A DNA stretch of 31,490 nt from a virus: the IMG/VR virus record IMGVR_UViG_3300029779_000023; one strand, written 5' to 3'. The position numbers were made by a program, and so were the translations under genes. Shown here one piece after another: positions 1 through 31,490 of the stretch; within the stretch, counting starts at the first letter, position 1; every line of letters begins with the position of its first letter. The notes beneath the pieces are model-generated. The model searched no databases, had not been told where the DNA came from, and saw nothing but the letters and a program-made list of their open reading frames with translations.

Positions 1-123
1 CGCTGATCGAACGTCAAATACGAATATCCGTCCATTTCGCAAGCCTCCTTTCGCCGTCCGGATAAAAAAATAAAGCAGGAAAACCCGTTTCGGTTTTCTC
101 TGCTTTTAATGTTACTCCGCACA
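1..123. repeat. Terminal direct repeat or assembly overlap, copy 1 (identical to 31368-31490)
   Basis: All 123 bases match by eye. The repeat cuts through the start of the HTH gene (ATG complement at 33-35 equals 31400-31402) and carries the same terminator. Confidence 0.95.
61..103 (-). terminator. Rho-independent terminator downstream of the transposase gene (same element at 31428-31470)
   Basis: Hairpin at 75-103 has 11 bp with one bulge (GCAG-GAAAACC / GGTTTTC-t-CTGC). It is followed on the minus strand by TTTATTTTTTT (61-74). Confidence 0.7.
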
Positions 124-137
124 TGGCTAAAAGTCAA
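109..137 (-). promoter_or_regulatory. Candidate sigma-A-type promoter for the HTH gene and early genes
   Basis: Minus strand reads TTGACT (132-137), 17 nt, TAACAT (109-114). The predicted start falls inside the right arm of the 75-103 hairpin. Confidence 0.3.
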
Positions 138-179
138 GAGTAAAAGCAGAAAAAACTAAAAAAATTTTTTGTGTACTTT

Positions 180-1214
180 TCAAGCGGCGGCAAGGTGGGC
201 GGCGAACAGGTCGTTTGAACTCGCGAAGCCTAAAATTTCGCGCGGATAGTTATTGATCCACGTTTCGACGCGAAGAATATATGCGGCGGTTACTTTCCGG
301 AAGTCTGTTCCTTTCGGCAAGAACCGCCGTATCATTCTGTTTATATTTTCATTCGTTCCCCGCTCGAATGCGCTATAAGGGTGGCAATAATAAACCTTCG
401 TCCGCTTCCGGTTCTTCCCGTAGATTGACTTTTCAATTCCGGCGCAATCCGCGAATTCTGAACCGTTGTCAAACGTAATGCTTTTGAATATCTTTGAAAA
501 GCGCTTTCCATATCGGCGTTCCAGCTTATTCAGCGCCGCCACGACGCTGGCGGCTGTCTGATCCGGTATCTTCATAATGATTTCTTGCCGCGTCAGACGT
601 TCCGAAAGAACGAACAAGGCTTCCTTCGTCTTTTTCTTTCCGCATACGCAATCGCCTTCCCAATGCCCGAAGGTTTTTCGTTCGTCAATCTCCGGATCGC
701 GTCTTTCTATGCTTTCGCCCTGCGGCGCGCGGGCGGATTTCTTGCGCTTTACTTTTTCATATTTCCGCTTCCGCTTTCCTTTCTCCGGTAAGCTCTCGCG
801 GCTGATCCCGAAAAATATTCCCTTGTCGATGTAGTTATAAATCGTCTTTTCGCTGATCTCCGTTTTGAAGGTCAGCCCCAGCCGTTTGATTTCCCCTACA
901 ACGGCGGCGGGGGAATATCCCTCTTCACCGATTTTCTTTTCGATGAAAGCGGCTAATTCGTGATCGCTCCCGATCTTTAATTCTCCGCCTTTCGCCGCAA
1001 GGTTTTCACGATAACGGGCTTCGGCAATTTCCGGCGAATAGCGTTCTTCCGTCGTCAAGTCGGAATTCAAATGCGTATATGTTCCACGTTTTAATTCCCT
1101 GTAAATCGTCGAATTATGTACGTGTAGCCTGTCGGCGATCTTGCAGGGCTTCAATCCCTCTTTCAACGCCTTTTCTATTTTAAGGCGATCCGTCCACGTC
1201 AAATGCTTGTGCAT
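180..1214 (-). CDS. IS30-family DDE transposase, apparently intact (344 aa)
   Basis: N-terminal HTH (LTWTDRLKIEKALKEG...STIYRELKRG). Catalytic landmarks HWEGD, ITFDNGSEF and HPYSAFERGTNENINRMIRRFLPKGTDF are present. RBS GGAAGGAGG lies before ATG 1214. Confidence 0.9.
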   Translation of the reverse strand: MHKHLTWTDRLKIEKALKEGLKPCKIADRLHVHNSTIYRELKRGTYTHLNSDLTTEERYSPEIAEARYRENLAAKGGELKIGSDHELAAFIEKKIGEEGYSPAAVVGEIKRLGLTFKTEISEKTIYNYIDKGIFFGISRESLPEKGKRKRKYEKVKRKKSARAPQGESIERRDPEIDERKTFGHWEGDCVCGKKKTKEALFVLSERLTRQEIIMKIPDQTAASVVAALNKLERRYGKRFSKIFKSITFDNGSEFADCAGIEKSIYGKNRKRTKVYYCHPYSAFERGTNENINRMIRRFLPKGTDFRKVTAAYILRVETWINNYPREILGFASSNDLFAAHLAAA

Positions 1215-1232
1215 TCTCGTTCCTCCTTCCCC

Positions 1233-1264
1233 GAAAGAAAAAGGGCGGCATATCCTGCCGCCCT
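1233..1264 (-). terminator. Rho-independent terminator after the RHH gene
   Basis: Perfect 9-bp stem AGGGCGGCA / TGCCGCCCT (1242-1264, loop 5 nt), followed on the minus strand by TTTTTCTTTC. Confidence 0.65.
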
Positions 1265-1276
1265 CCGTTGCTCCGC

Positions 1277-1465
1277 TTATTCTGCTAAAAACTGTTCAAT
1301 CGCTTTCTTGATAACTTGCGCTTGCGGCGTTCCCGTCGCCGCGCATTTTTCTTTGAATGCTTCCGCCATCTCTTTTGGAACTCGAACGATAATCGAACCG
1401 TACACGCGGCTATTATAGCGGTTTTTTACCGCCGAAGAAGTTTTCGTTTTCCGCTTTTCTGCCAT
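1277..1465 (-). CDS. Ribbon-helix-helix (Arc/CopG-like) DNA-binding protein, 62 aa
   Basis: ATG 1465 with RBS GAGGTGGGAG. IIVRVPKEMAEAFKEKCAATGTPQAQVIKKAIEQFL fits a beta strand plus two helices. The track ORF begins at an upstream GTG (1474). Confidence 0.6.
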   Translation of the reverse strand: MAEKRKTKTSSAVKNRYNSRVYGSIIVRVPKEMAEAFKEKCAATGTPQAQVIKKAIEQFLAE

Positions 1466-1476
1466 TGCTCCCACCT

Positions 1477-1644
1477 CTAAAACAACTCTTCCGCTTCAAC
1501 GTAGGCGCGCAATTCCTCTTCATCGGCGCAAATATCTTTCGGAACTTTGTATTCCACGGATAAGCCGCCGATCTTACAGGACAGCACCCAGCATTCGCGA
1601 CGCTCTGTGATCGTATATTCCTTGTTTCCTTTGCGAATAATCAT
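1477..1644 (-). CDS. Small hypothetical protein, 55 aa
   Basis: ATG 1644 preceded by GGAAAGGGG. The stop abuts the RBS of the RHH gene. The longer track ORF (to 1686) would overlap a plus-strand promoter. Confidence 0.5.
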   Translation of the reverse strand: MIIRKGNKEYTITERRECWVLSCKIGGLSVEYKVPKDICADEEELRAYVEAEELF

Positions 1645-1669
1645 ATTCAGCCCCTTTCCGCCCGCTCCG

Positions 1670-1699
1670 TTGACAACCACGGGCAATTTATATTATAAT
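1670..1699 (+). promoter_or_regulatory. Consensus sigma-A promoter on the plus strand (antisense to the early leftward genes)
   Basis: TTGACA (1670-1675), 18 nt, TATAAT (1694-1699), in an intergenic gap. The transcript would start near 1706 with a stable 5' hairpin (1709-1735). Confidence 0.6.
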
Positions 1700-1747
1700 A
1701 GGGCTTACGGGAAGGGCGGTTTCCCGCCCGTTCCCTGCCTATGAAAG

Positions 1748-1888
1748 CTATTTGCTTTCTTTGGGATTTGAAGCCTTGCTGGATTTTTGCTTCTTCAAAG
1801 TGATTTTAATAACAACGCTTTCCACCGCTTCGTTATTTTCAATCGCTTTTGAAAGCTCCTGCAAGGCTTTTCCTATATCCTGCGCCAT
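1748..1888 (-). CDS. Small ORF absent from the supplied track, 46 aa (MAQDIGKALQELSKAIENNEAVESVVIKITLKKQKSSKASNPKESK)
   Basis: ATG 1888, TAG 1748-1750. RBS GGAGGTG lies 5 nt upstream, directly downstream of the near-consensus promoter at 1914-1942. Confidence 0.55.
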   Translation of the reverse strand: MAQDIGKALQELSKAIENNEAVESVVIKITLKKQKSSKASNPKESK

Positions 1889-1913
1889 TTCTTCACCTCC
1901 TTTCTATGCTTCT

Positions 1914-1942
1914 ATTGTAGCATACTTATTGCAGTATGTCAA
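1914..1942 (-). promoter_or_regulatory. Strong sigma-A promoter with an operator-like palindrome in its spacer
   Basis: Minus strand reads TTGACA (1937-1942), 17 nt, TGcTACAAT (-10 at 1914-1919). Palindrome CATACT-N6-AGTATG at 1921-1938 sits between the -35 and -10 boxes. Confidence 0.65.
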
Positions 1943-1974
1943 TAGATTTCCCGAAATAAACAAGAAAAAATCAT

Positions 1975-2006
1975 AAAAACAAGGCGACGGGATAGCCCGC
2001 CGCCTT
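1975..2006 (-). terminator. Terminator of the XRE repressor gene
   Basis: Hairpin at 1981-2006 (11 bp, one mismatch, loop 4 nt) is followed on the minus strand by GTTTTTATGATTTTTT. Confidence 0.6.
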
Positions 2007-2248
2007 TATTCGTCCCCTAAAAGCCAATCAACCGAAACGCCCAGCACCTTTGCAAATATCTTTAATTCAAAGTCGGATACAAAGCGCGTTCCGATCTCTA
2101 TTCGGCTTATGCTGTCCCGCTCCATATTAACGCCCTGCGTCTGTACCTTTGCGGCTAAATCCTCTTGCCGTAAACGCTGGATCACCCGCGCTTGACGCAA
2201 TCGTTCGCCGCAAATATTCTTTTTCCCGTTATAGTCGTATATCTTCAT
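2006..2248 (-). CDS. XRE (Cro/CI-type) helix-turn-helix transcriptional regulator, 80 aa
   Basis: ICGERLRQARVIQRLRQEDLAAKVQTQGVNMERDSISRIEIG is a canonical XRE HTH. The gene is monocistronic between its own promoter and terminator. Confidence 0.85.
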   Translation of the reverse strand: MKIYDYNGKKNICGERLRQARVIQRLRQEDLAAKVQTQGVNMERDSISRIEIGTRFVSDFELKIFAKVLGVSVDWLLGDE

Positions 2249-2268
2249 ATCGTGTGCGATCCCTCTTC

Positions 2269-2297
2269 ATTCTGATTATTTGCAAACAGCGTGTAAA
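2269..2297 (-). promoter_or_regulatory. Promoter of the XRE gene
   Basis: Minus strand reads TTTACA (2292-2297), 17 nt, CAGAAT (2269-2274). It lies back-to-back with the plus-strand promoter at 2313. Confidence 0.45.
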
Positions 2298-2312
2298 TAT
2301 TCCGCTTTATTC

Positions 2313-2341
2313 TTGATTTTAGCGCGCGGAAGCCGTATAAT
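2313..2341 (+). promoter_or_regulatory. Promoter of the plus-strand membrane-protein gene
   Basis: TTGATT (2313-2318), 17 nt, TATAAT (2336-2341). Confidence 0.6.
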
Positions 2342-2407
2342 TATGTTAAAGGTCAGAATGGGTAAATTCTGCCTTGAAAATTTACAATTCAAAGGGGGAT
2401 TTGCTCT

Positions 2408-2713
2408 ATGTTCGTAACCTTTACAAAGACACTAAAACGAATGGCTGGTTTTCGGCTGGGCTTCGGTATCCGCGTAAATAAGCGCAACGCCCCGTTGTGG
2501 TGTGGCGCTATGCTTGTCGCCGGAATGTTCTATCTTATGTGGTATATGATTATTGGCGCGGGCTGGTGTCTGTACTTTATGCTTTTGGCGATCTACAAGA
2601 TTTATTATTACCTGTTTAAGGGGATCGCGATAGGGTGTAAGAAACTGTATCGTTTCATCAAAGGGAAAATCGCTACGGCGGAAACGGAAACGCCCGCCGA
2701 TCCGGAACAATAA
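2408..2713 (+). CDS. Small integral membrane protein, 101 aa (only convincing plus-strand gene; candidate lysogeny-expressed moron or exclusion factor)
   Basis: RBS AAGGGGGA before ATG 2408. Hydrophobic spans LWCGAMLVAGMFYLMWYMIIGAGWCLYFMLLAIY. It has its own promoter and terminator. Confidence 0.65.
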   Translation: MFVTFTKTLKRMAGFRLGFGIRVNKRNAPLWCGAMLVAGMFYLMWYMIIGAGWCLYFMLLAIYKIYYYLFKGIAIGCKKLYRFIKGKIATAETETPADPEQ

Positions 2714-2720
2714 TGCCAAC

Positions 2721-2766
2721 AAAAAAAGCCCCGCGAAGGCGTGTAGCCTTCGCGGGGAATTTTTTA
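2721..2766. terminator. Bidirectional Rho-independent terminator between convergent genes
   Basis: Perfect 12-bp stem CCCCGCGAAGGC / GCCTTCGCGGGG (2729-2757), flanked by an A-run (2721-2727) and a T-run (2760-2765). Confidence 0.85.
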
Positions 2767-2833
2767 TCGATGGGATAGCTCGCCGCCGAAAGCCGCTTCG
2801 CGGAAGGAGGAAACGCGGGCGGCGTTGTCGGTG

Positions 2834-3163
2834 TTAGTCGTTTTCTTCGCCTTCCGCTTCGATCAGCCCGATATACTCCGGAAGATTGAAAACGGCGGCT
2901 TCGATCAGTTTATCCAAGCTGTCGGGATTAATGGTAAAGCCCTTTTCCTGCAAGAACTGCACGACATAGGCTTTCTTTTCTGCGCCGCGCCCGCTTCCCA
3001 CGTAAAGCTGTTCGGCGGCTTCTACGGCAACCGTTACCCACAATTCGATCTTCTCCAGCTTGTCCGCGTCGATTTTCCCTTTCAGCCACGGGATCACGAA
3101 CGCGGTAATAACTGCCGCGACAAGCGCGATAATTGCTTCCATAATGGGTGTAAGATCAATCAT
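2834..3163 (-). CDS. Holin, LL-H-like (109 aa)
   Basis: N-terminal TM segment IMEAIIALVAAVITAFVIPWL followed by a charged helical region. It is the last gene of the lysis cassette. Confidence 0.55.
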   Translation of the reverse strand: MIDLTPIMEAIIALVAAVITAFVIPWLKGKIDADKLEKIELWVTVAVEAAEQLYVGSGRGAEKKAYVVQFLQEKGFTINPDSLDKLIEAAVFNLPEYIGLIEAEGEEND

Positions 3164-3463
3164 TTATAAAACCTCGCTTTCGTCTGTTTCCGTTTCCGGT
3201 TCGATTTCTTCTTTTTTCTTCACTCTTGCAACAATGATTTCCGATACACGTTTCAGCATAAGCGCGCCGCACTCGATCACAACGGCGGTAAAGTAGTACG
3301 TAATCAGCGTTGTTTGTTCAATCCCCGTAATGAGGAAAGAAACATACTGCGCCGCAATGAAGATCGCCGTTGTAATTCCGATCGCGACAATAACTTTTGT
3401 TGCGAAACGTTCGTCCGCAAGAAACTTCTTTTGACGCTTTCCGCGCCTTAAATGCTTTCCCAT
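3164..3463 (-). CDS. Holin-like small membrane protein (99 aa)
   Basis: ATG 3463 with RBS GAAGGGGGA. Two to three hydrophobic spans and an acidic C-terminus ...ETDESEVL. It lies between the endolysin and holin genes. Confidence 0.5.
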   Translation of the reverse strand: MGKHLRRGKRQKKFLADERFATKVIVAIGITTAIFIAAQYVSFLITGIEQTTLITYYFTAVVIECGALMLKRVSEIIVARVKKKEEIEPETETDESEVL

Positions 3464-3535
3464 ATTTCCCCCTTCCATAGATCGCACGAAATCGCACGGC
3501 GTGCGATCCGATAACGCGCGCGTGCGATCCGTGTA

Positions 3536-4525
3536 TTAAACAAGCGTCAGATCGGACAGCTTCACCGCCGCGACAACCACGCCACCGTATGTAATCACGG
3601 CGCGATCTCCGCTGATTTCCTTTACGACGTGATCGCGGTTATACACGAAGGAAGCAAGGCTTTTCCCGTCGTAGGTTTTCGCGCCCTGCTTCAAGCGTAC
3701 TTTGCTTCCCACCTTCACGGAAGCCGCCGCCGTGCCGCCGCTTCCGGTCGTAATAAAAGCGTCAGAATATCCCGCCGCTTTCAGCTTTGCAAGCATAGCG
3801 TCGGCGTTTGCCTTCTTGCTGAACGCACCCACCTGTACTTTGTAATAGCCGCCCGTATTCGCGACGTAGGTATCGAAACCAGCCGCCTTCAATTTCTTTT
3901 CCAGCGCCTGTGCGTTCGATTTCTGCTTGAAAGCGCCTGTCTGCACTTTGTAAAGCGTACCAGCTCCGGAAGAAGGCGTTTCCGGCTCCGCCGGGGAAGC
4001 CCCCAGCCTTTTGTTTACCTCCGCCGCGATCGCGCCGTGCCTTTCGTACAGATAATCCCCCGGACAGGATTTATTCGCGTAATCTCTATGAACCGTCATA
4101 TTGCAACCGTTCAAATGATTAACGCGCTCATTCTTATTCGTAGACCAAACAAGTTTCTTGATCCCGTTCCTGCGGCAAATATCCGTTACAAGGTCAAGAA
4201 GGGCGGCGTATGCTTTCGCGTTCACGGCGTAAGGGTGTGCCGTGTCGCTTGCAACTTCGATTGTGATTGCGCGGTTATCGTTCGCCGCGTTTGAACTGCA
4301 CCACGAACGATCCTTTTCTTCGACATACATTCCGATACGTCCGTCAACGCCCACGCCGTAATTAGAACTTGCCTGTCGCGAAGTCGGCGCAAAGATGTTT
4401 CCCAGCGTTTCAACGGAACATTGCCCGACAACGCAATGAATTGTGATCGTGTCGATCGCGTGATTTCGCGGGCTTGTTCTGTTCGGTGAAATTTTCGTGT
4501 AGTCCACCAGCGTGCTGTTACTCAT
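3536..4525 (-). CDS. Endolysin: N-acetylmuramoyl-L-alanine amidase (Amidase_2/PGRP type) with two SPOR repeats and a C-terminal SH3-like segment
   Basis: ITIHCVVG, NDNRAITIEVA and HRDYANKSCPG motifs. YKVQTGAFKQKSNAQALEKKLKAAGF and YKVQVGAFSKKANADAMLAKLKAAGY are SPOR-like. RBS GGAGG is present. Confidence 0.85.
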   Translation of the reverse strand: MSNSTLVDYTKISPNRTSPRNHAIDTITIHCVVGQCSVETLGNIFAPTSRQASSNYGVGVDGRIGMYVEEKDRSWCSSNAANDNRAITIEVASDTAHPYAVNAKAYAALLDLVTDICRRNGIKKLVWSTNKNERVNHLNGCNMTVHRDYANKSCPGDYLYERHGAIAAEVNKRLGASPAEPETPSSGAGTLYKVQTGAFKQKSNAQALEKKLKAAGFDTYVANTGGYYKVQVGAFSKKANADAMLAKLKAAGYSDAFITTGSGGTAAASVKVGSKVRLKQGAKTYDGKSLASFVYNRDHVVKEISGDRAVITYGGVVVAAVKLSDLTLV

Positions 4526-4547
4526 TGTTGATACCTCCTAAAATTAA

Positions 4548-4583
4548 GAACGGGAACGGCTCATTCGTGAACCGCTCCCGTTC
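4548..4583 (-). terminator. Hairpin or partial terminator between the XhlA-like gene and the endolysin gene
   Basis: GAACGGGAaCGG / CCGcTCCCGTTC stem (11 bp, one mismatch), followed on the minus strand by TTAATTTTA. Confidence 0.35.
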
Positions 4584-4587
4584 TGTT

Positions 4588-4881
4588 TTACTTGCTGATT
4601 TGCTGTTCGATATGGTCAAGTCGTTTATGTGCCTGTTTTGCAGACGCTTCAACGGAAACAAGCCTTCCGACGAAATCGGTATTCGTCTTTCTCTGTTCCC
4701 GTTGTTCCGCCTTTACGTCGTCAATGCCGCCTTTTATGTATCCCAATTCGGTTAGAATTGTTGCGTCGCTCTTCGCTTCTTTGGTCTTGTCGCTGTCCCT
4801 ATTACGGACAAAAGCGATATACCCAAACACGATTGCGCAAACGGTACTGATAACAGATAAAACGGTCATTGCATTTTCCAT
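4588..4881 (-). CDS. Membrane-anchored coiled-coil lysis-associated protein (XhlA/BhlA-like topology), 97 aa
   Basis: N-terminal TM VLSVISTVCAIVFGYIAFV followed by a charged coiled-coil tail. RBS AGGAGG lies 7 nt before ATG 4881. It is the first gene of the lysis cassette. Confidence 0.45.
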   Translation of the reverse strand: MENAMTVLSVISTVCAIVFGYIAFVRNRDSDKTKEAKSDATILTELGYIKGGIDDVKAEQREQRKTNTDFVGRLVSVEASAKQAHKRLDHIEQQISK

Positions 4882-5948
4882 TCGTCGCCCTCCTTTCGTT
4901 CATTGGCGATTTGTGCCGCCGCGCTTGCGGCTTGCCGCTCTTCCCGCGCGCCCTCCAGCCGTCGAAGCATTCCTTCCCGAAGCAAGTACGCGTCCGCGTG
5001 TTGGATATGCCCCAGCCAGCTTTGAAGGGCTTTCGCGAAGCGCTCTTCGCTGATAATTCCCTTCCGGTATGCGCGGATCGTCCGCTTCATTCGGCGAATG
5101 CTTGTTTTGCGCACCTTCTTGTGGTCGGTGAAGTGTCTGTATCCGCAGAAATCAACGCCGTTCTTGCAATTAAGGATCGTTGTTTTCGGATTGAGAAGCA
5201 AGCCCAATTCCGAAGCAAGGAAGAATTCGATCTTCTGCAACAAATCCCGCAAATACGCCTTGTCGGGCGAAAGGATAACGAAGTCGTCCATATAGCGTAT
5301 ATAATGCCGAACGTGCAAGGTTTCTTTCAAATACTTGTCCATCCGATCAAGATATAAATTCGCGAATAACTGTGACGTAAGGTTTCCGACGGGAATTCCC
5401 TTGCCGTCCGTGCCGACGTTGTCGATGATTTTATCGAGAAGCGCAAGCGCTTCTTCGTCCTTGATGATCCGCCGGATCGTCGCTTTCAGCCTTTCGTGGT
5501 CGATTGATTGAAAGTAATGGTGAATGTCCGCTTTGATCGCGTACAGCGGTTTTCCGTCGAAGGTTTCATCGTAAAGCCATTTCGTCAGCACTTCGGAAGC
5601 CTTGTGCATTCCCTTTTCCTTGCGGCAAGCGTAGGAATGATAATAAAACCGCCGATCTATCAGCGGTTCTAAAATATTGTTGATCGCGTGTTGCGCGACG
5701 CGATCGGCGAACGGAAGGGCGGAGATTAACCGCTTCTTCGGTTCGTAAACGTAAAACGTGCGGTAAATCCCTTGTTCGTAAGAATGCCATATCAAGTGAT
5801 TTTGCAAATTGATAAGGTTTTCTTCAAGATTTCGCGAATACCGCAAAACTTCGTTACGATAACGCTTGCACCGCCGCGCTTTCTTGTATGCGCGTTCGAG
5901 ATTTGCGAAATCGTATATCTGTTCATAAATTCCGGTGTATCTTTTCAT
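4866..5948 (-). CDS. DGR-type reverse transcriptase (360 aa)
   Basis: ATG 5948 with RBS GGGAGG (5953-5958). Motifs IPVGNLTSQLFANLYL ([I/L]GxxxSQ, DGR signature) and RYMDDFVIL (YxDD). The 57-codon upstream extension in the track ORF merely reads through the TR and spacer. Confidence 0.9.
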   Translation of the reverse strand: MKRYTGIYEQIYDFANLERAYKKARRCKRYRNEVLRYSRNLEENLINLQNHLIWHSYEQGIYRTFYVYEPKKRLISALPFADRVAQHAINNILEPLIDRRFYYHSYACRKEKGMHKASEVLTKWLYDETFDGKPLYAIKADIHHYFQSIDHERLKATIRRIIKDEEALALLDKIIDNVGTDGKGIPVGNLTSQLFANLYLDRMDKYLKETLHVRHYIRYMDDFVILSPDKAYLRDLLQKIEFFLASELGLLLNPKTTILNCKNGVDFCGYRHFTDHKKVRKTSIRRMKRTIRAYRKGIISEERFAKALQSWLGHIQHADAYLLREGMLRRLEGAREERQAASAAAQIANERKEGDEWKMQ

Positions 5949-6114
5949 AGAACCTCCCGCGTCCGCCTTTCGCTTTCTGCTACTAACCAGCCGCGTCCCT
6001 TTTCGTATTTGCCCAGCGGTATTCCTCCGCCAAGACGGGCAAAGCGTTCTGACTAATGGTATTTGCATTAGTTGTGCCGTTGCTCCGTAAAGCAACACGC
6101 CTAAAAGTTTCCAA
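5949..6114 (-). ncRNA. TR-to-RT spacer of the DGR RNA (structured)
   Basis: Non-coding 166 nt with three hairpins: 6079-6096 (6 bp), 6052-6072 (7 bp) and 6009-6042 (6 bp outer plus 4 bp inner). Confidence 0.5.
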
Positions 6115-6232
6115 GTCACAGGCGCACCGCGCGCCGATGCTCGGGTTCACGTCCCACGGGTAGTTGTTCAAGCGGACGGCGCGCGCCCCGGCGTGAACGC
6201 CATTGTGCCAGTTGCCGCCGCCGAGAAGGGCG
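6115..6232 (-). repeat. DGR template repeat (TR), RT-proximal copy
   Basis: 118 nt with 104 identical to 6678-6795 at a fixed offset of 563. It is non-coding, between avd and the RT gene. Confidence 0.85.
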
Positions 6233-6259
6233 CAGAATTAACAACGCTTTGCCCAAATG

Positions 6260-6601
6260 TCAACGCCCGCTTTGCGCAAACTTTATCAGCCCGCCGAGAA
6301 GCGAACCGATTTCAGCGATCTTCCCGCATATCACGCCGTATTGCTTCGGATTGATATATCGGAGATCATGCGCAAGGCGGATCAACATTTTTAATTCCTC
6401 TATGAGAACGTCCGCTTCGTATAGGTTGGATTTCTTCGCCGTGCTTTTGTTTGCCTTGATAACGCACCGTTCCAAATCTATCACGCAATTTTTGATTTGC
6501 GTTTGAAGCGTGAATTTCTCATACTTCGGGAACTTTGCAATTATGGGATAGAGGTACAAGAGAAAATCGTATACCTTTTGATACAATACCAGCTTTTCCA
6601 T
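6260..6601 (-). CDS. avd: Accessory variability determinant (Avd-like four-helix-bundle protein), 113 aa
   Basis: Size, position between VR and TR, and sequence (YQKVYDFLLYLYPIIAKFPKYEKFTL...) typical of the Avd / 23S-rRNA-IVS protein family. Confidence 0.8.
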   Translation of the reverse strand: MEKLVLYQKVYDFLLYLYPIIAKFPKYEKFTLQTQIKNCVIDLERCVIKANKSTAKKSNLYEADVLIEELKMLIRLAHDLRYINPKQYGVICGKIAEIGSLLGGLIKFAQSGR

Positions 6602-6617
6602 GTGTCAAAGTCCCTTC

Positions 6618-6647
6618 AAAAATAGGGGACGGGCTTTCGCCCGCCCC
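6618..6647 (-). terminator. GC-rich hairpin with GAAA loop downstream of VR (terminator-like; candidate DGR target-recognition hairpin)
   Basis: Minus strand reads GGGGCGGGC-GAAA-GCCCGTCCCC (9 bp, one bulge, 6625-6647) followed by TATTTTTG. It lies 30 nt beyond the VR 3' end. Confidence 0.6.
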
Positions 6648-6668
6648 GTCAGATATTCAGATAACAGA

Positions 6669-7862
6669 TTACAGACTGTCACAGGCGCACCGCGCGCCGA
6701 GGTACGTGTACACGTTCCACGGGTAGAAGTACAAGTTGACGGCGCGCGCCCCGGCGTGAACGCCATCGGACCAGTTGCCGCCGCCGAGAAGGGCGACAAG
6801 CGAATAATCGTTGTACTGATAAATATTTCCGTATCCGTCGCCGAACGGGGAAGTTGTGTCCCAGCCCCATACACCGTCGTTCGTTGCGTGATAGTGTCCA
6901 TTCCCGTTTGTGTACTCTTTTCCTGCGCGCCCGCCGTCGTATGAAGGGAATGTTCCGCTTCCGTTCAGCTTTACGTGTTCCGCCCGCGTGATAAGCTCGT
7001 TCAGCCATTCCCATACATTTCCGACGCAATCGCGGCAACCGATCGAAGAAACGGCATTTGCGACGTATCCGGTTTTCTGCCTTCCGGTGTTTCCGGTCGC
7101 GCTCCATGCGTTCGTGTTGCTGTCCGCCATCCCCTGCGGGCTTCCGAAAGCCGCCATGCAAAACTCTTCGTATGTCAGAAGGCGCTTGCCGGATACAAGG
7201 GCGCGTTCAACGAACCCGTACCAATTCAAGCCTTCCGTTCCGGTCATCGGTGTGGCGTTATAGGCGGAAGCAAGCCCGCCCGCTCCGTCGTCGGAAGAAA
7301 GGTAAATATCAACCCATGTCCCGTTTGCGAGATAGACCATGCCTTCGGGATTGCACTTCGGACGATGTGCCAGCGTCCAAACGGAACGTGGAACGATACC
7401 GTCGAACACGGAACTTTCCCAGTTTGTGCCGCGTACCGCGCCGGAAGCGTTCACAGGCGCAAGCGCGGCGTTCACTTTGCGGCACTTACCGTAATGGAAG
7501 CCGCCGATCTTGCGGCTGTTTGCCGCTCCGTAGCCCGCCGGGTAGGTGGAATTCAGCGAAATTTTATAAACTTCGTCGTTACCTTCTCCCGCGTCGCACA
7601 GGAAAATATAATAATCCTTTCCGACGGTGAAAGCCGCCCCGCTGTCAAGATCAGCCGCCGAAAGTGCGGTGTTTTCGGTCTTGAACACGCCGCCGCCGAA
7701 AATGGAGAAGATACAACCTTCTTCGATCTGCAACGTGTCGCTTCCGATCACGGTGATATACTGCTTGATCGGAATTGCCGTTTCGGAAAGTGTGGCGATC
7801 TTGCCCGTGTTAAGCAGGGCGCGGGGATCGCGGTTTACGAAATCATTTGTCAGAAAGCGCAT
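6669..7862 (-). CDS. DGR target: tail-fibre / receptor-binding protein with an FGE-sulfatase / C-type-lectin-like C-terminal domain (397 aa)
   Basis: GCRDCVGNVWEWLNE and the C-terminal GGGNWSDGVHAGARAVNLYFYPWNVYTYLGARCACDSL are typical of DGR variable proteins. It is the last structural gene after the fibre genes. Confidence 0.85.
   Translation of the reverse strand: MRFLTNDFVNRDPRALLNTGKIATLSETAIPIKQYITVIGSDTLQIEEGCIFSIFGGGVFKTENTALSAADLDSGAAFTVGKDYYIFLCDAGEGNDEVYKISLNSTYPAGYGAANSRKIGGFHYGKCRKVNAALAPVNASGAVRGTNWESSVFDGIVPRSVWTLAHRPKCNPEGMVYLANGTWVDIYLSSDDGAGGLASAYNATPMTGTEGLNWYGFVERALVSGKRLLTYEEFCMAAFGSPQGMADSNTNAWSATGNTGRQKTGYVANAVSSIGCRDCVGNVWEWLNELITRAEHVKLNGSGTFPSYDGGRAGKEYTNGNGHYHATNDGVWGWDTTSPFGDGYGNIYQYNDYSLVALLGGGNWSDGVHAGARAVNLYFYPWNVYTYLGARCACDSL
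6678..6795 (-). repeat. DGR variable repeat (VR) at the 3' end of the target gene
   Basis: Matches the TR at 104/118 positions. The 14 mismatches sit in 10 codons. The 3' end carries a 15-nt GC-rich block GGCGCGCGGTGCGCC (plus 6684-6698). Confidence 0.85.
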
Positions 7863-8421
7863 AATTCTTCAAAACCCCCTTGATAGATTTTACTTCGTCC
7901 GCAGAAATGCCCAGCACTTCAAACGGGCTAACGTCGGAAAGAACCTTCAAAACCTTTTCGCCCTCTTCCATAGCGCGGGAAAGAGAAACGATCATCAGCT
8001 CTTCGGCCTTCTCTGCGCCTTCCTCCAGCTCTTCGGCGTTTCCTCCGCCGATGTCCGGAAGAAGCGAACCAAGATCAACGCCGATCTTGTCGAAAAGGTC
8101 GCCCAGCTTGTCGAACGCGCCTTCGGCAATCTGCTTGAAGGCGGAAAGCACGGCTTCGGCGTGTGCGCGCTGTGCCTCCTTGATCGTTGTGGTATAGTTG
8201 TTCTTCACCTTCACGCCCGCCGCAACCTCTGCGCAAGGATTGATTACCACCGTTTTTCTGTCCTCGCTGATCTCTACGATTGGAACGGCGATATACTGCC
8301 GCTCCTCCACCGCTTCGATCGCGGCGGAAAGCTCATTTGCGGGAAGCTCCCCCGCTTGCACAAGGGAAAGACAATTATACAAGTCGTTCCCCGTTGCAAT
8401 TTTCTTCGGAAATCCTTTCAT
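7843..8421 (-). CDS. Hypothetical tail/fibre-associated protein (192 aa)
   Basis: RBS AGGAGG before ATG 8421, between fibre genes. No recognisable motif. Confidence 0.6.
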   Translation of the reverse strand: MKGFPKKIATGNDLYNCLSLVQAGELPANELSAAIEAVEERQYIAVPIVEISEDRKTVVINPCAEVAAGVKVKNNYTTTIKEAQRAHAEAVLSAFKQIAEGAFDKLGDLFDKIGVDLGSLLPDIGGGNAEELEEGAEKAEELMIVSLSRAMEEGEKVLKVLSDVSPFEVLGISADEVKSIKGVLKNYALSDK

Positions 8422-8440
8422 TGTGTGTACCTCCTTTGAT

Positions 8441-9310
8441 TTATTCGGTTACGGTCGAAAGGTAAGCGCAACCAAGATAAGAATTCGCCAGCCATGCGGC
8501 GGAAGTGAAAGCGTCCGCATTTTCGATAGCGGCTTCAAGTGCCGCGACGCGGGCTTGCAAATCCTCAACTTCCAGCGTCAGTTGCCCCGCAATATCGCCG
8601 GAAAGCGTGTTTTTAATCCCCTCGAACCACGCTTCAAACTCCGCGCGGGCGGACGCTTCGTAATCCTCCAAGCTCTGCAAGAAGGTTTCGTAATCCGCCG
8701 CCGCGTCGTTTTCATATCCGGACACGCGAGCAACGTATGCGTTGTATTCGTCCGTAATCAACGCGCGGTACAACTCGAAGAAATTATCGAACTGCGCCGT
8801 AATCGCGGACGGGTCAATCTGTTTGACAACGCCTACAACAATCCCGCAAAGTTCCGTATTGTATCTCCGATCCGTTATATTGCTTTGTGTGATAGTTGTT
8901 GCGCCCGCGCTTACATAAACGTCTGCGATTGCCAATTCGTAAATATCCGCGTCCCTCTCTACTGCTGGCGCGGTAGGGGAAGCCGAATATGAAGAAGATT
9001 TCGCCTTTACTGAAATAATTCGGTTTGTCAAGTCCCATTGAACCACAATGCGGTCAATGCGGTTCAAAACGCCGTCAGCCGTTGCAAGTGTTAAGGAAAG
9101 ATCACTTGTGTTATTATAAAAATATCCGTTGATCCACGCTTTTCCTGCCTTCACGGTCACTTGCATTCCGCTTCCGACAACAACTTGAAGGCCCGTCGAA
9201 GGAACGGGAAAAACGCCGTTTCCGATGAATGATCCGAAATACGACGCCCAATCTTCCGCCTTATATTTTCGGTCGCCGGATACGCTGTTAAAAAAGCTCG
9301 ATTTTTCCAT
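8441..9310 (-). CDS. Tail fibre / baseplate-associated structural protein (289 aa)
   Basis: RBS AAAGGGGTG. Position after the Tal-like protein. Coiled-coil C-terminal half (LEVEDLQARVAALEAAIE). Confidence 0.5.
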   Translation of the reverse strand: MEKSSFFNSVSGDRKYKAEDWASYFGSFIGNGVFPVPSTGLQVVVGSGMQVTVKAGKAWINGYFYNNTSDLSLTLATADGVLNRIDRIVVQWDLTNRIISVKAKSSSYSASPTAPAVERDADIYELAIADVYVSAGATTITQSNITDRRYNTELCGIVVGVVKQIDPSAITAQFDNFFELYRALITDEYNAYVARVSGYENDAAADYETFLQSLEDYEASARAEFEAWFEGIKNTLSGDIAGQLTLEVEDLQARVAALEAAIENADAFTSAAWLANSYLGCAYLSTVTE

Positions 9311-9322
9311 ATTTACACCCCT

Positions 9323-10447
9323 TTATTTTGTGATTTGCCGTATCTGCGTTAAAAGCGCGGGCAAACTTTCACCGAAAGTTATGTCAATTTCTTCGACGTT
9401 GTTTTGATAGGTTTCCGCAATCTCCGTTATGCGAACGTCAATGCGAATTCCCCAGCGCTTGTTCACGCAAGTAACGCGGTCGCCTAAATCATAATCGGTT
9501 CGGTAGATCAGATTTGCGAAGGTGTTTACCTTTGAACCGAACGAAAGCGTTTCCGCGTACTGTTCTAATTCCTCTGCACCTCTGGCGGAAAGAAGCGCTA
9601 AATATTCCGTATCCGTAAGCGATACTTGTTCGCCGTCGTCGTCCTCGTATTCCTGCACAATATCGGTGGCGTTTATGAATACCTCTTCACGCGCCAGCCC
9701 TGCTGCCGATCCGCCTACTTCGGCAACCTTCCGCGCAACGCCTTCTTTCTCTTCACCGCCGACGAACGCCGTTGTTTTTAGGTTTTCAATGCTGTTCGTG
9801 TATTCCTGCTCGACGATGTTATCGAACTCCTGCGAAAAGATACAAGGCGCATTCCCCGCGCTGTTGCCAGCCGTAAGGTCGCGCCCCTCGTAGACGGAAA
9901 AGACGTGCGTACCCGTGCGCGCGTCCGTTCGCATTCGTATTCCCAGCTTTGCCGCCTTCGCCGCTGTTTCCGCCGCAAGCTGGGCATTTGTGTACTGCTC
10001 CGAAGTGTAGTCGATCGCGCCGCTTTCGGTGTCCGCGTCGTCGTCCGCGATCGACACGTCCGGAATTTTTCGCACGGTATCAGCCGGATTTGTTACGTTC
10101 TCCCGTACAATACGGTATAGAATGTTCTGCGTTGTGTCGTTCGTGATAATCTGCTTTTTGATTATTCGCTTCCCGATCCACGCGATCAGGAACTTTCCTT
10201 GAACCTCGATTTCCTCCAGCCCCTGCGAATTCTTCGTGATCGAAACATAACGGATTTGTGCCGCTTCGTCGTCGCCGCGCTTCATAATGATATTGTTCTT
10301 CACCAGCATTCGGGAATGCTCTTCCGTGAAGGGAACAAGCAACTTGAATTCGCCGCAACTCCAATAGCGGCGCGTCCAGATCAGCGACGCGATTTTTTCG
10401 ACGATCCCTTGAAGCTCCATATCGGAAGAATAGACGTATAATTCCAT
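9323..10447 (-). CDS. Tail-associated protein, siphovirus Gp37-like / Tal-like (374 aa)
   Basis: ATG 10447 with RBS GGGGGTG immediately after the Dit stop. The N-terminus MELYVYSSDMELQGIVEKIASLIWTRRYWSCGEFKLL resembles the Sipho_Gp37 family. The track ORF has a spurious 51-codon extension. Confidence 0.6.
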   Translation of the reverse strand: MELYVYSSDMELQGIVEKIASLIWTRRYWSCGEFKLLVPFTEEHSRMLVKNNIIMKRGDDEAAQIRYVSITKNSQGLEEIEVQGKFLIAWIGKRIIKKQIITNDTTQNILYRIVRENVTNPADTVRKIPDVSIADDDADTESGAIDYTSEQYTNAQLAAETAAKAAKLGIRMRTDARTGTHVFSVYEGRDLTAGNSAGNAPCIFSQEFDNIVEQEYTNSIENLKTTAFVGGEEKEGVARKVAEVGGSAAGLAREEVFINATDIVQEYEDDDGEQVSLTDTEYLALLSARGAEELEQYAETLSFGSKVNTFANLIYRTDYDLGDRVTCVNKRWGIRIDVRITEIAETYQNNVEEIDITFGESLPALLTQIRQITK

Positions 10448-10451
10448 ACCG

Positions 10452-11339
10452 CTACACCCCCAAATACAAGTTATTGTGATAAATGGATACTTCGAGATTT
10501 TCCGCGTTTGTATCCGCTGAATATCGGAAAAGGTTATCGCCCACGGCAAGCTGTAAATATGAACTGTCAACGTCCAAATAACGGAAAGCGTCGGTTTCAA
10601 CGCCGCCGCGTAACAGTTTTACGGATTTTTCGCCGTATCCCGTCGAAACGGTCAGCACGTCGCCCGCTTCCAGCGCAAGGTTCGCTTTAATGAATTCCTG
10701 CGTATTGACGTTCAGAAGCTGTGGATTTGTCAGCGCGCCCAGCGCGCGGAACTCGATCCGGATACCGCTTTTCACGTCGCCGGAATTGAACACGTTGACG
10801 ATCAGCGAAGGCTGGCGGTATCCGATTTCCCAATCCTCCGTTATCTCCAGCCCGTCCGGAACGGGAAATTCAAAGCCGCCGATCCACGTTGCTATATCCT
10901 CGCGCGTTTCCGCCTCTTCCCGCCAAAACGGATTAAGGCACGAAAGCTGGATTGTGAATTGCTCTAATATCGTCCCGCGCTTGAAGATCGGCGCATTGTT
11001 GATCGTGCAACCGATAACCCGCTTGAAGTCGCCCAATTCGTAAGTAAGCGTCGCGGAATACTGCGGATTTAATATCCTGTTCAGATTTCGGCGCAATTCC
11101 TGCACGGCGATTTTGTCCCGCTCCTTGATATGCCCTACGATGTCAATATCGCGGCTTTCAATGCGGTATCCTAAATAGGTATCGCCGTCCTGTCCCATAC
11201 TGTTTGTTGAATATATGGCGTTCTGCACGTCAGACAAGCCGGAAACGTCCTTGAAGTTTACGTGATACGAAGAAGAAGGGGAAAAGACAATGCTTTCCCC
11301 CCGCTCGTTCGTGTAGGTCAATTTCTCTTGTGTTTTCAT
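10452..11339 (-). CDS. Distal tail protein (Dit, siphovirus tail component family)
   Basis: ATGA overlap with the tape-measure stop, plus size and position typical of Dit. Confidence 0.7.
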   Translation of the reverse strand: MKTQEKLTYTNERGESIVFSPSSSYHVNFKDVSGLSDVQNAIYSTNSMGQDGDTYLGYRIESRDIDIVGHIKERDKIAVQELRRNLNRILNPQYSATLTYELGDFKRVIGCTINNAPIFKRGTILEQFTIQLSCLNPFWREEAETREDIATWIGGFEFPVPDGLEITEDWEIGYRQPSLIVNVFNSGDVKSGIRIEFRALGALTNPQLLNVNTQEFIKANLALEAGDVLTVSTGYGEKSVKLLRGGVETDAFRYLDVDSSYLQLAVGDNLFRYSADTNAENLEVSIYHNNLYLGV

Positions 11340-14269
11340 CAGCCCATTACCTCCCGCGCAATCATTCTGAACTGCCGCGCCGCTTCGCGCTGTTGCTGGG
11401 CGTAGGAAGTATCGTTCGCGTAGATGTTTTGTACCACCTCGAAGCGCGCTTCCTGTCTGCCGCCTTTGCGCGGGCGCGGTTCCGGATCGCCGGGAACGGC
11501 GTTATCGGTCGCCCTGCGGATCGTCTTTTCAACGTTTCGCATTTCGCGCCCGAAGCCTTCGGCAAGCCCCTGCGCCATATATTCGCCGATACCCGCAAAT
11601 ACTTTCGACGGGGAAGCAATATCCATTTCATCTTCAACCGCCGCGACAATTTCGCGCATCATCGAACGCACGCGGCTTTCCAGCCAGCTCGACATATTTT
11701 GAAAGCCCTGCCAAATGCCGCGCACCATTTCTTCGCCCGCCGCCACGAAGTCGGATACAAACGAATTCAGCGCGGTAATAACGGGCTGTACGATTTGCGC
11801 CACTTTTCCGGTGATCTGCGGGATACCCTGCACCATTCCGGAAGCTATATTCTTGTCGATCGTAACGCCCGCTTGAATGAACTTTTGATTTTGCGCGGTG
11901 AAGGCGGTTATAATGCTCTGCGTGATTTGCGGTATCTTTGCCGTGATCTGCGGGATACCCTGCACCATACCGGAAGAAATCTGATTGTCAAAATCCTGTC
12001 CGGCTTGAATGAGCCTTTGCGCCTGTGCGTTCAGTCCGGTAATAACCTTCTCGACGATCGCGTTTATCGCTCCGGAAAGCCCTTCGATATTCGCCATAAT
12101 GCCGTCATTCACGGCGCGCACCGCTTCGGCGGCGGTAAGCTGTCCCGCTCCGCCCATTGCGGCGGTCATATCAGCCGAAACGCCGTCCATACTTTCGCCG
12201 AAGCCTACGCCCACGCCTTCGCCCATATTCGTACCGATTTCGGCGAACACGGTTGAAGGGGAGTGAATGCCGAAGAAACTTTTAATCCCGCTCACAAGGG
12301 AAGAAGCCCAGCCGGTTACTTTGTCCCATAACCACGAAGCCGCGCTTGAAATACCTTCCCACAATCCGTGAAGAAGGTTTGCGCCCGCACTCACCATTTC
12401 GCCGCCCAAACTTGCGAACGCCTGTACGATACCGGAAACGATCTGCGGAACCGCTTTGACAATTTCAACAATGATCGTCGGCAAATTCTGAATGAGGGAA
12501 ACGAACAACTGAACGCCCGCTTGAATGATCTGCGGGATATTCTGCACAAGCGCGTTTACAATCCCGCTGATAATCTGCGGGATCGCCTGTACGATCGTCG
12601 TTATGATCTGCGGAAGCGCCTGTATCAGCGCCACAAGAAGGTCAATGCCCGCTTGAACAATCTGCGGGATATTTTCAAGAAGCGCTGTAATGATCCCATT
12701 TATGATTTCCGGAATAGCCGAAACAATCGTCGTAATGATTTCCGGAAGGGCGGAAATAAGGGAAGTCAGAAGGTCGATACCCGCTTGAATAATTTGCGGG
12801 ATCGCCGCCAGCAGTCCATTAACAAGGCTCGTTATCACTTGCGGAAGCGCCGCTACAAGAACGGGGATCGCGTTAATGATACCCTGCGCCAGCCCTGTAA
12901 TAAGCTGTAATGCCGCGTCAATCAGCATAGGGATATTGTCGATCAGCGTTTGCACCAACTGCGTAATAATCGAAACGATCGTCGGAACAAGCGTCGGCAA
13001 GGCTTGCGCGATACCTGTTGCAAGCGTCCCGATCATCTGCAAGGCGAATTCAAGGAAGGTCGGAAGCATCGTCCCAAGCTGTTCAACGATGAACGTTACA
13101 AGCCCCAGCAAGCCTTCGGAAAACTGTTGCGCCGCGCCTTCTGCGCCCTCCAGCGCTCCTGTCAGCCCTGTTCCGATCAGCTCGACGAACGGCGTTATCT
13201 GTTGCAGAAGATCCGCCGCAAGCTGTTTCAGCTTCGTAACGATAGGTTCGGCAATCGCCCCCAGCGCCGCCATAGCGCTGTTAAGGTTCGCCGTTGCCTT
13301 CTGCGCTTCGATAATATCGCCGTTTACCTCTCTGTAAGCCTCCGCCGCGTCGGAATAAAGCCCGTTCAGCGTTTCCGTAATCAGCGCTTGCCGCTCCTGC
13401 TCCGTTGTGCAAGCGTCCAGCTTCGATTGAAATTCATCTTCCGAAACGCCCGCCCAATTCAAAGCGTCGGCAAGCCCGCCCGTAATCTGTCCGGTTTTCG
13501 CCGTTTCGTTCGCGGCTTCCGTCAAGTTTTCGATCGGCAAGCTGTCGCCGAAGGTCGCATAAACGCCCGTCGCAATATCCGTCCACGTCGCAAGCTCCTG
13601 CTCGTTGTTCGTAAGCTGTGCAAGGTGTGCGGCGGCTTCGGTCGCCTGTCCGTCGTCGCCAAGAATGCCGTACAATTCGGTATAAGTGTTCTTTGCATCT
13701 TCCGCCGAATGCCCCGCCGTTGTAAAGCCCGCTTCCAGCTTGCCCATATTTTCGCGTGCTTCGCGCGTACTCTCTGCAAGCCCTAAAAAGGCGGTAGCTG
13801 CCGCGCCGATCGCCGCGCCCATTGCGGCAACGCCCGCCCCGATTGCCTTTCCTACTTTTCCCACGGTGTCGCCGACGCTTTCCCAATCGATCTTTGAGCT
13901 TTTCAGTTTCTTTGAAGTGTCGTCAAGCTCCCGTTGAACCTTCACCATTTCGGCGCGTGTGTTGTTAAGGTTCGTTTGCATTTTCTGATAGGCGGGATCG
14001 GTAGGATCGATCCCACCTTCACGCATTTTCTTCAATGCCGCTTCTGCGGCTTTCGCTTTCTTTGCCTGTTCGTCAAGCTGTTTTTGTAGAATATCCTGCT
14101 TCCGTGTAAGCGCTTCAATACTTTCCGCATTGTCGCCGAATTCCGCCGTCGCCAGCTTCATTTCCGATCCGATTTCGCGAAGGGAAGTATTGATACCTTT
14201 ACAGGCGGCGCGGTATTCTTTTTCGCCTTCAAGAATAATTTGCGATTTGATTTGCTCTTCCTTCGCCAT
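11339..14269 (-). CDS. Tail tape measure protein (976 aa)
   Basis: Long protein with an N-terminal coiled coil, Gly/Ala-rich TM-like segments and internal 44-aa repeats. It follows the chaperone frameshift pair. Confidence 0.9.
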   Translation of the reverse strand: MAKEEQIKSQIILEGEKEYRAACKGINTSLREIGSEMKLATAEFGDNAESIEALTRKQDILQKQLDEQAKKAKAAEAALKKMREGGIDPTDPAYQKMQTNLNNTRAEMVKVQRELDDTSKKLKSSKIDWESVGDTVGKVGKAIGAGVAAMGAAIGAAATAFLGLAESTREARENMGKLEAGFTTAGHSAEDAKNTYTELYGILGDDGQATEAAAHLAQLTNNEQELATWTDIATGVYATFGDSLPIENLTEAANETAKTGQITGGLADALNWAGVSEDEFQSKLDACTTEQERQALITETLNGLYSDAAEAYREVNGDIIEAQKATANLNSAMAALGAIAEPIVTKLKQLAADLLQQITPFVELIGTGLTGALEGAEGAAQQFSEGLLGLVTFIVEQLGTMLPTFLEFALQMIGTLATGIAQALPTLVPTIVSIITQLVQTLIDNIPMLIDAALQLITGLAQGIINAIPVLVAALPQVITSLVNGLLAAIPQIIQAGIDLLTSLISALPEIITTIVSAIPEIINGIITALLENIPQIVQAGIDLLVALIQALPQIITTIVQAIPQIISGIVNALVQNIPQIIQAGVQLFVSLIQNLPTIIVEIVKAVPQIVSGIVQAFASLGGEMVSAGANLLHGLWEGISSAASWLWDKVTGWASSLVSGIKSFFGIHSPSTVFAEIGTNMGEGVGVGFGESMDGVSADMTAAMGGAGQLTAAEAVRAVNDGIMANIEGLSGAINAIVEKVITGLNAQAQRLIQAGQDFDNQISSGMVQGIPQITAKIPQITQSIITAFTAQNQKFIQAGVTIDKNIASGMVQGIPQITGKVAQIVQPVITALNSFVSDFVAAGEEMVRGIWQGFQNMSSWLESRVRSMMREIVAAVEDEMDIASPSKVFAGIGEYMAQGLAEGFGREMRNVEKTIRRATDNAVPGDPEPRPRKGGRQEARFEVVQNIYANDTSYAQQQREAARQFRMIAREVMG
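11811..11976 (-). repeat. Direct repeat inside the tape-measure gene (period 132 nt)
   Basis: GTGATCTGCGGGATACCCTGCACCAT[T/A]CCGGAAG occurs at 11811-11844 and 11943-11976. Confidence 0.8.
12516..12803 (-). repeat. Tandem 132-nt (44-aa) periodicity inside the tape-measure gene
   Basis: The anchor CCCGCTTGAA..TGCGGGAT recurs at 12516, 12648 and 12780. The protein repeats IPQIIQAGIDLL...-type units. Confidence 0.7.
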
Positions 14270-14479
14270 TTACAACCCTCCTAACACGTCGTCAATATCG
14301 GCTTCCGGCTCTTCCGGCTTGAAGCGATCCGGATTGAATTGTTTGTGTATCCTAAAAAGCGTCAAGATTTTATACGGTGTCATTCGCCATACTTCGGCTT
14401 CGCTCCACCGAAGAAGCGTAACGCCGATATAAAGAAGGCGGGCAAGGTCGATTATTCCTTGCCCGCCGCCGCGTTTTTT
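14270..14479 (-). CDS. Tail assembly chaperone -1 frameshift extension (gpT-like part of a G/GT pair)
   Basis: The -1 frame is open from the slippery site to TAA 14270-14272, which abuts the tape-measure ATG. It encodes ...IDLARLLYIGVTLLRWSEAEVWRMTPYKILTLFRIHKQFNPDRF... Confidence 0.65.
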   Translation of the reverse strand, partial: KKRGGGQGIIDLARLLYIGVTLLRWSEAEVWRMTPYKILTLFRIHKQFNPDRFKPEEPEADIDDVLGGL

Positions 14480-14844
14480 CTGATTTCGTCGTCCTCTCCG
14501 TCGTCCTCTTCATCGTCGCGGGCGGGCGGCTCTTCCGTGCCGTTGTTGCCCAGCGAAAACGCCTTGAAGATCGAAGATTTCACTTCGTTAAAATTGCCCG
14601 TATGAATGAGTTTGCCCACCTGCTTTTCGGTAAGCTCTTCGTCGCCGTCCTCTGCACCTTCGTTCAGAAGCAGGGTAAGAAGCCAACGAAGGTTCTTCAC
14701 GCTGTCTTTTCCGGAAAGCGCCTTGTCCAGCTTGTCAAAGCCTCCGAATTTGTCCTGCATTTCGTCAATAACGTTCAGACTGAAAAGAAGGTGTCTTTCC
14801 TTGTCAAGTGTGATCGGGAAACGCCCGTCTTTAATTGCGCTCAT
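14452..14844 (-). CDS. Tail assembly chaperone (gpG-like), 130 aa
   Basis: Lies between the major tail and tape-measure genes and has an acidic C-terminus. Confidence 0.75.
   Translation of the reverse strand: MSAIKDGRFPITLDKERHLLFSLNVIDEMQDKFGGFDKLDKALSGKDSVKNLRWLLTLLLNEGAEDGDEELTEKQVGKLIHTGNFNEVKSSIFKAFSLGNNGTEEPPARDDEEDDGEDDEIRKNAAAGKE
14473..14479 (-). promoter_or_regulatory. Programmed -1 ribosomal frameshift slippery heptamer A AAA AAC
   Basis: Minus strand reads AGA AAA AAC in the chaperone zero frame, 7 codons before its stop. Confidence 0.65.
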
Positions 14845-14853
14845 AAAACAATA

Positions 14854-14881
14854 AGCGGGAAGCCGTTTCCGGCTCCCCGCT
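14854..14881 (-). terminator. Hairpin or partial terminator after the major tail gene
   Basis: 11-bp stem with one mismatch and a GAAA loop on the minus strand, followed by TTATTGTTTTATG. Confidence 0.4.
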
Positions 14882-14897
14882 GTACCCCCTTTCTAAA

Positions 14898-15464
14898 TTA
14901 GCCCGCCGAATCAGTATTGTTCGGCTCTCTCACCGTAGTAAACCAAGCCGCCGCAACGCTCTCGGTCGGCAATGCGACGTGTTCAGCCTTCCACAAGCCG
15001 TCAGAACGCTTGATGAACTGCCCGACGATCTCCGGCGTAGTAAATTCGATACTGTCGCCTTTCGTCTGGTAGTTTTCGGAAGGGATCGCGAACTTCACCT
15101 TGTAAAGCCAAATGTACTTATAGCTTCCGCCCGCTTTCTTCGCGCGGAAGCCGATTGCGAAATAAGGCGGTTCGTCCGTATCCGAACCGTAAACCACCAT
15201 ATCGTCGTCCTGCTGTTGCCCAAGCAGGGCGGCAAGGTCAGCCGGAAGAAGGTCATTGACGTTCAGCGTCAATTCTCCCGAAACAAATTCCTTTACAACC
15301 TCGTCGGCTCCGTCGTCCGCGTAAAGGATCGCTTCGGCAACCTCCACGGAAAGCTCCGCCGAAATTGCCTTCGCCATTTTTACGGGCGTGCCGTATTCCT
15401 CCACGCCGCCGTCGCCGATCGTGATAGGCGCGCGGTAAAGGTCGCGCAATCCGATTGTAGCCAT
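14898..15464 (-). CDS. Major tail protein (phi13/TP901-like family)
   Basis: RBS GGAGGT, 188 aa, position before the chaperone pair. The N-terminus MATIGLRDLYRAPI is typical of the family. Confidence 0.75.
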   Translation of the reverse strand: MATIGLRDLYRAPITIGDGGVEEYGTPVKMAKAISAELSVEVAEAILYADDGADEVVKEFVSGELTLNVNDLLPADLAALLGQQQDDDMVVYGSDTDEPPYFAIGFRAKKAGGSYKYIWLYKVKFAIPSENYQTKGDSIEFTTPEIVGQFIKRSDGLWKAEHVALPTESVAAAWFTTVREPNNTDSAG

Positions 15465-15469
15465 ATTCG

Positions 15470-15802
15470 TTATACCTCCATATACTTGAATTCCACGGGA
15501 ACGTGATAATAGCCCGTGTTTTCCTCGAACACTTCCGGATCAAACGTGATCCCGTAGAACCCCGCTTCCTTCAATGCCCGTTTTGCGCTCCGCATAAGGG
15601 CGATATAATCCACACGGGAATAAATATCCGCCCTGTACGTGAATTCCTCCGCGCCGCTTTCATCGTCCGAAAAATGGGTATCCAGCCCCACAACAATCTG
15701 ATACGTGATAAAGGTTTCTGCCTTTCCGGTGTAAATCAGCCGTTCGACGGGATAGCCCAGCTTTTCAAGCGTCGTTTTTACAAGTGTATCAACGTCCGTC
15801 AT
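15470..15802 (-). CDS. Tail completion / tail terminator-like protein (110 aa)
   Basis: ATG 15802 with RBS GGGAGG. Assigned by synteny between the gp10-like and major tail genes. Confidence 0.45.
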   Translation of the reverse strand: MTDVDTLVKTTLEKLGYPVERLIYTGKAETFITYQIVVGLDTHFSDDESGAEEFTYRADIYSRVDYIALMRSAKRALKEAGFYGITFDPEVFEENTGYYHVPVEFKYMEV

Positions 15803-16205
15803 TTTGCTTCGCCTCCCATACGCGGCGCATTTCATCGTTTACAGCGTCCGCCGCCTTCGTATTCGCCGCCGTGAACCACGGGCGCGCTGGCATATTCTTT
15901 CGTCCGTATTGCAGGACGAAGCCTTTTGTCGCGTTCCGTACCCCGTGCCTGTCTTTCCCGTCCGGATATACTTCAACCATCTTCCCGTTGTCCCGCTCCT
16001 TGATTTTGGAAACAACGATCGACGCGGCAAGATCGCCTGTGCTTCGGCGGCTCCGGAACATTGTTCGGATTTCCGCCCGCTGTGCTTCCTGCATTACCGC
16101 GCCGCCAGCTTTCAGCATTTCCGGTACTGCCTCTTCCGCGATTTTCGCGCGTTGAAGCATTTGTTCTTGTAGGTCGTCAAGCCCCACAACGTTAAACCGT
16201 GCCAT
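15789..16205 (-). CDS. HK97 gp10-family head-tail joining protein
   Basis: 138 aa. The motif YGRKNMPARPWF is typical of the gp10 family, and synteny agrees. Confidence 0.65.
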   Translation of the reverse strand: MARFNVVGLDDLQEQMLQRAKIAEEAVPEMLKAGGAVMQEAQRAEIRTMFRSRRSTGDLAASIVVSKIKERDNGKMVEVYPDGKDRHGVRNATKGFVLQYGRKNMPARPWFTAANTKAADAVNDEMRRVWEAKQNDGR

Positions 16206-16578
16206 TTCCGCCGCCTCCTTCCGTCGTGCCTCCCGCCGCGTTTGCGGCGCTCTGCGCTTCGGGGAAGCTGGAAAGCGTCAATTCCACAAGCTCTCCGTCG
16301 TCGTGAATGTACGTCCGAAGAATGCGATAGCGTTTCCCGCTCGAAACGGGATATTCCGCGATCGTTTCCCCGCTATATTCCATTGCGTAAACGTCGAACT
16401 TGATTTCGGCGGCGTGTCCCGCCATTTCCGCTTTGTAGAACTCCGAATACCCTACGGATTTTTTATCAGCGAAAACCGTTGTCGCCGTTTCCGGCTTCCT
16501 TGTAGGGAAGCCGTGTTCGTTTGTCCGCTCCGAAGGTTCGGAAAGCGCGATCAGCGTTATTTGATCTCTCCAGCCCAT
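16192..16578 (-). CDS. Head closure / head-tail adaptor protein
   Basis: 128 aa. Assigned from synteny and a family-like N-terminus (RDQITLI...). Confidence 0.6.
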   Translation of the reverse strand: MGWRDQITLIALSEPSERTNEHGFPTRKPETATTVFADKKSVGYSEFYKAEMAGHAAEIKFDVYAMEYSGETIAEYPVSSGKRYRILRTYIHDDGELVELTLSSFPEAQSAANAAGGTTEGGGGNGTV

Positions 16579-16877
16579 TATCCGCCACCGCCTTCCGTGT
16601 ATTCGTCAGACAGCGACAAGGCGCATTTCAAGTAATCGTATGCTTTCCTGTGCCTTTCGCCTTCGCCGCCGAAGTTATCTTCGGATTTCGCGTACAGAAT
16701 GATTGCGCGGTCTAAAAGGGGATCGCCCAGCGTTTCGCTGGACGATCCCGCATTTTCCGGAACGTTGATACCGACAAGCCGAAGATCAGCGATACCGGAA
16801 GTAATGTAATCTTCGATTTCGTCGTCAAATACGGCGGCTGTTTTTCGCAAAGCCAGCTTTACCTTGTCAAGCATCAT
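16578..16877 (-). CDS. Head-tail connector protein (gp6-like)
   Basis: 99 aa, RBS GGAGGG, immediately after the capsid gene. Confidence 0.6.
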   Translation of the reverse strand: MMLDKVKLALRKTAAVFDDEIEDYITSGIADLRLVGINVPENAGSSSETLGDPLLDRAIILYAKSEDNFGGEGERHRKAYDYLKCALSLSDEYTEGGGG

Positions 16878-16891
16878 CGTTCAACCCTCCA

Positions 16892-18049
16892 TTACGCGCC
16901 CGCCTTTACCAGCTTCACGAAGGCTTCGCCGATTGCGGGCTGGCAATCAAAGATCGCAATACCGCTGTATTTGTAGCTGTTCGTGTCGATGTCATAGGCG
17001 TTCTTGACGTTGATACTTTCCGCAAGGTTCGCGCAAACCTTCTTGAAGTCGCCCAAGAAGGCTTCGTGTTCCTTCACGTAATCGGACAGAAGAACCGGAT
17101 AGCCGTAAACAAAGTAGCTGTTGCCCTGCACGGTTACAATATGGTTCTTGCTGGTATCCTGCAACGGCATAAAATCGGTGAACAAGGTTCGCTTGCTCAT
17201 AACGAATTTTGCGTTGCGGTCGTATCCGGCGTTCAGAAGCCCGATCAGCGTCTGGACATTCGCGGCGGTAAGGGAAGCAGAAGCGCCCACGGAAACGCTG
17301 TTCGTTGCGCCCCAAGTGTTCGCCTTGTCAATGCCCTTCGGCTGGGAAGTGCCGGTTCCGTTGATGAAGAAATCTTCAACCTTGCGGGCGATCGCCTCTG
17401 CAAGCATATCAACGATCCAGCTTTCAAACGCCGCAATGCTCATTGTCATAACGGTATCGGAAATCTGAACCAGCTTCACGATCTCGTACCCGCTCAAGGT
17501 TACGGTGGTAAGGGTATCGGCGGCGGGAGTGATTGCGGCGTTCTCGGTGTGAATAGCCGCATCGTTGTTCGTGCCTTCCACAACGAACTTCACCGCGCCT
17601 TTAACGTGAAGAAGGGTAACTTCATTCAGCATCGGCGCAAGTTTCTTTACCTTGCTGATAATCTCGTTCGCGGTCTGCGTCGGCACAACCTCCGCGCCCG
17701 TGCCGCTGGCGTTCGCATAGGCGCGCTTCTCCGCGTCGGTAAGGGGAAGGCGGCGAAGGTTTTTCAGCCACGCGGAACGATATTCGGGCGTGCCGTAAGG
17801 ATCTTCCGGATCGGCGTTACCCTCTTCCTTCTTCCCGAAAGAACGGATAGAAACGCCACCGCCCTTCGCGATATTATCCAGAATGCCGTTGCGCTTCTCG
17901 GCGGCGGCAATCAGTCCGGCGCGCTCTTCGGTAAGCTCCTTCGTTTCATTCTCCAGCGCGTCGATTTCCTCGGCTTTCATAGCGTCGCCGCGCTCTTCGA
18001 TCTCCTGCTTGATAGCCGCAAGGCGGGCTTCAATCTCTTTAATTCTCAT
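16892..18049 (-). CDS. Major capsid protein, HK97 family (385 aa)
   Basis: N-terminal coiled-coil delta domain (MRIKEIEARLAAIKQEIE...). It follows the prohead protease. RBS GGAGGT. Confidence 0.9.
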   Translation of the reverse strand: MRIKEIEARLAAIKQEIEERGDAMKAEEIDALENETKELTEERAGLIAAAEKRNGILDNIAKGGGVSIRSFGKKEEGNADPEDPYGTPEYRSAWLKNLRRLPLTDAEKRAYANASGTGAEVVPTQTANEIISKVKKLAPMLNEVTLLHVKGAVKFVVEGTNNDAAIHTENAAITPAADTLTTVTLSGYEIVKLVQISDTVMTMSIAAFESWIVDMLAEAIARKVEDFFINGTGTSQPKGIDKANTWGATNSVSVGASASLTAANVQTLIGLLNAGYDRNAKFVMSKRTLFTDFMPLQDTSKNHIVTVQGNSYFVYGYPVLLSDYVKEHEAFLGDFKKVCANLAESINVKNAYDIDTNSYKYSGIAIFDCQPAIGEAFVKLVKAGA

Positions 18050-18053
18050 TGTG

Positions 18054-18674
18054 TTAAACCTCCATCATAAGTTTGATTTTAAGAATTTGCTTCCGGCGCT
18101 CCAGCCGCTCCTGCTGTTCTCTTTCGATCACTCCGTCGAAATAGGAACGCGCCGAAATATCGGTATCGGCGTTCGCCGGATAAGATACCGCCGAAACGTC
18201 GTAAACCTTCTTGATCTTCAAGATCGTTCTTGTGTGCGTGTCTTTGTTGTATGCGTCCTCCGATACGGTGAACGCCCACGACATTTTGCAAATAAGCCCC
18301 GCGTCGATACTCGCGTAAAGGCGTTTTGCCTCTTCGGTAAGGCTCAAATTTGCGGCAATAAATAAGCCGCCGTCCTGCGGTTCCAGAAGCAGGGAAGGCG
18401 GCTTGTTCTTTGCCATCTTGTTTCGGGCGAATACCATTCCGGAATGATCGAACTGCATAATCACGTCGGACAGGTCAGCGCCTACAAGCGCGTTCCGGTC
18501 GATCATTTCGCAATACTTGATCCCGCCGTATTCGTACATAACATACGGCTTATTGAACGTTGTTGCGAAGCCTTCGACGTAATAATCGGTGTCAAACCTC
18601 TTCTCCGTTGTCCCCTGCGGGATCATCAGCGGCTGGAACATTTGACGGTATTCCCGTTCCTTCACTACTGGCAT
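18054..18674 (-). CDS. Prohead serine protease, HK97 family
   Basis: 206 aa, strong RBS AGGAGG before ATG 18674. It overlaps the portal 3' end by 83 nt. Confidence 0.8.
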   Translation of the reverse strand: MPVVKEREYRQMFQPLMIPQGTTEKRFDTDYYVEGFATTFNKPYVMYEYGGIKYCEMIDRNALVGADLSDVIMQFDHSGMVFARNKMAKNKPPSLLLEPQDGGLFIAANLSLTEEAKRLYASIDAGLICKMSWAFTVSEDAYNKDTHTRTILKIKKVYDVSAVSYPANADTDISARSYFDGVIEREQQERLERRKQILKIKLMMEV

Positions 18675-19827
18675 TCGGTGTAACCTCCTTTCCTAACTCT
18701 GATACTTCCGCGTATTCCTTGCGAATATAATACTTGTCCCCGCCTTCGACGTGCGACATATTCCAAATATCCATAACGCCGTTACGGTTTAACAAGCCAC
18801 GGTCAAATAATTGTGTGCTGATATTCAGCTTCGTATTATTGCTTGCGTATTGAAGCCTGTTCGCGGTAAACGTGATCGCGTTCCCGAAGGATAATTCCCG
18901 CTGTGTATAGGTCATATTCGACATAACCAGCGAAAGCTGGATCGCGAAAGGCTCGATCTTGCCTTCGTAGTAAGCGTTCCATTCATCTTCGGTATAGCTG
19001 TTCTGAATGATTTTCGCGTTCGTCCCGAAGTAGTTAAAGACATTTTCGTTGATCTGCGCCATCTGTGCGGCGTTCACGGTGAACGGCTTGCTTTCAATCG
19101 GCTTTACGTCTGCAAATTTTGCATCGTAGATCACCATTCCGGATTGATTATCCGCCGAAAGGTTATCCGCCGTGAAGCGCTTGCGCTCTTTCGTAATATC
19201 CTCCGGCTTTAGCATATTTGCAACCTTCGCCAAGAAGCGAATAGAAGCCGAATTCTTTACGCCGTTGATAATTCCTTGATTTTGCGTATGGATCAACTGC
19301 ATTGTAGGTCGAAGCGCGGCGTTGCTTTCCCCGAAGAAATCGTCGCTATACTGAAATTGCGTCAGCACCCCGACGCGCTCGAACTCGATTGCCGCCCTCT
19401 GCCCGTTTGCGAACGTGTAGCGCAAGAACGGCGCGCCCTTGTATTCGACAACCTCGCAACGCTGTGGAAGCAGGGGATAATACCCCGCGATCCCGCCGTA
19501 TTCATCTTCGATCGGAACAATGAACGCCGTGTTATTCACCGAAAGGATCGTCGCGATCCGGTAAATAAATTTTGACGTGTCCATAAACGGATTAGGGCGG
19601 AACTGCAATACTCTTTCAAGGTTCTTGTATGCCGTACCGCTGATTTCCGGTTTCAGCTTTGAACAAAAATTTGCAAACGAATGGATCGCCGCCCGCGTAA
19701 GCTCCATTTCGTAAAGGCTTTCCGGTGCGTTCGTGAAAACGGGCGAATACCCGTTAAGCATTTTGAAATATCCTTCCGCTTGAATATCCGAACGCGGTTT
19801 TCGGAAAATCGTTTCAAAAATTCCCAT
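18592..19827 (-). CDS. Portal protein, HK97 family
   Basis: 411 aa from ATG 19827 (RBS GGGGTGA). It follows the large terminase. Confidence 0.85.
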   Translation of the reverse strand: MGIFETIFRKPRSDIQAEGYFKMLNGYSPVFTNAPESLYEMELTRAAIHSFANFCSKLKPEISGTAYKNLERVLQFRPNPFMDTSKFIYRIATILSVNNTAFIVPIEDEYGGIAGYYPLLPQRCEVVEYKGAPFLRYTFANGQRAAIEFERVGVLTQFQYSDDFFGESNAALRPTMQLIHTQNQGIINGVKNSASIRFLAKVANMLKPEDITKERKRFTADNLSADNQSGMVIYDAKFADVKPIESKPFTVNAAQMAQINENVFNYFGTNAKIIQNSYTEDEWNAYYEGKIEPFAIQLSLVMSNMTYTQRELSFGNAITFTANRLQYASNNTKLNISTQLFDRGLLNRNGVMDIWNMSHVEGGDKYYIRKEYAEVSELGKEVTPNASSEGTGIPSNVPAADDPAGDNGEEV

Positions 19828-19835
19828 AGTGTTTA

Positions 19836-21488
19836 TCACCCCGCATTTTTCAGCATTTCGCCGATCTCGTTATAATACTTCTGCCGTACTGTCATAGCGT
19901 CGATCACGGAAACGAAGCCGTCGATACGCGCCCGCTGTTCGATTTTTACCGGACGGAATTTTCGCGTTTCCATATTGTGCTTTAACGCGACGTTAAGGAA
20001 ATGTGCTTTCAGAAGGTTATTATCCGCGATCTTGAAATTGCCGTCTTTGATTATGCCTTCAAATTCTCGGATAACGGGCGCAAGGTTTTCACCCTGCCAT
20101 ACGTCGTCCGTCTGGAAGCCCGCCGCCTTCAAGTCGTCAATCAGGTATTGCGCGCTGTAACGGTCATACCCGATCTTTAGGATATAAATTCCGTACTGAT
20201 CCCGAAGGGTAGAAAACCATTCGTAAACGTCCCTGTAATCGACGTGATTTTCGCCGGACAGCTTCACGATCCCTTGCTTGACGAAAATATCATACGGCAC
20301 GCCGTCCACCGCTTGCGCGGTTTCCAGCCTGTTCGCGGGCATAAAGAATTGTGTGAAGGCATACAGCACGCCGCCGCGCTCGATTATCACCGAAGCGGCG
20401 GTCAAGTCTGTTGTTTGCGATAGGTCGATACCGCCCACCGCGTAGCTGTCTTTGAAATCCTCCAGCTTTATTTTTTCTCCCGCTCGATCTACGACGACAT
20501 AATCAAGCCAAGCGACGGAAGAATTCTGCTTGATATTGCAGTATTTGCAAAGGAATTCAGCCCGCTTTGAAAGGCTCATTTCCGCAACGGCGATTTCCTC
20601 TTTGAAGAACTCCGGCGAAACGGAAACGCCCATATTCGGATTTGCTTTTTTAAGCTCTTCAAGGTCGTTCCATTTCTCCACGTCGTCGATCATATAAAGC
20701 AGGGGAAGAAGGCGGCGTTCCTTGCTTCCGCCTTTCAAAAACGCCGTAGAACGCGCCATCAATTCGTCGAAGATACCGTCGTTTTCATATCCCGCCGTGC
20801 TGATAGACAGGATCAGCGGCTGGCGGCGCGCGCCAAGCGCGGATTTCATAACTTCGTATTGCTTCAAGCCGCCGTCGCCGCGCCACGACGCTACTTCGTC
20901 GTTCACAACCAAATGCGGATTGAAGCCGTCCGATTTCTTCGCGTTGAACGCCAGCGGCTTTATCGCCGTGTTGCTTTCCTCGATGTAAATATCCGAACGG
21001 CGCTTCTTCGCAAGCTCTGAAAGCTCCGGTTCTTTTTTAATCATCTGGAAGAAGTTATCGTAAACGATGTTCGCTTGTTCCAGCTTCGGCGCAAGGCAAT
21101 AAATCTTTGCGCCGTATTCGCCGTCAAGATAAGCCATATAAGCGATCACGGCGGAAGCGAAAAGCGTTTTGCCGTTTTTCCGCCCGATCACAATGAACAC
21201 TTCGCGGAATATCCGCACGTTATCTTCGTCAACAATCCCGAAGATCAGCGATACCGCCGCTTTCTGCCATAGTTCCAATTTCAGAAGGTCGGTTCGTCCT
21301 TCGCAATGGTGGCAGAAGTTTTCGATAAAGCGAATTGCCTTGTTCGCCTTCTTTGCGTTGAAAAGAAAAAGCCCGTTTTGAAGCCCGCTAACGATGTATT
21401 CATAGATCAGCCGCACCCATTTTCCGACGACAATTTTTCCCGTCGTTATGCCGTCGTAATACTCGTAAATGTAATTTGAAAACGGCAT
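19836..21488 (-). CDS. terL: Terminase large subunit
   Basis: 550 aa from ATG 21488. Walker A-like VIGRKNGKT. Its position is upstream of the portal gene. Confidence 0.9.
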   Translation of the reverse strand: MPFSNYIYEYYDGITTGKIVVGKWVRLIYEYIVSGLQNGLFLFNAKKANKAIRFIENFCHHCEGRTDLLKLELWQKAAVSLIFGIVDEDNVRIFREVFIVIGRKNGKTLFASAVIAYMAYLDGEYGAKIYCLAPKLEQANIVYDNFFQMIKKEPELSELAKKRRSDIYIEESNTAIKPLAFNAKKSDGFNPHLVVNDEVASWRGDGGLKQYEVMKSALGARRQPLILSISTAGYENDGIFDELMARSTAFLKGGSKERRLLPLLYMIDDVEKWNDLEELKKANPNMGVSVSPEFFKEEIAVAEMSLSKRAEFLCKYCNIKQNSSVAWLDYVVVDRAGEKIKLEDFKDSYAVGGIDLSQTTDLTAASVIIERGGVLYAFTQFFMPANRLETAQAVDGVPYDIFVKQGIVKLSGENHVDYRDVYEWFSTLRDQYGIYILKIGYDRYSAQYLIDDLKAAGFQTDDVWQGENLAPVIREFEGIIKDGNFKIADNNLLKAHFLNVALKHNMETRKFRPVKIEQRARIDGFVSVIDAMTVRQKYYNEIGEMLKNAG

Positions 21489-21490
21489 TT

Positions 21491-21844
21491 TTATTCGTCC
21501 CGCAAGGCTTGCAGACGGCTTTCTTTTTTCTTTTCGGGCGGCACAAGCTCGCAAAGCTGTTTGATTATGGCGGCGTGATTTTTCGTCATAGCGATATGCG
21601 TTTTTACTGCGTCGCTCTGTTTTGTCCCGCTCTGATTTGCGCCGTTTTGGTATTCGACGGTGTAACCCTCTTCGTTAATGATTTCCTGCAACTCTTCAAG
21701 GGATACCGCCATAAATGCGGCGTTGCGGATAAGGCTTTCGACGGTCTGCAACTTGTTTTTATCCAAGTCGCGGAAAACCCGCTTTAATCGGTTTATCTCT
21801 CTCTTAATCTTTTGATCTTTCGTTAAGTCCTTCTTTGTCGCCAT
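21491..21844 (-). CDS. terS: Terminase small subunit (P27 family-like)
   Basis: 117 aa from ATG 21844 (RBS AAAGGGGTGA), between the HNH and TerL genes. Confidence 0.75.
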   Translation of the reverse strand: MATKKDLTKDQKIKREINRLKRVFRDLDKNKLQTVESLIRNAAFMAVSLEELQEIINEEGYTVEYQNGANQSGTKQSDAVKTHIAMTKNHAAIIKQLCELVPPEKKKESRLQALRDE

Positions 21845-21921
21845 AATTATCACCCCTTTTCGGCGGATACCTACACCCCTTTTTCGCGTACACCCGTTAT
21901 GCGCGCGCCTGCGGAGTAAAA

Positions 21922-22269
21922 TTAACCTCCCGCCCTCGGTGTTTCACCCTCCCTAAATCCTCGGCGAATAGGGGGGAGTATCACGTTTCCGTTTTCGTCA
22001 AACGAATATCGCTTTTTCCGCTTCGATCGATGGTGTTCTTTGTTATGGCAATCTTGACAAAGCGCTTCGAGATTATCCCACGAAAGCGCAATGTATGGAT
22101 CGTTTACGTTTTGCTCTGTCAAGTATGTTTTGTGATGTGCAATCTTTGCGGCGACGGGATCGTCCGGTGTAGAACAACGTTCGCACAAGTAGCCCTTTGA
22201 TTGCAAGAAGGCATCACGGCAAGAACGCCAAGCGTCGCTGTTGTAGAACTGTTCTGCCCACGGCTTCAT
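21922..22269 (-). CDS. HNH endonuclease (terminase-associated)
   Basis: 115 aa from ATG 22269. CERC...HHKTY...CQDCHNKEHH is an HNH / zinc-finger pattern. Confidence 0.85.
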   Translation of the reverse strand: MKPWAEQFYNSDAWRSCRDAFLQSKGYLCERCSTPDDPVAAKIAHHKTYLTEQNVNDPYIALSWDNLEALCQDCHNKEHHRSKRKKRYSFDENGNVILPPIRRGFREGETPRAGG

Positions 22270-22291
22270 ACTCGCACCTTCCTTTCCCGCG

Positions 22292-22332
22292 CATAATAAA
22301 AGCGCCCTTCCGGATTGCTCCGAAAAGGCGCT
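22292..22332 (-). terminator. Intrinsic terminator inside the late-operon leader
   Basis: The 22301-22332 hairpin has 13 pairs, two of which are G-U only on the minus-strand RNA. It is followed by TTTTATTAT and lies between the late promoter and the HNH RBS. Confidence 0.6.
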
Positions 22333-22372
22333 ATTCGTGCGCTTGCGTCTTGCGTAAGAATTCATCGTAAAC

Positions 22373-22401
22373 AGTATAGCATAGATATATTCCCCTTGCC
22401 A
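22373..22401 (-). promoter_or_regulatory. Late promoter candidate (good extended -10, poor -35)
   Basis: Minus strand reads TGGCAA (22396-22401), 17 nt, TGcTATACT (-10 at 22373-22378). Confidence 0.5.
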
Positions 22402-22406
22402 CCCCT

Positions 22407-22427
22407 CGATATTGTCGCGATATTGTC
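22407..22427 (-). repeat. Tandem 10-nt repeat at 11-nt spacing just upstream of the late -35 (candidate activator site)
   Basis: CGATATTGTC at 22407-22416 and 22418-22427 (minus strand GACAATATCG twice). Confidence 0.6.
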
Positions 22428-22429
22428 AT

Positions 22430-23044
22430 TTATTCGCCCGCCTTGCGCCTGTACGTTGCCGCACTCACCGCCGCCGCGATCCCGAATACGCATACCGCCA
22501 TATCGTTTACGATCTTGTTCCGCCATCTGCACGCGGTCTTTACGCCCTTCAAAACGCCCGCTTCTTCAAGGTCGAAGGCTAATTCCTCCCACGTGTAGGG
22601 CTTGCCGCTCTCGCGCGGCTTGCCTTCGTAATCCTCGCCGAAGTAGTACATACGAACCACCGTGAATTCCTTGCGGTCGCGGTAAAGGTTTATAGCCCTC
22701 TCCAGCCGCTCGAAGCCGTACTTCGTTTCCCGATACTGCCGCCTTTTTTCTTCCCGCATTTCCTCGACAATATCGGCTTCGGTTCTCTGCTCATAAAATC
22801 CCGTGCTTTTGCTCCCCGCCGCGAAGGTCTTTCGCCCTGCGTGATATTCCACTTCGCAATAGGCTTCTTCATTAGCGACAAGCGCCGCCAGCTTCTTGTA
22901 GTTATACAAAAGCGTTTCCATAGCCTTGAAGTAATTGACATACGCGCCCGCCGTGTCTTTGTATGCTTCATACGCACCCGCGCGGGCGGCTTCGTTGATC
23001 GCTTCGCGCAACTCTTCGGAAATGCCCGTTTTTTTCTTCGCCAT
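22430..23044 (-). CDS. Putative late-gene transcriptional activator (ArpU/RinA or sigma-70 region-4-like)
   Basis: 204 aa, immediately upstream of the packaging genes. It has the LLYNYKKL motif and a C-terminal HTH-like segment TWEELAFDLEEAGVLKGVKTACRWRNKI. Confidence 0.45.
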   Translation of the reverse strand: MAKKKTGISEELREAINEAARAGAYEAYKDTAGAYVNYFKAMETLLYNYKKLAALVANEEAYCEVEYHAGRKTFAAGSKSTGFYEQRTEADIVEEMREEKRRQYRETKYGFERLERAINLYRDRKEFTVVRMYYFGEDYEGKPRESGKPYTWEELAFDLEEAGVLKGVKTACRWRNKIVNDMAVCVFGIAAAVSAATYRRKAGE

Positions 23045-23047
23045 TTT

Positions 23048-23446
23048 TCAGCCCTCCGTTTTCCGCTGTAAGTAGTCGATAATCACGCTTGCGGCTTCCT
23101 GCCAGCCCTTGCAGATTGCCGCCGCGTAACCCTGTTCTAAAAGCCCGTCGATCCAGCGCACCTGTTCTTCGCTGATCCTCCCGCCGCGTTGCCGTTTAAG
23201 CTCGATATAAAGCCCGTGATTTCCGCCGCGTGCAACGGGAAGGCAAAGATCCGGAACGCCGGATTTCACGCCCTGCGCCCGAAGGCGTGCCGCCTCGATC
23301 TTGTTTCTGCTCCCGCCGTTCGGAACGTGATACAAAAGCGCCAATTCCGGAAAGCGCCCCGATTGAAGCGCCGCCCACTCGAAAAGCGCGATTTGTTCGT
23401 CCGCTTCCGTAGGAACAGGAAGGGAAGGCGTGTTATTTTTCCGCAT
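23048..23446 (-). CDS. VRR-NUC domain nuclease
   Basis: 132 aa from ATG 23446. EADEQIALFEW...HVPNGG...GVKSGVPDLCL...GLYIELK pattern. Confidence 0.75.
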   Translation of the reverse strand: MRKNNTPSLPVPTEADEQIALFEWAALQSGRFPELALLYHVPNGGSRNKIEAARLRAQGVKSGVPDLCLPVARGGNHGLYIELKRQRGGRISEEQVRWIDGLLEQGYAAAICKGWQEAASVIIDYLQRKTEG

Positions 23447-23753
23447 TTTGCTTCGCCTCCCAATCGTTGAAGAAGAAAAACGGCTTCTTCTGCGCCACCG
23501 CTTCGCCGAACTCATATTTTGCGCCCCTGCTTTCCGTCCAATCCGGAAGGAAGCATACTTCGGCGCATTCGTTCAGCATTGCGCCCGCCATTCGCATATA
23601 CGCTTCCCACGTGAAGCCCTCCGAAGGCAGTAACGCCGGATTGACGACAATAAAGCCGCCTTCCTCCAGCTTCTTCTGCGCTTCATAGAATTTTGAGCGG
23701 TAGAACGGATCGCCCGTAATCTTCCCCGCAAGGTAAACTGTCTTTTTCTGCAT
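23433..23753 (-). CDS. DUF4406 / nucleoside 2-deoxyribosyltransferase-like protein
   Basis: 106 aa from ATG 23753 (RBS GGGAGG). Motifs VYLAGKITGDP...VVNPA...LPDWTESRGAKYE. Confidence 0.65.
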   Translation of the reverse strand: MQKKTVYLAGKITGDPFYRSKFYEAQKKLEEGGFIVVNPALLPSEGFTWEAYMRMAGAMLNECAEVCFLPDWTESRGAKYEFGEAVAQKKPFFFFNDWEAKQNAEK

Positions 23754-23770
23754 TGTTTTTCCTCCCTTCG

Positions 23771-24460
23771 TCAAAACAGCGTTGTTTGCGTTGCCTTTTC
23801 CTGTTCCTCCAGCAGATCAAACAGGCGGATTTGCGCTTTCTCTTCTTCAAGCCGCCTGTTCGCCGCCTCGAAATATTTTGTATTGATTTCAAAGCCCACG
23901 TAATCAAGCCCGCCGATCCGCTGGCAAGCGACAAGGGAACTTGCGCTTCCGGCGTGCGTGTCTAAAATCTTCATACCCTTTCGGGCAAACAGGGATAAAA
24001 CCCATTCATACAGCTTCACGGGCTTTTGCGTAGGGTGGATCGTCCCTTCGATCTGCAATTCCACGCGGTTAAGCGTGAAAATCCGTGTCGGCGTGTCAAA
24101 GCTGGTATATGCAAGCTCACAATCAGACATTGAAAGCCCGCGTTGCCCCTTGTCCCATACAAGCCAGCCTTTATGCGCCTGTTTCAGCATCGGAACAAAG
24201 TAATTCCCGCCCCAAATGATTTGTTCACGGGATACCCGTTCAAGCTCTCGGAAATATTCTTCGGTCGGCGGCTTGTTGTCCCAGCCTTCCCGCGAATGCT
24301 CCTTCCGGTTATGCTTCGGATTTCTGCAAACGCGCTTCCGCTGTCCGTCAATCCCGATCCCGTAAGGCGGATCGACGATTGCAAGGTCGAAGAACCCGTC
24401 CGGAAATTCCTTCATTCCCTGCATACAGTCCAGATTATAAAGCCTGTTCAATTCAAGCAC
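23771..24460 (-). CDS. DNA methyltransferase, beta-class N6_N4 family with DPPY motif (likely N6-adenine)
   Basis: Proposed GTG start at 24460, 9 nt after GGAGG. Motif IV IVDPPYG precedes motif I-like LDTHAGSASS. The upstream part of the track ORF is Arg-rich and lacks an RBS. Confidence 0.8.
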   Translation of the reverse strand: MLELNRLYNLDCMQGMKEFPDGFFDLAIVDPPYGIGIDGQRKRVCRNPKHNRKEHSREGWDNKPPTEEYFRELERVSREQIIWGGNYFVPMLKQAHKGWLVWDKGQRGLSMSDCELAYTSFDTPTRIFTLNRVELQIEGTIHPTQKPVKLYEWVLSLFARKGMKILDTHAGSASSLVACQRIGGLDYVGFEINTKYFEAANRRLEEEKAQIRLFDLLEEQEKATQTTLF

Positions 24461-24841
24461 CGTCGATCGCCTCCTTCCTCTCTTTTTTCTCCCACCCCTC
24501 CGCCCCTCCCGCTGGGAGGGGAACAGGCTCAAAGGAATAAACCCCGCGCCCGATCCTTTATGCACATTTCCCCAGCCTTCATTGTGGAAAAGTGCAAGCC
24601 GCCTTGATAGATTTTCTTTCCCCGTCGCCGCGCTGTTCCTATCACTCACGCTTCACCCCGTAAAGGTCAAGCGGCTTCGCCGTGCTTCGCAACCTTGACG
24701 GGCTGAACCGTTCGTGATCTCTGATAAACAGGCGACGGGGAATAAACGAAAATCTATCTTCAAGGCTTCTTCTGTGATCGAAGCTGTGCTTCGTCGCCAA
24801 ACGTTACACATTTACAAGGCTTTAGAAATGCTGATCCGAAA

Positions 24842-25597
24842 TCAGCCTTTACCGTCCTTCGCCGCTCGTTTCCGTTTGCACTTCGGCGGCTCTAACACAT
24901 ACTTAAAATAAAGGTATCCATACTTCGTACTTTTCGTTTCTACTAATATATAGCCCTTCGGCGGGCGCGGCGGCTTGCTCTCCGTGTAAACCCTCTTTGC
25001 AACGGTCGGCGTTTCCCGATCCGGCTTCCGCGCGTTGCGCGTCTGCTTCCAGCGGTGTCCGCCTTGTTCCTTCGTCCAATGGTCGAAAAGGTAATTTGCA
25101 AGCCCTGTGTAATCCTGCCCGTGATCCACGCCGTCGTAATAGTTATGTTCGCGAAGGTGGTTGATCCGGACGATATTTCCGTAAATCCATTGTTTCTTGA
25201 TTGCTTCTTCCGGCACGCCGTCCGAAAGCATATGCGCGTGAATTCTGTTCGTGTTCTTGCCGCGTCCTAAATAAATGAAGATCACGGCATCGGGGAAGGC
25301 GTATTTCAGCCGCCGCACGAATAGATCGCGTATCCGCTTCGCTTCCTTGAAGGTATGTACTTCGTTTTCGTCGTCCAGCGTCAGCGTGCTATATAATGAA
25401 CGCGGGGAAAAGTTTTCATTTACCAGCCGCGCGTGTTTCCGTCTTGATATTCCGATCTTGTGTTGTTCTCGCTCTTCCTCTGTCTTAAAGCGCGGGCGCG
25501 GTTCAGCCTTCTTTATATCGGTAAGCCTGTCCGATACGTTGAAAACCTCCTGTTCGCACACAACGCCCGAAAAAATCCTTCTTTTTACTCTCTGCAT
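24842..25597 (-). CDS. HUH-superfamily rolling-circle replication initiator-like protein (251 aa)
   Basis: Motif I-like LYSTLTLD, HUH motif RIHAHMLS and a Tyr motif GLANYLFDHWTK, in canonical order. Confidence 0.6.
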   Translation of the reverse strand: MQRVKRRIFSGVVCEQEVFNVSDRLTDIKKAEPRPRFKTEEEREQHKIGISRRKHARLVNENFSPRSLYSTLTLDDENEVHTFKEAKRIRDLFVRRLKYAFPDAVIFIYLGRGKNTNRIHAHMLSDGVPEEAIKKQWIYGNIVRINHLREHNYYDGVDHGQDYTGLANYLFDHWTKEQGGHRWKQTRNARKPDRETPTVAKRVYTESKPPRPPKGYILVETKSTKYGYLYFKYVLEPPKCKRKRAAKDGKG

Positions 25598-25615
25598 ACG
25601 TCAAGCCGCCTTCCT

Positions 25616-25644
25616 TTGACAAAAAGCCGCTTTCGTGCTATACT
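25616..25644 (+). promoter_or_regulatory. Near-consensus sigma-A promoter on the plus strand
   Basis: TTGACA (25616-25621), 17 nt, TGcTATACT (-10 at 25639-25644). Confidence 0.7.
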
Positions 25645-25650
25645 ATCTAA

Positions 25651-25728
25651 TGTATTGAATAGCCTTATACGGCAACCCCGAACGGGGAAGAACCGTCCTG
25701 TACGCCCATACAGGACGGTTCTTTTTTT
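25651..25728 (+). ncRNA. Small antisense RNA (~78 nt), countertranscript to the Rep-gene leader
   Basis: Starts about 7 nt after the -10 box. It contains a weak 5' stem-loop (25652-25670), the CCCC-GAAC-GGGG hairpin (25677-25688) and a perfect 13-bp terminator stem (25690-25721) followed by T7 (25722-25728). The T-run is present only on this strand. Confidence 0.65.
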
Positions 25729-25730
25729 AT

Positions 25731-26111
25731 TTATCCATTGTTCAGCCCGTCGCCCTGCACGAACTCTTCGCATTGCGGTTCCTCGCAAGGCTTGAAGCGC
25801 ATTCCGTTTTCGCAACCTACGCACGGGGAAGGGCGCACCCCGTCCGGCGTGAAGCCCTCGCGGATCTTCTCGCATTCCTCCAGCCGCGCGCATTGATCGC
25901 ACCAGCACTTCCGGCAATCGCCGATTTCCGTTTTAACGGAACGTTCCCGTTCCTCTTCGGTTTTCCGGATTTCGCGGATCGCGGTTTCCTCCAGCATAAC
26001 GTCGTAAGCGTCCATACCCGCTTGAAAGCCTCGGATCAGCGCCGCAACCGCGAAGCCCAGCGCCGCGCCCGCTTCTTCAAGCGCTTCTGCGTTCAGCTTA
26101 ATTTCGCTCAT
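25731..26111 (-). CDS. Hypothetical Cys-rich protein (126 aa)
   Basis: RBS AAGGAG before ATG 26111. Multiple CxxC-type pairs in the C-terminal half. Confidence 0.6.
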   Translation of the reverse strand: MSEIKLNAEALEEAGAALGFAVAALIRGFQAGMDAYDVMLEETAIREIRKTEEERERSVKTEIGDCRKCWCDQCARLEECEKIREGFTPDGVRPSPCVGCENGMRFKPCEEPQCEEFVQGDGLNNG

Positions 26112-26292
26112 TCCCGCTTCTCCTTTGCATATCTGCGTTGTAGCTGTATCCGGTATTTTTCTTCGTGCCGCGCTTCCCGCAAGTGCGGAAGATCGCGACG
26201 ATCACGCAATAGATAACCAAAACCGCCGCCGCAATGCAGATAATCCCGCAAAGCAGGAAAAAGGCGTTTTGCATAAATTCAAACATTGTCAT
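26098..26292 (-). CDS. Small membrane protein (about 64 aa)
   Basis: One long hydrophobic span FFLLCGIICIAAAVLVIYCVIVAIF. The start at ATG 26292 is uncertain. Confidence 0.45.
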   Translation of the reverse strand: MTMFEFMQNAFFLLCGIICIAAAVLVIYCVIVAIFRTCGKRGTKKNTGYSYNADMQRRSGNERN

Positions 26293-26605
26293 TAAGTACA
26301 ACCTTCTTTCCCTCCATTACGCCAGCTTCTTTTAAGCGCTTGCGTAAATGCTTTTGCTGTGCAAGGATCGAAAGGGCGCGGCGCTCGTTCTGTCTGTACT
26401 GCTTCGCTATATCCTTTATATCCTCGCTTTGATAGTATCCAGCGCCGTCCTGCGCGTTAATAATGATCGCGCCCCTGCGCCGTGCCTGTTCGATTTCTTC
26501 ACGTATCTTCCGATCCGGCAAGCCCGTTGCCGCGCGAAGGTGTGCGCGTGTTACCGCGTTTTCCTTGCCGAACGGAATATAATCTGTAATGCTTGCCGCC
26601 CGCAT
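26279..26605 (-). CDS. Hypothetical protein, possible winged-helix DNA-binding protein (108 aa)
   Basis: ATG 26605 with RBS AAAGGAG. The functional call is weak. Confidence 0.5.
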   Translation of the reverse strand: MRAASITDYIPFGKENAVTRAHLRAATGLPDRKIREEIEQARRRGAIIINAQDGAGYYQSEDIKDIAKQYRQNERRALSILAQQKHLRKRLKEAGVMEGKKVVLNDNV

Positions 26606-26610
26606 TTCCG

Positions 26611-27480
26611 TTATTCTCCTTTCTCGAATACCTCTTCCGGTTTGATGTTCCACGCCGCCGCAATATGCTTCATCATATCGACGGCTTCGGCGCGCTTCTT
26701 CATATCCCCGTCAAGGTAAGATTTCAAGATTTCCGATTTCAGAACGCAAAGCGGGCGAACGCCGCCGCTCCCGTGGTACGCGTAGCTGTTGTACAGCGCA
26801 CCGTCGGAATAGACGTAGCGGACGAATGAATTTTTCGGGCTGTCCGGTGTAGCTGTCCACCACCAAGTGTCCGGAAGCTCCGGAATGTTGCCGCGAAGAA
26901 GCCTGTATTCGTCGCACGTGATAAGCCCGACGCGGACGCAATCGCCGCCGTAGTCCTTCAAGCCGTCGTCGGCGGTCAAGTCAACGTTGAAATACTCGAA
27001 CATTGCTTCCGGCGCTCCCGCTCCGATCAGCTTTTGCAGGAATTCGCCGTTCAAGAACTCGCGAATATCGGACGCGGCGAAATCGTTTCGGTTCTTCGTG
27101 TCAAAAGCGCCGTTTCCGATACACTCCGAAGCAATGCACTTCACCCAGCTTTCGGCGGTCTGAATGATTGTAAAGGCGATCCCGCCGATCGTGATTTCCT
27201 GTTTCGGCATAAAGCCGTGTTTGTTCTCTGTCATATTGAAAACCCCCTTTCTTTCCTCGGGCGGTTCTCCCGCTCGATCAATGATCCTGTTAATGTACCA
27301 AATAGCCTTTTGTAAATCCTCTTCACCGTTCTTGCGCTTCCAACGCCACAAGTATTTGATCGCGTTTGCCGTGCAGAAGGCTTCGATCCCTTCAAGCCCG
27401 ATTGTCGCCGCCTCCAGCGCGTCGATACACTCGATCCCGCCCGCGTTGTAATGCGCTGGGTGGTTTACCCGCTCCGCCAT
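26611..27480 (-). CDS. DUF3310-domain protein fused to a C-terminal Trp-rich domain (289 aa)
   Basis: The N-terminus VNHPAHYNAGGIECIDALEAA...NAIKYLWRWKRKNGEEDLQKA is DUF3310-like. The C-terminal half carries the TWWWTATPDS and GGVRPLCVL motifs. Confidence 0.65.
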   Translation of the reverse strand: MAERVNHPAHYNAGGIECIDALEAATIGLEGIEAFCTANAIKYLWRWKRKNGEEDLQKAIWYINRIIDRAGEPPEERKGVFNMTENKHGFMPKQEITIGGIAFTIIQTAESWVKCIASECIGNGAFDTKNRNDFAASDIREFLNGEFLQKLIGAGAPEAMFEYFNVDLTADDGLKDYGGDCVRVGLITCDEYRLLRGNIPELPDTWWWTATPDSPKNSFVRYVYSDGALYNSYAYHGSGGVRPLCVLKSEILKSYLDGDMKKRAEAVDMMKHIAAAWNIKPEEVFEKGE

Positions 27481-27482
27481 TG

Positions 27483-27815
27483 TCAACACTTCTTCCCGCC
27501 GTGCCTGTACGGGCGCGTTCTGTTATATTCGTGCTTCTGCGAAATTGCCGCGTCAATGTCAATTCCGGCATATCCGCAATAATCAAGAACGCGGATAATC
27601 ACGTCGGCAAGCTCGATCGGTATTCCTTCCGGCTTCCCGTTGTTTCCGGCGTAAACCTCCGTAGGCAAGCGCCCGTTGCGGTATTCCTCCAGCGCTTCGG
27701 ATACCTCCGAATGAATGAGCGCCAGCACTTCGGGGAAGCCGCGTTCTTCGTCCCACCAGCCGTGATCGACGGCGTTTTCGTGAATTTGCTTTGCAACCTC
27801 GTTAATTCCCGTCAT
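27483..27815 (-). CDS. MazG-like nucleotide pyrophosphohydrolase
   Basis: 110 aa from ATG 27815. LIHSEVSEALEE...PEGIPIELADVIIRVLDY pattern. Confidence 0.7.
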   Translation of the reverse strand: MTGINEVAKQIHENAVDHGWWDEERGFPEVLALIHSEVSEALEEYRNGRLPTEVYAGNNGKPEGIPIELADVIIRVLDYCGYAGIDIDAAISQKHEYNRTRPYRHGGKKC

Positions 27816-28143
27816 TATCGTTTTTCCTCTCTTTCCGTTTGTCTTTCGGCTCTCCGCCGTCGTTGTTCGTGTTCCTACAATCGCACGTTTCCCCGTTGTC
27901 AAGGTGTGCGCCGCAATGGTCGCATACTTTGTACTTCATTTCTTCGTTACCTCCGTTCTTTGGAATAATCAGACGGCGCAACCCGTCCGCGCATAGCGTC
28001 AAACCGTGTTCGCGAAGATAGGCGCGGCGGCGTTCCGCCTCTGCCGCTTCCCAGCCGCAAGTAGGGCATTCGGAAGCGTTGCATTTCTGAACCTTTTTCG
28101 GATCAATCCCTAAAAGGCAGATATATTCGTGTTTCTCACTCAT
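27802..28143 (-). CDS. Hypothetical Cys-rich (zinc-ribbon-like) protein, 113 aa
   Basis: CPTCGW and CDHCG...CDC clusters. Its start ATG overlaps the stop of the restored Dam frame. Confidence 0.6.
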   Translation of the reverse strand: MSEKHEYICLLGIDPKKVQKCNASECPTCGWEAAEAERRRAYLREHGLTLCADGLRRLIIPKNGGNEEMKYKVCDHCGAHLDNGETCDCRNTNNDGGEPKDKRKERKNDNDGN

Positions 28144-28559
28144 TTTTCACCCGCTCCCCGTTATAGATAACTACCATAGAAGGGAAGGGCGCGGGATCGC
28201 TGGCGTTCCCTTCGTCGTCTGTAAAGCGAAGCCGCCCGCGAACGAAGCGGATTTCTGCTTTCTCGTATATGTAATCGTGAAAATAGGCTGTATCCGTTCG
28301 AGCGGGAATAAGCAGTACAATAGCGTACCCCCCCGCGTGCTTCTTCGTATGCCTTCTTTACCCACTTTCCGATCTCGCGTCCGTAAGGCGGATTGCAGAA
28401 AACCGCGCCGCCGCGATCCCAGCTTTGCGAAAGCCCGTCCGTTTCCGGCGTATAGTAAAGCGGGCATTTTGCCGTTTTGTCTGTCGCCGCCGCGTCAAGC
28501 ACGAAGCCGAATTCTTCGTTCAGATGGTCGAAGAAGTCTTGCGGCGTACACCAATCCAT
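28136..28559 (-). pseudogene. Phage Dam-family DNA N6-adenine methyltransferase interrupted by a frameshift in a G7 run
   Basis: The N-terminal part, MDWCTPQDFFDHLNEEFGFVLDAAAT...FCNPPYGREIGKWVKKAYEEARGG, is in one frame. After C7 at 28328-28334, the family-like continuation YAIVLLIPARTDTAYFHDYIYEKAEIRFVRGRLRFTDDEGNASDPAPFPSMVVIYNGERVKNE is in the next frame and ends at TGA 28136-28138. Alternative starts are GTG 28589 and ATG 28610. Confidence 0.8.
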
Positions 28560-28581
28560 TTTCTTTGAAGATAGAAGCGCA

Positions 28582-28797
28582 CTATTCACCGCCGCCAGCC
28601 TCCTTTTCATCGGAATATACACGGACAACCGCCGCAACCTGTTCAAAGTCCAGATAGACGGGCTTGTTTTCCGTGATCCCTTCAATGTTGTATCCGGTCG
28701 CCTGTCCGAATGCGTTTCGCGTAATCGTGAACTTGTCGCACTTGATAGCGAATTCCGAACCGCTCTTCAAGATAACGCGGATCGTCATTTTAGGCAT
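28582..28797 (-). CDS. Hypothetical protein (71 aa)
   Basis: ATG 28797 with RBS GAGGTGG provided by the junction cassette. Confidence 0.55.
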   Translation of the reverse strand: MPKMTIRVILKSGSEFAIKCDKFTITRNAFGQATGYNIEGITENKPVYLDFEQVAAVVRVYSDEKEAGGGE

Positions 28798-29455
28798 TGT
28801 CCGCCACCTCGCTTTCGTCCTCGACGATCTCACCCGTAGCAGGATCGACGTTCAAGGAATATTGTTCCGGTTCTGCGGCGCGTGCCAGCTCTTTCTCCCG
28901 CTCCCGAAGGTCAAGGGAAAGAACGCATTGTTCCGTAAGCCTCTTCAAGTTATCGACAAACTGCTGGCTAATCACGTCATACGGCATAATTACCGCTTGA
29001 AGCAGGAAGCCCGCTTTCGCTACGATGTAGGGCGTTCCGCCGGGCGTGATCCGCTCGTATAGCTCCAGCACGTCTAAAATATCGGATACGGGCGAAAGAT
29101 AGCGGCTTTCGATGAACACAAGCCCGCGCCGCGTCTGCAACGGCTTCAAGGTCTTTCCGGAATAGGCGATCGAAATTGCTTCCCGCTCGACGGGCTTTTC
29201 GTTTGCGTCCATATCCTCGAAGCTGATTTCCGAAGGAATGCCCGCTACTTGAACGAACCAATCTTCCCGCTGTTTTTCCGGAACGTCGAAGATCGTTAAA
29301 AGGCTTTCTTTATCCAGCGCCGGAAGCCCCGTTACCGGATAAGCCGCCGCGCCGTCGCCGATGTATTGAACAACGCCGCCGCCTTCGGTGTACCGCTCAT
29401 AAATAACGGCGTATTTGTTCTTCTTGCAGATCGCCGCGATATTTTTAATCTTCAT
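28790..29455 (-). CDS. Hypothetical protein (221 aa)
   Basis: ATG 29455 with RBS GAGGTGG. The track ORF has a 26-codon extension with no RBS. Confidence 0.6.
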   Translation of the reverse strand: MKIKNIAAICKKNKYAVIYERYTEGGGVVQYIGDGAAAYPVTGLPALDKESLLTIFDVPEKQREDWFVQVAGIPSEISFEDMDANEKPVEREAISIAYSGKTLKPLQTRRGLVFIESRYLSPVSDILDVLELYERITPGGTPYIVAKAGFLLQAVIMPYDVISQQFVDNLKRLTEQCVLSLDLREREKELARAAEPEQYSLNVDPATGEIVEDESEVADNA

Positions 29456-29699
29456 CTTCCGCCACCTCGCTTTCGTCTGCGTCGTCCCGCTCCGTAATCG
29501 GTGGAAGGTCAACGCGGGGAAAACGTACCGCAAGCGCGATTTGACAACCGCAACGCGGGCAATCCATAGCGCTAAACCGCATCGGCGGTTTTGTCAGCGC
29601 GTCCATAAATCCGCGCGGTTCCTCTGCAACGTAGATTTCTTCCTTTGTCGGTGTTACGCGGTATCCGCAAACGCCGCACGTCTTTTTCTTTGTAAACAT
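29445..29699 (-). CDS. Zinc-ribbon protein (84 aa)
   Basis: ATG 29699 with RBS GGAAAGGGG. CGVCG ... CPRCGC motifs. Acidic tail DESEVAEDED. Confidence 0.55.
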   Translation of the reverse strand: MFTKKKTCGVCGYRVTPTKEEIYVAEEPRGFMDALTKPPMRFSAMDCPRCGCQIALAVRFPRVDLPPITERDDADESEVAEDED

Positions 29700-29719
29700 A
29701 TTGAATAGCCCCTTTCCGG

Positions 29720-30034
29720 TTAATATCTGCCGTAAACCCGAACGACGGTGAAGGGCTTGTCCGCCTTCGTCGTCGTTACGATTGCCGAAGTCATAAAGGA
29801 CACGCGCAAGAAATCCCGCGCCGCCCGCTTTGCAAGCCTCCACGTAATCATTCGGGCGTTAGGTTCCTGCATTGCGTTGCTGTCCAGCGGATATTCGCAA
29901 ATAAGAACCGTGTTCCCGAACGGTCGCCGCGCCGGACGTTCCTTCATAAACTCTTTGTTTCCCTCCTTGCACTTCACAATTTCAAGCGCCTTCGGGAACT
30001 GCCAGCCGCTGTCCTGCTTCTTTTCTTTTGCCAT
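29720..30034 (-). CDS. Hypothetical protein (104 aa)
   Basis: ATG 30034 with RBS GAGAGGGG. Confidence 0.5.
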   Translation of the reverse strand: MAKEKKQDSGWQFPKALEIVKCKEGNKEFMKERPARRPFGNTVLICEYPLDSNAMQEPNARMITWRLAKRAARDFLRVSFMTSAIVTTTKADKPFTVVRVYGRY

Positions 30035-30051
30035 AATTGCCGCCCCTCTCT

Positions 30052-30306
30052 TCAAATCTGAACCAAATTCAAAGCCGAAATAAGCCGATCCGTAATCTGC
30101 TTCCGGTGTAACTGCTTCAAGATCGTTTCTTCGTTTGCGTCGTAGTTTGCGGCAAGCGTTACGAAATACTTTAATTCCGGATTTACTCTTTGCCGAAGCC
30201 CAAGACAGAAAAGAAGGCGATCCGTTACTTCCGCTTTAAGCGGATACACGGCAATTTCTCCCGTGCTTTTGTTGATCTCTCTGCAAAGGCATATCATTTC
30301 GCCCAT
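30052..30306 (-). CDS. Hypothetical protein (84 aa)
   Basis: ATG 30306 with RBS GAGAGGGG. The longer track ORF would overlap the hydrolase gene. Confidence 0.5.
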   Translation of the reverse strand: MGEMICLCREINKSTGEIAVYPLKAEVTDRLLFCLGLRQRVNPELKYFVTLAANYDANEETILKQLHRKQITDRLISALNLVQI

Positions 30307-30320
30307 AGCCGCGCCCCTCT

Positions 30321-30908
30321 CTAATCGTCGTAAGGATTTTGCAAGCTCCAATCCCACGTTTCAGCGTCTTTCCAGCCGATCGTGAAATGATTGTTCCGCC
30401 CGTCGCCCGTGAAGTACAGGTATTCAGCCGGAAGAACCCGCCCGACGTTTTCTTCGCCGTTTTTCTCTGCGTGATAGCGTTTCAGCACGTCAGCCGCCAG
30501 CGCGGCAAGTTCTGGAAGAACGGGATAATTCGCCGAATATCCGGCGAATTGATAGGGCGCTTCTAAAACCTCCAGCACCGTGTCGGGGAAGCGCGGATCG
30601 TCAACGCGGTTCAGCACGCACCAAACGCACGCGGCTTTTTCCATATCCGAAGCGATCCCGCGTGCTTCTCCGTAAAGCATCTTCGCAAGCGCTTCAACCT
30701 CTGCCGCGTCCGGTATGTATTCCGGCTCTTCCTCTTCCGGCGCAAGCGTCAGGATCGGGGAAGGGGATATGATCGACGAAGGTTCCGCCGACGAACGCGG
30801 CATTTCCTCCGCCGCGTTCGTTCCGTTCCACGGCATAAAGGCGGCAAACGGGATCGCGACGATCACCAGCGAAAGAACCGCCGCGAACTGCCTTTGTTTC
30901 CTCTTCAC
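30321..30908 (-). CDS. Secreted or membrane-anchored cell-wall hydrolase, SleB/CwlJ (Hydrolase_2) family
   Basis: GTG start 30908 in a GTGA overlap with the upstream stop. N-terminal signal or anchor FAAVLSLVIVAIPFAAF. LAKMLYGEARGIASDMEKAACVWCVLNRVDDPRFPDTVLEVLEAPYQF matches the family core. Confidence 0.7.
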   Translation of the reverse strand: MKRKQRQFAAVLSLVIVAIPFAAFMPWNGTNAAEEMPRSSAEPSSIISPSPILTLAPEEEEPEYIPDAAEVEALAKMLYGEARGIASDMEKAACVWCVLNRVDDPRFPDTVLEVLEAPYQFAGYSANYPVLPELAALAADVLKRYHAEKNGEENVGRVLPAEYLYFTGDGRNNHFTIGWKDAETWDWSLQNPYDD

Positions 30909-31126
30909 ATTGCCACCCCGCTGTCCGCTTCAAGGGATAGCCACCATTCGGGATTATTCCGGAAGCGCTCATTCCTGCAAGCGTCGCAATTCTCCGCCCC
31001 GCACCCGCTACAATATCGCTTTTGAAACTCCATATCCCACGGCGCTTCGATAATCGGAAGGGAACGCAAGAACCGCCCCAGCCCTTGCGCGTCCGTCGCG
31101 ATTGCTTCAAAATTTGTCTTGCTCAT
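30905..31126 (-). CDS. Hypothetical Cys-rich protein (73 aa)
   Basis: RBS GGAGGG before ATG 31126. CSGCGAENCDAC cluster. Confidence 0.55.
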   Translation of the reverse strand: MSKTNFEAIATDAQGLGRFLRSLPIIEAPWDMEFQKRYCSGCGAENCDACRNERFRNNPEWWLSLEADSGVAM

Positions 31127-31147
31127 ATTGAATAGCCCTCCTTCCTT

Positions 31148-31402
31148 TTATCTTTCAGCGGCGGCGCGTCTGTTGCCTCTGCGCCGTATGTTTTCCTGTG
31201 CGGTCGTCTGTGCAAGATCGGCGCTGTAAATCGGACGCTTGTTTTCGTCAAGCTCTCCCGTGTATCCGCGTTTAAGCTCTTCGTAAATAGCGGCAACGCT
31301 CCTTCCGATCTTTGCGGCAATATCCACCGCCCGCTCGCCGTCGCTGTAAAGTGCTTCGATTTCGCGGCGCTGATCGAACGTCAAATACGAATATCCGTCC
31401 AT
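31148..31402 (-). CDS. Stand-alone HTH protein homologous to the N-terminal DNA-binding region of IS30-family transposases (84 aa)
   Basis: ATG 31402 with RBS AAAGGAGG. YLTFDQRREIEALYSDG...IAAKIGRSVAAIYEELKRGYTGEL...YS...ENIRRRG aligns with HLTWTDRLKIEKALKEG...IADRLHVHNSTIYRELKRGTYTHL...YS...ENLAAKG of the 180-1214 transposase. Confidence 0.7.
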   Translation of the reverse strand: MDGYSYLTFDQRREIEALYSDGERAVDIAAKIGRSVAAIYEELKRGYTGELDENKRPIYSADLAQTTAQENIRRRGNRRAAAER

Positions 31403-31490
31403 TTCGCAAGCCTCCTTTCGCCGTCCGGATAAAAAAATAAAGCAGGAAAACCCGTTTCGGTTTTCTCTGCTTTTAATGTTACTCCGCACA
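31368..31490. repeat. Terminal direct repeat or assembly overlap, copy 2 (identical to 1-123)
   Basis: Exact 123-nt identity with the window start. Confidence 0.95.

Follow-up and report, generated by a model that had tools for sequence, protein, structure and literature searches.

When the two repeats of a diversity-generating retroelement (DGR) differ at positions other than template adenines, it must be asked whether the element is still a working DGR and, if so, how the discrepancy arose. This question is raised by a locus on the minus strand of a 31,490-nt viral DNA (IMG/VR record IMGVR_UViG_3300029779_000023), the whole of which is referred to here as the window. Read along that strand, the locus comprises a target gene of the Mtd type, a GC hairpin (GAAA loop), avd, the template repeat (TR; 118 nt), a spacer of 166 nt, and the gene for a reverse transcriptase (RT); all coordinates below refer to minus-strand features. 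A first-pass annotation had read this cassette as a complete DGR located between the tail genes and the lysis genes. That reading is supported, its placement of the cassette is correct, and the open reading frames (target 6669..7862, avd 6260..6601, and RT 4866..5948 from its ATG) as well as the motifs IPVGNLTSQ, YMDD, and GNVWEW were found as described. None of the outcomes it had named as incompatible with a DGR was encountered, namely an RT grouping with group II intron, retron, or Abi enzymes, a target C-terminus of another fold, and a variable repeat (VR) lacking variation. Taken as a whole, the locus is best explained, and we hold this with high confidence, as a complete and currently active BPP-1-type DGR in which the TR of one sub-lineage was altered and later reused. 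As a gut-phage DGR the element is unremarkable and of a known kind; the new aspect is an unusual natural case of template erosion.

The genome that carries the element is that of a ~31.4-kb temperate siphovirus-like phage from the human gut. Judging by its TerL, whose closest match is that of 'Phage nd12' (91% amino-acid identity) and whose relatives are Butyrivibrio phages, its host is a Gram-positive-type gut bacterium. A megablast search against 50,697 deposited phage genomes returned zero matches. The phage is very common in the collection searched, where its Avd protein is listed in 2135 blocks.

The RT (4866..5948; 360 aa) matches Pfam RVT_1 and has a GGGAGG Shine-Dalgarno sequence 5 nt upstream of its ATG. 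Both signatures of the DGR clade, [I/L]GxxxSQ and YxDD, are present, and its proposed placement among DGR RTs is borne out by solved structures. The top match is BPP-1 bRT (8ub7_A, E = 5e-57, residues 2-323), whereas group II intron and 'retron-type' RTs reach only ~1e-19. Moreover, an adenine-biased TR/VR pair was found at 110 of the 159 loci that encode homologues of this RT.

Directly adjacent to the TR is avd (6260..6601), encoding a 113-aa accessory variability determinant. Its product scores above both curated cut-offs, with 113.7 bits for the NCBIfam model DivGenRetAVD (NF033474; cut-off 80) and 104.5 bits for Pfam bAvd (cut-off 40), and it also matches the BPP-1 Avd structures 4dwl and 8ub7_B (PDB match E = 5.5e-4), so that what had been called Avd-like can be named Avd. 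On the other side of the TR lies the spacer (5949..6114), which had been described as structured. Its length of 166 nt is right, but its structure is borne out in part: the folding energy is no better than that of shuffled sequences (z = -0.28), while a full-length match to Rfam RT-14 (RF02921) was obtained below threshold (30.6 bits, where the gathering score is 48.1; E = 0.02 in a search of 401 nt), and the window's spacer is not filed as a member on that score. Spacers at the same position in relatives score 61.5 bits (L005, L008, and L083) or 44.4 bits (L002 and L003), and a conserved UUAGUAGC...GCGAA motif is found in the window's spacer. It is probably a diverged relative of RT-14 and probably forms a structured part of the DGR RNA.

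The target gene (6669..7862) encodes a 397-aa Mtd-like protein with an Mtd second domain (Pfam mtd_2nd, 121 bits) and a C-terminal FGE/C-type-lectin-like domain (Pfam FGE-sulfatase, 28 bits, above its cut-off). Mtd crystal structures are matched with E = 1e-18 from the single sequence and 4.7e-27 from a profile, in an alignment that reaches the C-terminus, and the target is thus a full-length Mtd homologue, including the C-terminal variable segment, and a predicted receptor-binding protein. A C-type-lectin or FGE fold had been claimed for this segment. Homology with Mtd and the FGE-sulfatase match argue for such a fold; the AlphaFold model has low confidence there (pLDDT < 50 in the variable C-terminal domain), and Foldseek searches with this poor model gave Mtd as the top matches at a TM-score of 0.30. 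The 90%-identity cluster of the target holds 687 distinct sequences.

A blastn search within the window recovered the repeat pair reported earlier, TR (6115..6232) and VR (6678..6795; target residues ~357-395), at 104/118 identical positions (E = 2e-31), and no third copy in the 31.5 kb. The 14 mismatches fall, as had been noted, in 10 codons of the C-terminal segment, all at codon position 1 or 2. Only eight of them (57%) lie at TR adenines, and at five of the other six the VR has A where the TR has C or G; in related DGRs the adenine share of mismatches is usually 92-100%. These six non-adenine mismatches are the unusual part of the locus and were overlooked in the first-pass annotation.

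The ends of the two repeats are perfectly identical over 26 nt and 23 nt. The 23-nt 3' end of the VR (6678..6700; TCGGCGCGCGGTGCGCCTGTGAC) is an invariant GC-rich block common to the TR, and VR and TR diverge right after it; the adenine at GAC within the block is constant in every VR. The GC hairpin of the first-pass annotation does exist at 6625..6647 as a hairpin or cruciform, GGGGCGGGC-GAAA-GCCCG(T)CCCC, followed by a T-run. Its 9-bp stem is all G/C with one bulged T, its loop is GAAA, and it stands 30 nt past the end of VR homology. Published phage-DGR hairpins have a 7-10 bp GC-rich stem and a 4-nt GRNA loop and lie 4-34 bp after the VR (PMC3240598), a description that this hairpin fits. 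Among relatives, a perfect hairpin of this type was seen downstream of 28 of 86 VRs, compared with 1 of 83 TRs. An IMH-like block and a hairpin are therefore both present as predicted target-recognition elements.

By homology with BPP-1, the avd-TR-spacer region would be transcribed and the TR portion of this RNA copied into cDNA by an RT-Avd complex, with misincorporation opposite template adenines. The GC-rich 3' segment that TR and VR have in common and the downstream GAAA hairpin would then direct the cDNA to the 3' end of the Mtd-like gene, where it would replace the VR. Up to 13 codons of the receptor-binding face could be rewritten in this way.

Activity in nature was judged from some two dozen assemblies of this phage, independent of one another and all from gut metagenomes. 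Their flanking DNA differs by 0-0.1%; all evidence on DGR activity and on the change in the TR comes from such consensus assemblies. These near-identical assemblies contain 22 distinct VRs. In 19 VRs that were tallied, 210 of 212 substitutions are at adenines of the canonical TR, the sequence found in most assemblies, and 22 of its 23 adenines were changed in at least one VR. Two assemblies (L162 and L163) show 0 differences over ~6.1 kb outside the VR and differ at 16 positions within it. At the protein level, 13 members of the target cluster differ at 0-1 residues over aa 1-356 (the cluster representative, P0001, has 13 differences there), compared with 5-11 residues in the last 41 aa, all at codons with a TR adenine. 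The hypervariability that had been anticipated for the VR is therefore abundant and confined to it, and with adenine-only variation among otherwise identical genomes the DGR is active in nature.

Comparison of the TRs themselves revealed where the six non-adenine mismatches come from. The canonical TR, with A at all six positions, was found in 24 of 28 TR sequences, and the window's TR is derived from it by A-to-C/G changes at 6207, 6174, 6173, 6153, 6144, and 6140. Against the canonical TR the window's TR has six changes and its VR nine, all at adenines, so the shortfall seen within the window (8/14) is due to the loss of six adenines from this genome's TR. The rest of the genome differs from L162 and L163 at 5 of ~6100 positions and matches L190, L196, L200, and L203 without a single difference over 4.4-5.9 kb. 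In L188/L197 a VR identical to that of the window accompanies a canonical TR. Conversely, L201 has an altered TR identical to the window's and a VR that bears all six altered bases together with 10 further changes at remaining adenines; the other 21 VRs match at most three of the six, and the empirical chance of a six-of-six match is ~5e-5. These three related assembly states (canonical TR with old VR, altered TR with old VR, and altered TR with new, marked VR) show that the six changes arose without change in the VR and essentially without other change between sister assemblies, and that a later VR was written from the altered TR. Because L188/L197 shares the VR and L201 shares the TR, the altered TR can be taken as real and still in use. 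The TR of L189 also departs from the canonical sequence, with GCC in place of AAC, and the same bases stand in the VR of L189. In the window, L201, and L189 the TR is thus not an invariant donor, which is a departure in state and no ground to exclude the element from the DGR family. As a consequence of the change, two variable codons lose all adenines (fixing Arg and Pro) and three more are narrowed, so that the theoretical repertoire falls from ~1e13 to ~3e9 proteins.

Integration of cDNA is the likeliest cause of the altered TR. We favour, with moderate confidence, a single event in which one adenine-mutagenised cDNA entered the TR instead of the VR (self-retrohoming) and left a heritable eroded template that was kept in use. 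The main competitor is homologous recombination (gene conversion) in which the TR was overwritten from a diversified VR in a related phage, either co-infecting or co-resident; this route we regard as possible but rather unlikely. The perfectly identical repeat ends would assist such an exchange, and co-infection is plausible for so common a phage. Furthermore, the allele at 6865 (G333D) and the TR allele occur in all four combinations among the sister assemblies, so that either recombination or a mixture of populations behind the consensus sequences must account for them. However, the resident VR has none of the six changes and cannot be the donor, so a second genome with exactly that VR would be needed, and conversion must strike the TR yet spare the recipient's VR. 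A cDNA copied from the resident TR would already be of the right sequence form, and documented cases of TR self-mutagenesis through DGR cDNA come from engineered systems (bioRxiv 10.64898/2026.07.21.739853). Among eight non-structural (early-region) proteins that were scanned together with two tail-region ORFs, none was recognised as a single-strand annealing protein or recombinase. For the TR event as such, integration of cDNA and conversion from the diversified VR of a co-infecting phage look alike.

Other explanations would remove the biological event altogether. Reads from a minor, diversified VR haplotype might have been threaded between the TR flanks during metagenome assembly, since the repeats are 88% identical, a newly written VR would look exactly like the altered TR, and multi-k assemblers can keep small-k chimeras in final contigs. 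Such a chimera is very unlikely: the altered TR occurs in at least three contigs, namely the window, an ENA scaffold with a different breakpoint (L167), and a JGI contig from another metagenome (L201), and the TR path is expected to out-cover any minor VR haplotype. Moreover, the L201 VR interleaves the six altered bases with 11 other changes that the TR lacks, which no k-mer chimera of canonical TR and that VR yields; a template with those six bases was therefore required. The low adenine share, which would fail the adenine-bias filters of many DGR finders, could also suggest a decaying, inactive relic whose non-adenine mismatches reflect ordinary drift of TR and VR. This we consider extremely unlikely, as the RT, Avd, hairpin, and repeat ends are all intact, VR turnover is ongoing in other carriers of the phage, and drift cannot place six changes in 118 nt, all at adenines, with flanks differing by 0-0.08%; the intact parts, the adenine-only changes, and the reuse of the altered TR in L201 already contradict it. 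Finally, the RT might belong to another class (group II intron, retron, or Abi/DRT defence) and the repeat be a chance duplication of the gene's 3' end. Homologues are indeed labelled 'retron-type' or 'group II intron' RT in public phage records, and the top NCBIfam RT models are group II intron maturase, Drt3a, and retron. Yet all of these score far below their cut-offs (137 bits against 300 for the group II model), in a library apparently without a DGR-RT model, and membership in those classes was rejected. With a bRT match better than any group II or retron structure by 37 orders of magnitude, with avd, adenine-specific VR variation, an Mtd target, and a GRNA hairpin all in place, and with no intron RNA or msr/msd matches in an Rfam search, the probability of this reading is close to nil; the bRT match and the VR variation at TR adenines already contradict it.

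Near-identical genomes from many people that differ only in the VR, and there only at template adenines, are a very clean natural demonstration of DGR activity. The invariance of the TR is central to the idea that DGRs can undergo unlimited rounds of diversification. If self-retrohoming is indeed what altered the TR, protection of the TR would be leaky in nature and DGR templates would evolve by their own mutagenesis, with favoured residues progressively fixed and the search space shrinking. At least part of the non-A-to-N mismatches present in about a quarter of catalogued DGRs would then have the same origin. The three captured states make template drift in a natural DGR directly testable. 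In practical terms, active elements such as this one will be missed or misjudged by DGR finders that insist on mismatches almost exclusively at adenines.

The element is most like the DGR of Bordetella phage BPP-1 (mtd-avd-TR-brt). Gene order and orientation are the same, and the RT, Avd, and target (an Mtd second domain with a C-terminal variable, lectin-like domain) are homologous. Both have a TR of ~118 nt rich in AAC codons, a GC-rich 3' end in TR and VR, a GC-stem/GAAA-loop hairpin downstream of the VR, and a TR-RT spacer of ~140-170 nt; the counterpart of the (G/C)14 part of the BPP-1 IMH is here the 23-nt GC-rich block. In BPP-1, IMH and IMH* are separated by 5 point differences, whereas here VR and TR diverge fully right past the GC-rich block and the hairpin lies 30 nt from the VR. 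Protein identity is also low, and Bordetella is replaced as host by a gut bacterium of the Gram-positive type.

Gut phage DGRs, such as those of the Bacteroides Hankyphage, Faecalibacterium prophages, and Bacteroides, diversify tail or adhesin proteins, and their VRs vary across metagenomes (PMC6199706, PMC11792537, bioRxiv 10.1101/2024.11.15.621889). The present element is likewise phage-borne, from the gut, and variable in its VR, but belongs to a different phage; no report of TR erosion was found in the parts of that literature consulted. The description of the TR as an 'invariant template region' (PMC6182149) does not apply to the window, where the TR itself is mutated. Mutation of the TR is known from the literature as a drawback of engineered systems, with which natural DGRs are explicitly contrasted. 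In BPP-1-derived DGRs in E. coli, the TR mutates, adenines are lost preferentially, and the encoded search space drifts (bioRxiv 10.64898/2026.07.21.739853); another report on engineered systems likewise mentions cDNA that reintegrates into the TR (bioRxiv 10.64898/2026.02.18.706561). The E. coli systems use a supplied recombineering function (RecT and a MutL variant) and plasmid-borne TRs, whereas the event described here took place in a natural phage with native target-recognition elements. In the survey of Wu et al. (2018), 23% of DGRs had at least one non-A-to-N mismatch and 24 of 372 had more than one, which was explained by atypical RT incorporation, integration errors, or independent mutation (PMC5758913). 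With six non-A-to-N mismatches the window would count among them; in this case, however, sister genomes trace the mismatches to the loss of adenines from the TR after the VR had been written.

The genes of the cassette region all lie on the minus strand. In order, these are a target ORF of 397 aa (6669-7862), a 67-nt gap containing a hairpin, an avd ORF of 113 aa (6260-6601), a 118-nt repeat copy that represents the template repeat (TR; 6115-6232), a non-coding TR-to-RT spacer of 166 nt, and a reverse transcriptase (RT) ORF of 360 aa with its ATG at 5948 and its end at 4866. The TR is identical to the variable repeat (VR; 6678-6795) at 104 of 118 positions, and the match stops nine nt short of the end of the target ORF. 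Within-window blastn recovered this pair at E = 2e-31 and found no separate "true" TR, second target or third repeat copy in the 31.5-kb window. The 14 mismatches are confined to 10 codons and fall, without exception, at codon position 1 or 2. In these respects (gene order, ORFs and repeat pair) the first-pass annotation was correct as written. Its placement of the cassette between tail and lysis genes was also confirmed by the annotated neighbours, which are TerL, portal, capsid, tape-measure, Dit and a Gp37-like tail protein upstream, and a 97-aa protein, an amidase-SPOR endolysin and a holin downstream.

The RT contains both the IPVGNLTSQ and YMDD motifs. Its best match among solved structures is the RT of the Bordetella phage BPP-1 diversity-generating retroelement (DGR) (8ub7_A, E = 5e-57, residues 2-323), followed by group II intron RTs at ~1e-19, which bears out the earlier identification as a DGR RT. 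At 110 of 159 RT homologue loci, the adenines of an RT-proximal repeat account for 80% or more of its mismatches. The 113-aa protein, previously described as Avd-like, scored above the curated cut-offs of both the NCBIfam model "diversity-generating retroelement protein Avd" (113.7 bits, cut-off 80) and Pfam bAvd (104.5 bits, cut-off 40), and also matched BPP-1 Avd structures. The target matched the Pfam "Mtd second domain" (121 bits), Pfam FGE-sulfatase, and six crystal structures of Mtd, the BPP-1 target protein (E = 1e-18 as a single sequence; with a 35-sequence profile, E = 4.7e-27). The last ~40 residues of the target align, in a second stretch, with the Mtd variable segment. An AlphaFold2 model built from the 35-sequence alignment had a mean pLDDT of 55, with values below 50 in residues 167-293 and 354-396, and Foldseek with this low-pLDDT model ranked Mtd first (E = 3e-9) at a TM of 0.30. 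Because of the poor model and low TM, the predicted lectin fold of the target C-terminal domain is assigned from sequence homology with Mtd rather than from a fold test.

To assess natural diversity, TRs and VRs were collected across roughly two dozen independent assemblies of the phage. These data came mostly from exact-protein look-ups; exact-pattern scans for the TR/spacer junction gave one locus each in IMG/VR and JGI metagenome contigs, and the Avd look-up gave six places, unchanged with other flank sizes. Outside the repeats, two sister assemblies (L162 and L163) are identical over ~6.1 kb, and the window has 5 differences from this pair. Among these assemblies 22 distinct VRs were found. 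Nineteen of them were tallied against the common TR: each has 5-15 substitutions, and 210 of the 212 in total are at TR adenines. Nearly every TR adenine (22/23) was substituted, and the only one spared belongs to the invariant 3' block. The target falls in a 90%-identity cluster of 687 distinct protein sequences. Across 13 of its members, the first 356 aa show 0-1 residue differences (13 in the cluster representative P0001) and the last 41 aa show 5-11, all in codons with an adenine in the TR. The VR-confined variation predicted by the first-pass annotation is therefore seen among assemblies, as 22 VRs in almost identical genomes. Judged from these natural populations, the DGR is active in nature, and sequence analysis could hardly make its assignment as an active BPP-1-type DGR more certain.

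One aspect of the repeat pair had been overlooked, namely the adenine bias of its mismatches. Only 8 of the 14 are at TR adenines. Of the other six, five pair an A in the VR with a C or G in the TR, and the sixth has A in neither. A canonical DGR cannot produce these six. The odd pattern is resolved by a near-identical IMG/VR contig (L001), in which each of the six TR positions is an A. Relative to the L001 TR, the window VR has 9 changes, the L001 VR 5 and the window TR 6, and each of these changes is at an adenine (9/9, 5/5 and 6/6, respectively). The altered TR positions are 6207, 6174, 6173, 6153, 6144 and 6140, and they convert codons AAC, AAC, AAC, ACG and AAC to CAC, CGC, GAC, CCG and AGC. 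Among 28 sequences, 24 carry the canonical TR, 2 the window allele, and 1 each the alleles of L164 and L189. The L164 TR differs by a synonymous C-to-T at a third codon position and not by an adenine change. L189, from a more divergent lineage, has a second independent allele (AAC to GCC, equivalent to window 6139-6140), and its VR has the same two bases as its own TR at the equivalent of window 6702-6703, as expected if this VR was rewritten from a TR with two adenines lost. In a screen of 124 related loci, 103 showed no mismatch with A in the VR but not in the TR; such mismatches occurred at least once in 21 and at least twice in 7.

The history of the window allele can be followed through sister assemblies. 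L188/L197, an ENA sister assembly from the same study as L167 (an ENA scaffold that carries the window sequence with another breakpoint) and from a different sample, has the exact VR of the window together with the canonical TR, and beyond the TR only two differences from the window were found in 5.9 kb. The window and L167 combine this same VR with the altered TR. L201, a separate 31,490-nt contig (JGI 3300029359) with one difference from the window in 5.9 kb beyond the repeats, has the identical altered TR and a different VR. The samples behind these assemblies are ENA ERZ28636052 / SAMN05971541, ENA ERZ28640686 / SAMN05971546, and JGI 3300029359 and 3300029341. The L201 VR contains all six altered bases plus 10 more substitutions at remaining TR adenines and one T-to-G; the other 21 VRs contain at most three of the six, and the empirical chance of finding all six is ~5e-5. 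Taken together, these comparisons show that the altered TR is real and has served as a template. In L188/L197, an A5-to-A6 homopolymer insertion at the equivalent of window ~6494 truncates Avd after residue 37. If real, it disables the DGR of this assembly, which would fit the unchanged VR; alternatively, it could be an assembly error. In the receptor-binding domain, a short way upstream of the VR, a further polymorphism affects codon 333 of the target (window 6865), which is GGC in the window and GAC in L197 and L201 (G333D). All four combinations of G333D and TR alleles occur among sister assemblies, through recombination, recurrent mutation or mixed-population consensus, so consensus sequences allow only a partial ordering of the events.

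Six adenine-only changes in the TR, with no change elsewhere in the genome, the VR included, are the footprint of a single mutagenised TR copy replacing the TR. By homology with BPP-1, the DGR would be transcribed, mutagenic cDNA would be made from TR RNA in an Avd- and RT-dependent step, and this cDNA would replace the VR under guidance of the hairpin and IMH, the BPP-1 target-recognition element. The most economical source of the altered TR, and probably the correct one, is such a cDNA integrated at the TR: the resident TR is its template, and six changes are within the 5-15 range of VRs relative to the canonical TR. TR self-mutagenesis with adenine loss has been documented in engineered DGR systems, contrasted with natural ones (bioRxiv 10.64898/2026.07.21.739853; see also 10.64898/2026.02.18.706561). 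The main alternative, gene conversion from the diversified VR of a co-infecting genome, appears unlikely; the resident VR cannot have been the donor. In the L201 VR the six bases are interleaved with changes absent from the TR (26C is common to both, 27C and 29G are not). For this reason a k-mer assembly chimera of the canonical TR and the L201 VR was excluded, and patchy VR-to-TR conversion is implausible.

Guo et al. (2011, PMC3240598) showed that phage DGRs depend on a hairpin 4-34 bp past the VR, in which a GC-rich stem of 7-10 bp carries a 4-nt GRNA loop. From the sequence and its DNA fold, the minus-strand hairpin GGGGCGGGC-GAAA-GCCCG(T)CCCC (6625-6647), which lies 30 nt past the end of VR homology and is followed by a T-run, fits this pattern. 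In relatives, a hairpin with a perfect GC-rich stem (7 bp or longer) and a loop of 4 nt was found in 28 of 86 distinct regions downstream of the VR (21 of these 28 with a GRNA loop) and in only 1 of 83 downstream of the TR.

The TR-to-RT spacer has ordinary folding stability of its own (z = -0.28), and matches the Rfam family RT-14 (RF02921) over its full length (5958-6115, minus strand) at 30.6 bits, under the 48.1 threshold. RT-14 scores 44.4 bits in the spacers of the closest relatives (L002 and L003) and 61.5 bits in those of three other related DGRs (L005:657-823, L008:3811-3977 and L083:3811-3977). In the window and these three DGRs its extent coincides exactly with the spacer, so RT-14 may represent the spacer RNA of DGRs with an RT of this clade. 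A MAFFT/RNAalifold consensus over relatives recovered a single covarying hairpin because the alignment was poor, and the RNA assignment was taken from the Rfam covariance model. The first RT-14 helix is an 8-bp hairpin with a 4-nt UACG loop at window ~6078-6097 (minus strand), 19 nt downstream of the TR. It is similar in distance and loop size to the hairpin downstream of the VR, and one speculative possibility is that it makes the TR a weak target. At another related DGR, a twister-P1 ribozyme-like match (45 bits, gathering score 67) was found ~3 kb downstream of the RT (L007:7925-7994).

Given its exact 123-nt terminal direct repeat (1-123 and 31368-31490), the window represents a complete phage genome of 31,367 nt that is circular or was assembled as a circle. 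The same element is present within contigs of up to 498 kb, and the phage is therefore a prophage in other samples. The sole integrase-like gene seen encodes an HTH_38 and rve (IS30-like DDE) protein (180-1214, minus strand), not a tyrosine or serine recombinase; either this DDE enzyme integrates the phage or it belongs to an insertion sequence carried by it. No phage single-strand annealing protein, which could help cDNA anneal to the TR, was recognised among the eight non-structural (early-region) proteins and two tail-region ORFs scanned. The Avd protein is listed in 2135 blocks of a public assembly collection, mostly from human gut. Megablast of the cassette gave no DNA-level match in 50,697 deposited phage genomes, and a single genome-collection scan found no close copy (best RT identity 58%). 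The closest TerL proteins are from "Phage nd12" (91%) and the Butyrivibrio phages Arawn and Idris (75%). Two small length differences were also found among assemblies. L164 has an in-frame 30-nt deletion (8008-8037), flanked by two 24-nt direct repeats (7996-8019 and 8026-8049), which shortens a 192-aa gene product (7843-8421) to 182 aa. Relative to L001, a 13-nt insertion or deletion (L001:5484-5496; window ~4466) lies between the 97-aa gene and the endolysin gene.

The loss of TR adenines reduces the theoretical protein repertoire from ~1e13 variants with the canonical TR to ~3e9 with that of the window. Arg376 and Pro386 are now fixed, and three further codons are down to four residues each. 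By all of the defining features tested, with the lectin fold of the target assigned from homology, the element belongs to the DGR family; TR invariance is the one exception. Though routine in kind, it preserves a clean record of natural activity and a case of template erosion that is both rare and testable. Wu et al. (2018, PMC5758913) surveyed DGRs and listed non-A-to-N mismatches in 23% of them, which they ascribed to errors of the RT or of integration, or to independent mutation. The window shows a further source of such mismatches, namely a TR that lost adenines once the VR had been written.

Follow-up and report, generated by a model that had tools for sequence, protein, structure and literature searches.

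Adenine-specific changes in the template repeat of a gut-phage diversity-generating retroelement point to a probable overwriting of the template by the element's own product

The DNA analyzed here, which we call the window, is a stretch of 31,490 nt (IMG/VR record IMGVR_UViG_3300029779_000023). Its minus strand carries a complete diversity-generating retroelement (DGR) of the Bordetella-phage type, a kind already known, in which an Mtd-like target with a C-terminal variable repeat (VR) is followed by Avd, the template repeat (TR), and the reverse transcriptase (RT). The features are as follows.

6669-7862, minus strand: DGR target gene, encoding a 397-aa Mtd-like tail protein for receptor binding (Pfam, PDB, cluster)
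6678-6795, minus strand: VR, the final 39 complete codons of the target gene, then SL-stop; a 118-nt repeat of the TR
6625-6647, minus strand: GC-rich hairpin GGGGCGGGC-GAAA-GCCCGTCCCC, then a T-run (DNA fold)
6260-6601, minus strand: avd accessory gene, 113 aa (Pfam bAvd, 5.4e-30; NCBIfam NF033474 DivGenRetAVD)
6115-6232, minus strand: TR, non-coding, in the avd/RT interval; a repeat of the VR and a derived version of the canonical template
5949-6114, minus strand: TR-RT spacer (DNA fold)
4866-5948, minus strand: reverse transcriptase of the DGR, start codon ATG at 5948, 360 aa (Pfam RVT_1, 3.8e-19)

All the component parts of a DGR are found at the locus: an RT, Avd, and a TR/VR pair whose VR lies at the 3' end of a target with the Mtd fold. 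The target matches Pfam mtd_2nd (3.5e-35) and FGE-sulfatase, a C-type-lectin fold (1.6e-06); its top PDB matches are Bordetella phage Mtd (1yu1 and 1yu4), in alignments that include the C-terminal VR segment, and its 90%-identity cluster comprises 687 distinct sequences whose differences lie in the VR, which ends 6 nt ahead of the stop codon. Avd scores 113.7 bits against NF033474 (cut-off 80). The best PDB match of the RT is 8ub7, "Reverse transcriptase" (328 aa, 5e-57), with group II intron and retron RTs at 1e-19, and the RT contains the sequence VGNLTSQ, which we take to be the GxxxSQ signature of DGR RTs. A GC-rich 3' end of 21 nt is common to TR and VR, the flanks beyond it diverge, and a strong GC hairpin is present only after the VR, 30 nt downstream of it. 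By analogy with the BPP-1 stem-loop (PMC3240598), this hairpin is presumed to be the target-recognition stem-loop together with a terminator; the spacer, which holds a 7-bp hairpin (GTTGCTT-TACG-GAGCAAC, 6079-6096), is likewise presumed to be the Sp part of the DGR RNA, as in BPP-1 (PMC5703328). Pairing of the spacer RNA with the VR flank has been proposed to underlie directionality in BPP-1; here, unconstrained duplex folding of the two gave long-loop structures hardly better than those of shuffled sequences. The element is ordinary and active, and its carrier is a common human-gut phage.

The TR (6115-6232) and the VR (6678-6795) align without gaps over 118 nt at an offset of 563 and differ at 14 sites; when the target ORF sets the reading frame, each of these sites is a first or second codon position. 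The repeats have three exact blocks in common, of 23, 29, and 25 nt. Since the pair is the only long repeat family in the window besides the terminal overlap (blastn E ~1e-35), the repeat is not a product of chance. Eight mismatches fall on sense-strand adenines of the TR (6138, 6141, 6147, 6164, 6165, 6168, 6204, and 6206), five are reciprocal, with A in the VR and C or G in the TR (6140, 6144, 6153, 6173, and 6174), and the last is C in the TR and T in the VR (6207). Read as codons, TR before VR, the pairs are CAC/TCC, AAT/GAT, CGC/AAC, AAC/TAC, AAC/TTC, GAC/AAC, AAC/TAC, CCG/ACG, AGC/TAC, and ATC/CTC. These mismatches, their three classes, and the ten codon pairs had been set out in an earlier note on this DNA, and re-alignment at the same offset in the target frame reproduces them to the base. 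The same note cautioned that the element might be flagged as atypical, and with reason: the share of mismatches at TR adenines, 8 of 14 (57%), lies below the conventional threshold of at least 75%, and pipelines discard or override such members. Among the clean TR/VR pairs of about 120 related DGR loci, reciprocal mismatches mostly number zero and never more than three, against five of 14 in the window. The pattern is a real outlier.

The origin of this pattern becomes apparent when the window is compared with 13 sibling lineages, which are about 99.9% identical to it (L177-181 is more divergent). In 11 of the 13 (L001, L081, L082, L083, L087, L091, L092, L175, L176, L182/183, and L186) the TR reads AAC AAT AAC AAC AAC AAC AAC ACG AAC ATC at the ten codons concerned; the remaining two, L084 and L177-181, each depart from that form by one C>T. 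The AAC-rich ancestor that the earlier note had deduced for both copies, and had proposed to recover from related phages, is thus a template that exists, exactly, in the siblings, and it accounts for the window's repeats by six changes in the TR and nine in the VR, all at adenines. Relatives carrying the same C or G at the altered TR positions would have spoken against that deduction, and the siblings do not carry them. A reversed polarity, with the window's TR as the ancestral form, is ruled out by the 11 AAC-rich lineages and is contradicted as well by L177-181, one C>T away from the AAC-rich form, and by the window's own VR, which has A at five of the six sites. For finding sibling copies, look-ups of exact proteins yielded far more than scans for the TR-flank pattern, which returned one contig each from IMG/VR and the JGI metagenomes; 2,135 collection blocks contain an entry for the Avd protein.

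Measured against the canonical template, the VRs of the siblings, different in every lineage, show 80 differences, 78 of them at adenines, which indicates that the element is active and adenine-specific. The window's VR behaves in the same way, with nine of nine differences at template adenines, so that the low share of adenine mismatches is a property of the resident TR copy and not of the enzyme. The change lies in the template, within one span:

6140-6207, minus strand: span of the six derived TR sites, relative to L001 and 12 further sibling lineages

On the sense strand the changes are 6207 A>C, 6174 A>C, 6173 A>G, 6153 A>G, 6144 A>C, and 6140 A>G. The window is 99.9% identical to L001 over 9,080 nt, and outside the repeats (about 8.8 kb) the two are separated by nine SNPs, all transitions, and one 13-nt indel. 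Within the TR, six of 118 sites differ, every one of them A in L001 and three of them transversions; 0.12 changes would be expected (Poisson P(>=6) = 3.8e-9; Fisher P = 2e-8), and the probability that all six would fall on adenines is 3e-5. A repeat that should be invariant has therefore acquired six A>C/G substitutions relative to 11 sibling lineages at a background divergence of 0.1%, losing six of its 23 template adenines. The changes resemble those of a VR in other respects. Each of the six sites is also altered in sibling VRs, their number falls within the range of 5 to 14 seen per sibling VR, and they are spread over TR positions 26-93, interleaved with adenines that were retained. The substitution sets of the window's TR and VR are disjoint, with A still in the VR at all but one of the six positions altered in the TR, and the new TR codons encode H, R, D, P, and S where the current VR residues are S, N, N, T, and Y. 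To judge from these substitutions, TR and VR each arose independently from the canonical template, and each has the character of a VR.

The order of events can be read from the same comparison. In L177-181 a non-adenine change in the TR (C>T) is faithfully present in the lineage's own VR, so any later homing in the window should have put C or G into its VR; none is there. Because the VR has A, or an independent substitution, at the six sites, the aligned repeats establish that the TR was altered after the last homing into the VR. A second assembled record (ENA ERZ28636052 scaffold_725, 31,419 nt) has the same TR and is 100% identical to the window over 7,194 nt, and the window's exact VR occurs on two contigs. 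The name of the ENA record refers to BioSample SAMN05971541. The two records belong to one lineage, are known as assembled sequence alone, and possibly represent one sample assembled twice. No VR with the six fixed C/G bases was seen among 14 sampled members of the target cluster.

During the normal cycle, RT-Avd copies the TR transcript into a cDNA with randomized adenines, which replaces the VR and leaves the TR unchanged. We suggest that an extra event may have taken place in this genome, in which an adenine-mutagenized product of the DGR replaced the TR itself: the element's own cDNA would have homed into the TR, guided by the 21-nt GC-rich 3' end that the TR shares with the VR and by homology on the 5' side, and would have turned six of the 23 template adenines into C or G. 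A single event of mis-directed homing is, in our judgment, the most likely cause, and probably the correct one; we infer that delivery was by cDNA homing rather than by conversion at the DNA level. The first possibility offered in the earlier note, that the TR was a recipient of mutagenized information, is the one that fits best. All DGR components are present, with an RT that is 100% identical to that of the active siblings and with Avd and the TR flanks intact, and mutagenized cDNA is known to enter the TR in recombineering-coupled DGRs engineered in E. coli (bioRxiv 10.1101/2025.03.24.644984; 10.64898/2026.07.21.739853). Against this, no strong GC hairpin like that of the VR follows the TR, and the 3' flanks of the two repeats are unrelated, so canonical target recognition should disfavor the TR; the 3' flank of the window's TR is identical to that of siblings with an intact TR, and hence no flank change accounts for the event. 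PHROGs and Pfam scans of the replication/recombination module recognized a replication initiator, methyltransferases, a VRR-NUC nuclease, and an HNH endonuclease, but no single-strand annealing protein of the RecT, Erf, or Sak type; several ORFs are without assignment. A phage-encoded annealing protein that would mimic the recombineering-type self-mutagenesis of TRs was accordingly set aside as a candidate. More tentatively, we speculate that the directionality of natural DGRs is leaky, so that mutagenized cDNA may sometimes home into the TR in wild gut phage, and selection, rather than mechanistic immunity alone, keeps AAC-rich TRs invariant; we regard this wider proposition as quite possible, though short of probable.

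The TR could instead have been converted at the DNA level by a different, diversified VR from a co-resident copy of the phage genome, through short-patch homologous recombination and with no direct entry of cDNA. The window's TR is indeed indistinguishable in appearance from a typical VR, RT-independent recombination between TR and VR has been reported in an engineered system (bioRxiv 10.1101/2025.03.24.644984), and the phage encodes a VRR-NUC or Holliday-junction-resolvase-like protein. The resident VR was not the donor, since the two substitution sets are disjoint and the VR has A at five of the six sites, and any conversion tract would have had to resolve within 19-25 nt plus 23 nt of flanking identity around a core that is 5-10% diverged. 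Short flanking identity across such a core is a poor substrate for RecA-type recombination. Despite the spacing of 563 nt between the direct repeats, the siblings showed neither deletion nor duplication products, and on balance we think conversion unlikely.

Slightly less credence still is due to the idea that the true TR is canonical and that the assembler placed reads of a minor VR variant between the TR flanks. Short-k de Bruijn graphs can cross repeats with exact blocks of 23, 29, and 25 nt, and the VR population is heterogeneous, as the 687 cluster variants attest. A canonical TR at full genome coverage should, however, outcompete a minor VR path, assembly at k >= 55 would physically link most of the six changes to the unique TR flanks, and none of the 13 sibling assemblies presents such a case. 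The agreement of two separately assembled records (31,490 nt, JGI/IMG; 31,419 nt, ENA) in both TR and VR weakens the population chimera that the earlier note had considered, leaving it a small chance of being correct.

A third view would make the resident TR a decaying pseudo-template, with the VR diversified in trans by the intact TR and RT of a co-resident sibling prophage. Action in trans is possible for DGR components (PMC5758913), and an intact template exists in very many sibling genomes, as the 2,135 Avd blocks suggest; to that extent the suggestion that the true template lies elsewhere stands. It fails within the genome itself: self-comparison of the circular genome yields only TR and VR, and a word-7 blastn search with the canonical TR returned these two and chance matches of at most 20 nt. 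Nor is general decay supported, for RT, Avd, and target are intact and the siblings diversify actively, even though six of 23 template adenines are gone. Diversification in trans would still require an adenine-specific event in the TR, and so would complement mis-directed homing rather than replace it; as an explanation of its own we consider it very improbable. Ordinary point mutation of the TR, perhaps selected to fix favorable residues, finds precedent in the single non-adenine TR changes of L084 and L177-181 and in theory that predicts selection on TR adenines (bioRxiv 10.64898/2026.02.18.706561), but it is scarcely credible when six changes stand against 0.12 expected (P = 4e-9), all at adenines (P = 3e-5) and half of them transversions where nine of nine background SNPs are transitions, a combination of rate, specificity, and transversion content that led us to reject drift, and when the new TR residues are unlike those of the VR, so that nothing has been locked in.

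A normally invariant template that has lost six adenines in the DGR's own pattern would be rare natural evidence of template self-overwriting. An invariant TR is taken to be part of what makes an element a DGR, and pipelines for DGR detection lean on that invariance through the requirement for at least 75% adenine mismatches, dropping atypical members or replacing their bias with a cluster consensus (PMC11792537; Roux et al.). Here an adenine-specific event, located in the template, accounts for one atypical pair and offers a specific origin for part of the non-A-to-N differences that are present in about a quarter of DGRs. The case would also be the equivalent in nature of the TR self-mutagenesis by which engineered DGR mutagenesis systems are limited (bioRxiv 10.1101/2025.03.24.644984; 10.64898/2026.07.21.739853), and it provides an empirical handle on template evolution and adenine loss (bioRxiv 10.64898/2026.02.18.706561). 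For the phage of the window the consequence is a narrower repertoire, with five VR codons losing one or both variable positions; if homing is leaky, templates would erode or re-program themselves, and the thousands of assemblies that contain this phage would allow a direct measurement of how often such homing occurs. Evidence from one lineage is a lead, and not an established rule.

The element resembles the BPP-1 DGR (mtd-avd-TR-brt) in gene order, in its Mtd-homologous target with the VR at the extreme C-terminus, in its four-helix-bundle Avd protein and AAC-rich TR, and in the GC-rich 3' end common to TR and VR with a stem-loop after the VR. The closest solved relative of its RT, 8ub7, is presumably the BPP-1 enzyme itself. 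Doulatov and colleagues, in 2004, reportedly made BPP-1 constructs in which the IMH* of the TR was swapped for IMH, whereupon the TR became a recipient. If a TR receives information once it is given a VR-type 3' recognition sequence, its invariance is sequence-dependent rather than absolute, and a role for IMH in the directionality of homing is documented (PMC3240598; PMC5703328). That swap was engineered, whereas the 3' flank of the window's TR is the same as in siblings whose TR is intact, and the window's TR, unlike that of BPP-1, has six adenine substitutions relative to sibling genomes. The repeats of the window are identical through their GC-rich 3' end and then diverge fully, where BPP-1 has a 21-bp IMH/IMH* pair with five mismatches, and the window's hairpin lies 30 nt past the end of the repeat while that of BPP-1 lies inside a 24-bp flank (PMC3240598).

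Among Mtd-type DGRs of human-gut Firmicute prophages, Faecalibacterium phage Lagaffe is likewise a temperate, siphovirus-like gut phage that diversifies an Mtd-like protein (PMC11792537). The window shows nucleotide similarity to deposited phage records in two short patches only; in species-representative genomes the TR-flank pattern has no match, and the closest RT is 58% identical.

Our literature search found reports of TR self-mutagenesis in engineered systems only, and none in natural ones. With engineered DGRs (DGRec and the two-plasmid BPP-1 DGR in E. coli) the window shares adenine-specific changes that erase TR adenines. Those systems use recombineering (CspRecT with a MutL mutant) in place of homing and have no IMH requirement; the phage of the window, in contrast, is a natural one, its target-recognition elements are native, and no annealing protein could be recognized in it. 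Atypical pairs are familiar from surveys: Wu et al. (2018) recorded non-A-to-N differences between TR and VR in 23% of 372 DGRs, and atypical members of otherwise typical RT clusters are known (Roux et al.). The window is like them in having adenine mismatches below 75%. Such cases have been put down to low RT fidelity, faulty integration, or mutations of unrelated origin, or have been overridden by the cluster consensus. Here, unlike in the surveys, comparison with sibling genomes separates the anomaly cleanly into two sets of changes, each confined to adenines of one and the same template.

The genome in the window was assembled as a circle of ~31.4 kb with an exact 123-nt terminal direct repeat (1-123 = 31368-31490), leaving ~31,367 nt of unique sequence once closed; for this phage, sibling records in ENA have lengths of 31,411-31,419 nt. 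Besides this overlap, the only long repeat pairs 6115-6232 (TR, the RT-proximal copy) with 6678-6795 (VR, the distal copy, in the C-terminal part of the target gene), 118 nt at 88% identity. Compared without gaps at offset 563, the copies differ at 14 sites: at eight the TR carries a sense-strand A, at five the VR has A against C or G in the TR, and one is C against T. Read in the frame of ORF 6669-7862(-), all 14 affect the first or second base of a codon. The mismatch positions in the earlier note agree exactly with this alignment, as do its ten differing codon pairs, and needed no correction. The DGR genes all lie on the minus strand.

Components of the DGR locus
6669-7862, minus strand: target gene, 397 aa, with an Mtd second domain and an FGE-sulfatase (C-type-lectin) domain
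6260-6601, minus strand: avd, exceeding the curated cut-off of the NCBIfam DGR-Avd model
6115-6232, minus strand: TR, non-coding
4866-5948, minus strand: RT, closest solved structure 8ub7 (5e-57)

The RT matches 8ub7, which we take to be the BPP-1 enzyme, far better than group II intron or retron enzymes, and the target's best solved relatives are Bordetella phage Mtd variants, with the C-terminal variable segment aligning too. The target's stop codon lies 6 nt past the VR end, and 30 nt beyond the VR is a GC-rich hairpin that has GAAA as its loop and is followed by a T-run. The TR's downstream spacer is unrelated to the VR flank and holds a weaker hairpin (7 bp, 4-nt loop, GTTGCTT-TACG-GAGCAAC; 6079-6096, minus strand), 19 nt downstream of the TR and roughly mirroring the place of the stronger one; it may do no more than form part of the spacer structure in the DGR RNA, or it could help the TR to be recognized now and then as a target.

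Searching with the RT protein turned up a sibling contig, L001, that encodes an RT 100% identical to the window's. Over 9,080 aligned nt the two differ outside the repeats by nine SNPs, all transitions, and one 13-nt indel, whereas 12 sites differ in the VR and six in the TR. Each of the six TR differences is an A in L001 against C or G in the window. With 9 SNPs in 8,831 nt as the background, 0.12 differences would be expected in the 118-nt TR (Poisson P(>=6) = 3.8e-9; TR versus flanks, Fisher P = 2e-8), and six TR positions drawn at random would all be adenines (of which the TR has 23) with a probability of 3e-5. Transversions make up three of the six TR changes and none of the nine background SNPs. 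We read the templates of 13 sibling lineages in all.

Template state among the siblings
Canonical AAC-rich TR: L001, L081, L082, L083, L087, L091, L092, L175, L176, L182/183, L186
Single C>T at TR position 67 (AAC>AAT): L084
Single C>T at TR position 55 (GCC>GCT): L177-181
Six A>C/G changes in the TR: only the window and its ENA twin, L086

At the relevant codons the L001 TR reads AAC AAT ... AAC ... AAC AAC ... AAC ... AAC ACG AAC ATC, which is letter for letter the ancestor inferred in the earlier note, and the sibling TRs support that note's core inference that both copies were adenine-mutagenised from one AAC-rich template. Reciprocal mismatches (A in the VR, another base in the TR) number zero in most clean TR/VR pairs and at most three among ~120 related DGR loci, so that the window, with five, is extreme in this set.

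No two sibling VRs are alike, and 78 of their 80 differences from the canonical TR are at template adenines; hence the element is active in nature and acts specifically on adenines. The window VR differs from that template by nine changes, all at adenines. The slightly more divergent lineage L177-181 carries its position 55 C>T in its own VR also, the expected faithful transfer of non-adenine bases from TR to VR, and is a natural demonstration of it and an internal control. Its VR has a further C>T beside a mutated adenine (CAC>TCC). Other rare non-adenine changes are at TR position 67 (L084) and at VR positions 36 (T>G, L081) and 91 (G>T, L083); such changes in sibling TRs and VRs, including two of the 80 VR differences, give the baseline rate of non-canonical substitution in the element.

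Faithful copying of non-adenine bases means that any VR templated by the altered TR would show C or G at the six sites. The window VR has A at five and T at one; its template was therefore the canonical one, and the TR changed later. The resident VR is ruled out as donor of the TR changes, the two substitution sets being disjoint. Six of 23 TR adenines changed (sibling VRs show 5-14 differences each), the changes are spread over TR positions 26-93, and each changed site is also altered in some sibling VR. Judged by its sequence, the altered TR resembles a typical homing product. The simplest account is that an adenine-mutagenised, DGR-made sequence replaced the TR in one event, and we favor mis-directed homing of the element's own cDNA. 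RT-made cDNA with randomized adenines would enter the TR instead of the VR, aided by the whole 21-nt GC-rich 3′ end and the 5′ homology that the copies share; with shared ends, directionality would be left to flank sequence and structure only. In BPP-1, integration starts at the GC-rich 3′ end and directionality depends on flank sequence and structure (PMC3240598; PMC5703328), and some DGRs have identical IMH and IMH*, the 3′ recognition ends of VR and TR (PMC5758913).

Short-patch conversion of the TR, with a diversified VR in another copy of the genome as donor, would leave the same signature as cDNA homing, but it must resolve within ~20 nt of flanking identity, and we consider it unlikely. 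Slightly less probable still is the main technical risk, an assembly chimera between TR and VR: the two do share exact blocks of 23-29 nt, yet the same TR and VR occur in the JGI/IMG (31,490 nt) and ENA (31,419 nt) records, possibly from one sample's reads, and no assembly among the 13 sibling lineages has such an error. A hidden third template is excluded for the window's genome, where a search with the canonical TR finds no third copy, and independent point mutation is excluded statistically by the excess of TR changes and their confinement to adenines. We conclude that this is a canonical DGR and that its template underwent adenine mutagenesis one time, the element's own product being the most probable agent.

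The remaining sequence of the window is that of a siphovirus-like temperate phage (tape measure, Dit, Sipho_Gp37, amidase/SPOR lysin, replication initiator, methyltransferases). It is very common, an exact-protein look-up listing its Avd in 2,135 collection blocks, and since Avd sits on contigs of up to ~0.5 Mb (498 kb), it exists as a prophage too; among the TR-bearing contigs, one has the label human gut metagenome. The sole integration-type gene recognized in the window, unusually for such a phage, is not a tyrosine or serine integrase but an IS30-like DDE enzyme (180-1214, minus strand; HTH_38 and rve integrase core just under the Pfam cut-off; PHROG 4646 "transposase," 1.5e-135). In the lysin ORF (3536-4525) the window is without 13 nt (AAGAACAAAATCG) present in L001 at position 4466; because siblings L081-L084 keep the window's 329-aa length, the probable explanation is a frameshifting insertion or an assembly error in L001, close to the gene's 5′ end. 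ORF 11339-14269 (976 aa), presumably the tape-measure gene, holds diverged internal direct repeats (11772-12907) spaced by 132 nt and multiples. Packaging genes adjoin a VRR-NUC/Holliday-junction-resolvase-like nuclease (23051-23515, minus strand) and an HNH endonuclease (21925-22365, minus strand); no RecT/Erf/Sak-type annealing protein was recognized in the window, where several ORFs beside the nucleases have no family match.

The locus offers a single-lineage natural example in which leaky DGR directionality and template erosion can be put to the test in a gut phage of very high abundance; no new kind of system is established by it. Template self-mutagenesis is also reported in BPP-1 constructs in which IMH* is replaced by IMH. 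In the open-access literature searched, it is otherwise described in engineered systems only, where mutagenised cDNA of recombineering-coupled DGRs enters the TR and "continuously erases adenine from TR" (10.1101/2025.03.24.644984; 10.64898/2026.07.21.739853). The TR is treated as unchanged in that literature (PMC3240598), non-A differences between TR and VR are ascribed to RT infidelity, integration errors, or unrelated mutation (PMC5758913), and atypical members are masked by cluster consensus (Roux et al.). In the open-access subset of the literature we found no description of a natural mutated TR resolved by sibling genomes, which is not proof of novelty, and deposited phage genomes hold no close match to the element. 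Its architecture is nonetheless of the BPP-1 type: it is a further member of the well-known BPP-1-like, Mtd-targeting phage DGRs, and its peculiarity lies in the state of the template, not in the kind of element.

Follow-up and report, generated by a model that had tools for sequence, protein, structure and literature searches.

Control of rep genes by antisense RNA is textbook material in plasmids and, to our knowledge, has barely been documented in tailed phages. Small phage RNAs such as P22 sar, P1/P7 c4 and P4 CI pair with the ribosome-binding site (RBS) or the leader of genes for early or anti-immunity functions; the targets of c4 and CI are short repeated sequences, and both RNAs are processed from the operon that they control. 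In the enterobacterial small RNAs RybB and OmrA, a conserved single-stranded 5′ seed is followed by a variable middle and a terminator hairpin, and the seed pairs near the starts of several mRNAs.

The plasmid countertranscripts that are directed against rep leaders, namely pT181 RNAI, pIP501 RNAIII, pSK41 RNAI and pMV158 RNAII, measure 48–87 nt (PMC5703833). RNAI of pSK41 is about 83 nt long, is composed of a 5′ tail and two stem-loops, and has its target about 100 nt upstream of the RBS (PMC5703833). In Cluster K mycobacteriophages, Start-Associated Sequences (SAS) were reported, an asymmetric motif located a few bases upstream of the ATG in a subset of non-structural genes (PMC3203893). The motif occurs in one orientation before genes of different families, and whether its binder is RNA or protein was left open (PMC3203893).

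The window, which is the whole stretch of DNA analysed here (31,490 nt), is a siphovirus-type phage genome with nearly all of its genes on the minus strand. Its first 123 nt recur exactly at its end (1–123 = 31368–31490), and this terminal overlap indicates that the assembly is circular and the genome complete, with a unit length of 31,367 bp. The genome also contains a diversity-generating retroelement on the minus strand (4866–7862), made up of a reverse transcriptase (4866–6119), a bAvd-like gene (6260–6601) and an mtd-like tail protein (6669–7862); these assignments come from PHROG matches and from Pfam labels on identical prophages. In the replication block, a promoter-to-terminator unit runs against the rep gene. 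The reading preferred here, to which a probability of roughly 0.6 is given from the sequence evidence, is that the unit encodes a cis-antisense RNA of about 78 nt against rep that also represses early-gene ribosome-binding regions in trans. The features of the locus are the following.

24842–25597, minus strand: rep, 251 aa, the cis target; ATG at 25597, with the leader from −54 to −131 complementary to the RNA.
25598–25615, minus strand: ribosome-binding region of rep; SD GGAAGG, 11 nt, then the ATG; it abuts the −35 box of the opposite strand.
25616–25621, plus strand: −35 hexamer TTGACA, whose first five letters, TTGAC, do not vary among the 15 distinct sequence types.
25636–25644, plus strand: extended −10 element TGcTATACT, 17 nt of spacer away from the −35; TGCTATA[A/C]T is invariant.
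25650–25728, plus strand: predicted non-coding RNA of about 77–79 nt, its start placed 6–8 nt past the −10 and its end at the T-run.
25653–25664, plus strand: single-stranded 5′ seed UAUUGAAUAGCC, with the invariant core TTGAATAGC at 25655–25663.
25676–25687, plus strand: small internal hairpin CCCC-GAAC-GGGG in the predicted fold.
25688–25728, plus strand: intrinsic terminator with arms at 25688–25702 and 25709–25723, a 6-nt loop and T7 at 25722–25728.
25731–26111, minus strand: 126-aa Cys-rich gene upstream of rep, whose stop codon (25731) abuts the terminator T-run.

The 251-aa Rep matches PHROG 3584 (replication initiation protein) with E = 8e-39, and Pfam REP_ORF2-G2P weakly, at 20.3 bits and thus under the cutoff of 27.8. 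It carries an HUH-like IHAHM motif and the Tyr motif YGYLYFKY. A homologous 297-aa HUH Rep (26% identity, E = 1e-8) reaches 51.5 bits with REP_ORF2-G2P, above the Pfam threshold. By sequence motifs and profiles, the window Rep therefore has the HUH motif, the catalytic Tyr motif and the family profile match of HUH rolling-circle Reps. An earlier note on this DNA had called the slot between rep and the 126-aa gene the only intergenic gap in the replication block; this is roughly right, and the apparent gaps nearby are in fact occupied by small ORFs at 24653–24811 (52 aa) and 26098–26301 (a 67-aa membrane peptide).

The promoter elements, TTGACA-17-TGcTATACT on the plus strand at 25616–25644 with the −35 box 19 nt from the rep start codon, were found just as the earlier note had described them. 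With a score of 11/12 plus the TG extension, the promoter outranks every other match in 20000–31490. Matches of at least 11/12 number three in the whole window, and the other two (1670–1699, plus strand; 1942–1914, minus strand) both lie in an Xre/RHH switch region. Transcription would thus start at a near-consensus extended −10 sigma-A promoter and end at the unit's own intrinsic terminator, antisense to the early operon. The predicted RNA (25651–25728) folds at −35.8 kcal/mol, with z = −6.9 against shuffles. In the predicted folds of other sequence types the internal hairpin is replaced by pairing of an anti-SD CUCCUUUU with a purine run.

An Rfam scan, which the earlier note had proposed, gave no match at the gathering threshold across the whole window, plasmid antisense families such as ctRNA_pT181, ctRNA_pGA1, ctRNA_pND324, RNAI and CopA included; at a permissive E-value all that appeared was terminator-driven, namely RefA9 at 23 bits (threshold 49) and STnc240 at 20 bits (threshold 55). 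No tRNA or tmRNA was found by ARAGORN. The coding potential of the plus-strand transcript amounts to ATG-TAT-TGA, which is not conserved, and by inspection neither the start nor the frame of a mini-ORF that would begin at the pseudo initiation region of the rep strand (see below) is the same from type to type. A protein-coding role was hence rejected, there being no conserved ORF on either strand. A literature search found no description of the RNA or of the start-associated motif treated below; the RNA family is undescribed among phage sRNAs and absent from Rfam. The existence of the RNA is well supported and judged to be quite probable, and the unit, which runs from promoter to terminator antisense to the leader of rep, very likely represents a genuine RNA gene under selection.

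No rep-sense promoter of at least 10/12 was found within 400 nt upstream of rep in 58 loci, and from the sequence rep appears to be transcribed by read-through from the long upstream operon and not from a promoter of its own. Such a transcript would cross the unit. The claim of an RNA antisense to the rep leader held, with perfect complementarity from −54 to −131, a conserved unit and a covarying stem. In cis, the RNA would dampen rep expression by forming a perfect 78-bp duplex with this part of the leader, leading to RNase III cleavage or to refolding of the leader. RNA polymerase at the small-RNA promoter would cover the SD and ATG of rep, and convergent transcription or promoter occupancy would add to the effect. 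Since the leader is perfectly complementary and the promoter abuts the rep RBS, Rep synthesis would be expected to drop.

In the predicted fold of the leader, the rep SD is already held in a weak GCUUUUU/GGAAGGC hairpin. The seed of the RNA is predicted to form only about 5 bp with the rep ribosome-binding site itself (−11 kcal/mol), and pairing at that site was rejected. Between the RNA target and the rep ATG, no rep-sense terminator (attenuator) was found in any locus; the sole candidate, read from the sequence and its spacer variants, is a 4-bp hairpin with U5 behind it, and it is not conserved. An attenuator of the pT181 kind was rejected on this ground.

Relatives were collected as loci encoding relatives of Rep in viral and genome collections, together with loci matching the −10 element and the 9-mer that follows it. 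The resulting alignment (A1) comprises 15 distinct sequence types. Its invariant parts are TTGAC, the 17-nt spacing, TGCTATA[A/C]T and the 9-mer TTGAATAGC; the promoter spacer, the 5–10 nt past the −10 and the body of the RNA are variable. The earlier note had suggested that the same promoter-hairpin layout be sought beside homologous rep genes, and it was found in every locus with a Rep at least 77% identical, in a second group of loci described below (clade B) and, with an RNA of the window type, before the divergent 297-aa HUH Rep. The 126-aa gene keeps its place beside the unit in all loci of clade A, the clade of the window's RNA, and of clade B. As layout and position are kept while the sequence drifts, and as the hexamers are invariant around a varying spacer, the unit has the appearance of a functional small transcription unit. 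On sequence grounds, selection acts in many diverged prophages on the promoter, its spacing, the 5′ element of 9 nt and the structure of the terminator.

Clade B consists of loci with Reps 64–75% identical, on Acutalibacteraceae MAG contigs. They have TTGACA-17-TGnTATACT, about 65 nt, a hairpin and T7, in the identical slot abutting the stop codon of the upstream gene, and the transcript is unrelated in sequence to the clade A RNA. The leader of clade B has a conserved inverted repeat, GGCGGTAA/TTACCGCC, that brackets the antisense promoter, with a compensatory variant, GGCGGTGAG/CTCACCGCC, in L054. The repeat is seen at 2895–2965 of L050, and also in L048, L054–L056 and L062. It would form a long-range leader stem whose 5′ arm is the RNA target, so that the small RNA would open it; if modelled in this way, the stem would be a classical arrangement for an antisense-driven structural switch. 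Among Rep relatives at most 70% identical and outside clade B, no antisense promoter at all was found. Many related phages thus do without the RNA, and this Rep family does not require it.

The 9-mer TTGAATAGC is the sole invariant stretch of the transcript. The seed that contains it is unpaired in all predicted folds and always lies within the first 5–15 nt. As an exact 12-mer, TATTGAATAGCC, the seed is found again on the same strand at 29699 and 31126, that is, in two extra copies where 0.026 would be expected. Each of the two is the reverse complement of an early-gene translation initiation region, and these are the candidate trans targets.

29697–29717, minus strand: initiation region of an 84-aa Zn-ribbon-like gene (29445–29699), GGAAAGGGGCTATTCAATATG.
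31124–31145, minus strand: initiation region of a 73-aa gene (30905–31126), GGAAGGAGGGCTATTCAATATG.

The two genes begin with GGAAAGGGG-CTATTCAA-TATG and GGAAGGAGGG-CTATTCAA-TATG, respectively. Their starts belong to a start-associated motif of the form (SD)-CTATTCAA-(T/C)ATG, of which the 5′ end of the RNA is the reverse complement. With the 84-aa gene the RNA is predicted to form a 17-bp duplex from the SD through the AUG (−24.9 kcal/mol), and with the 73-aa gene one of 15–16 bp (−20.8 kcal/mol). The motif heads two to three early genes in each clade A genome for which there is enough upstream flank, and the genes differ between phages. It was counted 35 times in 348 kb of RNA-bearing loci, always on the gene strand and directly before the ATG, and not once in 343 kb of RNA-less relatives; phylogeny is a confounder in this co-occurrence of RNA and motif. 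No trans motif belonging to the clade B RNA was found in the 3-kb flanks examined.

On the rep strand, the copy within the RNA gene reads TAAGG-CTATTCAA-TACAT, a "pseudo" initiation region that has no start codon. The flanks of the motif co-vary within genomes. In the window type, GG precedes and T follows the core both at the RNA locus and at the initiation regions; in the types of L161 and of the related GenBank phage nd12, AAAGGAG precedes and T or C follows it at both, with 16 nt shared; and in L158 an A follows the core at both. When the RNA locus was compared with the initiation regions of the same genome, 59 of the 75 flank differences were A at the locus for G at the target, or C for U, which are exactly the kinds that G-U wobble tolerates in pairing between RNA and target. 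One such tolerated difference is the ATG of the targets against ACA at the RNA locus. Contiguous helices of 14–19 bp are predicted in 43 of 44 distinct pairs. In the trans step proposed for clade A, the seed would act as an anti-ribosome-binding-site element, forming helices of this length over SD, spacer and AUG, and translation of the two to three motif-bearing early genes would be repressed.

Ranked by energy, the two initiation regions (29699 and 31126) are the top trans matches. With 40 shuffled seeds the best genome-wide energy averaged −21.1 (sd 2.3) and reached a minimum of −25.9, against −24.9 for the real seed. Energies of this size arise by chance in this GC-rich genome; hence, the argument for a trans role rests on the position of the exact matches, their recurrence and their co-variation, not on energy. 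A conserved, unpaired seed that is complementary to several initiation regions and co-varies with them was thus found, with an energy control that is not significant. The co-variation comes from few independent lineages and could also reflect concerted evolution of repeated copies, or a protein or ribosome ligand shared by them.

Two further resemblances were seen. Within the DUF3310/DUF6273 gene (27291–27330, minus strand), AAAAGGCUAUUUGGUACAUUA resembles the cis target of the RNA; the duplex (−20.7 kcal/mol) is mostly wobble and probably due to chance. In nd12, a copy of the motif stands at an internal ATG (31531) of a gene homologous to the DUF3310/DUF6273 gene.

Among the other explanations, the one that survives best, though it is still considered unlikely, is that the RNA is a purely cis-acting countertranscript that controls rep alone, by antisense pairing or by interference. 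The leader copy of CTATTCAA would then be a member of the start-motif family acting on the sense mRNA or DNA, as a protein site or as a ribosome standby or decoy, which the RNA merely overlaps. Such a role would agree with the geometry, which fits leader-targeting ctRNAs such as pSK41 RNAI (PMC5703833), with trans duplex energies that are not significant against shuffles, and with clade B, where a trans motif is not detectable yet the 5′ arm of a covarying leader stem is the RNA target. However, a cis-antisense RNA pairs with its target whatever the sequence, so that a purely cis role does not explain why a 9-mer at the unpaired 5′ end should be the one part that never changes. The bias of the flank differences toward wobble-tolerated changes (59/75) also speaks against it, as does the fact that the leader copy never has a start codon.

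The terminator hairpin, a GC-rich stem followed by seven T as the earlier note had it, starts about 45 nt past the −10. Its arms are perfect over 15 nt, or 13 bp when the A-T extension is left out. In the alignment, 9 of the 14 stem pairs have changed on both sides in a compensatory manner and 90% of cells are paired, whereas in a slid control, with the 3′ partner moved by 1–3 columns, 29–53% were paired and 1–3 pairs covaried. A T-run of 5–7 is always present on the RNA strand in the aligned types.

These data bear on a second explanation, in which the hairpin serves the HUH Rep as double-strand origin (nick site), or has some other function at the DNA level, with the promoter-like sequence being incidental. 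RCR plasmids often have an origin hairpin just upstream of rep (PMC5703833). Relatives that lack the antisense promoter keep a GC-rich hairpin there; in L036, L039 and L058 this hairpin covaries and has beside it a shared GCGCAGTTTGTGCCGTG, which may be a Rep origin or an operator. Against an origin stand a stem that changes freely with compensation, loops that differ (CGCCCA, GAACGTCAC, AGGCAAC), the lack of any motif common to clades A and B although their Reps are 64–75% identical, and the conservation of T-run and promoter hexamers on one strand alone. Nick sites are normally conserved. An origin was therefore disfavoured, and it is regarded as highly improbable.

According to the earlier note, the terminator is specific to the plus strand. 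The T7 is indeed on that strand, but the specificity is not strict: past the hairpin the minus-strand tail is pyrimidine-rich (UUCUUCCCC), and in relatives it is more U-rich (CUUCUUUUCC), so that the hairpin may be partly bidirectional. In a third explanation no functional RNA is made, and the hairpin is an ordinary, possibly bidirectional terminator of the upstream early genes, with a promoter of chance or vestigial origin beside it. The hairpin does lie directly 3′ of the stop codon of the 126-aa gene, and its rep-sense tail is U/C-rich (more so in relatives, CUUCUUUUCC and UUCUCUUUUCC). The explanation is scarcely credible, because a chance promoter would not keep its hexamers, TG and 17-nt spacing in 15 types with a drifting spacer or recur with a different transcript in clade B, and only three sites of such quality exist in 31 kb.

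The way in which the phage is maintained was also examined, as the earlier note had seen no tyrosine or serine integrase and had raised the possibility of plasmid-like maintenance. One further feature is relevant here.

180–1214, minus strand: IS30-like DDE transposase, the phage integration enzyme (HTH_38 + rve; PHROG 4646, E = 1.5e-135).

The homologue of this protein in nd12 is annotated as "IS30 family transposase". The exact transposase protein was found in contigs of 73–367 kb, where it marks one end of an inserted prophage and has phage genes to one side and differing bacterial genes to the other: radical-SAM genes, a GH31 glycosidase, a ribosomal-protein operon, rpsO-pnp, aromatic-amino-acid genes and PFOR. 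At its other end the prophage begins some 200 bp ahead of the first early gene; the adjoining genes there are, depending on the sample, those of an ABC transporter, SecA or TGT/QueA. Circular contigs, about 31.4 kb in length, were also found (L204). Of the collection's blocks, 1612 are indexed as containing this exact protein, and the prophage is very common in human-gut assemblies. With a transposase and integration at many chromosomal sites, the phage is a temperate, transposase-integrating element, and the step from a missing integrase to a plasmid prophage is refuted. The phage is a siphovirus whose mode of integration is that of a transposable phage, with its putative ends at about 34–179.

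Two other regions near these ends were noted. The stretch from 1214 to 2408 is likely the lysis-lysogeny switch, with divergent promoters (12/12 at 1670–1699, plus strand; 11/12 with TG at 1942–1914, minus strand), an Xre-type repressor ORF (2006–2248, minus strand), a ribbon-helix-helix ORF just upstream of the transposase and several terminators. A hairpin at 78–99, GGAAAACCCGTTTCGGTTTTCT, flanked by A- and T-runs, lies in the interval bounded by the stop codon of the transposase and the first early gene. This position is close to the prophage ends or right at them, and the hairpin may terminate transcription in both directions and so insulate the early operon.

The early operon lies at one end of the integrated prophage and faces arbitrary host DNA; a constitutive RNA brake would prevent transcription that enters from the host from switching on replication and early functions in a lysogen. 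Being antisense to the rep leader, with a 5′ end that matches the ribosome-binding regions of two or three other early genes, the RNA seems to be a small-RNA brake on the expression of early genes and not a plasmid copy-number device. In a more far-reaching version, which is offered tentatively and is somewhat doubtful, the RNA would be the trans-acting factor of a start-associated regulon, co-repressing unrelated early genes in addition to its cis brake on the rep initiator. U and G at the seed flanks would let it pair, by wobble, with the AUG-less cis copy as well as with the AUG-bearing targets. If the link between seed and motif holds, it gives a concrete explanation for "start-associated" motifs, unexplained since 2011, and shows how a multi-site prophage with its early operon facing host DNA stays replication-silent. 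Integration through an IS30-like DDE transposase also corrects the plasmid-prophage idea.

Compared with the plasmid countertranscripts, the predicted phage RNA is likewise a short untranslated RNA with a strong promoter in the rep leader, an intrinsic terminator and a target upstream of the RBS; in size, architecture and target position, RNAI of pSK41 is the closest to it. It is unlike them in having no Rfam ctRNA match in sequence or structure, in belonging to an integrating prophage and not to a plasmid with a copy number to set, in a rep that is apparently read through from a long operon, and in a seed that matches other genes. With attenuation in pT181 and pIP501 it shares a leader promoter that reads away from rep (here predicted and conserved), whereas the rep-sense terminator before the rep RBS is missing in the phage loci. 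Of the ctRNA-like control proposed in the earlier note, an antisense RNA against the rep leader thus stands, while copy-number control "borrowed" from a plasmid falls, there being no Rfam ctRNA match, no attenuator and no plasmid replicon.

The putative trans role resembles that of P1 c4 and P22 sar. Unlike c4 and CI, the phage RNA has its own convergent promoter and adjoins rep, and its putative targets are the starts of several unrelated early genes. In its 5′ seed, variable middle and terminator hairpin it is like RybB and OmrA, from which it differs in being phage-encoded, in being also cis-antisense to a neighbouring gene and in its Clostridia host. Like the SAS of Cluster K, the motif has one orientation and heads unrelated genes, different ones in different phages; its copies lie directly before the ATG. 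It differs from SAS (GGGATAGGAGCCC) in its sequence, (SD)-CTATTCAA, in its fewer copies (2–3), in the host phylum and in the presence of a candidate complementary RNA in the same genome. As there is no sequence similarity to the mycobacteriophage SAS, the phage motif is an analogue of them and not a member.
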